From contig NC_092671.1 in NCBI RefSeq assembly GCF_964355755.1, positions 24,006,070 through 24,070,069 of the forward strand: a DNA stretch of 64,000 nucleotides, in the 5' to 3' direction. Below the pieces are notes generated by a model. That model was not told the origin of the DNA, ran no database searches, and saw only the letters and a list, made by a program, of their open reading frames with translations. Each line of letters begins with the position of its first letter. Positions within the stretch are counted from its first letter, which is position 1. Positions 1-64,000 of the stretch are shown in pieces. The DNA comes from Antedon mediterranea (taxonomy: Eukaryota > Animalia > Echinodermata). Both the position numbers and the translations under genes were made by a program.

Positions 1-281
1 TAATAATAATAAATGACATGTGTTAAGCGCACATATACACTAAAGGTCTCAAGGCACCAGTAAAAAATCGAAAGTTACAACCTGCGGTTATATAATCAAC
101 ATTTAAGTAATATAAATGTCAAAAGAGTTAAAAGAAACTGCACATTTTCAGTAGGTAACCAGAATAATTATTGCAGATTATATGTATGTCTGAAAAAATC
201 TGTATTGTATTCTTATGGAGGAAATACTGTATGTAACTATGGTCAAGATATTATCTAAAATTGAGAAACTGCGTATAATAC

Positions 282-484
282 CTGGTAATACATGAAATCA
301 TCTGTGGTGCAACCGCATTCATCAACAGCGACACATTCTGAGCCACTAAGAACAAATCCGTCGATACATTCACAAGCCTCTACACATGTATCTCCACAAT
401 CCTCCTCTGGAATTGTGTAAGAACATGTGTCTGGACAGGCTGAAGCACATTGAGTGTAACGGCTGTGTGCTGGACAATTAATTG
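282..484 (-). CDS. Exon: TIL domain (module 3)
   Basis: INCPAHSRYTQCASACPDTC...CVEACECIDGFVLSGSECVAVDECGC; 203 nt, phase 1-0, same length as the other two TIL exons. Confidence 0.93.
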
Positions 485-3400
485 CTGAAATCACAAATAT
501 AATTATATAAATACAAATATAAAAAACATGATTTTTTAATAAAATGTTGAATTAAAAAGATGACAATCTACAGTTGGACTAATAAATAAAAGAAAAGCAA
601 TAACTCAATTCTTTTTTCTCAATAACTTTATTACTTTATTTTCTTCAATAAAATGCTATTTATAAATGATATTAACAATTTTATCAGCAATTGTGTTTAG
701 GATATGGCTGAAATTATTCAAATAAATAAAATTATTGCATTTGACTTACGACAAAGTTCATCAGTTCTGAATGTAGGTATAAAAACACCTGCTTCACGAC
801 AGGCCTGATAGTAGGCATCTAAGTTGTTACAAAGTTGATCATCGTTACCAAGGTGACATGAATCAAAGACACAGTCATCAAAATACATGTCTGGACTAAC
901 TGTCTCATGACAATCAGCAAATGTACCAGCAGTGTCTGTTATTTTTCCACAGTACTCATTAGCAGAATACATAGCTTGTGCATCTTGGGTACATGTATTA
1001 GGAACTTCTTCACTTGGTTGACAACTAAATTGTTAAAACAAGAGATGCTTTAACAAAACTACAAGAGATGCTTTAACAAAACTTTAAATTTATTAATAAT
1101 AGTAATAACTAGAGGGTACTCCGAGAGTACAAACCTCTGCCTACTGTAAAATTCCCCTACATAAAATTTCCCCTGAAAATGTTTTTTTTTACATTTTTTT
1201 TATTAGTTCTAAGTGTAAATAGGCTAACTGCACACTACAAAGTTGTGGATGAGAGTTTGGTGTAATGGTTATGTATCCAGCCTCTTTTTTTTGTGGACCT
1301 TGATCTTTGACCCTGACCCTTCAAAATTTAACCACAAGTATATGATGAGTCATTGATCATTGTGGCTAAGTTGGGTGGGAATCGGATAAAAACTGTGGTC
1401 TTTAGGCAGTAAAATAGTTTTTATTAGTTGTGACCTTGACCTATGACCTTTTCCACTCAAAATCGAACTCGTCCGAGCTTTTGGGGCATGGATCATTGTG
1501 GCCAAATTTGGCCAGAATCGGATGAAAACTGTGGCCTCCAGGCTGTTCACAGACAAACACACACACGCACACATACACAAACATACAGGGGTGAAAACAT
1601 AACCTCCTTGGAGGAGGTAATAAATGATTTACCATATATAAACATACTTACATTAAAAAAAAATCTATAGTATAAGGTTTCAAAAACTGCAATAAATTTT
1701 GTAATGTAATTGGAACATGGAATTGTATATAAATGGCACTGTCTTCATCCACATGCTGACTTTTTAGTCAAATTATATTTTAATAAAAATGATCACAACA
1801 ATCTCATGTACAGATCATTAACCACATTTTAGGTTCCGGTGAAATGTGTCTCCTTTCATTGATTTTTGGAAAATAATTAATGCTTCAAAGATTTAATAAG
1901 AACAAAATATAATATGAAACTTACAGAGGATTAACATTCCAACTTTCACCCCATTCATGGACATTGTCTGTGAGTGTTCCATCAGGTAGAAATAAATCAT
2001 CTCTTTTGTTACTGTTACAGTTACCACATAGACCTTCCAAGTTCTCACGATATTGTGAGCCAGCACCTACTTTCAAGCGGTTTATTCCATCCCACTCCAG
2101 CCAAAAGTCAATATCTGTATTTACAAGTATGTTACGGCCACTCATCTCAACTGAAAGACTCTCAGATGGAACATATGGAAGGACAATTTGTACACCATCA
2201 ATCTACAAAAAACCAAATACTAATTCTAAATTAAATCTAAAAGATGTATTCATACTAATCCAAGTAAAACACTTACTATTACTAACACAAAAGTTGAATT
2301 CGTAAATTCAATAAAAGCTAATTGCCTACTACACTACAAACTTACTTTGAACTCAAAACATTCTTAAAGTCACTGAAAATCTCTAGTAACAGAGATTTTT
2401 ATTGGTAATTTTTCATTGCGGATATTCCTTCTAAATCAATAATTTAGAATGACTTTATAAAGCCATACAGCAATTAATTATATTGAATTGTAACAACCAG
2501 TGGTAACGCCTGCGTGGGGACTCCATCTCCCTCATCGGGGAGCCTAGTTATTAGGGAACGCGAGTACTTTTCGTTGAGGAATATAATATACAATAAATAT
2601 ATCATTCGTGTTCACTTCATAGCTAGAGTTCTGAGGGAAACAAATTATTAGGCCTACTAATATTGTAGAATATATTTTATCAAGCTAATTTCTAGTACCG
2701 GTAACCAATTGCGGTTCATGTGTCGATATCTGAGCTGTATCAAAGTAACAGGGATCAAAATGTGAATCAAGAGACTTGCTAGTGATAGGACGCACTTGTC
2801 TAGCGGTGTTCCTTTGTACGAAATATTTATACAGTAACTCTGTATTTAGAAGTTGGCTCACGCATCGACATCTGCTATACACATCCAAAATGCGTAGTTA
2901 CGAGAGGCAGTATCATCCCTTTTGTAAAAATCGGCAAATTCATTCACAACTATCATTTACAAGTCTGCCCACTGTCACTTTTGTTGGGTCTTTTGCTACT
3001 CAAACGCCTAGAATGTAGCATGTAGGCCTACTAATAATATCACTAATAATATGGTACATCTTTGAGTCCGTTCGGACGTAACAAATTTACATGTGTAATG
3101 GTCACGTGTGGTGTAAATTTTGAGATGCAACTAGAAGCAATTTGACATTACTAGTAAAAGATGCATGAAATATGACCTTGCTGGGTATTATTTTTTTTAG
3201 TTTACACATGTAAACCCGATAAATATAGGCATATACTGAACTTTAAAGATGTATTATCCTCCAAAGACATAAAAAATTAAGATTAATTAAATTAGATTTT
3301 AAATAGGTTATTGTGTAGATTTAATAAAGTTAATTACCTCTGTAGAAAAAAAAAACGGAAAAAATGTTTTCACTTATAAAATAAAATTAAAAAAACCCAT

Positions 3401-6400
3401 TGGTTGGCAGCCAATTTGACAATTGTTTTGCTTTAAATTACAGTTTTTTCAGGTAAATAATTTTTTTTCGATCCAAGTCTTGGTCAAAGTGGATAACTAT
3501 TATGTGATGGCATATGGCATATTTAACAACAAATGTTTTAAGAATTATTTTTTCAGGGGGACAATACATCTTTAAAGGTCACTTCATTTTTAAATTGAAT
3601 GAATGTATTTAAACACAGTCACGCATACCATTGCATGTACCATAAAAAATGACAAAGGTTGCCTCCCCTAAATCTGATTAAAATGACCTCAAATTATACT
3701 ACAACACGTTGTTACCGGGGCTCTTGGTGGCCACTAACCCCCACCTACGTGATGCTTGCTTCGCTAGCATAGCCGCCCCCGGGAAGATTATAGCGCAACC
3801 GCTGACAACAACTACTTATAAATCCCCTGATAATAGTTTACAGTACTTACCAGTGTAACAGAATCTCTATTCAGGCGTATCTCATGTCCACTAACATTTA
3901 CCATAACATGTTCTGCAATAGATACTCCACTATATCCATTCCTATATTGATTTTTTACCGTGACTGTAAATAGAGGTGGAGTATGAAGAGTATCTCTGGT
4001 AAAAACATACGAACAGTTGCCTTGAAAGTCAAACCGCTTTCTATCAAAGTTTTTGTAATGAGGATCACCCCAACCAGAGCATTGACAAGCTGAAAATAAT
4101 TTAATTTAAATCAATTTCAAAATATTCCATAATAATATAGTAATTGTTTGTTATAAAATCATGTTGGTAAAGATTGGAAAGTTGTAAATCACTGTCCAAG
4201 CACATCCGTTTTGGTGGTGTAAAGTTCAAGAATTCTGCCTAATGATCTTTTATATACATCCTGAAAATAAAGATTCTTGTCAATGGACACAATTTAATCA
4301 CACTACGTAATCCATTCATTAACAAGAATGAAAAAGTGGATTTTATTTGTTCGAAAGATAAGACTCTTTATAAAAATAGATAGAAGTGCTAATATAAAAG
4401 AGATAGATGATACATACCTCGACGACCTTCAGTTAGAAAGGAGAAGATTGAAACAGAGAAAAGAATTAGTATATACTGTAGTTTATATAAGTTATGAAAC
4501 AAAAAGTCTGAGAAAATAAAATACTAATTTTTTTTTTACATGTTTATTTTTAAAAAGCTCATATTTTATGACTTGTAAATATAATTATGTTATACTATGA
4601 TGCGCACATTTTTAAAGTGGTGAAAGTATTTTAAAAAATGAACACTATTTTCTACAGAATATTTACCGTTGACTCGTCGTGGGCGACGTCGGTTTCTTGA
4701 GGATCCTGACAAGGAAAAAAGCAGAAATATTATAACTTCACATGTATTTTAGGTAAAGCCAGGTAAGCACACATTAAAGAATTACAGGTTGGTTACAAAT
4801 TATTTTACCTCTGTACACCTAATAAACTTTTTCTACACCATTTAATCAGACTGCTATCTCTTGTGAACATTGGCTTATATTTTATGATCTTTGTGAGCAA
4901 AGTGTTTTTCCTGCAAGTTAACTCAACTTATAGCTATTAAGAACTCCACACCAGGCTGAATGTATAGTTATTTTTGACACATTTTGACAAACAAATCAGC
5001 AATTATTGTCAATAAGCATAATTTAACATAAACTAATTTATAAATATATAGTAATACACATTGAAGAAATTTATAAGTCAAAAGATGATGAAATTAATGA
5101 ATAATATTTTCTATTTATTTTCTATTAATATAATAATTATGCATTGTTTTTTTATTCTATCAGAAAATACAATAAACTTACTTAATGCTGTATCATACAA
5201 GAAATGAAAGGATGAATCAAAGATAAAGAAAAAAAGAGATATTGGTATGTATACAAAATAAAAGAATTTGCAGTTGCATTATATTGAAAGTATGAAAGTT
5301 GTTTGTACTACTTTTATCATGTAGGTATAAAACTTGCTTCATTAATGGTAAACTGTCTGTGTCATTACAGTGGTGTGCACCACAATTTATGCATGCGCGC
5401 TTGGTAAAAATTAAAAATGCTCAAAATCAATTTGAGAAGAGTAGAGCTAGTTTCACCCTAATTTATTTGTGTTGCATGCTCATTTGTTATTAAATTTTGA
5501 TATGGATCAGGGTTATATAACAAGCATTAAAAGTTATGTTTGAGATTAGTAATAGTTCAATTCTAGTTTACTTTATTTTTCATTGGTTAGATATATACTG
5601 TATAATATATCATATCATCATAAAAGATTTCATTTTCAATTGCATCACAATATTACATGTTTGAATAAACTCACCTTTTCGGGCTAATTTTGGAAGATTT
5701 AAAAGATAGGAAGAAAGGTTTGGTTAGAATTAGAGTAGATAGTAGTTTCAGTTTTTAAATTGTAAAATAGGCCACATGAAATAAGAAAATAAAGAATGCT
5801 TATCACACTAAGCTATTACAAAATTGAAGATTTAGAAAAAACAGAAAATCCGCCGAATTGCTTTGTTTGGAAATAAATTTGAAGTAAAGAATGATAGATT
5901 GGAAACCAAAAAAATAAAAAATAATAATAAGATAAGCATTATGGAAAAATATATCACTGTATGTTGTAAAAATGCATTAAATCAATTCAACTATTGAGGC
6001 AAGATAAAAAAAAATGTGCCCCACTGAACTAAAACTAAATATCCTATAAATACTAATGTATCTACTGTAGTCTAAAAAAATCCCTTTCTAGCACTAATGC
6101 TGCCCGTTATATTAGGTTATTGATTAGGGAAATTAATTTCATGAAACGCCCCAACACCTACACAATTATTCTGCATTTGTAATCAATCAATATTTATTAA
6201 ACACAGAGTATTGAATATCAATAAAAACAAAAAAGCAATGACACCTCCAAACATAATACTACCATCTGTGTCAACACTAAATCCACCTGTTTCATGCTAC
6301 TTACATACAAAACAATGTAGATAAGCTCAATCGAAATGATGAAGTAAGCATTATGTAATCAACTAATAGATAGACTAATAAATCTATTCTATCTGTAATG

Positions 6401-9400
6401 AACTTAATCCCATTAACATGAAAAAGACCTTATACTCTTGTATAACCTGGTTCTCATGAAAAAGTGTTGACATTTGCATAACAGTCATCTTTGTAGGAAA
6501 TTATAAAGTTACTCCTGCATAGCATCTTTGTATGTTTAAATTAGGCAAAACAAATTTTTAAAACAAGGTTTTAGAAAATATTTAATGCTTATCAACATGA
6601 CAGCCTCAAGTTATATGCAAGAATATATGGTATAAAAGGAAATTGTTTTCATACCCTGACGCTCTTCTCCTAGATAATTAAATAATTTTTTTATAAATTT
6701 TTAGTTAATACTTGATACCTTATATCAAAGGAATAATCAAAAAAAAAAGAAAGAAGAAAATTACACATGAAGAATGTATCATGTATGGGTTATAAATTGT
6801 GTAAAATGTTATTCAATTTCTTTAGAGTAGGCCTGTTCTATTAACAATAATTAATATTGTTGATTGATATTGAATAAAGATTGTTATGGAAATACTTACG
6901 ACTTCTTTCTACTCTAGGTGCAACAGGCTCTCCATCTAAAATATAAGATAATTAATATCTATAATCTTAATATAATCATTTAAATAAACTAGGTAGTTTA
7001 TCTCAGGGGAGAATAAAATTACAGAATAATGTCGTTCTTTCCTGCTTATCATAGTCTGGTACTGTAGCAGCAAACTGTTTTTAAAAGTGGATGATCTATA
7101 TATAAATTTACGTAAGGGAAAAATTTGGTAAATCGCGCTTTACTTCTAGAATTTTTACTCGATGGTATATAAAGTTGGTTCATACTTTCGGTACTGATTT
7201 TATTTAAAGTAATTTAGATTTTAAACAAATTATTGTTTTATTACTTTTATTTAATAGTAACCTAAAGGTATGAAAAAAAAAACACAACAGATTAAAAAAA
7301 AAATTTTTTTTCTTCTTTTCTTTGAATTGAAAAAAAAAATCAAGACCTTCTCAATCAATTTATGTTATATCATTATGTATGTTATTCGGCCATCGTAAAA
7401 AATAATGGAGACACATGGTAATATTAATGATGATAAAAACCAATTTAAACAGTACCATATAATGAAATTTTGCAAATCATTGCCTCTGTAATTGTATACT
7501 TACCCTCATCAATACAACGGAATGATACTTCAAGATACTTGTATGTTCCCACACAAGGATCGGTAAATTCTGCATTGTTTGCACGTAGATTACACTTCCT
7601 TGCATTATTACAGACTGACATGACATGTTCAACAGCACCTTCGGCCCTACACTCAGTGGTTTGTATTGGACCAGTATCACATACTTCTCGATTTTGACGA
7701 CCATACATTGCCCTGATAATATCAATACGGTTTCTTCCACAGTTTAATTTTAAACGGTCATTTTCACAAGCATGCTCTGTATACGATTCAGCAGCTTCCT
7801 GAGCTGAAGTAGGAGAAAAATTAAATTAAATACAAATTGTATAACAAAAATTAATGCTATCTGTCTAATTTTTGGCTAATTTTGGTACAATTAGATTAGG
7901 AACTCACACTTTGATAATATTGATTAAACCTTTTATTAAGACAATATGCATGGATTCCATGACCGAATGTCAAAAAATGACCTTTTAGGAAATAAAGTTT
8001 GTATCATTATACAATACATATGGAGCAATGTGCAAGTGTTATTTTCAAAATAAAAAAGAGATACATTATTGGAAACAGTAATAATGAAAAATCGCACAAA
8101 TTCACATACCTCCAGCACAACAGTATGTCACACGTAGCATTTTTCGAATTCCTGGACATGGGTCACCAAAAACATTGTTTTTAGCTTTCAACGAACAAGA
8201 ACGTCTTAATTCACACTTTTCTACTGCCTTTTGAAAAGAAATTTCAGAAGCACAATCTGTTGGAAAGTTAGGCTGACCATCACATGTTTCAACCTCATCA
8301 CGGCCGTAAAGGGCGGATATGATATGTAAATCACCAGATTCACACTCCAATCTAAGTTTATCTCTTTCACAGGCTTGTACGGTTTGAGGTACACAATCTG
8401 AAATGTAAATGTGTGGCAATAACGCAATTGTTGAATTGCGCACAGGTATGGACGTACAATATTTATGTCATACAGTTGCCATTAAACAGCGCTCATTCAT
8501 TTGTAATGAAGGATGCACTGGTTCTGCAAAAAGGCCAAATGTGTACTTTGCTGCGATTATTATTCTAAGATATTTTACTGGATAGGTGTGGGGTGTTGGG
8601 CATTTATTCAAATAAATACTATAGGCCTAATTGGTATAATTAATACATTATTTAGTTTAAACATCTTATGAAACAATATTATGTAATACTTAGCATGTTT
8701 AGAATATAGCTATTGCTTTGCAATTTTTAACATTTTTTTAATATATACTGCAATAACAAATAAAGAACATTGCTAAAAGATAATAAACATATTACAAAAT
8801 GTATGTGAATAATATTATGACTCACCATCTTCAGGAATAGGTATTGCTGAAATTATTACAAAAAAAAACATTTAAATAGAATTTACTGTGCAAACATTAT
8901 AATTGATTAAAACCAATAAAATTCAACATTACTACCTAGTAACAAGTACATAAAAAAATTGACCTTACTTCAGATTTCTTCTAGTTTTAACCATCAATAC
9001 ACTTATGAACGGAATTGAGACTAATAGTTTTGCCCAGAAAATATATAGTACAATTTCCTCAGCAAACACTTACATAGAATTTCTGAAGAAATTTGCGGCA
9101 TTCAACTTTTTTCAACATTTAATTACATTTTTCTACTGAAACATTTTATTTAATCAACTTAAACCATGTAATATGACTTACTCTGACAACTTTCAATACC
9201 ATCTCCTACATAGCCATTTGTACAATGACAACCATGATCACCTTCAACACTTGTACAGGAAGCATGTTCATTACAAGTAATGTCCTCACACACAACACTG
9301 TCTCCTGATTGACAAATACATTCTAGTGTGCAGTTAGGCGAAACCCACTCATCTCCAAGCTTAAGAAAAAAGGTTAGAAAACAAATAAGAACTTGCATTT

Positions 9401-12400
9401 AATGCTGTACTATGATCATTATCATTGCATCTGAAATCAGATAAACCATAGAGAATAAGTACAAATGGATAGTAATTGTTACAGTATGAATCCTACATAC
9501 CATTTTTGATTTTCACTTTTTTACAAGATTAAGTACAACAAAACAATATACTCTAGTAGCTAGATCAACTTTCGTATGCACTTTGAGGTCCAGAGAATTT
9601 GACTTCAGAAATTGGTTTAGGGTGGTCAAACAATCATTTTTGGCTTGGTTACACATTTTGAAAATGTGGCGAAAGGTCAAAAGGTCAGGGTGAAAGGTCA
9701 TAAGACCAAACACCAATATGTCCTTAAATCTGAACAACCACTGGTCACAGCGAAGTAATTTTGGTCTCAAATTGATCAGAAGGTATACATTTATATTTAG
9801 TCTAATGGGACATTTTAGTTTAAAATGACCGGAAATGCCATTTCTGACCTTTGACCCACAACCCAGGGCATGTATTTATCTCCGTAACTACTGGTCGTAG
9901 ACACTTGAATTTGGTTTTAAATTGTTCGAAATATATATTTTGTTATATGAAAAACATTTTGAAAAATGTTACAAAACGTCAAAGGGTCAGGGTCAAGGGT
10001 TATATAAACAAATAAATAAAGGTACTTGTATCTCGGCAACCACTGGTCGCAGCAAGTCAATTTTGGTCTCAAAATGTTCAGAAGGCATGCATTTATATTC
10101 CGTCTAATGGGGCATTTTAGTAAAAAATGATCAGAAATGCCATTCCTGACCTTTGACCCACATACCATGGCATCTTCATATCTCTGTAAGTACTGGTCAT
10201 AGAAACTTAAATTTGGTATCAAATTGTTTGAAATATACATATTTACATTCATTGTAATAGAAAATGTGGTTAAAAGATGAACAGAAAATACTATTACTAA
10301 TGTTTCAAACAAAAAACATATCTCTACACAACTTATCCTTAGACAGTAATGTTATGCAATATGATACTTTAAATTGCTGTCCACGAGAACATTTTGATAT
10401 AAACGTCAAGCTCAACAGTTCTTTTCAGAATGCTAGAAGTAACTTGCCATGTGTATCCGATTAAACGCCCCGGGCATTTATTGTTCAAAAGGGTTTTTAG
10501 GGGGAGGGGAGGCATCTTTATTTGGGGTATAATATGGTAACATGTATAATCAAATAAATACCACCTAGATGTAAAAAAATACAGCACAATTAATATAAAA
10601 AAATGATAACATTATGTCAAAATGCTTGGTAAATTGTAGATTATGGTAATTAATGAAATGTGTTGTGATACAATTATTTTGTAAATGCATGTGGCGGAGC
10701 GTTTATTCCACATGATGTTCTATAGGATGGAATGGAGGCTTTTATTCAAAGCGGGTGTGTTAATTCGAATAAATACTCGAGCTCAACAGTTAAGAATGCT
10801 AGAAGTAACTTACTATAGTTACCCGAATAAAAGGTCCGGGCATTTAGTTATTCAGGGAAGGCGTTTATTTTGTTTGGGTGTAATAATGGTAACATGTATA
10901 ATCAAATAAATACACCCCAGATAAAAAAAAAAAAATTAATATAATAAGAATAATATCTGGATTAAACCTCATTCTATCCTGTTGCAAGTACAATCATGTA
11001 ATAAAAGGTATCACAGACAACTATAATAGACCAATTCATTGTCATGATTCCGTAACACTGTTGCATAATATTTTTGAATGTTACCGACAAAACTTATAAT
11101 ATGTATAAGTTTTGTCGGTGTATATTATACACGTCTGTTCCCAGTGTAGATAATAAAACAATATATGTTTCTGGAGATTTATTATCAATACCACTAGAAA
11201 CTTTGACATGTTTTAGGTACTGAATTCATTGATAATAAAAGCATCAGAAGTTATCATGATAAAATCATACTACAACACTGTACACAAGGGTGTTTTCAGG
11301 AAAGCTGGACATATTGTACAATAGTAATGAAGCTATGTATTGGCATTTAAAAATATGCAAAAGATTGTTGTCAAATTGTAGTCACAAACAAACAGATGAT
11401 AGAATGAAGATCCATTATGAGTGCAATTGTGTCAGGATAATGATGTGTCATTGTTTTATATAATTATACTGGCACCTGGAAGAGAAGATCCATTTAATGT
11501 TATCTATGACAGTGTCACTTTTATTCTAAAAGACAGAAACATTTCGTTAAAAAGCATAAAGAAAACAACGAATCATGTAAAGTACCTTTTATCAGTTGAG
11601 AAACGAATTATAATTATTAAAATTAGAGTATTTATTCGAATTAACACCCGCTTTGAATAAAAGCCTCTCTCAAATAAACGCCACCATTCCCTCTAATAGA
11701 ACACCATTACATGTGGAATACGCCCGCCACATGCATTTACACAATGATTGTATCTACAATTTACCAAGCATTTTTTTCACTTTTTGATATTAATTGTGCT
11801 GTATTTTTTTTTACATCTAGGTGGTATTTATTTGATTATACATATTACCATATTATACCACAAATAAAGATGCCTCCCCTGCCCCTAAAAACCCCTTTGA
11901 ACAATAAATGCCCGGGGAGTTTAATCGGATACACATGGCAAGTTACTTCTAGCATTCTGAAAATAACTGTTGAGCTTGACGTTTCTATCAATGTTCTTGG
12001 GGTCAGCAATAACTAGTACTTGAAATTGAAACAATTTAAAGTATCAGTTATTGCATAACATTACTGTCTAAGGATAAGTTATGTAGAGATATGTTTTTTG
12101 TTTGAAACATTAGTAATAGTATTTCTGTTCATCTTTTAACCACATTTTCTATTAAAATGAATGTAAATATGTATATTTCGAACAATTTGATACCAAATTT
12201 AAGTTTCTACGACCAGTACTTACAGAGATATGAAGATGCCATGATATGTGGGTCAAAGGTCAGAAATGGCATTTCTGATACTTTTTGACTAAAATGTCCC
12301 ATTAGATTGAATATGAAAGCATGCCTTCTGAACATTTTGAGACTAAAATTGACTTGCTGCGACGAGTGGTTGCCGAGATACAAGTATCTATTTTTATTTG

Positions 12401-15400
12401 TTCATATAACCTCTGACCTTGACCCTTTGACCTTTTGTAACATTTTTAAAAATGTGCTACAAATAATAAATATTTATTTCAAACAATTTAAGACCAAATT
12501 TAAGTGTCTACGATCAGTAGTTACGGAGATACATACATGCCCTGAGGTGTGGGTCAAAGGTCAGAAATGGCATTTCCGGTCATTTTTGACTAAAATGTCC
12601 CATTAGACTGAATATAAATGTATATCTTCTGATCAATTTGAGACCAAAATTACTTCGCTGTGACCACTAGTTGTTGAGATTTAAGGACATATTGGTGTTT
12701 GGTCTTATGACCTTTCACCCTGACCTTTTGACCTTTCGCCACATTTTCAAAATGTGTAACCAAGCCAAAAATGATTGTTTGACCACCCTAAACCAATTTC
12801 TGAAGTCAGATTCTCTGGACCTCAAAGTGCATACGAAAGTTGATCTAGCTACTAGAGTAATAATACAATGTATATTCTTTTTATTTTCAATACAGTAAAC
12901 TGAAAAATGATACAGTACCATGTGATAGACACCATCAGGGTCTAAACAGCCACACTCTTCTTGGGGAACACATACTACTCCGCTTAACATATGTCCATCA
13001 TCACATTCGCATCCTTCCACACATAGTTCCACACATGCATCAACTGCCTCATTAAATGCACATGTCACAGGGCAGGCTGACATACATGTAGTGTAATGGC
13101 TATTCTCCGGGCATTCCATTGCTGTAGGTAAACATTATATACTAAAATCAATATAAACAATTATAAAAAAAAAAAGGATTTTAACCTATAAGAAATTAAT
13201 TGAGTCACATGATTTTGCCATTACATTGCGGTCATGTGACTCAATTACACACTAAACCATCTGACAGCGTAGAGTCTTCGTACATGGAATTTTTTTTTTT
13301 TTTGCTTTTCTTATTCAGTTTAAGATTATTAACAAAATTTAATATTTGTAAGCGTGTGTGAATGTTATAATATATAAAATTGGCTATTCTATTATGACCT
13401 GAGTTTTTGATAACCAGTAAGGGTATCTCTACAAATTTGATTTAATAAATCACACACTTGTTAGTTACTGGACAAAGAAATATAATCTGATGATATAACA
13501 TGATAAAATTGATCTCAAGATAATTGACATACTAAATATTGCTAAGAAAAGAATATATAAATGAAGAAATAGAGATTCTGACAAAATCAATATGGTATAG
13601 GTATGTATACATATGACCTAATTAAATTTGTTTTAAAAGTAATAAAAACATATATATATATGCTGCTTACGGCACATGGTATCAGTTCTGTATGTTCCTA
13701 TTGGTATATTCATATCTCTACAGGATGTGAAGTAATTGTGCAAGTTATTACACAACTGCATTATGTCTCCCAGGTTAGCCATGTCAAATAGACATTCTTC
13801 AAAGTTTTCAGTTGGTTCAATTGTGTTATGACAAGGTGCAAACACACCATCAGGATCTGTTATCTGGCCACACATTATTGTAGAGGAATACATTGCTCTC
13901 TTCTCTTCACTGATTTCTCTTGGTTCAATCTCAGAGGGTTCACATCTATCAAATTACACAATTTATGCACAGTCAATCACCCATATATTCAACTTTGCTT
14001 AAGTCGCCATAGAATTAGTAGAATTATCATGCTTGTAGAATTTCTTAATTCTTCCCTATACATTAATGTGTTTAAGTAAATTTGTATATATTTGTATAAA
14101 CGTGAACATATGAACAGTAAACCTTGAGTAATATTCGGTTCTTGTTGCATTTATTTTGTTGAAAAATCTGTAACAAAAAGTTTGCACATTTCAAACTTGT
14201 TTATGCTAGAACCAAATTCGACTTGGAAATGAAATATTTTAAATACACAAATATGCTTTCATATTATGTAAATAATAATTTAGAAATTATTAAACAGACA
14301 AATATTTTTTTTAAAATATTTAAAAAGAATGAATCCTGTAAATCATGTATGATTCCACCAAACTTATGAGTTAAAATAACGATTGTGAGGCATTTTATAA
14401 AATAGCAGACTGCCTTAAAATCATGTTGCCAGAAATTATTCTCATCATCAGAACAGAAAACAATGCCTAGAGTACTTATATACCAATATGAATCCGGTGT
14501 ATAAAAATTGAATGCGTTATTTACCTGAGATCGGAATTCCAACTGTCTCCCCATTCATTGCCGTTATTTGTTGTGCCACCACCAGCAACAGTCAAATCAT
14601 TGCTTGGATCTCCATCATAGTTACCACATAAACCTTCTGTATGGTTTTGATACTTTTCATTAACACCAGCTTTTACACGGTTATTGCCATCCCATTCTAC
14701 CCAAAATCCGACAGTTGAAGAAGATACCAAAACACTACATCCAACCTTTTCTACAGTCAAATCAGCATTTGGCGGTGTAAATGGAAGTGCTCTTCTTATT
14801 CCATTAACCTGAAAAAAATTACATTTTTGTATGAATATTAAATTTACAAGCATTACTACTTTTAAAAGATTTGATTAAATAAAAAGAACAAAAAACATAA
14901 TATAGAATAAAGAACAGTAGTTACCCAAGTCTCATCGTCACGATTTAATCGTATATTAAAGTCAATGGCATTAACACTGGCATTAACAATGACATGGTCT
15001 GCCAATGTTACCGTTCGTTTAGTACGGAATTGATTCTTGACATAAACAATAAACTGTGAAGGTGAATTAAGTCCATCTCTAAGAAAGATATAGGTACAAT
15101 TGCCTTGGTAATCCTGTCTTTTACCATCGAATGTTGTATAATGGGGATCACCACTACCTACACACTCGTTACTTCCTATGAAAAGAAAAGAAAACAAATT
15201 ATTTCAATTAATTACAGTTTATTTAATTTCATGATCAGTACAAATAACATAAATATTTTGTTTTAATATTTGGAAAACTGGATTTGATAATAAGAGAACA
15301 TTTTGAAAGGCTGACTATTTAACAAGGCCTCATTGAATTCAAGAGTCAGACTCAATTCAACAGAAACATTTGTATTTGTATATTATAACACACTTGACTG

Positions 15401-18400
15401 TATTATAGCAACTTGATTGGTTAATTACGCATTGACACATTTCATTTGGAATTAACCCAAGTGATATCTAATGGTGGTAATTTACACGTTCTAATGCACA
15501 TTCATATTTTCATAACTATATTCAGATATTGTTGACTGGTCGCTTTCCGAAAATCAACTTCTAACTGCTCTACTCAGTGTCTCAAGTTGGAGCACTGCTT
15601 TTTTTAATGGTCTAGCATTTATCAATGATTTACGATGGATAAATTGAATAAAAGTAGGTGTGTTATGAACAAATAATGAATATTTTGTATTCATGAATTG
15701 ATAGAATATGTCATTCGATAAAAAAAGTTCTGCTCTGTTTTAAACTTAGCTTAGCGTTGTTAAAGATAGAGCTGTAAATTGTTCAACTCATGAAATGTTC
15801 CTACCATCCAACTCATAAAACATTCAATATTGTAGAAAATTGTAAAAAAGTTTAATAAAAGTCATTGATTTATATAAAACGTTGAACTGGAAGTTAAAGT
15901 CAAGTAAATGACCTTGCTTAATGCTACAAAAGTGGAAAAAATAAAAATTAGAACATTTTGTATATAATACATTTGAAAGCATAGATAATCTACAACATAT
16001 TTTAATTTATTGTACATTATTGCTTACCTCCATCTCGTCCTGTGTAAGTGTATAAAGAATGATAGATAGATAGACAGATATAGATATAAATATTATAAAG
16101 TTCAGACAAAATATGATGCAACATATTTATTAATCAATTAAAATTGTTAAAATGAAATAATGGTCTAATGTTATAATGGTAAGGCATCTACCTATTACAT
16201 TTACAGTAACACATCCAAATGCCAACTTTAAGTCAATGGCTACCAGATGTCTCTGTGAGACGGTTATTTGAACCAGTACCAGTACCAGTATTATATAATT
16301 GTCTCCTACAAGTACTAAAAATATTATTAAAGCCAATTATTTTACATATTCACAATTTATAATGTTTGCTTTGACTCACCTCTTCGTCCTTTAGATTTAA
16401 AGATGTAAAAAAGAGAGATGTTTAGTAAGAATGATTTAGCAGAAATGAAGTAATGGTTCTTTAATCATTTACATGAAAAAGAACAAGCAAGTTGTTACTC
16501 ATCTAATCAATGTCTATTTTTTTATCTGCACTTAAGTTAAGTTAACTGTAGTTAATAGTTTTGTGTAGAGCTCAATAAAGATTATTTCATCTTACTCACC
16601 TTTTCGGCCTGCATTTGGATTAGGGTGTGCAAGAGATAGATAGAAAGAAATTGTTGTTTGGATAAAATATAGTATTGATTGTAATTGATACCATAAAAAG
16701 GATAGTGTATGAAATTAACCATTTGTATTATATGTATATACATAGAAATATGAAGCTTGTCAATGTTATATGTTATATACACTATTACTACATTTACTAT
16801 TCCTATGTTTTATACTATACATGTTATTTTTGTATGCATTGAATTTTTGAAATAAAAGTTTATATTACTTATTACTTGTTTGGTTAGATGTCCTTATTAC
16901 TGAGAACATCTGGTTTCATATAAATTAAATTTAGTTTGACTCACCTCTTCGTCCTGAGATTTAGAGTAAGATGTAAAATAGGAAAGAGAATTTATAGTAA
17001 GAATTAATGAAGTAGATACTATATAAGCAAGTTTGAAAAAGTAAAAAGTCAATTTCCTCAAAACGTCCCTCAATACCTACTCCCGAAACCATAATTTCTT
17101 ATTATTTGATTCAATTTTAGTTTTTACTTACCTCTTCGTCCTAAGATTTAAACATGCAAATATAGGAAAAGAAATATGAACAAAATGATAACGTAGATAT
17201 AACATTATAGTGTGAAATCTCCTTATACATTAAATGACCCTGAATCAAATTCTACTATGAAAAAAATGCTATTTGAAGACAGCAAACTTTACTTCACTAC
17301 AGAAATTTGATTTATGAAGGCAATGTCATAATTAAACTTTTTAGATGATTTATTGTATTTCAGTTTTATTTACACAATATTTAGATACTAAGCTTGAATC
17401 TTGTCTTGAACCATGTCTTCAACTCATATAAACACATAATTTTGATCCACATGGTGAATAAAACTAAGTATCAGAATTTACTAAAACTACAGTAATTTTG
17501 TTTGGTCAGTTTCAACTGATACTTTCAAGAATTAGGTGAATATTTGGTAAACTTCTTTTACCACTTTGAGCCTGCAATCCACCTTGAGGATAAAGCCTAT
17601 CGCTGAAATGATCCATTAAGGCAAATTTATACAGGTAAAGGTAAAGGTAAGCGGAAAAGGTTGTAGGTGCTTGTTGGCCTCGAGGCTAGTGCATGTTGCA
17701 GGCACTGCTGGCCTGGACTAGACTATTATGACTGTCTGTCAGTAGGCTTAAATTAGGCCTGGTTTTAGAGGTGCTTGTCTAATAATGTTGCAAATGTATC
17801 TGTTCTTTATACAAACACACATTCACGTCATAGTTGTTTGTATTTTTGAAGAAGTTTCAAAACTAGGCTAGGGCATGGCACTCATATTTATTGTCATCTT
17901 GGACTCGACGGACTCACGCAAAAAAATTGTTGATTGATGACGTCACATCAATCATGCCGTTGATTGGCCAGAACCCACAATTACCGAGTGATATTTTCAA
18001 AAAATCAAATCTGTTTCTATCCTGAGCAGGTTTCTGCTCAATCGCTTGTCCGCGTTCTGTTTAAATTGTCATAAGAAATAACATAGATTCTATTTTTTTG
18101 TTTTCAGCTTACCATTACTGCTCGTCTGTGTAAATTGGCCTTTACCCTCATAAGCTTCTCTTATAACTTGCCATTAATTTATGTGGGATGAGCTTATTAC
18201 CAGAATCAGAACCGCATGTATATTTCTGTTTTATGAAACATTTAACAAATAAAACCAAAATAAACTTACCTCTACGGGATGGTCTTTCTCTTCTTCGATG
18301 ACGATCTCTGCGACTTCTTCCTCCATCTGATTTTGACAAATGCAAATACAAAATTAAATGTATGACATCATGATACAAAACAAATATGAAAAAATACAAA

Positions 18401-21400
18401 TTACTAATTTCTGAAAACAGTATTAATACACTAAATACAAATATACAATTTATTCGAAAGTTAGGCCATGTGTGCCTTGGCTTTCAAATAACTAAGAAAA
18501 TGATCCTGACATAAAAACAAAGCATACTTACCATCTTGAATAGTTTCCCAGATAGACCTCAGTGCTTGTTGATCTAAACAAAATATATATTATTTTTTAT
18601 CTGCCTTTAGATAATATGTAAGCTTGGTGTATTTATTGACAAACAAGGAAACCATACAAATCAAGAGCATAATGTTAAATTGGCAGATCCATCCCAAGAA
18701 AAATAAATTAGTTAGTTAGAACTAATGAATTAGCTAATTAATTTGATGTAATTATATATTTTTTCATTACAAATTAAGAGACTATACTATTACTATATAA
18801 CTTAAAATTTAATGACAAAAACGATTGACGTTTGGGAACCATCATGGAACCATTCTTAAGAACAAATAAATAAAATCAACAACTATACAAAATACAATAT
18901 ATTCTAAACTAGTATACTAACCTCCATCAAAACCACATCGATATGTGACATCCAAAAACTTGTAAGTGCCTGGACATGGATCTCCAAAATGACTATTAAT
19001 TGCATCTATAGAACAACTGTGTTCCCCCTGGCATGCATCTCGCAGAACAGAGAGAGAGTGCTCTGATGTGCATTCAGTTGTCTGGATGCTACTATGAGGG
19101 CAACTATCTGGATCTGTCCTACCATACATTGCATCCATAATGTCAATATCAGAATGCCCACAATGAAGATTCATTCTGTCATGTTCACACACTTTCATAG
19201 TAAATGGTGCAGAAAATCCTAGAAAAATATTTATCCTTATTTATCATTTAGCATATAAATAAATTATAAATGGTTAATTGATTCAGTGTGAAAGACTATT
19301 TTCTAATTGGTCCAAATTTGGTCAAATTATTGAAATGTGCAATTGGAAACATACCTTCTCGTTCTGTGTTTTCTGCAAATGTAAATAGAAATATATTTAT
19401 GATAAAAAAACATCAGTGTAAAAATTTAATGAGAAAAATAACATTGGTTTCATTTATTTGCCTCTATGAACTTAAGATAACTAAACATTTTCTCTGATCA
19501 GGGAAGTGTAATTTCATTCTTCCCTGCACCTTTAGGTTTATCAAGAATTGGTGTTATCCTTTCTTTGCTCTATGGGAGCATTTCTGTAATTAGTTTTTGT
19601 ATCTAGATAACATTTAAGGAACAAAACTCATTTTTAGCTCTATTTGAAAACCCAAACTTAAACTTCATATTACACATTTGTTAGTCCTAAAGTATTTCCG
19701 AAAAACGTTACCTGAGATACACTGGTAAGTTATTTTTAGGTATTTGCTTTGGCCTTCACATGGATTACCAAAGAAACGTATATCAGCTGGAATGCTGCAT
19801 GAATGCAAGTTATTGCAATGCTGTTTCACCAAGAAAGTAGCTGAATTAGCAGTACATGAAAGGTCTTGATTACTTTCATCATTTTCACATATATTACTTT
19901 CAGCACGACCAAAGAATGCTGACTCAATGTATATATTCTCTGCACCACATTCCATCTCAATATTTTCATTTTCACAAACAATTTCTTCATTTGTGATTAC
20001 GTGAGATACAATTTCTAGAATAACATTTGATAGAAATATTTTTAGTAATTTTGGTAACCTGATATTTAACTTGCAGGGACAGTTTAAATAAAAAACCAAT
20101 GTGAGTGGGAGAAAACTTCTAAAACTGATAATGTTAAAACAATTATAAAGAGTGATAAAAATACACAGACCTCCGTACAAATTCATGTACAAAAGTTTAC
20201 ACAAAACTCTACAACCAATCAATCTACTTGACTGGTATCAAGCCAGTTTGCCAAATCACACTTTACTGAATAATGGACATTCGACTAATGGAAACAAATT
20301 ACGATTATGATCAAGTTCAAAATCAAACTGAGATTCAGCAAATTGAAGTTTGGCAAACTAGGATTCGGCCAACAGGCCTAGAATAATGTGAATAAATGAA
20401 ATTCTCAATGCATATGGCTTTGCAGTCATCAAAATGTGCATGTACCTTCACATGTTTCTATACCATTTCCTTCATAGCCTTCATTACAATAACACCCATG
20501 ATTTCCTTCAACTGATATACAAGCAGCATTTGAATTACAATGCATATCACTGCATACAATATTCCGTCCAACAGTGCACTGACATGACATTGAACAGTTC
20601 AGTGCTGTCCACTGTGAATGCAGCTACAAATAGACACAAATATAATTAGTAAAAACGAAATTAATGTAAGGCATGTAAAATCAAACACAGATTTACAAAC
20701 TGCATAGTAACACAAGAAAATAAAAAAATAATTATTAAGATTCGACAATAGCGTAATTAATAGAAAAGAAATAATAGAAAAACTAAAGGTATACATATTT
20801 AGCCATGTTCAATATTATAATACGTATCTTGCTCCAAATGGTTCAATAATAAGTTTAATGATAATATAATCTTCAGGAATAAATAATATTTAAAGTGTGA
20901 CCATTGAGATTAGATTAGTTAAATTTATACTATAGTTCCATGGTACAGCACAAGCATGGAAGCATTAGCTTTCCTCCATGGTGTTAAGCTGTAAAATCAA
21001 TTTACAAATAAAAATTAAGAGAAACAAATTAAGAATCCAATCAAAAATAAGTATCAATAAAATAAACAGAAGAAGTCTGAGAAAAACTAGTGTCAAATAA
21101 ACTAAAATAAATAAACATTATCATTCTCATCCAAATCAGTTACGTAATCCTATAATGTGTTGAAAACCATCAAAAGACTGTACTGTATGTAAATATGACT
21201 AAACTAATGTTTTTGCTGAGTCTAGTAATTAAACATTGGTCATTTTTGCATAACCATTATATTGAAGGTATAATAAAACATTAATGCGCTTTATATTAAG
21301 GGATTAAATCAAAATTGGACTTACTGGAAAGTAAAATCCTTCATCATCATTGCAACCACATTCAGCAAGCGGAATACACACTGTTCCTTGCCGTATAAAA

Positions 21401-24400
21401 CCCTCATTACATTCACAACCTTCAACACAAGGTTCATCACAATCTTCCTCCCGTTCTATTGATGGACATGTTGATTGACAAGCAGACATACAATCAGAAT
21501 AATGACTGTTTTCTTCGCATTCAATAGCTTAAAACAAAATATTGAAAAGGTTTATTCTTTTAAACAAATCAAATGGTTTAAAGTTTCATTGAATACTAGT
21601 AAAACATGGTGATTCCGATTTATGAAAAATAAATGATATTAAAATGTCACACTATCATCATACTGTAAACATAGACATCATTTTTCTATCTATAATTGAA
21701 GATTGCCCTTTTTTCTTTCTATAGTTACTTTCAATATTCTGAATCATGTTCTAAAACCACATATTGCCTGGAATGAATAAATATACTGTATTCCAATCTT
21801 TACAAAACCGTCTGCATATTTGTGACTGGGTTTGAAAATGTTGTCAATGTGTGTAAGCATTGTAAAATATACAAACGATTAAATCATGGCAGTTTCGCTT
21901 ACTGTTGTTTTGAATTGAATAAAATATGGCACTTACGGCACAATGAAGATGTTCTGAATGAGCTAAGAGCTATACCAGCTTCTCTACAGGTGTCAAAATA
22001 TTCTTCCAAATTATTGCACAGTTGAGTGGAATCGCCTAAATGGCACATATCAAACAGGCAACTATCAAAGATAGGTTGATTGTCTTCTGTGTCAAAGCAA
22101 GGTGCAAATGGACCAGTGGCAAGTGTAAGAATACCACATTGATCTTCTGCACCATACAGATTATTTTCATCTTCGCTACATTCAGGAATCTCACTTGAAT
22201 CAATTGCACGACATAATGGACTAAAAAAACAAATTTATAAAATAATATTACCTTACTATGACATTTAACAATATATTGTACACCAAATTCATGTGCAAAA
22301 AAAGCAAAAAGACCTGTAAACTTTATAGACAAATTTATTAAGGTGGATACTTTAATAGAATCTGTATTTATTATACTGTAGTGACCTAAACTTGTGTTCT
22401 GTTTAAAAGAAGTTAACAGTAATCTTAATTTTTATATGAATATCTTGATATTTCTTTTATGAATATTTAATTAGTTTCTTTTTAACATTTGTTTGCTGCA
22501 AAAGATAATTTTGTATGTATCACACTCTATCTCACACCCTACGTTGGCCTTGATTCGTCGTTCCGATGAAAACGCGTAGTGACCGTGCAGAGTCACTTTG
22601 TCTTTGCCTCTATAAATTTGACCATGGAGAATTACTCCATTATTCAACAATGCAGTGCTAGTTATTGGGTGAAAACAATGCATAGAAGTAAATCACCAAA
22701 AGACCAAAATGATAAAATTGAATTTTATTTGCTTAAAAAAAATTAAAAATGTAATTATTAATACTGTCAATACATTGTCATCGTTGTTATAATTATTACG
22801 ATTTTCACTGACTAACATCAACTGATCAGTATTCGAATGCTTACCCTTGATCAACATTCCAACTATTACCCCATTCATTCGCATCATCAGTTAATGAACC
22901 ATCTGGAAGCATTAGGTCATTGTCAGGATTCCCATCATAGTTACCACATAAACCCTGCACTCTGCCTTGGTATTCATCACTAACACCAACTACAATTTTA
23001 GAATGGCCATCCCATGACAACCAAAATCCAATGTCAGTAACAACCAACACCTTCCTACCAGACATAGATACTGACAAGTGGTTTGATGGAAGGTATGGTA
23101 GAACAGATCTTACACCATTTATCTGCAAACATAAAAATTACTAAATATATCCGATTTAAAAAATAGACATTCATATCAAAGATAAACTTAAATGTTGTAA
23201 GTAACATTTAGTTGATTTATTGAAATTTTAACAATTCAAATACCCTTTTTAAGATTTTGGAATCATATACAAATTTCTATAATCAGCATGGAATAGTTCA
23301 ATTTCAAGAGTACTAGTAAGTTCTGATTGTATACTCACGCCAGAAATCAAGCATAAACTAAATATAATAAAGGGCATCTATTATTACTAAGTGATTCTGC
23401 CTCTGCTTGATATGTACACCCTACTATATATTAGGCCACCACAGCATGTTATAAGAGTTACAATAGATTATCTGATAAAACTTCTAGAAAGTAGGAAGCT
23501 TTTTGCCATTTTCCCTTTGACTGACCAGGGCTTTCATGGTGTTGAATAGTAAACTTTTTTCATCATGAACATGGTAAAGTGGAACGCAGTAAAACACAGA
23601 AACCCTAAACTGCAAAGGGATAATAATTTCAACAGTACATAAATGTATGTATAAATGTATTTTGTATGAATTTACTTACCAAAGTATCTAAGCCTCTGTT
23701 GAGCTGGATTGTTATTCCACTAACATTAACAAGCACATACTCAGCTAAAGTAACATGTGGACGAGATCTGTATTGGTTTTTAACATTTACACTAAATGTT
23801 GGTTCATTGCTATCTGTCACATCTTGGATGAACGTATATGTACAATTACCCTGAAAATTTTTTCGACGACCGTCAAATGTTATATAGTGAGGGTCACCCC
23901 ATCCTATACATGTATTAAATGAGTTATCTTTTCTAAGTCTTCGTATTGGTGTTTCTTCATTTCCTGTTTATTAAACAAAAATTAACTTAATTTTCATGTT
24001 GATATAACAAAAGTATATGTTACATAATGATTTTTTTCTAACAGACCTTTTTCTTTTGTGATATCTAGAAAAGATTTCTATCTCTCTCTAGCTTAATGCT
24101 AAGTAAACATTATAGAATTTATATTTCATAAATAATGTGAACATTTTGAAATTGTAATACTTTATAGAAAGATAGGTGTAAATGATTAGGTCTAGTCAAC
24201 TAGTCTGTTTTAATAATTGTATTTTATTATATAATGTATATTTAAAATTGTAATTATACGTTAATATTAATGTTAAATGTTATTATATTATTTATCCAAT
24301 GTTTATAAATTGTCACGTTTGTTGTAATTCAGTTTTTTTTAACTGCAAGAACAATTGAAATAAATAAACCTTGATTATTATTATTTTATTTTCCTAATTT

Positions 24401-27400
24401 TAGACAATGATCTTCTATTCAAAGCAGATTGTGTACTATGATGTGTATGATACACAGACTTACCATTATCTCCACGGCAACAATAGGTAACTCTAAGAAA
24501 CTTAGTTACTCCTCTGCAGGGGTCACCAAACACAGAGTTATTGGCTCGAACCTTACACCTACGTCTACCATTACATTCAGATCTGACCACATCTAAAGAC
24601 CCTTCAGCCAAACAGTCAATGGGATGCGAGTCTCGCCCTCCACATGACTCCCTTTCATCTCTACCGTAAATGGCATCAATAATCTCTATGTGACCAGAAT
24701 TGCAGTTTAGTTCAAGTTTTTCACGTTCACAAACTTGTGTACTGTCTTCTTCACATACTGTTTCTGGTTCACCTATTACTGGTTCAACTGTTTCAGCTGT
24801 TACTGGTGCAACTGTTTCACCTGTTACTGGTTCAACTGTTACTGGTTCAACTAAAAATAGGCATGTTTTTTCATAAATTTGATTTTTTTTTAAAGCCATT
24901 TTTAAGTGCATGGTTTTTAAAGTTTAACATGCATGTTATTCGTTGTTATATGGCAGTTTCATAAAAATGAATGAAATCTATCACAAAAGGTATACAGAAC
25001 CAAAATTATTTGCAAAAATGGTCTTTCTACGCTGTTTATGTGCAGTGCGCATACATATGCGCGCATGATGCAAATCTAATGTCAATCTAAGTTGTTCCAT
25101 TCTACAGCCTAACTTAATTATGAGGATTCAATTCCCTTTTTTAAAATTATTTTAATTTGCCAATTTGATCTCAAAGAAATAAATAAAAATGTTCAACAAT
25201 ATCAAGCCTGAATAAATGAATACTGTATGCTATCTATACAATACACAAAGACCAACCACTAACAAAAAAAAAGATTTTTAAAATGTTTTAAAAGTGTATT
25301 CATCCTTTCAACAAATCATTTGAGTGAGTTTTTTTTGTTTGCATTTTGCATTGTTAAATATGTTTGGAAAACAAATAACATTTTATAAAATGTACCTAAT
25401 GTAACCCTATAAGTTAATGTCACTCAAAGAGGGTGTTCAGAGTGAGACCTTGTGGGTGTTAAGGATGGAGAGACTCATGTTTTTAGACTGTTACAGTATG
25501 TTGGAACAACCCAATAAAGTGTTGTATTTATAGCTGGATTTCAAGACTCTGCGTGATTGATTATTACCACTAAATACAATCATAGGTTAACTTAGTTCTG
25601 TTTTACTTATATTTACTTTAAATCATAAAAACATAATTGTGTATTGTGTACCAACCTTCACAACAGTAACTGACTCTGAGAAACTTATATGTTCCAGGAC
25701 AAGGGTCTCCAAAAACAGCATTTGTAGCAGAAATGTCGCAGTCACTTTCCCCCTGACAAGTTCTTCTTACTTGCTCTAATGAAGACTCTGCTCTACAATT
25801 TGTATTTTGATTTGTATTTCGACTACAAGCTTGTCTAGAATCACGCCCATAAAGAGCATAAATGATGTTGATGGTACCTTGCTCACAGTGTATGTTCATT
25901 GATTCATGTTCACAAACTTCTGAAGTCTGTGCCACACAGTTTACTAAAAAACAACAACCAAGAATGCACCATATGAGTATATAAACAAAAAAGAAACTTT
26001 TAACAATCGTTTTGTATAGATGCTCAACAATCTTCTGAAAAGGCATAACATTTTTTATACAGGAAAAGACAATTTTATCACAAAATCACTATTATTGCCT
26101 TCAATGCATGAATAATATGCATGACATTTATTTAACGTCTCGACAGGAATACAGTTTGAGTTAACAATCAGGAAACTTTATTTTTACAAAGCATACAAAT
26201 CATTTTATAGCTAAATCATTACTATACTACTTTATATAGATTAACAAAATACAGAGACTACTATTATAAGAAAGCTCGCAAAACTAATGAACCTGAAGAC
26301 TGGGACAAAGTTAAACAACTGAGAAATCAAGTTAATAATTTAAATAGGAATTTAAAAAGAAAATATTGTACAACTACTATTAACGAAAATGCTAAAAATC
26401 CCAAGAAATTATGGAATACAATAAATAAATTAATACCTAAAACTAAACCCAGTATAAATAATGTATATAAAGATAACAATAAAAACTATACATCCAATGA
26501 TAAGGACACAGCCAATGTTTTCAATGCTCATTTTACTTCAATTGGAAGTTCTTTAGCAAATCAATTTACTAACTCCAATAATACTAACTCCAATAATTAT
26601 ACTAGTAACACTTCAGAAAATTGTTTTGCGGGTAACAAATTTGAATTTGATCTTCTTACCCCTGATTACATTTTTAACCAGTTATGTACATTGTCACCTA
26701 ATAAAGCTAAGGGTGTTGATAACTTTGATTGCAAACTTCTTAAACTAGCTGCTCCGATAATTTGTGACTCACTCTCATATATTTGTAATTTTTCTATGTT
26801 CAGTTCTAGATTTCCAGATGAATGGAAACTAGCTAAGGTAACACCTGTATATAAAGATGGGGATATGTCAGACCCTTATAATTACCGCCCAATTTCCGTT
26901 TTACCCATACTTTCAAAACTCTTAGAATCAATCAATTATACTTGTATTTAAGAACTAACAACCTTATTAATCCCTCCCAATCGGGCTTTAGAAGAGGTCA
27001 CTCTACAGAAACTACTCTTTTAGATGTAACTGATTATATTTTAGATAACTTTGATAAAGGACTCTTCTGCTGCTTTATTTCTTGACTTGAAGAAAGCATT
27101 TGATACAGTTAACCATGAAATATTACTTACCAAATTAAGGAATTATGGGTTAAATGATATTGCACTTCACCGGTTTAAATCATATTTAAGTGGACAACCT
27201 CAAGTTGTTTGTATAAATTCAACAAAATCTGAAACCATGAATGTTAATATTGGTGTCCCACAAGGATCAATACTTGGACCTTTACTATTTATTTTATACG
27301 TAAATTCACTTCCTGATTTTCACGCTGCTGCTCTAGCCCGCTACGTCCCATTAGGACTACTCAATCAGAAGCTAAAGCAAGCAGCAGTTATAGTTCTAAG

Positions 27401-30400
27401 GACAGACAGTTTTGTGAAAATGGAAACTCCACTATAATTTATTGATTCCAGCTGCTACAGTAGACCCAAAAAACGTCTGGGAAAGAGTCTATTAGGACAT
27501 GTCATGCTAAAATTACAAATCCCTAAGCATTTCTGGTATATTCACTGTCAGATATTCATTGAATTATTATCGAAACAGGCCATTAAAGTTTGTGTTTGTA
27601 ATAGGATACTTGATAAGTGACCCTCAGATTTGACCTTAGCAATAAAATTAACTAAAGTGACAGAAATTGAGTATTCACTTCTGTAACAAAAAAATAATAT
27701 TTATTCACATATAAAAAAAGAAAAGAAACCCCAAAACCATTGTCTGACAGACAATTTAAGTATTTGTTGCTTTAAATTACATTTTTTTCAGGTAAAATAA
27801 CTATTATGTGACAATAAAATGACACATTCAAAAACATTTGAAATAAAAAATATTTTTCAATAAGCGAGCAGCGTTTTTTGTAAGAAATATTTATTGTTTA
27901 TCTTGTAAATGTGTGATGTATGCAGATGATACAACACTCTTATGTAGTTCATCTGACACTTTAATACTTCAGCATCAACTCAATATCAATCTAAACAAAA
28001 TTATAGAATGGTTTGACCATAATCAACTCACACTAAATCTTAATAAGACCAAGCTTATGGTTTTCAGCACAAATCAGAAAAGGGCAACATTTAAGAATAT
28101 AACTTTACTTCATAATAATGATACTATTGAAAGAGTTGATTCTTTTAAGTATTTAGGTGTCATTTTTGATCCTCAACTAAATTGGAAGGAACATATAGAC
28201 AAAATGTCTTGTAAAATAGCTAAACGTATCGGTGTGATTCGTCGTATTAAGATGTATCTTCCTATGTATACTTTAAAAATGTTAGCAAATGCTTTAATTA
28301 TTCCATTATTTGATTATTGTTGCTGTGTTTGGTCCAATTGTAACATAAGTTTTTCAGATTCTCTTCAGGTTTTAATCAACAGATTAGGTAGAATATTGTT
28401 ATCTGTAGACATGTATACCCCTATTAATGATATCTTAAGTACTCTTGGATGGAGTAGACTTACAGAAAAATGGATGAAAATATTCTTATAATGCTATTTA
28501 AATGTTTAAAAGAAATAGCTCCAAGATACTTAACAATATTATTTCAATTTACTGTAGATAACCATAATAAATGCACCCGCTCCCAAAGTAATAATGACTT
28601 ATCTATTCCATTATGGAATAACTCTCAGGTAAAAGAACTTTTGTTTATAGATCAACTAAATTATGGAATTCTCTACCAAATAACATAAAATCAGAACTGC
28701 ATAATATGTCTTTGGCAACTTTTAAATCTTCACTATAGAAAACATATATGTATTAACCTTTTTGCCTTCACAATTGTAAATAGTTTTATATCTGTTTTCT
28801 TTCTTTTTGTTTTTCTTTTATATTTTATTTTTGTTGTAAATATGTTTACTGAACCACTTTGGAAATCAGTACATTTGTATAGAAAGTGTATTTCAGTTTA
28901 AAGAAAGAAGAAATAAATAAATAAATAATATATCATTAAATTATTAAATTAAAATACCTACCTTCTCCTAAACATTGATATTGAACCTCAAGGTACTTGA
29001 ATGTCCCTGGGCAAGGGTCAGTAAAAACACCATTTGTGGCTAAGATAGAGCACTGTTGTCTACCCTGACAGGAGCTAATCACAGTCTCTCTACTACCATC
29101 AGCTGTACATGTAAAATCACTCATTGGACCAGTTGCGCAGACAGCACCATTTAGACGTCCGTACATTGCATCTACAATGTTGATAGTGCCGTTACACATT
29201 AGCTCCATGGTTTCCCGCTCACAGACTTGTCTAACAGTGTCACCTTGATTTGTAGGTACTAAAAATGATAAACAAAATCTCAGTTTTCTCAGTTTAATTG
29301 TAAAAACAACAACGTTGTGTAATATTTAGAATTTTTATATATCACAGGAATAATAAACCTATTTTGCAATACAAAACATGTGCATGAGAAGCACAAAGGA
29401 TTATTGAATTATGATTGTACAGAAAGTTTATCTAATGAAAAATTGTTTTCGCAATGAAAGTGTACAAATACATTTCCTGTATAGTACTTCATTTACTTTA
29501 TTAGCATGCATGCAATTCAATCAATTTTCCATGGATACATGTCTTCCTGCATAGTAGATAGTAGGCCCTTAAACTATTAAATTGAAAAAATAATGTAGTA
29601 CTGTATTTGTAGTTGTAATATTGTGGAATGAGTCATTCAATGAATAAATACAAAAAATGAAAATGTCAACATTCGTTGGTTTATATGGAACAACAATACA
29701 ATTTATGGTTTATTTTAAATTTATGCAAATAACAGTATATATGTTGAATATTTTTGTAATGAAAAGATTAGATTGTTTTTTACTACATAATATAAAACAA
29801 CATGCAATTATACACAAGACATAAAGAAAGTGAAATAACAATGATGTGAATCATTTTCTTAAAACAATTAAATATGAAGAAGACAATACAATATTACTAT
29901 ACCTTTATTATTACCTATTTCTGAAAACTGATATTGTGGTATGCTAATACTAAAAAAATCTCATATTTCCAAAATGTTTTTTAAACATTACAATCATAAA
30001 TGGAGATAATTATTATTTAGTACTTATGTACTTGTTTAAAATGAGTGATAATAACTTACAACAAAGACTATGCCAATAAAACATGATGATGATAACATTT
30101 GGTTAATTTCAGATACCAATGTAATCAGTAGAAATCATATAAATACTATAGTTTTAGATAATTAACACTGCCGTTCCGCAACCAAAACAATTGATGGGTC
30201 GTGAAATTGTTTCCGATACTGAAACTTTTTATCAATTATACACTGATCTATATGTGAAATGTTCACCTTTTAGGACGTGGATTTAATAACCTACCAACTA
30301 GTTCTACGACGCTACTTTTCAGTAGTTTGTATCGGCTGTGGGAACTTTTACAATGAACATTAGAATAATAGAAAGAACAATATAAACAGGTCCATCTCAA

Positions 30401-33400
30401 GTCACACTCATAGTGATGTTGTTCAGGCCCTAGGGAAAATCTGTATGGTTCAGGAGAACCACTTGACGTTAGTTGAACGCAAATGTGTTTACAGGCGGAA
30501 AAGTAGGCTACAATTGTTTTGCCAATTTTGAGCGCGCGTATTATTAGAGATGCCATTTATCATTACCTTTTTGTGCGAGAGTACCATGTCCAGCCATCTA
30601 GGGGTGTCATTTAACAAAATTCGCTTTGCCACAGGCCCCACCATTGGGGAGGGGGAGGGGTTTCTGTAAGCTCAAATACGCAATGTTGGGTCGCGAGAAT
30701 TGCCAAAATAGGATCATGGGTCACGGTCAAAAAAGGTTCCGGAACGCTGATTAACTATATTAAATTAGTTGATAATGGCTAATGGATAATCTTTTAAATA
30801 TAGAATTTAACCACATTCAGGTGAGAAAATATTGAGACGGAACAATTCATAGGCCAACGACCTATACTGTAGGCCTCCATGGTTAAATAAAGTTGAATTG
30901 AACATTTACATTTACAAGTTTGTCAAATAACACATTAAAACATCATTTATAAACAAAATAAAAATATCTGAGTTTTAGCTGCCTCCAATAAAATTATTTT
31001 AGATCAATAGCACACATTCTTAAAAAAACAAACATTTACAAACACAAAACAATTACAAAAATAAATTATATATTAAAACAATAAAGTTTAATTAATGAAT
31101 TGAAATGTAAATACTTAAAGATGTATTGTCCACCCAAAAATGAAGATTAATTAAATCAAACTTTGATTTTTTAGTTTTAATAAAGTTAATCATTTTCGAG
31201 AAAAAAAAATGTTTTCACTCAACCAAAAACCCATTGGCAGGCATTCAATGTGACTGTTTTTTTGCTTTAAACTACAGTTTTTTTCTGGTAGGTAAATTGT
31301 GTTTGTTAATAAATACTACCGTATTTAATACGAGGATGGCGTTTATTCGGGGAGGCATTTATTTTTTTTGGTGTAATTATGTATAATAAAATAAATACTC
31401 CCTAGATATGAAAAAAAATACAACACAATTAATATAAAAAAGTGATAAAATACAGTAAAAATTGTACCAAAATGCTTGGTAAATTGTAGATCATGTCAAT
31501 CAATACAATCTTATAATACATCTATTTAACTCAAAGTAGAGAATAATTGAATTTCAATACAATTCTTTTAGGTCTCATCAACCATTAGCCCACAATTGTC
31601 AAATTTAGGAGAGTCTGTTATGTTTTAAGTTATCCAAATGTTTTTTCTTTAAATCTGGGAAATGAATAAATCAAAATTTCAATTCAATAAAGTCTGAATA
31701 TTTTTACCTTGTTCTTCAACTTCATATTGTGGAAGCATACCATCTGAAAAATGTATTAATAAAGGATTGTAACGTGGCAATCATTGTTTTTTTTTATCAA
31801 AACACAAAATTAATTTAAATTTTTTATATTTTTTTAAAAGTTTTTAATAACAACATGTAATAAAAGAATACAAACTGTTCATAAACTGTTAATTTCAATT
31901 TACATAAACAATATTATAAAGCTTTCATTGTATTTGACTAAAATACTTAATTCTATTATGAAATTAAGATACGTACCAGTCCTACAGCCCAATAGTTCAA
32001 CTTGCATGCATGGTCGAATGCTTTCCATGTCCTTAGGTAACACACGCACAAACATAGCTTCAAGTGTTGGGCTAATGTTTATTGAGCTTTGACCAGCATA
32101 TCTCTAGAAAATGAGAAAGTATTTTATCATTACAACAATAATGGAATGGTTACATATGCATAACAAGAATGAAAATAGAATATGAATAATTTAAGGGAGA
32201 GTCAATATCTTCAGTGGCATAACGGCTATGAGGACTTAATGGCTAAACTCAGGGGCCTGCCCGCCCCAATGTAGTTAAAGAGCAGGGCTCAGAGGTTGTC
32301 ATCTATGCACAATGTAGTTAAAGAGCAGGGCCCAGAGGTTGTCATCTATGCACAATGTAGTTAAAGAGCAGGGCTCAGAGGTTGTCATCTATGCACAATG
32401 TAGTTAAAGAGCAGGGCCCAGAGGTTGTCATCTATGCACAATGTAGTTAAAGAGCAGGGCTCAGAGGTTGTCATCTATGCACAATGTAGTTAAAGAGCAG
32501 GGCCCAGAGGTTGTCATCTATGCACAATGTAGTTAAAGAGCAGGGCTCAGATGTTGTCATCTATGCACAATGTAGTTAAAGAGCAGGGCTCAGAGGTTGT
32601 CATCTATGCACAATGTAGTTAAAGAGCAGGGCTCAGAGGTTGTCATCTATGCACAATGTAGTTAAAGAGCAGGGCTCAGATGTTGTCATCTATGCACAAT
32701 GTAGTTAAAGAGCAGGGCCCAGAGGTTGTCATCTATGCACAATGTAGTTAAAGAGCAGGGCCCAGATGTTGTCATCTATGCACAATGTAGTTAAAGAGCA
32801 GGGCTCAGAGGTTTTCATCTATGCACAATGTAGTTAAAGAGCAGGGCTCAGATGTTGTCATCTATGCACAATGTAGTTAAAGAGCAGGGCCCAGATGTTG
32901 TCATCTATGCACAATGTAGTTAAAGAGCAGGGCTCAGAGGTTGTCATCTATGCACAATGTAGTTAAAGAGCAGGGCCCAGATGTTGTCATCTATGCACAA
33001 TGTAGTTAAAGAGCAGGGCTCAGAGGTTTTCATCTATGCACAATGTAGTTAAAGAGCAGGGCTCAGAGGTTTTCATCTATGCACAATGTAGTTAAAGAGC
33101 AGGGCTCAGAGGTTGTCATCTATGCACAATGTAGTTAAAGAGCAGGGCTCAGAGGTTGTCATCTATGCACAATGTAGTTAAAGAGCAGGGCTCAGAGGTT
33201 TTCATCTATGCACAATGTAGTTAAAGAGCAGGGCCCAGATGTTGTCATCTATGCACAATGTAGTTAAAGAGCAGGGCTCAGAGGTTTTCATCTATGCACA
33301 ATGTAGTTAAAGAGCAGGGCTCAGAGGTTGTCATCTATGCACAATGTAGTTAAAGAGCAGGGCTCAGAGGTTTTCATCTATGTACAATGTAGTTAAAGAG

Positions 33401-36400
33401 CAGGGCTCAGAGGTTGTCATCTATGCACAATGTAGTTAAAGAGCAGGGCTCAGATGTTGTCATCTATGCACAATGTAGTTAAAGAGCAGGGCTCAGAGGT
33501 TGTCATCTATGCACAATGTAGTTAAAGAGCAGGGCTCAGATGTTGTCATCTATGCACAATGTAGTTAAAGAGCAGGGCTCAGAGGTTGTCATCTATGCAC
33601 AATGTAGTTAAAGAGCAGGGCCCAGATGTTGTCATCTATGCACAATGTAGTTAAAGAGCAGGGCTCAGAGGTTGTCATCTATGCACAATGTAGTTAAAGA
33701 GCAGGGCTCAGATGTTGTCATCTATGCACAATGTAGTTAAAGAGCAGGGCTCAGAGGTTGTCATCTATGCACAATGTAGTTAAAGAGCAGGGCTCAGAGG
33801 TTGTCATCTATGCACAATGTAGTTAAAGAGCAGGGCCCAGATGTTGTCATCTATGCACAATGTAGTTAAAGAGCAGGGCTCAGATGTTTTCATCTATGCA
33901 CAATGTAGTTAAAGAGCAGGGCTCAGAGGTTGTCATCTATGCACAATGTAGTTAAAGAGCAGGGCTCAGAGGTTGTCATCTATGCACAATGTAGTTAAAG
34001 AGCAGGGCTCAGAGGTTTTCATCTATGCACAATGTAGTTAAAGAGCAGGGCTCAGATGTTGTCATCTATGCACAATGTAGTTAAAGAGCAGGGCTCAGAG
34101 GTTGTCATCTATGCACAATGTAGTTAAAGAGCAGGGCTCAGAGGTTTTCATCTATGCACAATGTAGTTAAAGAGCAGGGCTCAGAGGTTTTCATCTATGC
34201 ACAATGTAGTTAAAGAGCAGGGCTCAGAGGTTGTCATCTATGCACAATTTAGTTAAAGAGCAGGGCTCAGAGGTTTTCATCTATGTACAATGTAGTTAAA
34301 GAGCAGGGCTCAGAGGTTGTCATCTATGCACAATGTAGTTAAAGAGCAGGGCTCAGAGGTTGTCATCTATGCACAATGTAGTTAAAGAGCAGGGCTCAGA
34401 GGTTGTCATCTATGCACAATGTAGTTAAAGAGCAGGGCTCAGAGGTTTTCATCTATGCACAATGTAGTTAAAGAGCAGGGCTCAGATGTTGTCATCTATG
34501 CACAATGTAGTTAAAGAGCAGGGCTCAGAGGTTGTCATCTATGCACAATGTAGTTAAAGAGCAGGGCTCAGAGGTTTTCATCTATGCACAATGTAGTTAA
34601 AGAGCAGGGCTCAGAGGTTTTCATCTATGCACAATGTAGTTAAAGAGCAGGGCTCAGAGGTTGTCATCTATGCACAATTTAGTTAAAGAGCAGGGCTCAG
34701 AGGTTTTCATCTATGTACAATGTAGTTAAAGAGCAGGGCTCAGAGGTTGTCATCTATGCACAATGTAGTTAAAGAGCAGGGCTCAGAGGTTGTCATCTAT
34801 GCACAATGTAGTTAAAGAGCAGGGCTCAGAGGTTTTCATCTATGCACAATGTAGTTAAAGAGCAGGGCTCAGAGGTTGTCATCTATGCACAATGTAGTTA
34901 AAGAGCAGGGCTCAGAGGTTGTCATCTATGCACAATGTAGTTAAAGAGCAGGGCTCAGAGGTTTTCATCTATGCACAAGATACTAATAAAGACTGGTACA
35001 CAGCACAACAGCTACAAGCTGATCAGCACTAAGCAGTTTCGATATTTCCAACACAAATTTCCTTTTGTAGGTATACTGCAACTCATCTCTACTACTACTA
35101 ACTTCTATCATGGTTTAAAAGGTACAATATATACCGAGTGTACGTAAAAAATACTACCCTTCACTTAAATATTTAAAAAGGCTACTTAGCTACTTACTGC
35201 TGGAGCATCACTTCCTACTGGAGTCCAATTGATACCATCACGACTATAGTGTACCTCATAGGAAAAACGATGCATTGTTTCACCCCGAGTGATTAAACCA
35301 GAGATAGTTGCAAGGTATGGTAAATGAATTTGGAGATATGGGTTTTCATCATCAGGTCCTGCACACCAGATACCACCAGAATTTAGTCTGGCAGCTGATG
35401 GTCCATGTGTTTCATCTTCACTGGTTGATGATGTAATTCTGCTGTTCTCTATATGACCATTTTCCATACCCAAGGGTGCCGAACATTCTAAATTAAGATT
35501 ATAATTAAAATGTTGTGGTTGTTACTTATACCCTTATTTTTATTATTATTACTTTGATATTGAATTGAAGGTTATTGAATAGTATATTTCCAGGACAAGT
35601 CTCGTTTGCATGTCTAACTGATCGTAAGCGATTAGCCACTCACAAGCCAATTGGGTCGTGAGCGAGATTGTGTCAAATAAGAAATTTGGTTAAACTGCAT
35701 CCACAAGTAAAGTAGGTCAAGGGTGATCGATTCGTACCAAAATATTTAGAAAAAATTAAGTAGGTCAAGTGTTATAACGTTTGTAAAGCCAGTTACTTAT
35801 TCGTCGTAGAGGGCGTAGATGCAAAAAAGTTCGTGGAACTAGGGTGGCAAATGGTAAAGTAGGTTAAGGGTGATCGATTCATACCAAAATATTTGAAAAA
35901 ATTAAGTAGGTGAAGTGTTATAACAATCGTAAAGCCAGTTACTTATTCGCTGTACTAATATAGTACCCATAGTTCTTTTGTATGTATTACTCATAAAAAA
36001 AACCTATATTTATATTATTTTCATAAAACTATGGTATAGTCTATTTTGTGGGTGTTCACTTTACAATTTGTGACAACTTTCCTTTGAACATACAGTAGTA
36101 GTGAAAGTATTAAACAAATAATGAATGTCATGAGGTGAAATATAACCTTTCATCATTCACCGAATGACATTATTTGTACCATTCCACGAACATAATCATT
36201 CATTATTTGCTTTAAATAACATTTAAATAGATTCCTGTCATTTGAGTCAGTTTAAATAAAAGGTAGGCCTACATTTGATTCACATTGAAACAGTAAAATA
36301 AAATGTATTAGTTTTTTTGTAACATATTTACATTGCACTGCTAAAATTAAAACTAAATTCTTGTTTTTACCTTCCAGATGCACACTTGAATGAGCTGTGG

Positions 36401-39400
36401 AATAAAAATATATTTCATATAATTAATATTGTAAAGCTTACATTAATCTACATAAATACATGGTTTTTATTATCCTGTTCCTTGCTAATACTCCCATTAT
36501 CAAAAACGGTATAAAAGCAATTCTATGACAGAAGGGATTAACTTAATAAAAAATAAACTTACGAGGTCTAACACAGTCATAAACAACTTCCAAATACTTG
36601 TAAGTTCCTCGACAAGGATCACCAAAGACATTGTTATTTGCCTGTATTCTACAGCTTTGTGTTCCTTGACAGTGCTCAGTTATTACCTCCAATGATGAAT
36701 CTGCTTCACATTCAACGGTTCTCATTGCTCTGTGGGGACACACTCTTTCATTATGGCGTCCATAACTTGCGCTGTAAATTTGTATATTTAATGCTCCACA
36801 GTTAATAGTCACATAATCTCTTTCGCAAGCTATTGTAAGGAGACCTAGTGGAATAGCGTTGATAGATGCTTCTGTTAGGAAAAAAAATATTTGACAGTTC
36901 AACTTATATCAACAAATATGTTTACAGCACTGTAATTTGAAAGACACATTATCACTGCTTGAATTTGTTGTACAATACGTACCAAAATCACAAAATTTGA
37001 ATTCTCCATCACTCCCCCATCCTGTTGTAAATCCAACATAATTCACAAAAAGATGATTCCCGTCTCTAAAATGCATAAAGGCTGCCTTGCCTCCTTCACC
37101 AACTCGAATGTCGCCTTCAACAAAACTGATCCAAAATGATCTATATTCATCTCGATCCACAAATCCACCAGTGTTTCTAGGCCTATATTCCACCAGATTA
37201 GTACCCTGACGGCTGCGTCTAATAACTGATTTTGTGTTTCTCCATCCTCCAATCACAATTTCATATTGTTCATCTAAATTGTGGTTTTGACTGGACAATG
37301 TAATATGAACATCATTTCTTGCCTTAACTTCAAATTTGATTAAGTGTGTAGTACTATCCAGTCTCTTAAGATTATATTGATAGTTGTACTGAGTATCTGT
37401 CTCATAATAATGACAGCCATCTGCATATATAAAGTAAAGTTATTTTATTTTAATGTTTTTAAAACAAACAAAAATATAGTGAACCTCATCACTCGAACTT
37501 GGACCGCCTGCTTGATATGCAGATGTCCTAACCATTAGACCACTGGGGCTTTCATGGTATTGTTCAAACTCGATTGGATAACGACTCTTTAACATTCTCG
37601 GCGTGGTACGGCGGAACAGCACTAGTCCTCAGTTGTACGCACGCGCAACAGAGATCAAATTGATACATCCTCATCTTTCAGTATTTTTATTCACGAGGCG
37701 GGATCTCCGAAGAGATACTTTTATATATATAAACACAAGAGGCAAAGAACATTAATTCTAAATATATATATATAAATCATAACGGACATTGTGAGAATGA
37801 TTATCATGTGACATTTCATCTTTGAGAATACCATAGATTTATATTTTTATCTTTTCTTTTTTTTTAATACTTCTTTTTACTTTGTGATGAGGATCATCCA
37901 AGTTTTAGTTAAGAAGTTGATTACTATCGTTTAAATAACTGAAATAGTTCACAGGGACTTACAGACAGGAGTATAAATTACATTTACAAAAAAAACTTAA
38001 AAATACATTGATAATATCTATGAACACCATGTAAAAAAGGGAAATGAGCAAGTAGTCGCACATGGCAGCAGCGTGCAGGATTGCAATTGGCTGCATCTCA
38101 TATTTTTATAATTGGACCAAACCACTAAAAAATATGACTCAACCACCAGAATTACAAATCTACAACATTTATATATTATTTAATAAAGTGAGTAGGTTTT
38201 CCTACCCCAAATTGTGGATCACCTTCAATTTGACTGAATTCTATGGTTCCTACTGCCCTTGTACTTTATTCAGTGGCGTAACAGCTATGATCGCTCACTG
38301 GCTAAACTCAAGGGCCCCAGAGCTTAAGGGGCTCTCGAGCATGAGCAGCATAGGAGGGCCACTTAGGAGTGCTAAACCAGGGACCTTTCCTCCTGCAAGA
38401 ACTCCCATGTTTTAGATTCAGGGACGCAGTACAAAAAAATGTTGTGGAACGCAGCATTACATTACATAGTATAAAGATAATGAAAGACACATACCTTTTC
38501 ATAAAACATTTTGGTCACAAGTTACAACACAATCACATACTGAACTGTCTAATTTAACATTAATACATTGGTTAAACAATCAGTATAATAAAACTCCATG
38601 AACCTAAAAATTATTTATAGGTCCATGATAAAAAAATTACTATTCATTTCAACGTCATATTGCTACAGTATTTTTATATGATTTGATAATACTGTAATCT
38701 ATGTACAAACCTCTACAACATGCACTCATGCAACAATGACAGATCTACAGAAACTACACATACAACAATAAAAACATGCAATTAATGAATACCAAGTGTT
38801 TGAGATACAAACCATCAGTCACTTACCTGTGGCTGAAAAATAAAAAAGGCACATATTGTTATTGTACAATTATTAAAACACCCTTTATAGGAGTTTACAT
38901 TTGAAACATACTAATGATTTAAATACCACCAGTCATCACCTGATCAGCCTAACAATCTATAATACTATTCATGACTTACTTGTTTGTATGGTGGTGGTCA
39001 AAATTGTTGTAGGATTTACTGAAAAAAAGCAAAAAGGTAAATGTCATTTATTAAGCTTTTATAAATTGTTTTCTCCTCCTTTTCAGTTTCAGTTTCAGTT
39101 TATTTTCCATTTCAATTTATGAACATAAGATAAACAACCTATATGAATGGATAACCGTAAGAGCGAAGCTCGTTAGCCGGTCACCCGTTAGTGCTGTGAC
39201 ATTACAGACAACATAAAGACTTTTCACTGGCTTGCCTGGTAAAACAAAGTAATCTCTCAGTTTGTATTATAAATTTTTATATTTTATTAATAATTGAACC
39301 TCCTGAATGAAAATAAAGTTTTAAATTAAAAATCCTTCAATGACAACAAAAAAACAATAAAAGATAAAGCACCACAATGAGATTCAAAGACCAATTTAAA

Positions 39401-42400
39401 ACAGATTTTAGTTTACAAGTGTTGCATGTATAAAGAGTGATATCGCCCTCTATCTGGGACAGAGGCAACATGGTGGATATATTGTAGAGCACATGTGTTG
39501 ATACCTGAATAAAGAATGTTGTTATTAATCATTGTCGTATGAAGTCTTCAATCATAAAAACAATACATAAAACAACAAGGAAACCGACAGAAGAAAAAAG
39601 ATTTGAGTTTGGCAGGAAAACCCTAGGAAAATGAGTGCCAATGCGTCATAATTGGCAAAAAACCCTCAAGTATATGTGGCAGATGCAAGAGCAATATAAT
39701 TTAATATCTACTAATGTCTACTTCCAGAGATATCGCCGTCTGAAGTTCTGGATGTTACAATCAATGTTTTGAGAAAAATGCTTTTAAAGTTAACAGGAAA
39801 CGCCTTAGGAAAAGGGTATTCTAATTGTTTTATTTCAATGAACCTTCGCACATTTGTTACCTAATTATTGTTTTATTATTATGCAAAATTTTCATTAAAA
39901 ACAACCCACTGCAACACTTTTAATTTAAGCATAAAACATGACATGTCTCTGTGCATGTTTTTTTGTAAATCGGAAAAAAAGCAACCCCTGTACCATTTTA
40001 ATGTAATTTGTAACTAGCAATTTGGCTCTTCAAAGAATCCATGTGTCATAACTGTTGCAAAGTGTGAGATCATTTTGTAATTTTACATAGCAACACGTTT
40101 AATCAGTTTTTACATTTTCCAACATGTGCCGATCATACTCTTGATCTTGTACTATGCAATGTGCAAGAACATTTCATTTGGTGAAGATATTTTTTTCCTC
40201 AGACCATTGTGCAATAAAACCCAATTAAATTTAGTAATTTTAGTCAAATTAATCATAATGATAATCGATAAAAAACCTGAATTCATTGATATCCTTGAAA
40301 ATCCTTACCCGCACTCCCTGGAATCTTTTGTACCTTGCTGACAATGTTGAAGCTGTTAATTTATTTTAAGAATTTATTTATAAAGTTGACTCAAAATTAA
40401 AACTTCTTCATTGGTTTAACTGTGAACTCTATAATTCACTCAAGTTAAAAGAATATTGCTCCAGAGTTAAGAGGTGTAATTTTAACCAAATTAATATTGA
40501 AAATTTTAGTTTTGCAATGACTAATTAAAAAAAAAAATCTATGTTACCATTGTAGTACTCTCCTCCTGCCACTGATTGAGAAATGAGGTCCATGTTGTAC
40601 TTCTGGTCATTTTTTCGTAAAATGTTTCATTAGAGCAAATATAAATATTTACATTCTGAATAAATCAGTGAAAAAATCAACTGTCCCTGACTAGTAGTAG
40701 TTTTTGAGATATGATAACCCTGTAATTTCACCTTAATTTACATATTTAAGCTAATTTGCATATCATCGGATGAGTGACAGAGGTGTGATGCTCAAATTTT
40801 GATCTTCTAATCATATGTGACCATTTAAAAATCTTGTTTGCCAATTTGTTTCACTCAAAATGCTAGATTGCCTAGCCCAGCATTTCGTGAATTTTTTATT
40901 TAGCGGCATAAAATCCGGTTACCGGAACCAAACTGTGGCCAAACTACCCGGCTGGACCAATGTAATACAACAGTCAATGTAATAAAACAGAAAAATTTTA
41001 AGAATATGGACCTGTAGGTCCTCGAAAATTGCATTGTATTTATTTTATTTATTTATTTATTTTAACTTGCGCTGAAGAAGTTTGACGGAACGTCGGCCTA
41101 CCCTATACTGAAGAGTGTAATGATAATGTCAGAATAGAATGTGATAGGCATAAGATGCTTTACTTTCATTGCCTCATCCTTCGGATGGGATGTAAAGCTG
41201 TTGGTCCCATGTACATATAGTGCACGTTAAAAAACTTTCGAAAAGAGTAAGGGACTGTCTCCTGGTGTGCTGATCTGGTAGGTGCTGCACTGCTTGCTAA
41301 CGTGGGTCCGTGGAGGGCCTGTCATGGGTCCGGGACAAAAATGGGTCCGGCCGGAGCAGTTTTGGCTCTAAATTTGTTGCCAAAAGCAGTCTACCTCTTT
41401 CAAAATTGTTCTAGGTTTTTTTCTGTCGATTTTATTTAAAATTACTAAGCCTACGACATATTTTAAATATCTCGTAATATATATACCACCATATTTATAA
41501 CCCCAGGGCGTTTGATGTTCAGGAGGGTTTTTAGGGGCCATTTATTCAAGGGGGGAATTTTTTCAGGGGATGCATTTATTTTTTTGGGTGTAATATGGTA
41601 ATTTGTATAATCAAATAAATACCCCCTAGATATGAAAAAATACAACATAATTAATATCGAAAAGTGATAAAATACAGTAAAATTGTATCAAAATACTTGA
41701 TAAATTGTAGATAATATGTCAATCAATGAATTCTACTACAAATAGAAATGTATAATACAATATCGTGTAGATAATGCATGTGACGGGGCGTTTCTGGGGC
41801 GGATACAAACATTTTTTAAAAGGGGGATCCAGAAAAAAGGGCACTTCAACCAAGGACATAACTTCTTTTTTTTATTATGCAGGGGTGCAACGTGCATTCA
41901 CATTCTTTTTTACATAGATATTTATGACTTTTAACAGATTGTGTTTGTACTTCATAAATATGACACACACAACCCGTTAAAATGAATATCCAGGATTTTG
42001 AATTGGGGGTATTTTGGGCCACCACAGGTATAGGAATATTTTGAGAATATGAACCCCTATTTGCACCCTCGAAATAAACAATTTAGGTATGGTTATTTTG
42101 TTTAGAAAAATGCAGGTTTGTGTTATTTATATTATCTATAAGGATGGAGAAGAACTGATTGTAAAGATGAATTTGAAAAAAAAAAAAGAATGATACCAAT
42201 GAATCAATGAAAAATAGTGCCGACCATTAAATCAAAAATGGGGGCGTTTATTCGGGAGAGGCATTTATTCAAAGCAGGGCATTTATTTGAATAAATACGG
42301 TAAGTAAGTTATTATAAATACTGTAAAACCAATATATTCTACCTAAAAACATGACAGAGGTGTTCAATCAGATTTCATCCTGCCTGGACACGGATGGGTG

Positions 42401-45400
42401 TGCCAGCTAGATTTTATTTTAATGATTGATTTAATTAATCTTTCTTAACAATCATTAAATAGTGTATACTATTGCACGTCATGTGACCCCCCTTCATACA
42501 ATCAAATTACAGGAATTTAGGAGTTATAATACTATTTATTGATTGATGAGTTGCTAGTAATAATATTTTAAAAACGGGCTGAATTTTAATATTAAAACTA
42601 GATTTGAATTCATCACTTTGATGACCATGTGCACATCATACATTAGAATATTGCGCACAGAAAAAAGACTAGAGTATACCATCATTATGATGACGTCATA
42701 ACATCCAAGAGATAACAATTTTGCATGAATTCATATCTACAACTTATCTACTTACATTTAATATGAGTTAAGCTATAATAGATTCAAAATATTTTGTAAA
42801 TGCAAATTTTCTAATTCAACGTGTTTGTAGGGCATGATTTAAAGCAGGGGCGGACTCAGGGGTGTTGCCCGAGCAACACCCTAAATTTCATACTAAATGT
42901 TTTTTCCTGCCTCTAAATTAAAATTTAGATCCCATTTCTTCATAGATATTAACCATTAACGTTATAGCCCAGCCCAGGGTTGGAAGGGTCAATATGTAAA
43001 TTGACTGACTGCAGCGTAAAATTAACCGCGCACAATTTAACGGCGTTCAGCGGATTTTTTTTTTTCCATTTCTCCACGTCCGTAAAATTGGGCCGAATTT
43101 CCGTAGTAATTACGGACGTTCCAAACTTTGAAATAACAGTGTTTGATTGCTTCTTCCTGCAAATTTCAATCATATTTTCTTTTCTGGAGTGTGGTTTATT
43201 TTAAGCAACACTGTTGTACAGTATAGTGGATAAATGAAAATTAATTTTGGAAATTGTGGTTTTACTGACTTATTTAGCATTTATTTCAAAATAATACAAT
43301 TCAACGTTTTGCTCAATATATTTATAACAGCAGCTTCACATTTTTTTTCTAACTAAACTTGATTAAATTATTAATTTATAGGCCTAGTAATTAATTTGTA
43401 TTAATTGATTATAAGTGCTAGAATAATATTACCTTGCCGAAAGTACCTTCGTCGGGGACTTCCTCTGACGTTTGCATTGAACACAAACAAATGTTATCCT
43501 TAGTCGCGTGTGTTTTACCGGCGGAAAAAATAGGCGGGATAAATACTGCTGATAGATATTAGAGTGTCATTTCCGGCAAAACTAGAGGTGCCAATTATCG
43601 TGCGAGTGCACCATTTCCAGCCATCTAGAGGTGTCATTTAACAAAATTCGCAAATACTTGGTTTCTTAATGGCCCTGGACTCTTGGGCAACCCCTTAAAA
43701 TAGTCTTGCGACCGCCCCTGTTTAAAGTGAAAATGAACTTTTTTTTTTTAATTAATTACTAGAAAAGGCTGGAAAATCATGTTTCAAGAGAAAAAAACAT
43801 TTTTTATACTCCTAGCGCACCGTACGCGTAAAATAGTTTGCGCACGTGGGAATTTTTGACATACATAAAATGTTATGATTCGCATAGAAATACGTTAGAA
43901 ATAGCGCACAGAAAAATATTATGTCATTATAAATCAATGTGCTTGTATGGTGTGATTTTGTACAAGCTGTGCACACAAGTGCGTGCGCAAAATGCAAAAC
44001 AATTCAAACATTTTGAAATTTCATAAAGTTTCTTGCACAACTACAGTTTATTATAGGCCAATCTTCTGACAAAGTTATACCTATTTATTTTCACATGCAT
44101 TAAGAGATATGATGCAAACAAAAATCGTGGAAAGAAGAACTAGATTTGACGAGTTTGGGTTATCCTCGCAAACGTAACAAGCACATATGTTAAAATATGA
44201 ACGCCAACAATTATTATGCCATTTGATCCTACAGTATGACATGAAGACCTTTACAGTGATGAATTGTGTCTATTTTGTGTCTACAGTATACTGTATTTTT
44301 ACAGAATACATTGTATTATATACAGTGTAGCATAGAATGTATGAATGTAGAATTGCGAGACCCATATTTTATTCCATTTTTTAACCTGATGACGTCATCC
44401 AAATGAAACATGAAGATAACAATTTTTTAGAAGATAAATATCCAAGTGTCAATAAAAAATAACTTTTCGTTTTTAATCTATGATCAATCATTGAAATTCA
44501 TAAAATTGCGCAAGTAAAATTGGAGGTGCACAACTTCATGTAGATGTCCATATGTTGACAAAGTTATGACATGTTATGTTTACACACTTTTTAGAATAAG
44601 CCACAAATATGACAGAAACAAACAGATACTAGGCTACTAGGCTCTATTACTAAAAGAAAGAGAAAAAAAGAAACAGGACAGTTACAATGAGTTATCCACT
44701 ACTAAGGTGCAGATAACTAATAAAAAATAAAACCTTGTAGTTTTCAATATTGATGGCTATTTATGGCCCTTTAAAAATGATATATAAATAGGCCTAAGCC
44801 TACATTATGGCTAATTTTGCGCACCAATGCATATATTTGTAAAAACAGTTCTACTGCCCGGATTAATTTAATTAATTAATAATACCGTACTACTACAGTA
44901 TGTACATAATGAATAAAAATTTGAGATTGAGTGCATGTTTTAAACGCTTTATGTAATGTCCACCAACCACATGAACTTGCTCAACTACAGCATCGACGTT
45001 GTCGCCAATTATTAAACTTCTGTGTCCCCTTTTTCTCATTTATTATCTATTATTTTTAGAAAATGTTAACTGTTTTTTGTTTTTATTTGAGAAATAAAAA
45101 TTATTGATTGATTGAAAAAAAAAAAAAAAAAAAAAAAACATTGCTAGGTCTAGCCGGCCACGGGGCCGAGTCACAGCCTGGCACCGTCGATAGGCATTCT
45201 CTACAGAGAAGCGATATGAAAAAAAATCAGGTCTTTATACGATGGCGTCACCCACGTATCCAGCACCCCATTGGCTGATTCTGACGTAAAGGAATTTTAC
45301 CGTACCTTTAGCAAACCGAAGTGAGGATACGGTACTGTATCTTTAGCCACAGCGTTAATTTTAACGCTTGAGTTGCTGATCAGTTACCCGTATTTACTAG

Positions 45401-48400
45401 ACTACAAGCAGTCTAGCTAATGTGCTAGGCCAAGTAAAGTAGTTGTAGGTGGATTACCGGTATTAACACTTTGAATTAAAATAACGACCTGAATTATAGT
45501 AGAATCCTTCCTCCCACCTCTTCCATTGCGCCCGATTGTCGCATTTTCACGGGTGTCTAGAAAACTCATATCTCAGATATATCTGAGTTTTCTAGATCTA
45601 GAAAACTCAGATATATGACTTTTCTAGATCTAGAAAACTCAGATATCAAGATCTGAGTTTTCTAGTTCCAAAATGGAACTAGAAAACCCAGATCATCAAA
45701 TGGATCGTTCCATTATTAATAGAGGGGAGCATGTTTGAAATACTACAGTATTATATTTTTCTTACTACTGTAACTTGTAGTAGCAGCCTACGACTTAAAT
45801 CATAAAGAAATACAGTATACACCTTTTAAAATGTAGGCTTAGCATTTAGGCCTAGTCTAGCTAAGCAAACTCAATTCACGGTTCAACGTGTGGGCGCTAT
45901 CACGATGTATCGCGAAGAGTAGGCCTGGCTCTGTTAGGCAAGAAGTGGTCAACTCGTACCAAAAATAACTCGTACCTATTCCCAACTTGGCTCACTCGTA
46001 CCTCAACCAACTGGTACCCACACCAACTCGTACATATCTAATTTTTAAGCCTACAATTTAACGGCAACGTGCACTGTATTTTCTTTATGATTTAAGCCAT
46101 AGGCCGCTTCTAAATGTTACAATATTAGTACACAATAATCAGTTTTAATAATACTCTAGTATTTCAAATGACCTACCTGCTGATTAATAATGGAACGATC
46201 CAAATGACCTGCCAACCAATCAAATGATGATCTGAGTTTTCTAGTTCCATTTTGGAACTAGAAAACTCAGATATCTGACTTTTCTAGATCTAGAAAACTC
46301 AGATATATCTGAGATCTGAGTTTTCTAGATCTGAGTTTTCTAGACACCCCATTTTCACTACTCGATTTTGTAGACGGCCTCTATGAAAAACATTACTAAT
46401 TCTAAACCACTTATATTAGGCACTGGCGGATGATGGTGGTAGCAACTTACACACACAGTACCACATGGATTAAGATTCCTTAATATAAATGAAAAACGTT
46501 AAAGTCCAGGTGCATGAAATCTGTGTGTTGTGTACACAACATGCATGCTATTCTAGGAGAGTAGCCTACACTTACCGTATGTAATCAGGCTTCTAAATAG
46601 TTTAGGCCTATCTTTAAGCTTCTGCTGTTTTTAGTTTTTGATGAATAATATTATTTGTTTTGTGTTCGTTCTTTTAAAAAGGACGACGAGTGCGTTTGCT
46701 CATTAACTTTGTTGCACTTGTGTGTTTTAGCTCACAAGTTTGTGATAGAATTGCTACCTACTTAAAAAATATTGTAAATCAACAAAATTATTCAAGTAGT
46801 GAAGTGAAGTTATAGGTCTGCAAATAACACAAAAACACTCTGGTCTAACAAAGTGCCCTGACCAAATAAAAAATAATGAATATAAAAATTATTATAATTA
46901 ACGAACGAACGAAAAACTCACAACGCATGCAACGTTTATTGAACATCAACCTAGGCGTACATAAAAGTAACACTACTATAATCTACTAGTTTTTTTACTA
47001 TGTCAATAAACAAAAGGCAAATCTAAGTATTGATGTATTAAGCTGACAAAAAAACAATAAACCATAATACTGTGAATTAAAAAAAATAACAAAAACATGT
47101 TTACCATTACTTTTTGGTATTTATCATTTCTTCATCATATCAACACAAAAGCAGTAGGCTACATACCCACCCGTAAAACTTAATATCATATTAGAATAAA
47201 AAGAATAATATAATTTCCACATATAAATCCAAAAACAATTTTTCCGAAAGAATGAGCCACCACCAATGATTTGTTTCAGCTTACGTTCACAATTGTAGTA
47301 AATCCGCATGTATTTATGGGTTCCTCTGCATGGATCTCCGAACACAGAATTGGACGCGGGAATTGTACACTGTTGTTGTCCTTCACAACGTCCTGTTATC
47401 TCGTTTTCTGCACTCCTTGCGGAACAATCCGTGTTTTCAGTCGGTCCGTTGGGACACACGCGGGTATTGCTGCGACCGTAAAAACCATAGTAGATCTTAA
47501 GTGAATGCTGTGGTTCGCAGGAAATAGTTCCAGTTTCCCCTTCACATGTATTTATCTGCGATAATCCTACAAAAATATTACATTATTACTAACAAGTTCT
47601 TTTGATGAACATAATATGTTCTGAAACATTTCAGAATGAACATTTTATTACTACTGGCTAAAAAAGTGGGGAAGAATTCACGTTTTGAAAAAAGATGACG
47701 GTTGTCGATCGTTTGAACATCCCAAACGAAATCAATAAGATTTACCTTTTTTGCATAATATAAAAAAGCTGCTGTTACTACTCAAATTTAAAATGTGTTA
47801 ATTATATTCGGCCAGTGCCTATGAATGAATGAATGAATGAACAAACGAACGAACAACCGAACGAACGAATGAATGACTATTACAGAGTGAATAACGACTT
47901 CTTATGTAAACTTACCGAATCCACAAAACTGAAAGTTTCCATTGCTTCCCCAGCCGGTTGTAAAACCTACATAAAGAACTTGTAATGGATTGTCATCGGT
48001 ATACACCATAAACGCTGGTTCGTTTTCAGCGCCTACAGAAATCGTACTATCTGCAAAATCTATCCAGAATTTCCGAAAACTTTCAGAGTTTAGAAATCCA
48101 TTAGGTCGTCTTTCACTGACCAAGTTTGTGCACTGTTTACACCGTCGAATAACTGACCGAGTGTTTCCCCAACCGCCGATAACAATTTCATACATGTCAC
48201 GTACTTCTTCTTTCAGCGATGACAATGCAATATGAACGTCATTAGCCGCTTTGATGGAAAACTCTAACCGTGTGACGTCATTCCGGAATTTCGGTAACTG
48301 AAATCTGTATCTGTATTGGTCGTTGGTCTCATAGTTAATACAGTCTAAAATAAATAGATACAGTATAATGAAGTATACACAGATTGTTACTGTGTTATTA

Positions 48401-50030
48401 ATGTTGAATACCGTATATTTTATACTATAGGAATAATTTATTATTATTATTATTGATACACTGCTGAATTTTCCTAGCTGTTGATTGTTGGTCTCATAAG
48501 TTAATGCAGTCTAAAAAAGTATACACTGATTGTTACTATGTATATTAATGTGGAATACCGTAAATGTTATACTAGTCATAATTATAAGCAAACTATTCAT
48601 AACTCTGTGTTTTGCAAGCGTTTGTAGATAATCTGGATAGGAATTGTTGGAATTGTTAACGTGTTATCTTTGATGATTGTGGCTAATGGTACCAGGACCA
48701 GACAAATATGCATTAAGTATGTTTTGGAAGGATGCCAAATTAAGAATATTGTATTTGAATTAATTAAATAACTAGGCCTAACGTTATATTATTGATATGC
48801 ATAAGAGAAAATTGTACTTACAACACGTCACGATAAAACAGATAACGAACAGCAACGTAAACAGTCAAATACACGTGAAAAGGCCAAGACATGTACATCA
48901 AAACACATTGCAATAGACAGTAACAGCAACTCGACGATATTCGATAAATTAATTCTGATTACCATTAGTTGTTGTACTTACTTTACATCGCCGTTTAAAT
49001 TAACTCTTACCATTAAATCAATTATTTAATGATTAGGCAATTTTAAAGTCATCTCTCGAAGTCTTGTCATCGTTTATGACTACAAATCCATAATGATCTG
49101 GATTTGTATTATATTACCACTAAAACCATATGGAAACGGGTATATTTTCGTTACGTCATAATTTTCAGAGATCTTTACCTGGTGAAATTTTCTTTACTTA
49201 ATAAAATTGTCTCCGAGTGTAAATTGCCTTCAATACAAGAAAAATTGTTTTTACGGGGTGAAAATTTTTTTTAAAAGGCCTGGTGAAACGTTTGTTACCG
49301 ACAATAACTGTATGTAGGTATACAGCCAGAGTAAAATTATCTTTATGGACAGACTAGATTTTTAAAATAAAATTATATATTATGTAACCAGAATTCAGGG
49401 TGGGACGAATGATAGAAAAAGCAAAGATCATGCATTGTGCGTGTTAACCGTTGTTCCAATAAGGTTTTATTTATCCGTTTTTACAGGCGATTGTCTTTTT
49501 AGAAATTAATGTGATACGTACAAGTTATCTGTATTTAAGCAATACGTCAAATGGTTCACACAAAGCCGAACTGAAGGTAAAATAAAGGCTGTTTTGTTGA
49601 ACTGTACACACACGAATGTTGTATAAACACTAAATCAAATGTTGCTACTGCTACAAACTTACATGACGTTAAACAGGAAAATCCATACACATTGATAGCA
49701 CTCAGTACTAACAACATTAAAAGAATAGAATGAAGGTTTGTAATTTGAAAGTGGTTCAACAAAATTGACAAAAAAGTAATAAATACGTTAGATACGATAA
49801 AGTATTCAAATGTCCTAATGATGATAGTAAAATAATAATGATAGGATTAAGTATTAAGAACATTTCACATTAGAAAAATATGTAAATTTGTTTGAAATTC
49901 ACATTATATGGTAGGATTAAAAACCCATTTTAATCGGAAAATCGCTCTCTAAATCTCAATCCTGAAAATAATTCAGTATTTCAAATTTCAGACTTAACAA
50001 AAATGTACTCACCTTCTTCATCTTCTTGAC
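282..50030 (-). CDS. Multi-exon gene (partial at both ends): secreted mosaic FAMeT/SUEL lectin/discoidin/VWD-C8-TIL-EGF protein, Sfp1-like / FCGBP-zonadhesin-like
   Basis: About 47 exons with GT-AG boundaries and compatible phases; 2 FAMeT, 9 SUEL, 1 F5/8C, 3 VWD-C8-TIL and 2 TILa/EGF domains recognised from translations; no signal-peptide exon or stop codon found in the window. Confidence 0.9.
750..1024 (-). CDS. Exon: C8 domain (module 3)
   Basis: CQPSEEVPNTC...YCGKITDTAGTFADCH...YFDDCVFDSCH...LCNNLDAYYQAC...FRTDELC; tttag acceptor, gtaagt donor; 275 nt. Confidence 0.93.
1109..1624 (+). mobile_element. Helentron-associated (HINE/DINE-like) non-autonomous repeat
   Basis: Internal tgaccttgacc motifs, ACAC/ACAT microsatellite at 1548-1586, short 3' hairpin acctccttggaggaggt followed by aataa. 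Confidence 0.55.
1925..2202 (-). CDS. Exon: VWD domain C-terminal half (module 3)
   Basis: IDGVQIVLPY...FWLEWDG...EGLCGNCNSNKRDDLFLPDG...WGESWNV; 278 nt, phase 0-2. Confidence 0.93.
3243..3575. mobile_element. Kolobok-like MITE (TTAA-flanked)
   Basis: ttaa-agatgtattatcctcc ... ggggacaatacatct-ttaa inverted termini; related partial copies near 27700-27860, 31115-31300, 62900-63160 and 63823-64000. Confidence 0.65.
3851..4089 (-). CDS. Exon: VWD domain N-terminal half with GDPH (module 3)
   Basis: [30 protein letters not shown]...VKNQYR...IRLNRDSVTL; 239 nt, phase 1-0; absent from the ORF track. Confidence 0.92.
4418..4426 (-). CDS. 9-nt microexon (GRR)
   Basis: tctccctttctaactgaag|GTCGTCGAG|gtatgt; phase 1-1. 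Confidence 0.7.
4667..4705 (-). CDS. 39-nt Arg-rich exon ((R/G)SSRNRRRPRRVN)
   Basis: ttttttccttgtcag acceptor, gtaaat donor; GC-rich island in an AT-rich intron; phase 1-1. Confidence 0.85.
5182..5187 (-). CDS. Candidate 6-nt microexon (AL)
   Basis: Long pyrimidine tract ...tgatacag|CATTAA|gtaagt; frame-preserving. Confidence 0.45.
   Translation of the reverse strand, partial: H
5675..5683 (-). CDS. 9-nt microexon (ARK)
   Basis: aaaattag|CCCGAAAAG|gtgagt; near-identical to the GRK microexon at 16600-16608. Confidence 0.65.
6655..6669 (-). CDS. 15-nt microexon (REERQ)
   Basis: attatctag|GAGAAGAGCGTCAGG|gtatga; phase 1-1. Confidence 0.65.
6900..6935 (-). CDS. 36-nt linker exon (DGEPVAPRVERS)
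   Basis: atttttag-type acceptor, gtaagt donor; contains an RxxR motif. Confidence 0.8.
7504..7803 (-). CDS. Exon: SUEL/rhamnose-binding (Gal_lectin) domain 9
   Basis: HACENDRLKLNC...AMYGR...FTDPCVGTYKYLEVSFRC; 300 nt, phase 1-1. Confidence 0.93.
8110..8397 (-). CDS. Exon: SUEL lectin domain 8
   Basis: ACERDKLRLEC...ALYGR...FGDPCPGIRKMLRVTYCC; 288 nt, phase 1-1. Confidence 0.93.
8826..8846 (-). CDS. 21-nt microexon (TIPIPED)
   Basis: aatttcag|CAATACCTATTCCTGAAGATG|gtgagt. Confidence 0.75.
9182..9359 (-). CDS. Exon: TILa + EGF-like domain (module 2)
   Basis: LGDEWVSPNCTLECIC...CNEHASCTSVEGDHGCHCTNGYVGDGIESC; 178 nt, phase 0-1. Confidence 0.92.
9551..12857. mobile_element. Foldback-type DNA element with about 1.2 kb inverted arms
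   Basis: ctctagtagctagatcaactttcg... at 9551 is the reverse complement of ...gttgatctagctactagag at 12857; arms about 9551-10720 and 11720-12857; TA on both flanks; identical spurious ORFs appear on opposite strands. Confidence 0.85.
12919..13121 (-). CDS. Exon: TIL domain (module 2)
   Basis: MECPENSHYTTCMSACPVTC...CVEGCECDDGHMLSGVVCVPQEECGC; 203 nt. Confidence 0.93.
13671..13945 (-). CDS. Exon: C8 domain (module 2)
   Basis: CEPSEIEPRE...MCGQITDPDGVFAPCH...ECLFDMAN...LCNNLHNYFTSC; 275 nt. Confidence 0.92.
14525..14808 (-). CDS. Exon: VWD C-terminal half (module 2)
   Basis: VNGIRRALPF...FWVEWDG...EGLCGNYDGDPSNDL...WGDSW; 284 nt. Confidence 0.93.
14925..15175 (-). CDS. Exon: VWD N-terminal half with GDPH (module 2)
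   Basis: [29 protein letters not shown]; 251 nt, phase 1-0. Confidence 0.93.
16028..16039 (-). CDS. 12-nt microexon (GRDG)
   Basis: cttacacag|GACGAGATGGAG|gtaagc. Confidence 0.7.
16380..16388 (-). CDS. 9-nt microexon (GRR)
   Basis: aaatctaaag|GACGAAGAG|gtgagt. Confidence 0.75.
16600..16608 (-). CDS. 9-nt microexon (GRK)
   Basis: ccaaatgcag|GCCGAAAAG|gtgagt. Confidence 0.72.
16945..16953 (-). CDS. 9-nt microexon (GRR)
   Basis: aaatctcag|GACGAAGAG|gtgagt. Confidence 0.78.
17132..17140 (-). CDS. 9-nt microexon (GRR)
   Basis: aaatcttag|GACGAAGAG|gtaagt. Confidence 0.78.
18270..18326 (-). CDS. 57-nt Arg-rich exon (DGGRSRRDRHRRRERPSRR)
   Basis: aaaatcag acceptor, gtaagt donor; phase 1-1; multiple RxRR/RxxR motifs. 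Confidence 0.85.
18532..18573 (-). CDS. 42-nt linker exon (DQQALRSIWETIQD)
   Basis: tttgtttag acceptor, gtaagt donor; phase 1-1. Confidence 0.8.
18922..19218 (-). CDS. Exon: SUEL lectin domain 7
   Basis: VCEHDRMNLHC...AMYGR...FGDPCPGTYKFLDVTYRC; 297 nt. Confidence 0.93.
19355..19372 (-). CDS. 18-nt microexon (ENTERE)
   Basis: atttgcag|AAAACACAGAACGAGAAG|gtatgt. Confidence 0.72.
19712..20014 (-). CDS. Exon: SUEL lectin domain 6 (divergent: FGR, GNPC)
   Basis: VCENENIEMEC...AFFGR...FFGNPCEGQSKYLKITYQC; 303 nt. Confidence 0.9.
20446..20623 (-). CDS. Exon: TILa + EGF-like domain (module 1)
   Basis: LHSQWTALNCSMSCQC...CNSNAACISVEGNHGCYCNEGYEGNGIETCE; 178 nt, same length as 9182-9359. Confidence 0.9.
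21325..21527 (-). CDS. Exon: TIL domain (module 1)
   Basis: IECEENSHYSDCMSACQSTC...CVEGCECNEGF...CIPLAECGC; 203 nt. Confidence 0.93.
21937..22220 (-). CDS. Exon: C8 domain (module 1)
   Basis: LCRAIDSSEIPEC...QCGILTLATGPFAPC...FDSCLFDMCHLGDSTQLCNNLEEYFDTCREAG; 284 nt. Confidence 0.9.
22845..23122 (-). CDS. Exon: VWD C-terminal half (module 1)
   Basis: INGVRSVLPY...FWLSWDG...QGLCGNYDGNPDNDLMLPDG...WGNSW; 278 nt. Confidence 0.93.
23680..23963 (-). CDS. Exon: VWD N-terminal half with RRLRK and GDPH (module 1)
   Basis: [43 protein letters not shown]; 284 nt, phase 1-0. Confidence 0.92.
24464..24850 (-). CDS. Exon: VEPVT-repeat stalk + SUEL lectin domain 5
   Basis: VEPVTVEPVTGETVAPVTAETVEPVIGE...VCEREKLELNC...AIYGR...FGDPCRGVTKFLRVTYCCRGD; 387 nt. 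Confidence 0.92.
25656..25943 (-). CDS. Exon: SUEL lectin domain 4
   Basis: VCEHESMNIHC...ALYGR...FGDPCPGTYKFLRVSYCC; 288 nt. Confidence 0.92.
26236..28927 (+). mobile_element. 5'-truncated, frameshifted CR1/L2-group LINE (reverse transcriptase), antisense in an intron
   Basis: KAKGVD, NYRPISVLP, FLDLKKAFDTVNH, GVPQGSILGPLLF, MYADDT, FKYLGV motifs; (AATA)n 3' tail at 28911-28927. Confidence 0.9.
27318..27893. mobile_element. Non-coding insertion splitting the LINE RT between the PQG and YADD motifs
   Basis: RT reads ...YVNSLPD | CLSCKCVMYADD across it; short inverted termini acgctgct...agcagcgt; includes a fragment of the Kolobok-like MITE. Confidence 0.65.
28962..29258 (-). CDS. Exon: SUEL lectin domain 3
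   Basis: VCERETMELMC...AMYGR...FTDPCPGTFKYLEVQYQC; 297 nt. Confidence 0.93.
29915..29920 (-). CDS. Candidate 6-nt microexon (EI)
   Basis: cagttttcag|AAATAG|gtaata; frame-preserving. Confidence 0.35.
   Translation of the reverse strand, partial: K
30169..30749. mobile_element. hAT-like non-autonomous element
   Basis: Imperfect inverted ends cgttccgcaacc / ggttccggaacg, gggtcgcg subterminal motifs, attaac on both flanks; shares a segment with 43595-43650. Confidence 0.5.
31708..31743 (-). CDS. 36-nt linker exon (DGMLPQYEVEEQ)
   Basis: tttttcag acceptor, gtaaaa donor; phase 1-1. Confidence 0.75.
31977..32103 (-). CDS. Exon: F5/8 type C (discoidin) domain, C-terminal part
   Basis: RYAGQSSINISPTLEAMFVRVLP...PCMQVELLGC; 127 nt, phase 0-1. 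Confidence 0.88.
32268..34976. repeat. Minisatellite, 63 copies of a 43-bp unit
   Basis: Unit aatgtagttaaagagcagggctcagaggttgtcatctatgcac; 2709 bp = 63 x 43; only a few variable positions. Confidence 0.97.
35198..35487 (-). CDS. Exon: F5/8 type C (discoidin) domain, N-terminal part
   Basis: CSAPLGMENGHIENSRITSS...AARLN...WCAG...YLQIHL...ISGLITRG...YSRDGINW; 290 nt, phase 1-0. Confidence 0.92.
35707..35949. repeat. Two-copy direct repeat (about 95 bp, period about 147)
   Basis: gtaaagtaggt(c/t)aagggtgatcgattc...gtaaagccagttacttattcg at 35707 and 35854. Confidence 0.75.
36371..36394 (-). CDS. 24-nt microexon (PHSSVHLE)
   Basis: ttttattccacag|CTCATTCAAGTGTGCATCTGGAAG|gtaaaa. Confidence 0.7.
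36563..36871 (-). CDS. Exon: SUEL lectin domain 2
   Basis: ACERDYVTINC...ASYGR...FGDPCRGTYKYLEVVYDC; 309 nt. Confidence 0.93.
36983..37420 (-). CDS. Exon: farnesoic acid O-methyltransferase-like (Methyltransf_FA) domain 2
   Basis: FEVKARNDVHITLS...YEIVIGGWRNTKSVIRR...EYRSFWISF...VNYVGFTTGWGSDGEFKF; 438 nt, phase 1-1. Confidence 0.92.
37480..37550 (-). pseudogene. tRNA-like pseudogene / tRNA-derived SINE head
   Basis: A box tggtctaatgg, B box agttcgagt, stem ctgc..gcag around an atypical anticodon loop; acceptor stem poorly paired. Confidence 0.55.
38827..38832 (-). CDS. 6-nt microexon (PT)
   Basis: ccttttttatttttcag|CCACAG|gtaagt, with consensus-strength sites on both sides. Confidence 0.65.
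41160..41280 (+). mobile_element. Deu/Nin-domain SINE fragment
   Basis: tccttcggatgggatgtaaagctgttggtccc...gcacgttaaa...ttcgaaaagagtaaggg resembles the conserved DeuSINE core (recalled, not aligned). Confidence 0.55.
41490..42301. mobile_element. Interspersed repeat family (ggggcgtttattcg/aataaatacccctagat), interrupted
   Basis: Same blocks at 10460-10930, 11630-11930 and 31320-31510; ends in tttgaataaatacggta. Confidence 0.55.
42845..43720. mobile_element. hAT-like MITE
   Basis: Termini caggggcgg ... ccgcccctg; tttaaag duplicated on both flanks. Confidence 0.65.
45551..46349. mobile_element. Mutator-like (MULE) non-autonomous element
   Basis: TIRs gggtgtctagaaaactc...gagttttctagacaccc built of tctagaaaactcagat subrepeats; exact 9-bp TSD cattttcac at 45542-45550 and 46350-46358. 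Confidence 0.8.
47285..47566 (-). CDS. Exon: SUEL lectin domain 1
   Basis: TCEGETGTISC...GFYGR...FGDPCRGTHKYMRIYYNC; 282 nt. Confidence 0.92.
47821..47876. repeat. (GAAT)n/(GAAC)n microsatellite
   Basis: Direct reading. Confidence 0.8.
47916..48344 (-). CDS. Exon: Methyltransf_FA (FAMeT-like) domain 1
   Basis: FSIKAANDVHIALS...YEIVIGGWGNTRSVIRR...FRKFWIDF...YVGFTTGWGSNGNFQF; 429 nt, phase 1-1. Confidence 0.92.
50013..50030 (-). CDS. 18-nt acidic microexon (xQEDEE), most 5' exon confidently seen
   Basis: atttttttcag|GTCAAGAAGATGAAGAAG|gtgagt. Confidence 0.7.
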
Positions 50031-50259
50031 CTGAAAAAAAATATACAAAATTAATGACAAGAAATAATACTTAATACTATGATATTGAATGATGATTAAT
50101 TCATTATGAACTAATAACGATTTTGAATTCTTCCAAACATACAGTTCCCTCCTGATATCAGTTTTTTTCACGAACAAAAAAAAAACCAAAAACAATAGGC
50201 CTAAATAAATATTAAAATATTAATATATTGTTTGAAGGTTTGCATGGCGAAATCAAATA

Positions 50260-50336
50260 TTGATATAAAGTTTGCGGTACACCACGTATATTAGTTTTGA
50301 ACTAATATACGTGGTGTACCTCAAACTTTATATCAA
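50260..50336. repeat. Near-perfect 77-bp palindrome/hairpin
   Basis: ttgatataaagtttgcggtacaccacgtatattagtt-ttg-aactaatatacgtggtgtacctcaaactttatatcaa; one mismatch. Confidence 0.9.
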
Positions 50337-51101
50337 CAAAATATTAATAAATATCAATAAAACAGATAACATATTTAGGAATTGTTTGAACCAAAATAAT
50401 TTGGGTTTTGGTGCTATCCTGGTCAAAACGTTAACTGTTTATACACATGTTACTACTGCATATACTGAAGATATTTTAAAAATAATACAGAAGTATTTTT
50501 TAATCTTTCATTTCATGATTTCTACTTTTAATTTTTACTTTTATTGGAATTTTATCTTTTTAAAATTTACTGACATTTCTATTTCTAGTATATTGCTTGT
50601 AATTTTGTTTTTCTTGAATTTTTATTGTGTATATTGTTATTGAAATTGATTTTGACTAATGAATGAACCAATGAATCTGTTTCTCTGCCATGGATATGAT
50701 ATGTATTTTGCAGTAGGATCAACCCAACTAAAACCAGTATTCATCAATATCCATTATTATTTTTATTTCTACAAATTGTTCCTTTTGTGAACCATTTATT
50801 TTTTAAGGAGGTGGTCAATATGAAAGCGTTGGATGATGAAACACATAACATCATGCTGTGTGACGCGATAAGTTAAAAAATACTTTATATGGATGGGTTA
50901 AATGAAAAAAATGTAAGATAAATATTAAAAGGGCTACTCTAATATTTTAGGACAAACGATAATAAATAATTTCTTCGACAAAAAAATCATAATAAATATG
51001 TTTAATGTCGATGTTATTGTTAATACTGGAATAACCTGTTTAATAAATCAAACTAAAATAGTTATAGTATACAGTAAAACCTCTCCTTTAGGATGCCCTT
51101 A

Positions 51102-51499
51102 AGGCCCATTTACACTAGGACGATAACGATGGACGATAATATATAAACATGCATTTTTTTTACATAAAACAAAATTAATTAGAAAGGTTTTCGTTCTAAA
51201 ACTATAGGATAATCATTTAGGCTGTCTTTGATAAAAATAATATTTTTAAAATTCCAATCAAATGACGTCATGATAAATAAAAACAATAAAATTGTTGTAT
51301 TTTCACGATATTATTGCTCTTACTAATCATGACGTCATTTGATTGGACGTGTGAAAATATCATTTTCATCAAAGGAAGCATAGAAGGTTATTCTATAGTT
51401 CTAGAATGAAAAGTTTTTATATTTCTTTTGTTTTATGTATGAAAAATGCACATTTGTCTATTTATCGTCGATCGTTATCGTCCTAGTGTAAATGGGCCT
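51102..51499. mobile_element. PIF/Harbinger-type MITE
   Basis: TIR aggcccatttacactaggacgataacgat; TTA TSD; internally near-palindromic. Confidence 0.8.
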
Positions 51500-52006
51500 T
51501 TATTCAGAGAACATCGCAAACAGATCACACTTTTCCATGAAACAAGGGGAAATATATGTTTTAACACTACGGCCAACCCCTACTCAGAGGACACTCATCC
51601 TATTAAGAGGACAGGAGCACTTTATACTCAGTGTGCCAAACAGTTGATTTAACGCCTATTATTTTTTCCATCACAAAAAACACAGAAAAAATAAAATTAT
51701 ATTCATATCGTTATTAATATAAATATATGGATCATAATGATAGTTTTCATTGGTGCGATAAACCCTAAGGTGACAATTTGTTAGTTTCACAGCATACTAC
51801 AGTAAACCCCTATTAAGGAGACCATTTTTGGGCCACAAAGGTTTCCCCTTAAGGCGTCATCTACAAATTATTTCAGACCACAGAGACGTGCCTGAAAACT
51901 TGCAACCCATCAGACGCATCTGTCCAATGCTGAACCTCATTAACGATCTATTATGAATATTCATGAGCTACCCAATCGCGGCGAAGACGCGTCTGTGTGA
52001 TTAAAA

Positions 52007-53201
52007 CGGTCACAGTGCATTTCGGCCGCCAATCATTTCGGCCGCCGGTTATGGAACGATCATATTCATGAAACTCCAAAAAGGACAAAATATGGCATAT
52101 CATTTCGGCCGCCAGGTATGGCGCGCCAAATTGAAATAGCCAGAAATAACTGTAGGCCTACAGTAATACAGTGAAACAAATAACTGTACCAAGTCTATGG
52201 AACGCCAGAGAACTATGGTCATTTAAACCAGAGATCAGTTGTGCAATGGGCTAAATACATCTTAATTTTTGCCGTAGATTTAAAGTTATATTACGGTATT
52301 TTGGTCAAAATGAATATTGATTAAATGTTTATTTATATTTTTATTTTACAGGTCCCGAAGATGCGTGCGTGTGCTTTGTAAAATGTGTTTATTTATGAAT
52401 ATAATAAATGTAAAAAAACATACGAATAAGTGTTTTTGACTGGCACATAAAAAAACTTCAGCATTACCTCCTTCTTCATCTTATTAAAAAAAATCATTAA
52501 TATTCACTGTAGTGATGGCAAAGTGCACGCCATAAATTATGGCATACCGTAAATAAATATCGCTGCTGTTTCTGGAATTGAAGACCGCCGATTCGGCTTA
52601 AACATACAGTGTTTAGTAAAATATTAACATTTTAACACACATGGGGTGTCATACATATTCAAGAATAATTACAATTATGCCGGCCGAAATGAACAATACA
52701 TATTTTGTCTATTTTGGCGTTTCATGAATTTGGCAATTCTATAACCGGCGGCAAAGAACTTATAACACAAGAATCTCCTGTTCGTCCGAAGCGCGTAACA
52801 ATTTCGAAAGGCATTGTGGGATAGAATAGAGCTATGGGTGGCGCCATTGTGAGCCATGGAGTAGGGCGCCCGCATCAAATTAGAAAGTCAAAACCATAGA
52901 GGGGATCTGCTAATGCTCTAGGGGGGATAGAGTAATTGACTGAGGAGTAGGGCGCCCGCATCAAATTAGAAAGTCAAAATCATAGAGGGGATCTGCTAAT
53001 ACTCTAGGGGGATAGAGTAATTGACTTCCTAGTTTGGAGGGGGCGCTGCTCCATGCTGTGAAATGGCGTCGCCCAGTTTGACCTTTTAACCCTGTACTTC
53101 CGATACTGTGTTTTGAATGCAAATTGAAGAACAGGAGATTCTTGTGTTATAAGTTCTTTGCCGGCGGCCGAAATGACTGGCGGCCGAAATGATCAGACAC
53201 C
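52007..53201. mobile_element. Nested DNA element with catttcggccgcc subterminal repeats
   Basis: catttcggccgcc x3 on the left, ggcggccgaaatg x2 on the right; attaaaa on both flanks. Confidence 0.6.
52752..53160. mobile_element. Small TIR element with 7-bp TSD (P-element-like, tentative)
   Basis: 32-bp TIR caaagaacttataacacaagaatctcctgttc; TSD ccggcgg; internal 86-bp tandem duplication at 52858-53026. Confidence 0.7.
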
Positions 53202-55574
53202 ATTAAAAAACCCGTCTTCGCTGTTTACTTAGTAGGTAAAACAATAGAAAACGCGTCTGAGTGAGTGATTAAAACCCGTCTGTATTGCTTGTATGGTGAA
53301 ACAACATTGGTATCATTTCACAGAACCAACAAATCTGAGACTAGGCCTAGGTTATCCTAATTTGGACGGAAATTCGCCGATGAGACGACATCGGGCCTGT
53401 GGACCAGCTCATGCAGAGAGAAAGAAAGTCCAGGCTAGCCTAGTCTCGGCGGCCTACACTAGGCTAGGCCTATAAATTATTTAACGCTCCTACTGTACCT
53501 TGGGTTAGCGAATTATAAAAACAACGACACCTAGGCTAGGATCCATATTAAGATTTAACATAGGCCTAGGGCCTAGGCCTAGGCCTTTTAAAATGATTAC
53601 GACATGTGTAAAGAAAAAGGCTCGACCAGAATTTGGAGGGGAAAAAACATGTGAGCAGTTTAGAGCTAGAGAGAGAGTATCGCGTTTCATGCCATGTGAC
53701 CAAAAAAACTAGATCTGTATTTATTACGGTCTTCTGTCGCAAAAATAAAAGCTCGCGAATAAATAGAAACGAACATTTGCGCTTTACAGTATTAGTAGGG
53801 TAGGAAGGAGGGGTTACCGTGCACCCCCATGATGTATTTTTTTAATGTACATTTTTGTAATCCTGAATATATGTAATTAACATTTTTTGATGTTCCCAAG
53901 ACGAAATATTGTCCCATGGGGTTTTTTTGGGGCCATTTTGGTGGCCATCTTGGATTTATCAAAATCATAAATATAGACGATACTTGACAAAGACTGATCA
54001 TAGAGGTCTGATTTTGATCTTAAATTGTTCAGAATATGCACATTTCTATGTACTATAATGAAAAGTTTTTGTTCAAAATGGCCGTAAATGCCACTTTTGA
54101 CCTTTGACCTTGTTTTTACATAAGGGTCATATCTTGGTAACCCCTGGTCATAAAGTTTTTATTTTTGTCTTAAATTGTTCAGAATATCCATATTTATATT
54201 CGCTTTAATGGAACATATTTTTGAAATTTGACGGGAAATATCATTTTTGACCTTTGACATTATTGCATAACGATTTTTGCAATAATTTAGGTTATTTTTG
54301 TATTCGACCTATATCTTGACAACGAGTGATCATAGAGGTTTGATTTTGGTCTTATATTGTTCAGAATATGCACTTTCCTATGTACTATAATAAAACATTT
54401 TCATACAAAATGACCGGAAATACGACTTTTGACCTTTGACCTCATTTTTACATAAGGGTCATATCTCGGTAACCAATGGTCATAACGATTTTATTTTTGT
54501 TTTAAATTGTTCGGAGTATCCATATTTATATTAGCTTTAATGAAACATATTTTTGAAATTTGATGGAAAATATCACTTTTGACCTTTGACATTATTTCCA
54601 CCCGAGGGTCATATCTTGGTAACCCCTGGTCATAAAGACTTTATTTTTGTCATAAATTGTTCAGAATATCCATATTTATATAAGATTTAATGAAACATAT
54701 TTTTGAAAGTTGGCAGGAAATACAACTTTTGACCTTTTACCTTGTTTCCACCCGAGGGTCATATCTCGGTAATCCCTGGTCATAAAGACTTTATTTTTGT
54801 CATAAATTGTTCAGAATATCCATATTTATATAACATTTAATGAAATACAACTTTTGACCTTATTTTCACTTGAGGGCCATATCTCGGTAACAAATTTTTT
54901 TTGTCTAAGATTGTTCAAAACATACATACAGTATTTCTATCCACTCTAATGAATATTTATTTAAAACAATGATCATAAATGTTACTATCAATTTTAACAT
55001 TTAACACCTTCCACAGAATTCTCATACAGTAAGAATTTTTTCTGTTTTAAAGTAAAAATAAATTTAAAAGATGTAAATAAAATAACAACATGCTGAGAAA
55101 AAGGGAAAATTACAGACTTTACAAAAAACTTTGAATATACATGCTATCCACTCTAATGATGATTTATCCTCAAAAACTGACAATAAATGTCATTTTTTAC
55201 CTTTGACCCCTATTTAAATATAATTTACATATAATGCGAGAATTCTTAAACAATTCTCAAATTAGAAAAAAGTATCTGATAAATAATAAAAAAAAGTGTC
55301 TGATAACACGTTTCATTACATAATTATTCATAATTAAAGGTGGCTACAGTACTTTTAGGTCTGCAAACAACTTTTATCCAATAGAATGTGTTTATTGTCC
55401 AATTGGAAGAGACAATAACAAAATTAATGTCAACATCTTCATAATCTTAATATATTTTGGAAACAGTACTGATAGACGGCTACAAAAATACATTTTCTAA
55501 TCAAATTCTATTCTTCATTAAATAATGGAAAATTTAGGGAAAGAAAAGGGGATAATTGTATTTTACATGTGGAT

Positions 55575-55965
55575 GGTATTCTTGACATAACACTCGATCT
55601 GAGGACAGGTACCTCCACTCATATACACCAAACCAAACAATACGCCATTATATGTACATCGTGAAAGTAATCATCGGCCATCAATTACGCAATATACCAC
55701 TAGCAATAAATAAACAACTCTCAAACATCTCATCCGATGAAAATTCGTTTAATGCAGCAATACCTCAGTACCAAGAAGCACTTAGAAATAATGGATATGA
55801 ACATGAGCTACACCTGAACAAACAACCAAAAAGAAAACCCGAAACAGAAACATCATTTGGTTCAATCCTCCGTACAGCAAGAACGTAAAGACCAATATCG
55901 GACCCAAATTTTTACATTTAGTGGATGAGTGTTTCTCACAAGGCCATAATCTCCGAAAGACTTTT
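55575..55965 (+). mobile_element. Penelope-like retroelement RT/thumb fragment
   Basis: Frameshifted pieces: FLDITLDL..YTKPNNTPLYVH.ESNH, NIPLAINKQLSNISSDENSFNAAIPQYQEAL, IIWFNPPYSKNVKTNIG. Confidence 0.7.
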
Positions 55966-55967
55966 AA

Positions 55968-56390
55968 TGTTGGCATTGATTGCTGGTGGTATCTACAATA
56001 TCTAAGGTTACGCACGGTATACTTATGGTCGAACTTTAGAGGGTCTGCCAGGGCCAAGGCAGGGTACAGATAGTTTGTAATAGGTTGGTATTCCTTACAA
56101 TGTGCTAAATCATATAACATTGGTTGCTGGTGGTATCTACAATATCTAAGCTAGACTAGTTGGAGGAAGAGGGTCTCTAGTCAACATTTAGAGTGGTCTG
56201 CCAGGGCCAAGGCAGTGTACAGATAGTTTGTAATAGAGGTCATTTGGTATTCCATACAATGTGCTAAATCATATAACATTGGTTGCTGGTGGTATCTGCA
56301 ATATCTAAGCTAGGCTAGTTGGGAGAAGGGGGGTCGTTAGTCGAACTTTAGAGGGGTCTGCCAGGGCCAAGACAGTGTACAGATAGTCTG
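55968..56390. repeat. Tandem repeat, about 3 copies of about 140-160 bp
   Basis: ttgctggtggtatct(a/g)caatatctaag and ggtctgccagggccaag recur three times. Confidence 0.8.
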
Positions 56391-56782
56391 AGTGGTACCT
56401 CACTAAGCTATGCTATCACCATTTGTAGGCCCTCCCTCGGGGGGTCTGGTGGGCCTATTGCAGAGGACAAAATGTTTGGTGATATGATATTGGTATATAA
56501 GATGCAAATGGGCATCCCATGGTGGTGAAATTAGGTGGTATCTCTCTCATCTAATTGGTGCCGATTTGTTAGCACCTTTCGTGTTCCCCGGTATAGACGC
56601 AGCAGGGGTACCCGGCAGACTTCCATTTACATTGACTTCAAATGACCTCCAATTAACACACTTAAATAGTCAGATATTGGTACCTAGCTCATCTAACCAA
56701 ATGTATCTGGGCTGCCTGTCTACAGCCATTTACCGAGTATTCAGTACAGTAATACAATAAATACTAAGCGGAAGATGCTACT

Positions 56783-57310
56783 AATCAATCAATCAATCAA
56801 TCAATCATTCGATTTATATAGCGCCATTCCAACAGTCATTGCTCATGGTGCTACCAAAAATATCAGAAAATGTGAGTTTTGAGTAGTGACTTAAAGGTGC
56901 TCAATAATGATGTTTGTTTAATGTTCAAAGATAGGTGGTTCCAGAACCTACTGTAGGTCCAGCAATACTGAAAGTCCGATCTCCCCAACTATGTTTGCGC
57001 CTCTGAATGTCCAGTAGCACCTGATGACTAGATCTTAGTTCTCGCTTTCTCTTATTGATTGTCGACCATTCTGAGAGGTATTTGAGAGCGCAACTATTTA
57101 TGAATCGGAGCACCAGCAGGATCTTAAATTGAACAACACACAACTCCACTCCAAATACGATCGCCTCGGTCTTTTCATTAAGCTTGAGGAAGTTTAAGCC
57201 CATCATCCATGTCCTAATCTCAGCAGTGCATGCTTCTAAACGTTTTACGGCGGTCAGAATCTCAGTCTGACGGGGCTTGACAGAAACATAAATTTGTATA
57301 TCATGAAGTT
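56783..57310 (-). mobile_element. L2/CR1-like LINE fragment (internally deleted) with (ATTG)n tail
   Basis: D.QIYVS...IRTWM..NFLKLN.KTE, RELRSS...GDRTFSIAGP; tail at 56783-56806. Confidence 0.7.
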
Positions 57311-59604
57311 GACCAGGAATATGTCCTCTATACATTTGACCTTAGAGTGTTAGATGAAGGCACTTCCTCTTATTTGGAAATTTCCTGATGTAGGGCGTGC
57401 CAAACTGTCATTTAATCATTAAAACAAGATATCACACTAGTATGAATGAACTACAGGGGCATGGTGACAGGACAGTCTGGTCATGCAGTCCTATTCTTTC
57501 AGCCCGTCTTATTGATCTAGTAGAGAAAACGACCATGGAGTTGAAAGAGTATGAAGATGATGAACAAGAAATTGAATTTGAGGTGGACGATGACTGAACA
57601 TCTATTGCAGTAACTTGATAAATGGGTTTTGAATGAGTAGTTGTAGACCTACATATACATAGTTTTATTTTGAAAACAGAAACATTCTTACTATACAAGA
57701 ATTCTGTGAAAATTGAGGTCTTCACTCCTGGATATTCTGAAAAATTTATGACAAAAATAAAGTCTTTATGACCAGGGGTTACCGAGATATAACCCTCGGG
57801 TGGAAACAAGGTAAAAGGTCAAAAGTTGTATTTCCTGCCAACTTTCAAAAATATGTTTCATTAAATCTTATATAAATATGGATATTCTGAACAATTTATG
57901 ACAAAAATAAAGTCTTTATGACCAGGGGTTACCGAGATATGACCCTCTGGTGGAAATAATGTCAAAGGTCAAAAGTGATATTTTCCATCAAATTTCAAAA
58001 ATATGTTTCATTAAAGCTAATATAAATATGGATACTCCGAACAATTTAAAACAAAAATAAAATCGTTATGTCCATTGGTTACCGAGATATGACCCTTATG
58101 TAAAAACGAGGTCAAAGGTCAAAAGTCGTATTTCCGGTCATTTTGTATGAAAATGTTTTATTATAGTACATAGAAAAGTGCATATTCTGAACAATATAAG
58201 ACCAAAATCAAACCTATGATCACTCGTTGTTAAGATATAGGTCGAATACAAAAATAACCTAAATTATTGCGAAAATCGTTATGCAATAATGTCAAAGGTC
58301 AAAAATGATATTTCCCGTCAAATTTCAAAAATATGTTCCATTAAAGCGAATATAAATATGGATATTCTGAACAATTTAAGACAAAAATAAAATCTTTATG
58401 ACCAGGGGTTACCAAGATATGACCCTTATGTAAAAACAAGGTCAAAGGTCAAAAGTGGCATTTACGGCCATTTTGAACAAAAACTTTTCATTATAGTACA
58501 TAGAAATGTGCATATTCTGAACAATTTAAGACCAAAATCAGACCTCTAAGATCAGTCTTTTTCAAGTACCGTCTATATTTATGATTTTGATAAATCCAAG
58601 ATGGCCACCAAAATGGCCCAAAAAAAAACCCATGGGACAATATTTCGTCTTGGGAACATCAAAAAATGTTAATTACATATATTCAGGATTACAAAAATGT
58701 ACATTAAAAAAATACATCATGGGGGTGCACGGTAACCCCTCCTTCCTACTAGACTATATACTCTGTCGGCGGTAAAAGGGTATCTGTACTGATTTGTTTG
58801 TCTTACTGCCGGTTGTAAATAATAATTTAATATCACGCTCTCAATGAATTCACTTGTATGTAGCGCGTTTAACACCAGTACACAGTACTGTATAACAATG
58901 TGCAGTCATCCGTATATAGGGGCGGGGCCATAGTCGAACATGCATATTGGGGTCTAGACGCAGCCAAATCAGACGGGTTTTGAGACGCGTTTTTGGGTAA
59001 ACAATAGAAAACGCGTCTGGATGCTGATTTGTGGTCTGAAATAATTTGTAGATGACGCCTAATAGGAGTTCTATTGTAGTATGTGCAGTAGTAAAAGTAG
59101 TAAGCAATGCAATTGCAAACAAAGTATAGGCCTAGTTTAATATCGATTACTGTACGGTGACACGCATACCTCATCGATTTACAAACTGCAATCACAGACT
59201 TTACATCTTCATAGCCTTTAGTTCCGATATTGATTGTTATGGATTAGTGTAGTGTTATTACAGCAGATCCGTCGATTAAATAAACCTCATCCCATAAAAA
59301 AAGACTATTATAATATTTACATTAGGCCTATAGATATTTGTCCTTCTAATGTAAACCCATCGTAGGCGGTTTTCTATTTGTCTAAAATTATCAAACATGG
59401 TTATTATAGATACTACTTAAAATAATACAATTTGTAATAACCAATATGTTTGAATAGCCTAAGCAAATATAAGTAGGTCGTCCACGGAAATAGAGGGATT
59501 TGCACGCATAACACTTTGCGAGTACGACGGTAACCGAATAAAAAATATTTGATATAAATTATTATTTTAGTTACTAATAATACAACTGGCTTTAAAGATG
59601 TTAA

Positions 59605-59605
<1 letters not shown>

Positions 59606-59635
<30 letters not shown>

Positions 59636-59885
59636 TTTATTCGGTCATCAATGTAAAAATAACCAGGAATGAGAATAGGCTAAAGCCCAAACAGATTCTG
59701 CACTCACTCCATACAATACAATCAGTTAAAGATAAAACCATATACAAGAAAAATACAAATAAATTATACATAACATGAAATATAGTGTTTTGTTAGAGCA
59801 GCCTTAAATATTGAAATTGTTTGTGAATCTTTTATGTCATTTGGTATTTGCTCCCATAGTCTAGGAAAGGAAACAAATACAGAAT
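59606..59885 (-). mobile_element. LINE 3' end fragment with (ATT)n tail
   Basis: FPRLWEQIPNDIKDSQTISIFKAAL C-terminal motif of CR1/L2-group ORF2; microsatellite tail at 59606-59634. Confidence 0.65.
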
Positions 59886-59889
59886 TTTA

Positions 59890-62841
59890 AAAGCAAAAGT
59901 AAACAATGGTGGGATAAGACAATAGAACGGAAACGTGCTTGTAAGGAGCATCGTGCATGGTCTAAACATAATAGGGCAGATCTTGAAAAGGGGGGATGCT
60001 TTATGGAAGGATTATAAAATTTAAAAACTCAAGCGAAAAATTTAATAAAAAATAAAATGATGCAATAGAGAGTTGACAAAAGTGTTACCATAGCGAAAGC
60101 AGTTGGTCAGAGCTCTAAAGATTTTTAGAACGAATTAAGGGTACCTAAGAAGGTAATTGTTCCTTCTAATCTAAAAATGCCCGACTCTACACTAGTTACC
60201 TCAGACAAACAAGTGTTGGCTAACTTGATTAACATTTATTGGAGTAACCTGGTAATCAAACTGGTGTCAATACTTATAATGACATAGTTATCAAAATTTA
60301 AATAATGTTTCTAATGTTAGGGAAAATTATATAAATTATCCACAAAAGTACTGGATGATTATAAGAATTTCATTTGAAGATGTTAAAAGTTCAATAATTC
60401 GTTCTAAAAACAATAAAGCACCTGGTGCTGATGGCATCACTAACGAATTGTTAAAGAACGGAGGTGACTGCCTTATTAGGTCTCTAACATATCTTTTTAA
60501 CTATTTTATCAAATCAGAGAACATTCCCACCGAGTGGAATAAAGGGATCATTATACCTATCCATAAAAAGGTAGTAAGAATGATTTAAATAACTATAGAG
60601 GTATTACATTATCATCATGTGTTGCTAAAATTTTCAATCGTATTATTTGTGATCGTATCTCAGAATTTCTTGAGAGTAATAGTATTCTTACGGAAATCCA
60701 GGGAGGCTTTCATATCATAGATGTGAGGACCACATATTTACACATATTGGCTCCGCGTAATGCGGAAAATAAAGTTAACATACTAGCCTTCCTGGATGCT
60801 TTTGACACGGTATGGCGTAATGGCCTTTTGTCAATAGCATGGAATACTGGTATCCGTGGTAAAGTCTGGAAAAATATTTATAAACTTTATACAAATGTCA
60901 AATGTAGTGTTAAGTTTGATGATATTGTAACTGATTATTTTGATGTCGATGAAGGGGTTATCACCGACCTTATTCTGTATTTTTATAAATGAACTTTCCA
61001 AAATGTTATATAATGAAAATGTCGGATTTCATACTTTAGGCACAAAAATTAGCTGTCTTTTTTTGGGCCGACGACGTTGTTTTGATTGCTAAAGATGAAA
61101 ATAATCTGGAGAAAATGTTAGGCCTATTTATCGCTGAACTTTTCTCCAAAAAATGGAAACTTAACTTTAATTATGACAAATCAAATATTGTGGTTGTTAG
61201 TAAACGTACTAATAAAACTAAACATTGGCCTCTTACAAACCACTTCATCAAAGAAGTAGATTGTTATAAATAATTGGGAGTGAATATTTCAAGAAACTTC
61301 TCCGAAAGTATACATGTTAATGATGTAGTTAGAAAAGGGAATAGACTATTGGATATATCAAGTCCATTATTAATGAGCAAGAAGATTTTAATAGGATTTA
61401 TTTTGCTAATATCTTGTGGAAAACTATAGCACTACCATCAATTAACTATATACATGTGCAATATCAGCTTATAGTGCCAGTGACTACAAAAAAATAGAAA
61501 ACATTCAGTTACAAATGGCTAAAACACTACTAAAACCACCGAGGAACACGCCATCATTGACTCTGTTGGGTGACTTAGGATGGGACAGAATTGAAAATAC
61601 CCATAATGAAATAAAAATTAAATATTTTGACAGGCTTATCAATTTAGAAGCCCATCGTTGGCCAAAGCTGCTGTTGCATGCATTATTTACCTTACATGAT
61701 AATAATGTTAATATAAAATGGCGATGGTTAAACTCAATTAAAAGTATTCTGAATAATACTGGATTTAATAATGTATTCTCAAACAACATACCTATAGATT
61801 CAGCATGGTATAAATCGTTTAAGTGTGTTAATGAATGAATTGAATTGGTTTAATAAGAGCTGTACCAAACCATCATTATCACTTTATGTTAAATTTAAGA
61901 AAATGCCTGAGTTAGAAAATTATCTTACTGTTAAAACTGATTTTCATGGTGCTCAATTGAAATTTAAGGCAAGATCAAATACTCTTCAACTTGAAAGTAG
62001 ATTAAGTAAATGGGATATGAATAATACTGGTAATTGTATGTTATGTAAGTATGAACCTGAAGATTTATATCATTTTATGTTAAATTGTAAAGTACTGTAC
62101 TACTAAGTGCGAATTTCAGAATTTGAATGCTTGGAACAAAACCTTAATGATTCCGGTCTATCAGATCTATGGAATTCACTCCAGTTAAATAATTCAGATG
62201 TTATTTTAATGATTATACTTGGTGGTGATTGTTCTGTTCTCATTCCAACAATTTCGATGAATATGGTAAACAAAGCCCATGGCATTCTTGATAAATTCTG
62301 CAAATCATACCTTAAGAAAGCATGGGCCTTTAGACAACGTATCAAGTCTAACATTATTGAATGATTTTATATTTTATATTGTATGTAATTTGGTTTAGTT
62401 ATCTTATTGTTTTCTTTATCTCTTTTTTGATCAATTCTGTTTACAGTCATTGAATAATTCACTACAGCTGAAATAATCTAATCTATGCTTTCTTGTTTAT
62501 TGATGTCCCTAATTTGGGTTCCAATTGTTCCCTTTTTTTTGCTGGTAGACACTGTGTATCAGTATATCTTGTGACAAAGTCACACTAATTGATATGCTAA
62601 TTTAGTGTCCAAGGTTATGTATATGGGTTGCATTTAATTGGTATTATATTTTTAATTTGGTTTAGAGGAGGGTGGTTATCAAATTTTCGTTTTATTTGAG
62701 TTTTATCTGTTTTAATCTAATCTACTTTTTTTTATCCTCATATATTTTTTATATTGCATGTTTAATTGTTTTAAGGATGCACCATTATTATGTGTGCCGC
62801 TGTTCAAAAAGCGTTTTCCGAATAAATTATTATTATTATTA
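59890..62841 (+). mobile_element. Decayed 5'-truncated non-LTR retrotransposon (RTE-X-like) ORF2
   Basis: KAPGADGITNELLK, NYRGITLSSC, AFLD..AFDTVWR, ADDVVL, C-terminal CxxC...HFMLNC; aataaa(tta)n tail; many frameshifts. Confidence 0.85.
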
Positions 62842-64000
62842 TAGTAGATATATATATTTTTTTAAATTACCATCTTCTTCTTCTATTGTCTTGAAACGAA
62901 AGCAATAAAAACGAATAATTAATTTTGTAGTTTTAACAAAATTAATCACTTCCGTAGAAAAAAAAATGCTTTCCGTAATAAAATGTCAAATAAGCGGTTA
63001 TATCTAACCAACAATATGACTATTTTTTTGGCTTTAGATTACAGTATTTTTAAGGTAAACAATTGTAAATATCTATTAAGCCTATGTGACATTAAAATTA
63101 CATATTTAAAAAAAAACAAAATATGTTTTTAAAATTATTTTTTCAGGGACAATATATATTTAGAATCATTTTGAAACAATTCCTCTAAATTACCAACATA
63201 ATTATTTTTTTATTCGTGGGAAAATTATAACATGATAAATTTGTGACACTTATGATCGAATTTCTGTTTGTAAAACGATATACACTGTACGTCAATACAG
63301 ATAATAGTGTATAGCTTTTGCCGTTTACAATTACCACATATTGCATGTTACAATAACCCGATACATCTATTTTATCGATGTGGCTTAAAAACCTATACGA
63401 TTAGAATCTTTCAACAGAACGAACAGTGTTACTTTAACAGCCTAATGCTATTGCCTAATGTTGTGGTTATTTTTAATATTTGTAATTATTGAAACTGAAG
63501 GTTGTGCTGAGGTGTTCCCTAGATATTCATTTCCAGTGGGTCCCGGGCGAATACTTTCATCCAAACTATTCGTTTCAAAACCCTTTTAAAAGGAAACGTT
63601 TATATTTGTTTCTGTTGTTGAATGTTTTTGAGAAGCTTTGTATATTATTATTATTATTATTTGATAGAACATCAACTTTTATTTCAGTGGTACACACTGA
63701 ATTGGTGAGTTCTAGGAACTAAAACTGACACTTATATCAAAAGCTTTCTATCATTTGAATGCTCCTTAAACCTGGAAAAAGTGCTAAAACAAGCAAAAAA
63801 TGTATTATATGTGCTTGTAAGTTTAAAGGTGTATTGTCCCCCAAAATCATGAAAAATATAGATTTTTAAAATCGGTCTTTGAATAGACCATTTTGCAGTT
63901 TTAATGAAGTTGTTCACTTACATAAGAAAAAAAACGGGGAAAAAAAATTATTTCATCTATAAAAAGACAAAATAAACACTTAAATTACTCAAAAACTCAT

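What the first reader, a model, noticed from the sequence alone, without database searches (positions are those of the whole stretch)
4418..6935. Second microexon-built Arg-rich linker before VWD3
Seen: exons of 36, 15, 9, 6, 39 and 9 nt, all phase 1-1, give DGEPVAPRVERS-REERQ-ARK-AL-RSSRNRRRPRRVN-GRR-ACQCSGWGDPH. The ARK exon (CCCGAAAAG|gtgagt) nearly matches the GRK exon at 16600, while the GRR exon here uses different codons (GTCGTCGAG vs GACGAAGAG). Inference: the microexon cassette predates the module duplication, and synonymous divergence with the same GRR peptide argues for protein-level selection rather than chance splice-like motifs.
Basis: partly seen in the sequence, partly recalled or inferred. 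Interest (0 to 1): 0.8.

Follow-up and report, generated by a model that had tools for sequence, protein, structure and literature searches.

The report
Skipped microexons tune feather-star linker
In a feather-star gene for a large, likely secreted mucus- or glue-type protein, an arginine-rich linker uses two short exons in the one RNA sample checked and skips four tinier ones, three of which look like regulated microexons that would add extra basic residues in some cell types.

Summary
All six exon candidates exist at the stated coordinates, phase 1-1 and in frame. The skipped 9/6/9-nt candidates are unlikely to be chance. They have long AG-free zones and displaced CU-rich tracts like eMIC/PTB-regulated microexons. 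A window-wide filter finds 8 such sites in the two pre-VWD linkers, 1 elsewhere on the gene strand and 0 on the other strand. UGC motifs are not enriched. The gene is a crinoid (Antedon) FAMeT/SUEL/F5-8/VWD-C8-TIL protein resembling FCGBP and sea-star Sfp1. The included 39-nt exon already supplies two furin-type motifs upstream of the GDPH-tethering cysteine; the microexons would add net +4 charge and no further canonical site. 'Predates module duplication' is unsupported: order and sizes differ, module 1 lacks the cassette, and flanks do not pair ARK with GRK. Inclusion is not shown, and no orthologue was found.

The parts
7504..7803 (-). SUEL lectin exon upstream of the linker
   Evidence: Pfam PF02140 E=1.1e-19; on RNA contig
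6900..6935 (-). 36-nt linker exon, included
   Evidence: on the spliced contig, joined to the 39-nt exon
6655..6669 (-). 15-nt candidate exon (EERQ core), skipped in X1; ordinary acceptor, no CU tract
   Evidence: inclusion not shown
5675..5683 (-). 9-nt candidate microexon (RK), skipped in X1; AG-free zone 113 nt, distal pyrimidine 0.76
   Evidence: inclusion not shown
5182..5187 (-). 6-nt candidate microexon, skipped in X1; AG-free zone 118 nt, distal pyrimidine 0.84
   Evidence: inclusion not shown
4667..4705 (-). 39-nt polybasic exon, included; carries furin-type motifs RNRR and RPRR
   Evidence: on the spliced contig; motif count
4418..4426 (-). 9-nt candidate microexon (RR), skipped in X1; AG-free zone 47 nt, distal pyrimidine 0.76
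   Evidence: inclusion not shown
3851..4089 (-). first exon of VWD3 with the beta-1 cysteine and GDPH
   Evidence: Pfam PF00094; FCGBP is the best solved match; on RNA contig
1925..2202 (-). second exon of VWD3 with the GLCG partner cysteine
16028..18573 (-). paralogous linker before VWD2: candidates of 42 nt (18573-18532), 57 nt (18326-18270, RSRR and RHRR motifs), four of 9 nt (17140, 16953, 16608, 16388) and 12 nt (16039-16028)
   Evidence: no RNA was laid on this stretch
23680..23963 (-). VWD1 first exon with a shorter basic linker inside the exon, no microexons before it

Best explanation
The linker before VWD3 is encoded by two included short exons (36 and 39 nt), while the 9-, 6- and 9-nt pieces (and possibly the 15-nt one) are likely real, normally skipped microexons that a cell-type-specific splicing program would switch on to add basic residues to a linker predicted to be cut by a furin-type convertase. 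Shown: inclusion of 36+39 and skipping of the rest in one RNA run; two R-X-[KR]-R motifs in the 39-nt exon; GDPH and both tethering cysteines in VWD3; non-random acceptor architecture. From established knowledge of FCGBP: GDPH self-cleavage leaves the pieces held by a disulfide from the beta-1 cysteine. Inferred: a convertase cut upstream of that cysteine would truly release the SUEL lectin part from the VWD-C8-TIL assembly. Microexon inclusion (net +4 here, net +8 and two more furin motifs in the VWD2 linker) would set how basic, how long and how readily cut each linker is. The regulator is inferred to be eMIC/Srrm234 with PTB-type repression.
For: Joints 4704->6899 and 4089->4667 on a depth-59.4 contig. 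Eight tiny candidates versus 24 domain exons: AG-free zone median 94.5 vs 39 (p=0.0065), CU 4-mers 7 vs 0 (p=1e-4), distal pyrimidine 0.76 vs 0.56 (p=3e-5), proximal pyrimidine 0.58 vs 0.75 (p=0.03). These match the eMIC code of weak 3' site, long AG exclusion zone and UCUC tract (PMC8797185, passages). Control: a 6-nt exon at 38832-38827 with an ordinary strong acceptor is used in the RefSeq protein XP_071941074.1. Furin-type motifs occur within the 30 residues before the cysteine in 0 of 656 C..GDPH sites in 220 fetched proteins, mostly vertebrate FCGBP, zonadhesin and mucins, but lie in the linkers before VWD2 and VWD3 here. Disulfide tether in FCGBP: PMC8267560 and PMC10880436 (passages).
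Against: No contig includes any of the four tiny exons (0 of 6 records); one run, tissue unknown. UGC within 30 nt: 0 of 3 in this linker, 2 of 8 overall versus 5 of 24 domain exons (p=0.83). The group statistics are partly circular, and three of the eight are tandem copies. Inclusion adds no canonical furin motif in this linker (2 before, 2 after). The 6-nt exon adds no basic residue. No orthologue was retrieved, so conservation is untested. The signal peptide of the large gene is not resolved. Cleavage is untested.
Confidence: 0.5

Rival explanations
1. The microexons are real and regulated but act as a charge dial, not through cleavage. Each Gly-Arg-Arg or x-Arg-Lys unit adds +2 to an uncut cationic patch that binds anionic glycans or surfaces in a cohesive or adhesive secretion.
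For: Inclusion adds 6 R/K and no furin motif here. Flatworm cohesive protein Mlig-ap1 has a vWD-C8-TIL core flanked by GRK-rich positive regions, and heparin blocks attachment (PMC9229212, PMC6745481; passages). The domain set matches sea-star footprint proteins (PMC9382459).
Against: The patch is 9-20 basic residues, not the long GRK tracts of flatworms. Canonical furin motifs sit in the included exon. Expression in adhesive cells is not shown.
Confidence: 0.2
2. The tiny candidates are silenced relics: copies of a once-used exon-plus-flank unit that spread by local duplication and are now almost never spliced in.
For: Skipped in the only RNA run. Flanks of 17140, 16953 and 16388 are related by duplication (0 of 1000 shuffles for two pairs), and 5683 is weakly related to them. 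Weak acceptors, no UGC enrichment.
Against: All eight keep GT/AG, frame and open reading despite diverged flanks. 4426 has no related flank yet has the same architecture and reads RR with 67% GC in a 27% GC linker region.
Confidence: 0.2
3. The tiny candidates are chance splice-like strings in AT-rich introns.
For: 706 AG-3n-GT strings of 6-15 nt occur on the gene strand and 732 on the other. The filter was chosen afterwards. This is most plausible for the 6- and 15-nt candidates.
Against: 8 of 9 filter hits fall in 5.9 kb of linker out of 128 kb scanned, 0 on the plus strand; dibasic bias.
Confidence: 0.07
4. One reading: all six exons are constitutively joined, and the cassette is older than the module duplication.
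For: All six join in frame; both VWD2 and VWD3 have such linkers.
Against: The RNA contig skips four; order, sizes, flanks and module identities do not show a shared ancestral cassette.
Confidence: 0.03

Closest known systems
eMIC/SRRM3-4 (Srrm234)-dependent neural microexons (PMC8797185; bioRxiv 10.1101/2024.09.17.613571; passages read)
   Same: 3-27 nt, frame-preserving, weak proximal 3' site, long AG-free zone, displaced CU-rich tract, skipped in the sample seen
   Different: UGC not enriched; neural inclusion and eMIC dependence untested; several near-identical tandem units in one linker of a likely secreted protein
FCGBP (IgGFc-binding protein; PMC8267560, PMC10880436, passages; PDB 8rde is the best solved match)
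   Same: repeated VWD-C8-TIL-TILa assemblies, each with GDPH and the tethering cysteines
   Different: SUEL, FAMeT and F5/8 domains, and polybasic furin-type linkers before VWD, seen in 0 of 656 such sites in fetched relatives
[quoted passage not shown]
   Same: echinoderm, large, domain vocabulary of VWD, C8, TIL, Gal-lectin, FA58C, FAMeT, EGF; autocatalytic cleavage motif
   Different: orthology not tested (no Sfp sequence in hand); no polybasic or microexon linker mentioned in the passages read; site of expression unknown
Flatworm cohesive proteins Mlig-ap1, Mile-ap3, Tmed-ap3 (PMC6745481, PMC9229212; passages)
   Same: vWD-C8-TIL core with Gly-Arg-Lys-type cationic repeats
   Different: there, long low-complexity tracts or a separate protein; here a few triplets, one per exon, between domains
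Schistosome micro-exon genes, MEGs (bioRxiv 10.1101/2023.06.21.545858, abstract and outline)
   Same: runs of tiny exons in a gene for a secreted product
   Different: MEGs consist of short exons throughout; here domain exons of about 130-440 nt dominate and microexons are confined to linkers

Membership tests
eMIC-dependent neural microexons | 3-27 nt, frame-preserving | tested here: met
   15, 9, 6, 9 nt, phase 1-1
eMIC-dependent neural microexons | long AG exclusion zone and displaced CU-rich pyrimidine tract | tested here: met
   3 of 4 tiny candidates in this linker; the 15-nt one fails
eMIC-dependent neural microexons | weak proximal 3' splice site | tested here: inconclusive
   acceptor scores 0.8-3.3 against leave-one-out range -3.9 to 14.5 from only 24 training sites; proximal pyrimidine lower overall (p=0.03) but not for these three alone (p=0.30)
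eMIC-dependent neural microexons | UGC motif close to the 3' splice site | tested here: not met
   0 of 3 here; 2 of 8 vs 5 of 24. The preprint passage says UGC helps but is not strictly needed. Not filed as a member.
eMIC-dependent neural microexons | neuron-specific inclusion that depends on the eMIC domain | not testable with these tools
   one RNA-like run, contigs only, tissue unknown
FCGBP/zonadhesin-type D-assembly proteins | repeated VWD-C8-TIL(-TILa) | tested here: met
   Pfam on modules 1 and 3 and parts of module 2; module 2 VWD second half, C8 and TIL by 41-54% identity
FCGBP/zonadhesin-type D-assembly proteins | GDPH with beta-1 cysteine and GLCG partner cysteine | tested here: met
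   present in 3 of 3 VWD domains by sequence; pairing inferred from FCGBP
Sfp1-type echinoderm cohesive proteins | VWD, C8, TIL, Gal-lectin, FA58C, FAMeT and EGF in one chain | tested here: inconclusive
Sfp1-type echinoderm cohesive proteins | sequence orthology to Sfp1 | not tested
   no Sfp sequence among the listed hits; supplements unavailable
Sfp1-type echinoderm cohesive proteins | expression in adhesive gland cells and presence in the footprint | not testable with these tools
   needs in situ hybridisation and proteomics
Schistosome MEG family | gene composed of 3-81 nt exons | tested here: not met
   most coding sequence lies in exons of about 130-440 nt
Mlig-ap1/ap3 GRK proteins | long low-complexity GRK tracts | tested here: not met
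   at most 20 basic residues per linker

The most novel reading that the evidence does not exclude
A crinoid Sfp1/FCGBP-like secreted protein carries a splicing dial. One-triplet Gly-Arg-Arg/x-Arg-Lys microexons, multiplied by tandem duplication with their regulatory flanks and wired to the eMIC/PTB program, let particular cells titrate the charge and convertase sensitivity of each lectin-VWD junction, and so decide whether the protein stays disulfide-tethered or falls into separate lectin and D-assembly subunits.
Probability: 0.3. Interest if true: 0.75.

Novelty: new variant of a known kind. Interest (0 to 1): 0.5.

Why it matters
Regulated microexons are described mainly as neuronal switches. 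A tandem array of them in the processing linkers of an echinoderm mucus- or glue-type protein would extend that program to tuning an extracellular material and show microexons arising by copying of exon plus flank. It would also give a simple RT-PCR and proteomics test of how GDPH-tethered D-assembly proteins are released into true subunits. If the exons are never included, the finding shrinks to an ordinary polybasic linker made of two short exons.

Tried and rejected
No whole genome is held, so modules left of the window could not be inspected. No listed run is on record as RNA; X1 is a guess that its spliced joints support. Lack of X1 cover over the four tiny exons is not used as evidence by itself; only the contig joining across them is. 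Protein searches found neither this gene's VWD part nor an echinoderm orthologue among the listed rows: 1 hit, fish; best 120 of 317 listed; best 120 of 161 listed. The FAMeT search (best 150 of 1637 listed) gave no 100% match to the query exon, and none of its rows had both SUEL and VWD matches. The metagenome scan had 174 pattern matches and 0 confirmed. The ESM Atlas gave HNH look-alikes for the VWD exon, rejected because Pfam and PDB assign VWD. Supplements of PMC9382459, which may hold Sfp sequences bearing on orthology, could not be read. Earlier-findings look-ups gave nothing on this locus. A neuropeptide-type reading (G-R-R as amidation signal, recalled) was rejected: cuts would free only 1-3 residue scraps. 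No fold or complex job was run.
Full report
Setting. The window is AT-rich animal DNA. A multi-exon gene runs on the minus strand. Pfam on 21 single exons gives FAMeT, SUEL lectin, F5/8 type C, VWD, C8, TIL and TILa/EGF. With the exon translations the order is FAMeT-SUEL-FAMeT-SUEL-F5/8-SUELx3-[VWD-C8-TIL-TILa]-SUEL-linker-[VWD-C8-TIL-TILa]-SUELx2-linker-[VWD-C8-TIL], running off the left end. Protein P0030 is 100% identical to the first FAMeT and SUEL exons and is XP_071941074.1 of Antedon mediterranea, so the organism is that crinoid or a very close relative.

Observation. One RNA-like run was available among 5 listed. Its 8503-nt contig (depth 59.4) joins the domain exons with 0-1 mismatches and leaves 75 nt between 7504 and 4089, while a DNA run spans 3667-7123 unspliced. 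Because 36+39 and 36+15+9+6+9 both give 75, I laid the narrow stretch. The contig holds 6899-6936 and 4667-4704, with GT-AG joints 4704->6899 and 4089->4667 and no letters between; none of the 6 records laid carries a tiny exon. So two exons are confirmed and four are skipped in the majority form of this run. Minority forms are dropped by the assembly.

Chance. There are 706 and 732 open AG-3n-GT strings of 6-15 nt on the two strands, 42 and 19 of them with consensus donors. Adding an AG-free zone >=40 nt and >=68% pyrimidine at -45..-21 leaves 3 hits in this linker, 5 in the VWD2 linker, 1 elsewhere (50151) and 0 on the plus strand. The 3 and 5 are stable over 9 settings; other hits range 1-5 and 0-1 and include plausible small exons at 50030 and 19372. 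Poisson p for 3 in 2.8 kb is 2e-6 to 2e-4, with the caveat that the filter was post hoc. Against 24 domain exons the eight have longer AG-free zones, more CU 4-mers, a stronger distal and weaker proximal tract, but no UGC enrichment (2 of 8 vs 5 of 24; 0 of 3 here). This resembles the eMIC cis-code in PMC8797185 (passages); the SRRM3/4 preprint says UGC helps but is not strictly needed (passages). The 15-nt candidate lacks this signature and has an ordinary acceptor. As a control, the 6-nt exon 38832-38827 has a strong ordinary acceptor (11.3) and is used in the RefSeq protein. Six of 71 9-nt strings ending in AG read dibasic, and the six linker 9-mers account for them.

History. Flanks of 17140/16953 and 16953/16388 are related (0 of 1000 shuffles each), so the VWD2 cassette grew by local duplication of exon plus flank. 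5683 is weakly like those three (16, 20, 41 of 1000) and not like 16608 (289 of 1000). 4426 and 5187 match nothing (36 pairs tested). Modules are only 41-57% identical, and the two cassette-bearing modules are not each other's closest pair. Module 1 has a basic linker inside its VWD exon. An ancestral basic linker is plausible; an ancestral microexon cassette is not shown.

Mechanism. All three VWDs have C-x-x-x-GDPH and the GLCG cysteine, and FCGBP is the closest solved relative. In FCGBP all GDPH sites self-cleave, but the pieces stay linked by a disulfide from the beta-1 cysteine (PMC8267560, PMC10880436; passages). The included 39-nt exon has two R-X-[KR]-R motifs (furin consensus, recalled) upstream of that cysteine. 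The same motif occurs within 30 residues before 0 of 656 C..GDPH sites in 220 fetched proteins. I infer a convertase cut that frees the lectin part. Including all four tiny exons raises R+K from 9 to 15 and D+E from 5 to 7 and adds no canonical motif. In the VWD2 linker the five tiny exons raise R+K from 11 to 20 and motifs from 2 to 4. The best reading (0.5) is regulated, normally skipped microexons that tune a convertase-cut polybasic linker.

Known systems. The domain set matches sea-star footprint proteins such as Sfp1 and a sea-urchin adhesive candidate (PMC9382459, PMC7037938; passages), and Antedon larvae attach by an adhesive pit (PMC11336682, passages). Orthology and expression site are untested. 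It is not a schistosome-type MEG (abstract and outline). It is not filed as an eMIC target because UGC was not met and neural inclusion could not be tested.

Novelty. Searches for microexon + furin + cleavage site + alternative splicing (1 paper, on Gpr126, listing only), for microexon or splicing with adhesive protein or tube feet (2 papers, listings), for echinoderm microexons (7 listings) and for Sfp1 in crinoids showed nothing on this arrangement. The library lacks most subscription papers. Verdict: new variant of a known kind, interest 0.5. The striking part, inclusion of the tiny exons in some cell type, is inferred from sequence and not yet observed.

Noticed in passing
window 50030-38570 (minus): RefSeq XP_071941074.1 (290 aa) uses exons at 50030, 48344, 47566, 39018, 38832 and ends in a short terminal exon near 38603. 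The downstream FAMeT-to-VWD exons were not found as a protein in any search, so the large gene may be split or missing in the databases searched; its 5' end is unresolved.
   Followed up: partly
window 38832-38827 (minus): A 6-nt exon with a strong ordinary acceptor that the RefSeq protein includes; a useful contrast to the CU-rich skipped ones.
   Followed up: yes
window 4089-4075 and 2202-1925 (minus): VWD3 has an extra cysteine before the beta-1 cysteine and an extra one after GLCG, where VWD1 and VWD2 have none; possibly a second tether across the GDPH cut.
   Followed up: no
window 19372-19355, 8846-8826, 31743-31708 (minus): Further small spacer exon candidates (18, 21, 36 nt) between domains, with ordinary acceptors.
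   Followed up: partly
window 50151-50143, 40352-40309, 40640-40556 (minus): Other short exon-like stretches with good donors that are not in the RefSeq model; not resolved.
   Followed up: partly
window about 32280-34975: A long tandem array of a roughly 41-nt unit inside an intron of the F5/8 region, seen by eye.
   Followed up: no
window about 9500-10550 and 11630-12860: A large inverted repeat pair in the intron between TIL2 and TILa2, seen by eye.
   Followed up: no
window about 26300-28700 and 60100-62400: Broken reverse-transcriptase-like stretches, probably LINE remnants, by eye only.
   Followed up: no
window about 1130-1500, 3300-3600, 7090-7320: High-copy interspersed repeats, with summed contig depths of 10^4-10^5 in DNA runs.
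   Followed up: no

Follow-up and report, generated by a model that had tools for sequence, protein, structure and literature searches.

An array of in-frame microexons in an arginine-rich linker of a lectin/VWD polyprotein gene of Antedon mediterranea

The host gene and its arginine-rich linkers

The analysed window, 64 kb of Antedon mediterranea DNA, carries on its minus strand a multi-domain gene (282..50030) that runs off the window start. Neither the 5' end of this gene nor a signal peptide was located. Exons 29258-282 encode 1942 amino acids with no stop, and the domain order is FAMeT-SUEL-FAMeT-SUEL-F5/8C-SUELx3-[VWD-C8-TIL-TILa/EGF-SUELx2]x2-VWD-C8-TIL. Pfam matches were obtained for 26 of 27 exon translations; EGF lies under its curated cut-off. 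Cysteine makes up 7.7% of the modelled protein. A GDPH autocleavage motif (recognized as a motif only) is present in all three VWD domains, each with one Cys at five residues ahead of the GDPH Asp and another, in a G(L/V)CG motif, some 130-135 residues behind it, a spacing that corresponds to C472/D477/C611 of FCGBP (PMC8267560). The features discussed below are as follows; "the RNA contig" refers to a spliced contig of 8.5 kb assembled from a single RNA-like run (X1).

23680..23963, minus strand: first exon of VWD1; short basic stretch with one R-X-X-R before GDPH
19712..20014, minus strand: SUEL lectin exon; Pfam match, in the RNA contig
19355..19372, minus strand: phase 1-1 spacer exon of 18 nt; 18 letters there in the RNA contig, by length only
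18922..19218, minus strand: SUEL lectin exon upstream of the first linker; Pfam PF02140, in the RNA contig
18532..18573, minus strand: linker exon of 42 nt; present in the RNA contig
18270..18326, minus strand: Arg-rich exon of 57 nt carrying R-X-R-R twice; placed in the RNA contig by depth and record arithmetic
17132..17140, minus strand: microexon 1, GACGAAGAG, Gly-Arg-Arg; AG/GT borders, AG-free zone, donor count
16945..16953, minus strand: microexon 2, GACGAAGAG; upstream flank homologous to that of copy 4
16600..16608, minus strand: microexon 3, GCCGAAAAG, Gly-Arg-Lys; skipped in the RNA contig
16380..16388, minus strand: microexon 4, GACGAAGAG; upstream flank homologous to that of copy 2
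16028..16039, minus strand: microexon 5, 12 nt, Gly-Arg-Asp-Gly; skipped in the RNA contig
14925..15175, minus strand: VWD2 exon 1, with the Cys at five residues ahead of the GDPH Asp; Pfam PF00094, in the RNA contig
14525..14808, minus strand: VWD2 exon 2; Pfam match, in the RNA contig
4418..6935, minus strand: Arg-rich linker preceding VWD3, the second of the two; a prediction from DNA alone
6935-6900 and 6669-6655, minus strand: first two predicted exons of the second linker
5683-5675, minus strand: predicted second-linker exon, Ala-Arg-Lys
4705-4667, minus strand: predicted second-linker exon with two R-X-R-R motifs
4426-4418, minus strand: predicted second-linker exon, Gly-Arg-Arg

The small exons account for a few percent of the 1942 modelled residues. 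Polybasic stretches precede all three VWD domains; no microexon array was predicted at the VWD1 exon. The two linkers contain five of the six R-X-R-R motifs in the first 1617 modelled residues, and no other 25-residue windows are as basic in this part of the protein, which has a net charge of -147. Two short patches reach the maximum of 12 basic residues per 25. The tripeptide of GACGAAGAG is also encoded by exon 4426-4418, with three synonymous differences, and if homology is assumed, 50 of 1512 triple changes would keep this tripeptide.

The furin-type consensus is R-X-(K/R)-R, and motifs of this type are present in the sequence of the inter-domain linker. The first linker has two constitutive R-X-R-R sites, three in the RNA-supported form and up to five; all 32 subsets of the microexons give two to five sites. 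A single Gly-Arg-Arg copy makes an R-G-R-R site directly before VWD2, whereas no R-X-R-R site comes from the variants with Lys or Asp. The net charge of the linker core ranges from +8 to +16 over 20 distinct peptides (+10 in the RNA-supported form), the 12-nt microexon being charge-neutral and every 9-nt variant keeping two basic residues. Since 16 of the 31 modelled exons are of phase 1-1, frame-neutrality is the default in this gene.

The microexon array and its splicing

The five microexons are real. Each of them is preceded by AG, followed by GT(A/G)AG(T/C) and of phase 1-1, as the first-pass annotation of this DNA had proposed for four 9-nt exons and one 12-nt exon. It was also right that three 9-nt copies are identical: GACGAAGAG occurs at only three places on both strands of the window, which are microexons 1, 2 and 4. 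To estimate chance occurrence, we counted microexon-type donors, defined by the pattern AG-(3n up to 30 nt)-GTRAG and by an acceptor rich in pyrimidines. Five distinct donors of this type lie within the 3.1-kb span carrying the array; dinucleotide shuffles of the span have 0.088 on average and two at most (0 of 1000 reach five), and the 22 other intervals between large exons hold two altogether. AG-free zones of 65-147 nt are found upstream of all five microexons, whereas 64 of the 1462 other AGs of the gene have an AG-free zone of 58 nt or more. All five copies look maintained, since these zones are kept though the flanks are at most 66% alike. Differences among the copies are synonymous or Arg-to-Lys. 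The acceptor scores of three copies (6.5, 4.9 and 4.1 by a small matrix) are low to middling, and copies 3 and 5 are under the cut of the same matrix (acceptor 2 / donor 5). In size and in their canonical splice sites the array exons fit the microexon class (3-27 nt). Neural microexons of the SRRM4/eMIC type are known for neural-specific inclusion and a UGC near the acceptor; at the sequence level, a TGC is present at most 25 nt from the acceptor in two of the five microexons.

Among the flanking sequences, homology is evident for a single pair of copies. The motifs quoted in the first-pass annotation as evidence of similar flanks occur beside copies 2 and 4, whose upstream introns align with a score reached by 0 of 200 shuffles and one of 300 control pairs. 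Copies 1 and 2 have a weaker likeness in the 80-nt upstream window, with a score equalled by 2 of 300 control pairs, and the other eight of the ten copy pairs have no excess over controls in this window (many pairs tested, uncorrected). Downstream flanks have essentially no likeness beyond chance. The putative tandem duplication of exon plus intron, which had been proposed from the three identical copies and the likeness of their flanks, is supported for one pair only, copies 2 and 4. The introns between successive microexons are 178, 336, 211 and 340 nt long. A two-exon duplication (copies 2 and 3 to copies 4 and 5), prompted by the lengths 336 and 340, found no support, as 50 of 200 shuffles scored as high. 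The array is old and not a recent expansion, and it is absent from the output of a tandem-repeat scan (TRF). A collagen-like Gly-X-Y reading was rejected, the array appearing too short and having no collagen context.

The RNA contig contains exactly one copy of GACGAAGAG and skips the other four microexons. Its joint 18269/15177 holds CTTCGT, and the 108 letters of the linker correspond to 42+57+9. The included copy is one of three identical exons, and the letters cannot tell which. Run X1 is not recorded as RNA and was taken as such because the contig joins at AG/GT borders and because four of 30 bins lack X1 depth where both DNA runs have it; missing X1 cover over copies 2-5 was left out of the evidence. 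Collapse of the repeat in assembly was considered and rejected: the full form has no repeated 30-mer, so collapse cannot yield the one-copy junction, and 25 junction 31-mers are exclusive to one-exon molecules. Thus neither full inclusion nor direct splicing of 18270 to 15175 is the form in the assembled transcript. Presence in spliced RNA is seen for one GACGAAGAG exon of the three, and copies 3 and 5 were not seen included. Only one isoform was seen, in one run of one study. No contig of a minor isoform was found on the flanking exons, where the share of the one contig accounts for the whole bin depth (18, 13.1 and 4.36). Minor isoforms would not show here, because variants are lost when graphs are simplified into Logan contigs (10.1101/2024.07.30.605881).

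These observations modify the initial picture of the linker. Its translation with all microexons included had been derived correctly, and the assumed presence of all five in the spliced linker is not borne out by the sole RNA contig. The two outcomes named in advance as fatal, direct splicing past the array and invariant inclusion of every microexon, are both absent from this contig, as it carries one GACGAAGAG and skips four copies. The proposed skippability without frameshift holds for the assembled transcript, with one copy included and four skipped in frame, and extends to that single isoform.

Possible roles of the microexons

We tentatively favor, with considerable doubt, the reading that the array supplies skippable in-frame microexons to the Arg-rich linker of a lectin/VWD polyprotein, probably a secreted one, in which a likely furin-type site would free a lectin module and the microexons would add redundant sites. 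Each VWD would self-cleave at GDPH and its fragments would be held together, as in FCGBP, through a disulfide formed by the Cys shortly before that motif. The SUEL-SUEL pair could then be separated from the VWD only by a cut upstream of this tethering Cys, exactly where the linker sits, and a furin-type cut in the linker would release the lectin module. Extra microexon copies would give a longer linker with more sites, altering at most the efficiency of the cut. The four skipped copies may be spliced in at reduced levels or in other tissues, and their intact splice signals would then be accounted for. Two R-X-R-R sites are supplied by the constitutive 57-nt exon in any case, so it is difficult to see why more of them would be selected for, and a cleavage on/off switch by splicing is excluded; the earlier suggestion that splicing sets the number of cleavage sites is thus weakened, as the range would be from two to five, and fails as a switch. 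Basic stretches need not be cut, since flatworm glue proteins keep long Lys/Arg regions when secreted (PMC6410801).

Somewhat less probable is that one copy matters and the others are old duplicates, spliced rarely or interchangeably with no regulated effect on the protein. The single contig with one copy and no minor-isoform contig on the flanking exons, the silent choice among three identical exons, the low to middling acceptor scores and the position of copies 3 and 5 under the matrix cut all point this way. However, AG, GT, a consensus donor and a long AG-free zone are preserved at all five copies despite mostly unalignable flanks, they differ by synonymous or Arg-to-Lys changes, and minor isoforms could be hidden by the loss of variants in Logan contigs (10.1101/2024.07.30.605881). 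If the extra copies are idle, the array is an ordinary exon duplication in a low-complexity linker. We consider it unlikely that splicing acts as a dial, with tissues or stages choosing zero to five almost identical tripeptide exons independently in the two linkers and so setting lectin shedding or linker charge. An uncut linker that forms a cationic patch on an acidic protein, binding polyanions or neighbor chains with a charge of +8 to +16 set by splicing, is just as improbable. It would agree with the 20 linker-core peptides in this charge range on a strongly acidic protein, and with the two basic residues kept in all 9-nt variants even where no R-X-R-R is added. Precedents are Mlig-ap1, which combines lectin, VWD, C8, TIL and EGF domains with Lys/Arg regions whose function heparin blocks (PMC6410801), other GRK repeats (PMC6745481, PMC9229212, PMC8621496), and the basic insert KSRK that makes a heparin site in agrin (PMC6450144). 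Yet the patch would have some 20-35 residues whereas those of flatworms have thousands, the 12-nt exon adds no net charge, the observed form is near the low end at +10, Arg dominance and R-X-R-R motifs suit convertase sites, and no graded isoforms were seen.

It is very unlikely that the RNA donor carried an allele with fewer copies, a copy-number polymorphism under which the individual of the window may splice in all five. The RNA run X1 and the DNA runs X2/X4 come from different samples and studies, and X1 has intronic letters around copy 1 only. X1 nevertheless has three differences from the window in ~1140 exonic letters and one in ~370 intronic, the array is old, and a deletion would need either to span more than 900 nt to remove the four exons or to occur in two pieces. 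An amidation signal consists of Gly followed by two basic residues, as encoded by four of the five exons. The idea that the units act as amidation or dibasic signals freeing bioactive peptides, as in a neuropeptide precursor, was rejected as hardly credible: only Gly lies between successive dibasic sites, the residue ahead of each Gly is basic too and would be trimmed, the units would release only Gly and basic residues, and the host is a Cys-rich multi-domain protein.

A dial by splicing would need a mechanism that normally admits just one of three identical 9-nt exons. Steric mutual exclusion among the microexons was rejected, as the spacing is too wide (identical copies 178-756 nt apart, introns as given above). 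The array offers a compact natural test of how the spliceosome chooses among identical microexons. A cassette of basic microexons upstream of the GDPH-tethering Cys is also a directly testable link from splicing to polyprotein disassembly or charge; enzymatic release and charge competition have both been proposed for temporary adhesion (PMC6410801). Models of adhesive and mucus proteins from marine animals are built on assemblies in which exons of this kind are missed or flattened.

Relatives and known systems

Profile searches and a query with the Saccoglossus protein, which listed at least 120 matches, gave FCGBP/zonadhesin/mucin relatives and no orthologue, with no protein named Sfp1 among the named matches. 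A homologue search with a single exon gave no score for any of its 20 candidates. The closest relative found is Saccoglossus XP_006813313.1, with 41% identity over one module and a short basic stretch before both of its VWDs. Among 150 relatives, SUEL is present in three and SUEL together with FAMeT in one, and a polybasic linker is found at 9 of 437 G(D/N)PH motifs. A linker of this kind is thus no trait of the family. FCGBP/zonadhesin-like polyproteins share the repeated VWD-C8-TIL-TILa, GDPH and the tethering Cys pair (PMC8267560, PMC10880436), whereas the host gene inserts lectin pairs and Arg-rich linkers between the modules.

Small exons that modify charge are known from other proteins. 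Agrin site A (KSRK) is likewise a small exon adding charge, but it is one basic exon (PMC6450144). Avian fast troponin T has up to seven repeated P exons spliced by stage and tissue, but it is intracellular and acidic (PMC7581897). As described there, neither set of small exons builds convertase motifs. Schistosome MEGs share symmetric exons of 6-36 nt, secreted proteins, alternative splicing and microexon duplication; approximately 80% of their coding sequence is in microexons, in contrast to the host gene, where these are confined to the linkers (PMC5825161).

The flatworm adhesive proteins Mlig-ap1 and Mile-ap3 resemble the host protein in having Gly-Arg-Lys/Arg units beside lectin and VWD-C8-TIL-EGF domains (PMC6410801, PMC6745481, PMC9229212). 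Their GRK regions are low-complexity, make up much of the protein and extend over thousands of residues, compared with tens in the host linkers, and splicing is not mentioned in the consulted parts of PMC6745481, PMC9229212 and PMC8621496. The sea star protein Sfp1 has the same set of FAMeT, SUEL, F5/8C, VWD-C8-TIL and EGF domains with GDPH-type motifs, and a reported Cys content of 5% versus 7.7% here. In the consulted portions of PMC9382459, Sfp1 is described as cleaved autocatalytically only and furin is unmentioned; a polybasic linker and a microexon array, both of which the A. mediterranea gene has, are likewise absent from that description.

The microexon array and its host gene

The array of microexons preceding the second VWD domain is real and in part RNA-verified. 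Five microexons on the minus strand, 17140-17132, 16953-16945, 16608-16600, 16388-16380 (9 nt each) and 16039-16028 (12 nt), lie where the first-pass annotation had placed them, all in phase 1-1 with AG before and GT(A/G)AG(T/C) after. The Gly-Arg-Arg microexon GACGAAGAG (copies 1, 2 and 4) occurs three times in the window, both strands scanned, and nowhere else in it. The 3.1 kb separating exons 18326-18270 and 15175-14925 contain five distinct qualifying donors (shuffle mean 0.088; 0 of 1000 shuffles reach five), and the remaining 22 intervals between large exons of the gene have two in total. AG-free zones of 65-147 nt precede all five acceptors; a 58-nt cut, picked after these five values had been seen, is attained by 64 of 1462 other AGs of the gene. 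By a small splice matrix three copies score over the cut and copies 3 and 5 under it, which counts against equal strength of the five. Automated annotation would likely miss the array. The introns flanking it carry high-copy repeats (about 17700-18150 and 15550-15800; very high depth in DNA runs).

The proposal that exon-plus-intron units were duplicated holds for copies 2 and 4, whose upstream introns align at a level seen in none of 200 shuffles and in one of 300 control pairs, and more weakly for copies 1 and 2 (2 of 300); it fails for the other eight of ten pairs in the 80-nt upstream window. Global flank identity among copies is 45-66%, so the array is old.

Pfam matches were obtained for 26 of 27 exon translations of the host gene, in the order FAMeT, SUEL, FAMeT, SUEL, F5/8C, three SUEL, two VWD-C8-TIL-TILa/EGF-SUEL-SUEL modules, and a VWD-C8-TIL leaving the window. 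The 31 modelled exons (29258 to 282) read without stops through 1942 residues, with 7.7% Cys, a net charge of -147 and three GDPH motifs; neither the gene's start nor a signal peptide was located. Phase 1-1 is found in 16 of the 31; frame-neutral exons are thus the rule in this gene. Further ones lie between its domains.

Small phase 1-1 spacer exons between domains, with strong splice scores
50030-50013, minus strand, 18 nt
39018-38980, minus strand, 39 nt
38832-38827, minus strand, 6 nt, adding Ala-Thr
8846-8826, minus strand, 21 nt

In the intron apparently splitting the F5/8C domain, a 43-nt unit is repeated 63 times at 96% likeness (32267-34978). Broken reading frames at 26211-28690, within a host-gene intron, and 60283-62106 (both plus strand) resemble LINE reverse transcriptase in their motifs, judged by eye. 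One SUEL exon opens with a short Thr/Glu/Pro/Val tandem repeat (24757-24853), a possible O-glycosylated spacer.

Transcript with a single microexon

X1, one of five runs, contains 26% of the words and was taken as RNA, a guess; it comes from one study, and both DNA runs used for comparison derive from a single other sample. Its contig of 8503 nt (depth 59.4) matches the window in exon-sized pieces, with 18 letters at the place of the 18-nt exon 19372-19355. From 18922 to 15175 it has 108 letters (42+57+9), and the joint 15177/18269 reads CTTCGT, letters that only GACGAAGAG yields, which indicates a transcript with one copy. Logan contigs are described as products of a k=31 graph simplified by Minia3 (10.1101/2024.07.30.605881). 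Of the 287 31-mers in the one-copy form, 25 do not occur in the full form, whose 30-mers are all unique, and the junction therefore stems from real molecules; among the 32 inclusion subsets, all 25 are contained only in the three single-copy ones.

Skipping of microexons, as predicted, is borne out by this transcript, which omits four of five. The full-inclusion linker is not: the transcript lacks copy 3 (Gly-Arg-Lys), copy 5 (12 nt) and, of the three identical copies, two. X1 has no contigs of minor isoforms; depths on the flanking exons equal the share of the one contig, and the graph may have dropped minor forms. Two unspliced X1 contigs (depth about 3) cover 17069-17436, around microexon 1 only, and may be pre-mRNA. 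Before 20014 the contig has 2110 letters vs 1902 from modelled exons up to 25943; its start, about 208 letters further up, is probably within the SUEL exon 28962-29258.

Possible roles of the basic linkers

FCGBP is cut early at all GDPH sites, the fragments being held by a single disulfide, C472-C611, around D477 (PMC8267560, PMC10880436). The spacing of these three residues is matched in all three host-gene VWDs. GDPH cleavage alone would thus leave the lectin pairs attached; cleavage on the upstream side of the tethering Cys would free them, and the Arg-rich linkers are located just there. Furin-type cutting follows the consensus R-X-(K/R)-R; of the six such motifs among the initial 1617 residues of the model, five fall in these linkers. 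A single Gly-Arg-Arg would create an R-G-R-R site adjoining the VWD. Across the 32 subsets, 20 different peptides can be formed, carrying 2 to 5 sites and charges of +8 to +16; as two sites are constitutive, the most that splicing could do is to grade cleavage. We tentatively favor, at somewhat less than an even chance, a linker that serves as a predicted cutting site freeing lectin pairs, with microexon splicing grading the cut at most.

The second linker, before VWD3, is predicted from DNA as in-frame exons of 36, 15, 9, 39 and 9 nt with two R-X-R-R motifs. The final exon specifies Gly-Arg-Arg and departs from GACGAAGAG at three synonymous positions, an outcome of 50 in 1512 triple changes, and the linker's other 9-nt exon is one letter apart from copy 3. 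Provided that the exons of the two linkers are homologous, the peptide would seem to be under constraint. For VWD1 the basic stretch is short and contains a single R-X-X-R; an 18-nt in-frame candidate exon of weak score lies in the linker before this domain (24064-24047, minus strand). Among 150 relatives, 9 of 437 G(D/N)PH motifs have a basic upstream stretch, which counts against generality. The acorn-worm protein XP_006813313.1 has a modest one preceding both VWDs.

Extra copies that are idle or interchangeable would be consistent with the single isoform, but they fit poorly with intact splice signals at all five microexons, and we consider this rather doubtful. It is unlikely that the linker is an uncut cationic patch whose charge is set by splicing, for which flatworm adhesives offer a genuine precedent, as they reportedly pair lectin/VWD domains with Gly-Arg-Lys regions and their attachment is blocked by heparin (PMC6410801, PMC6745481, PMC9229212). 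It is improbable that the RNA donor, a sample differing from that of the DNA, carries an allele with a reduced number of copies. The suggested release of amidated peptides found no support and is highly implausible.

Comparison with known systems

The host gene has the domain set described for sea star Sfp1 (PMC9382459, PMC7037938, PMC8621496). Its best module-level match among 219 proteins is a Saccoglossus zonadhesin-like protein (XP_006813313.1, 41%), too distant to serve as an orthologue test. This acorn-worm protein and a lectin/VWD protein of scallop both have, adjoining their domains, long charged repeats of low complexity (Lys/Glu/Arg or Lys/Glu/His). A tandem basic-microexon array in a VWD/lectin protein was not found in the literature on microexons, furin/cleavage sites, tandem duplication and secreted proteins, covered incompletely and mostly at title level. 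Every single element has a precedent: agrin has small exons adding charge (PMC6450144), avian troponin T a series of repeated P exons (PMC7581897), secreted proteins of schistosomes symmetric microexons (PMC5825161), and Gpr126 a spliced linker plus a furin site apart from it (PMC6954182).
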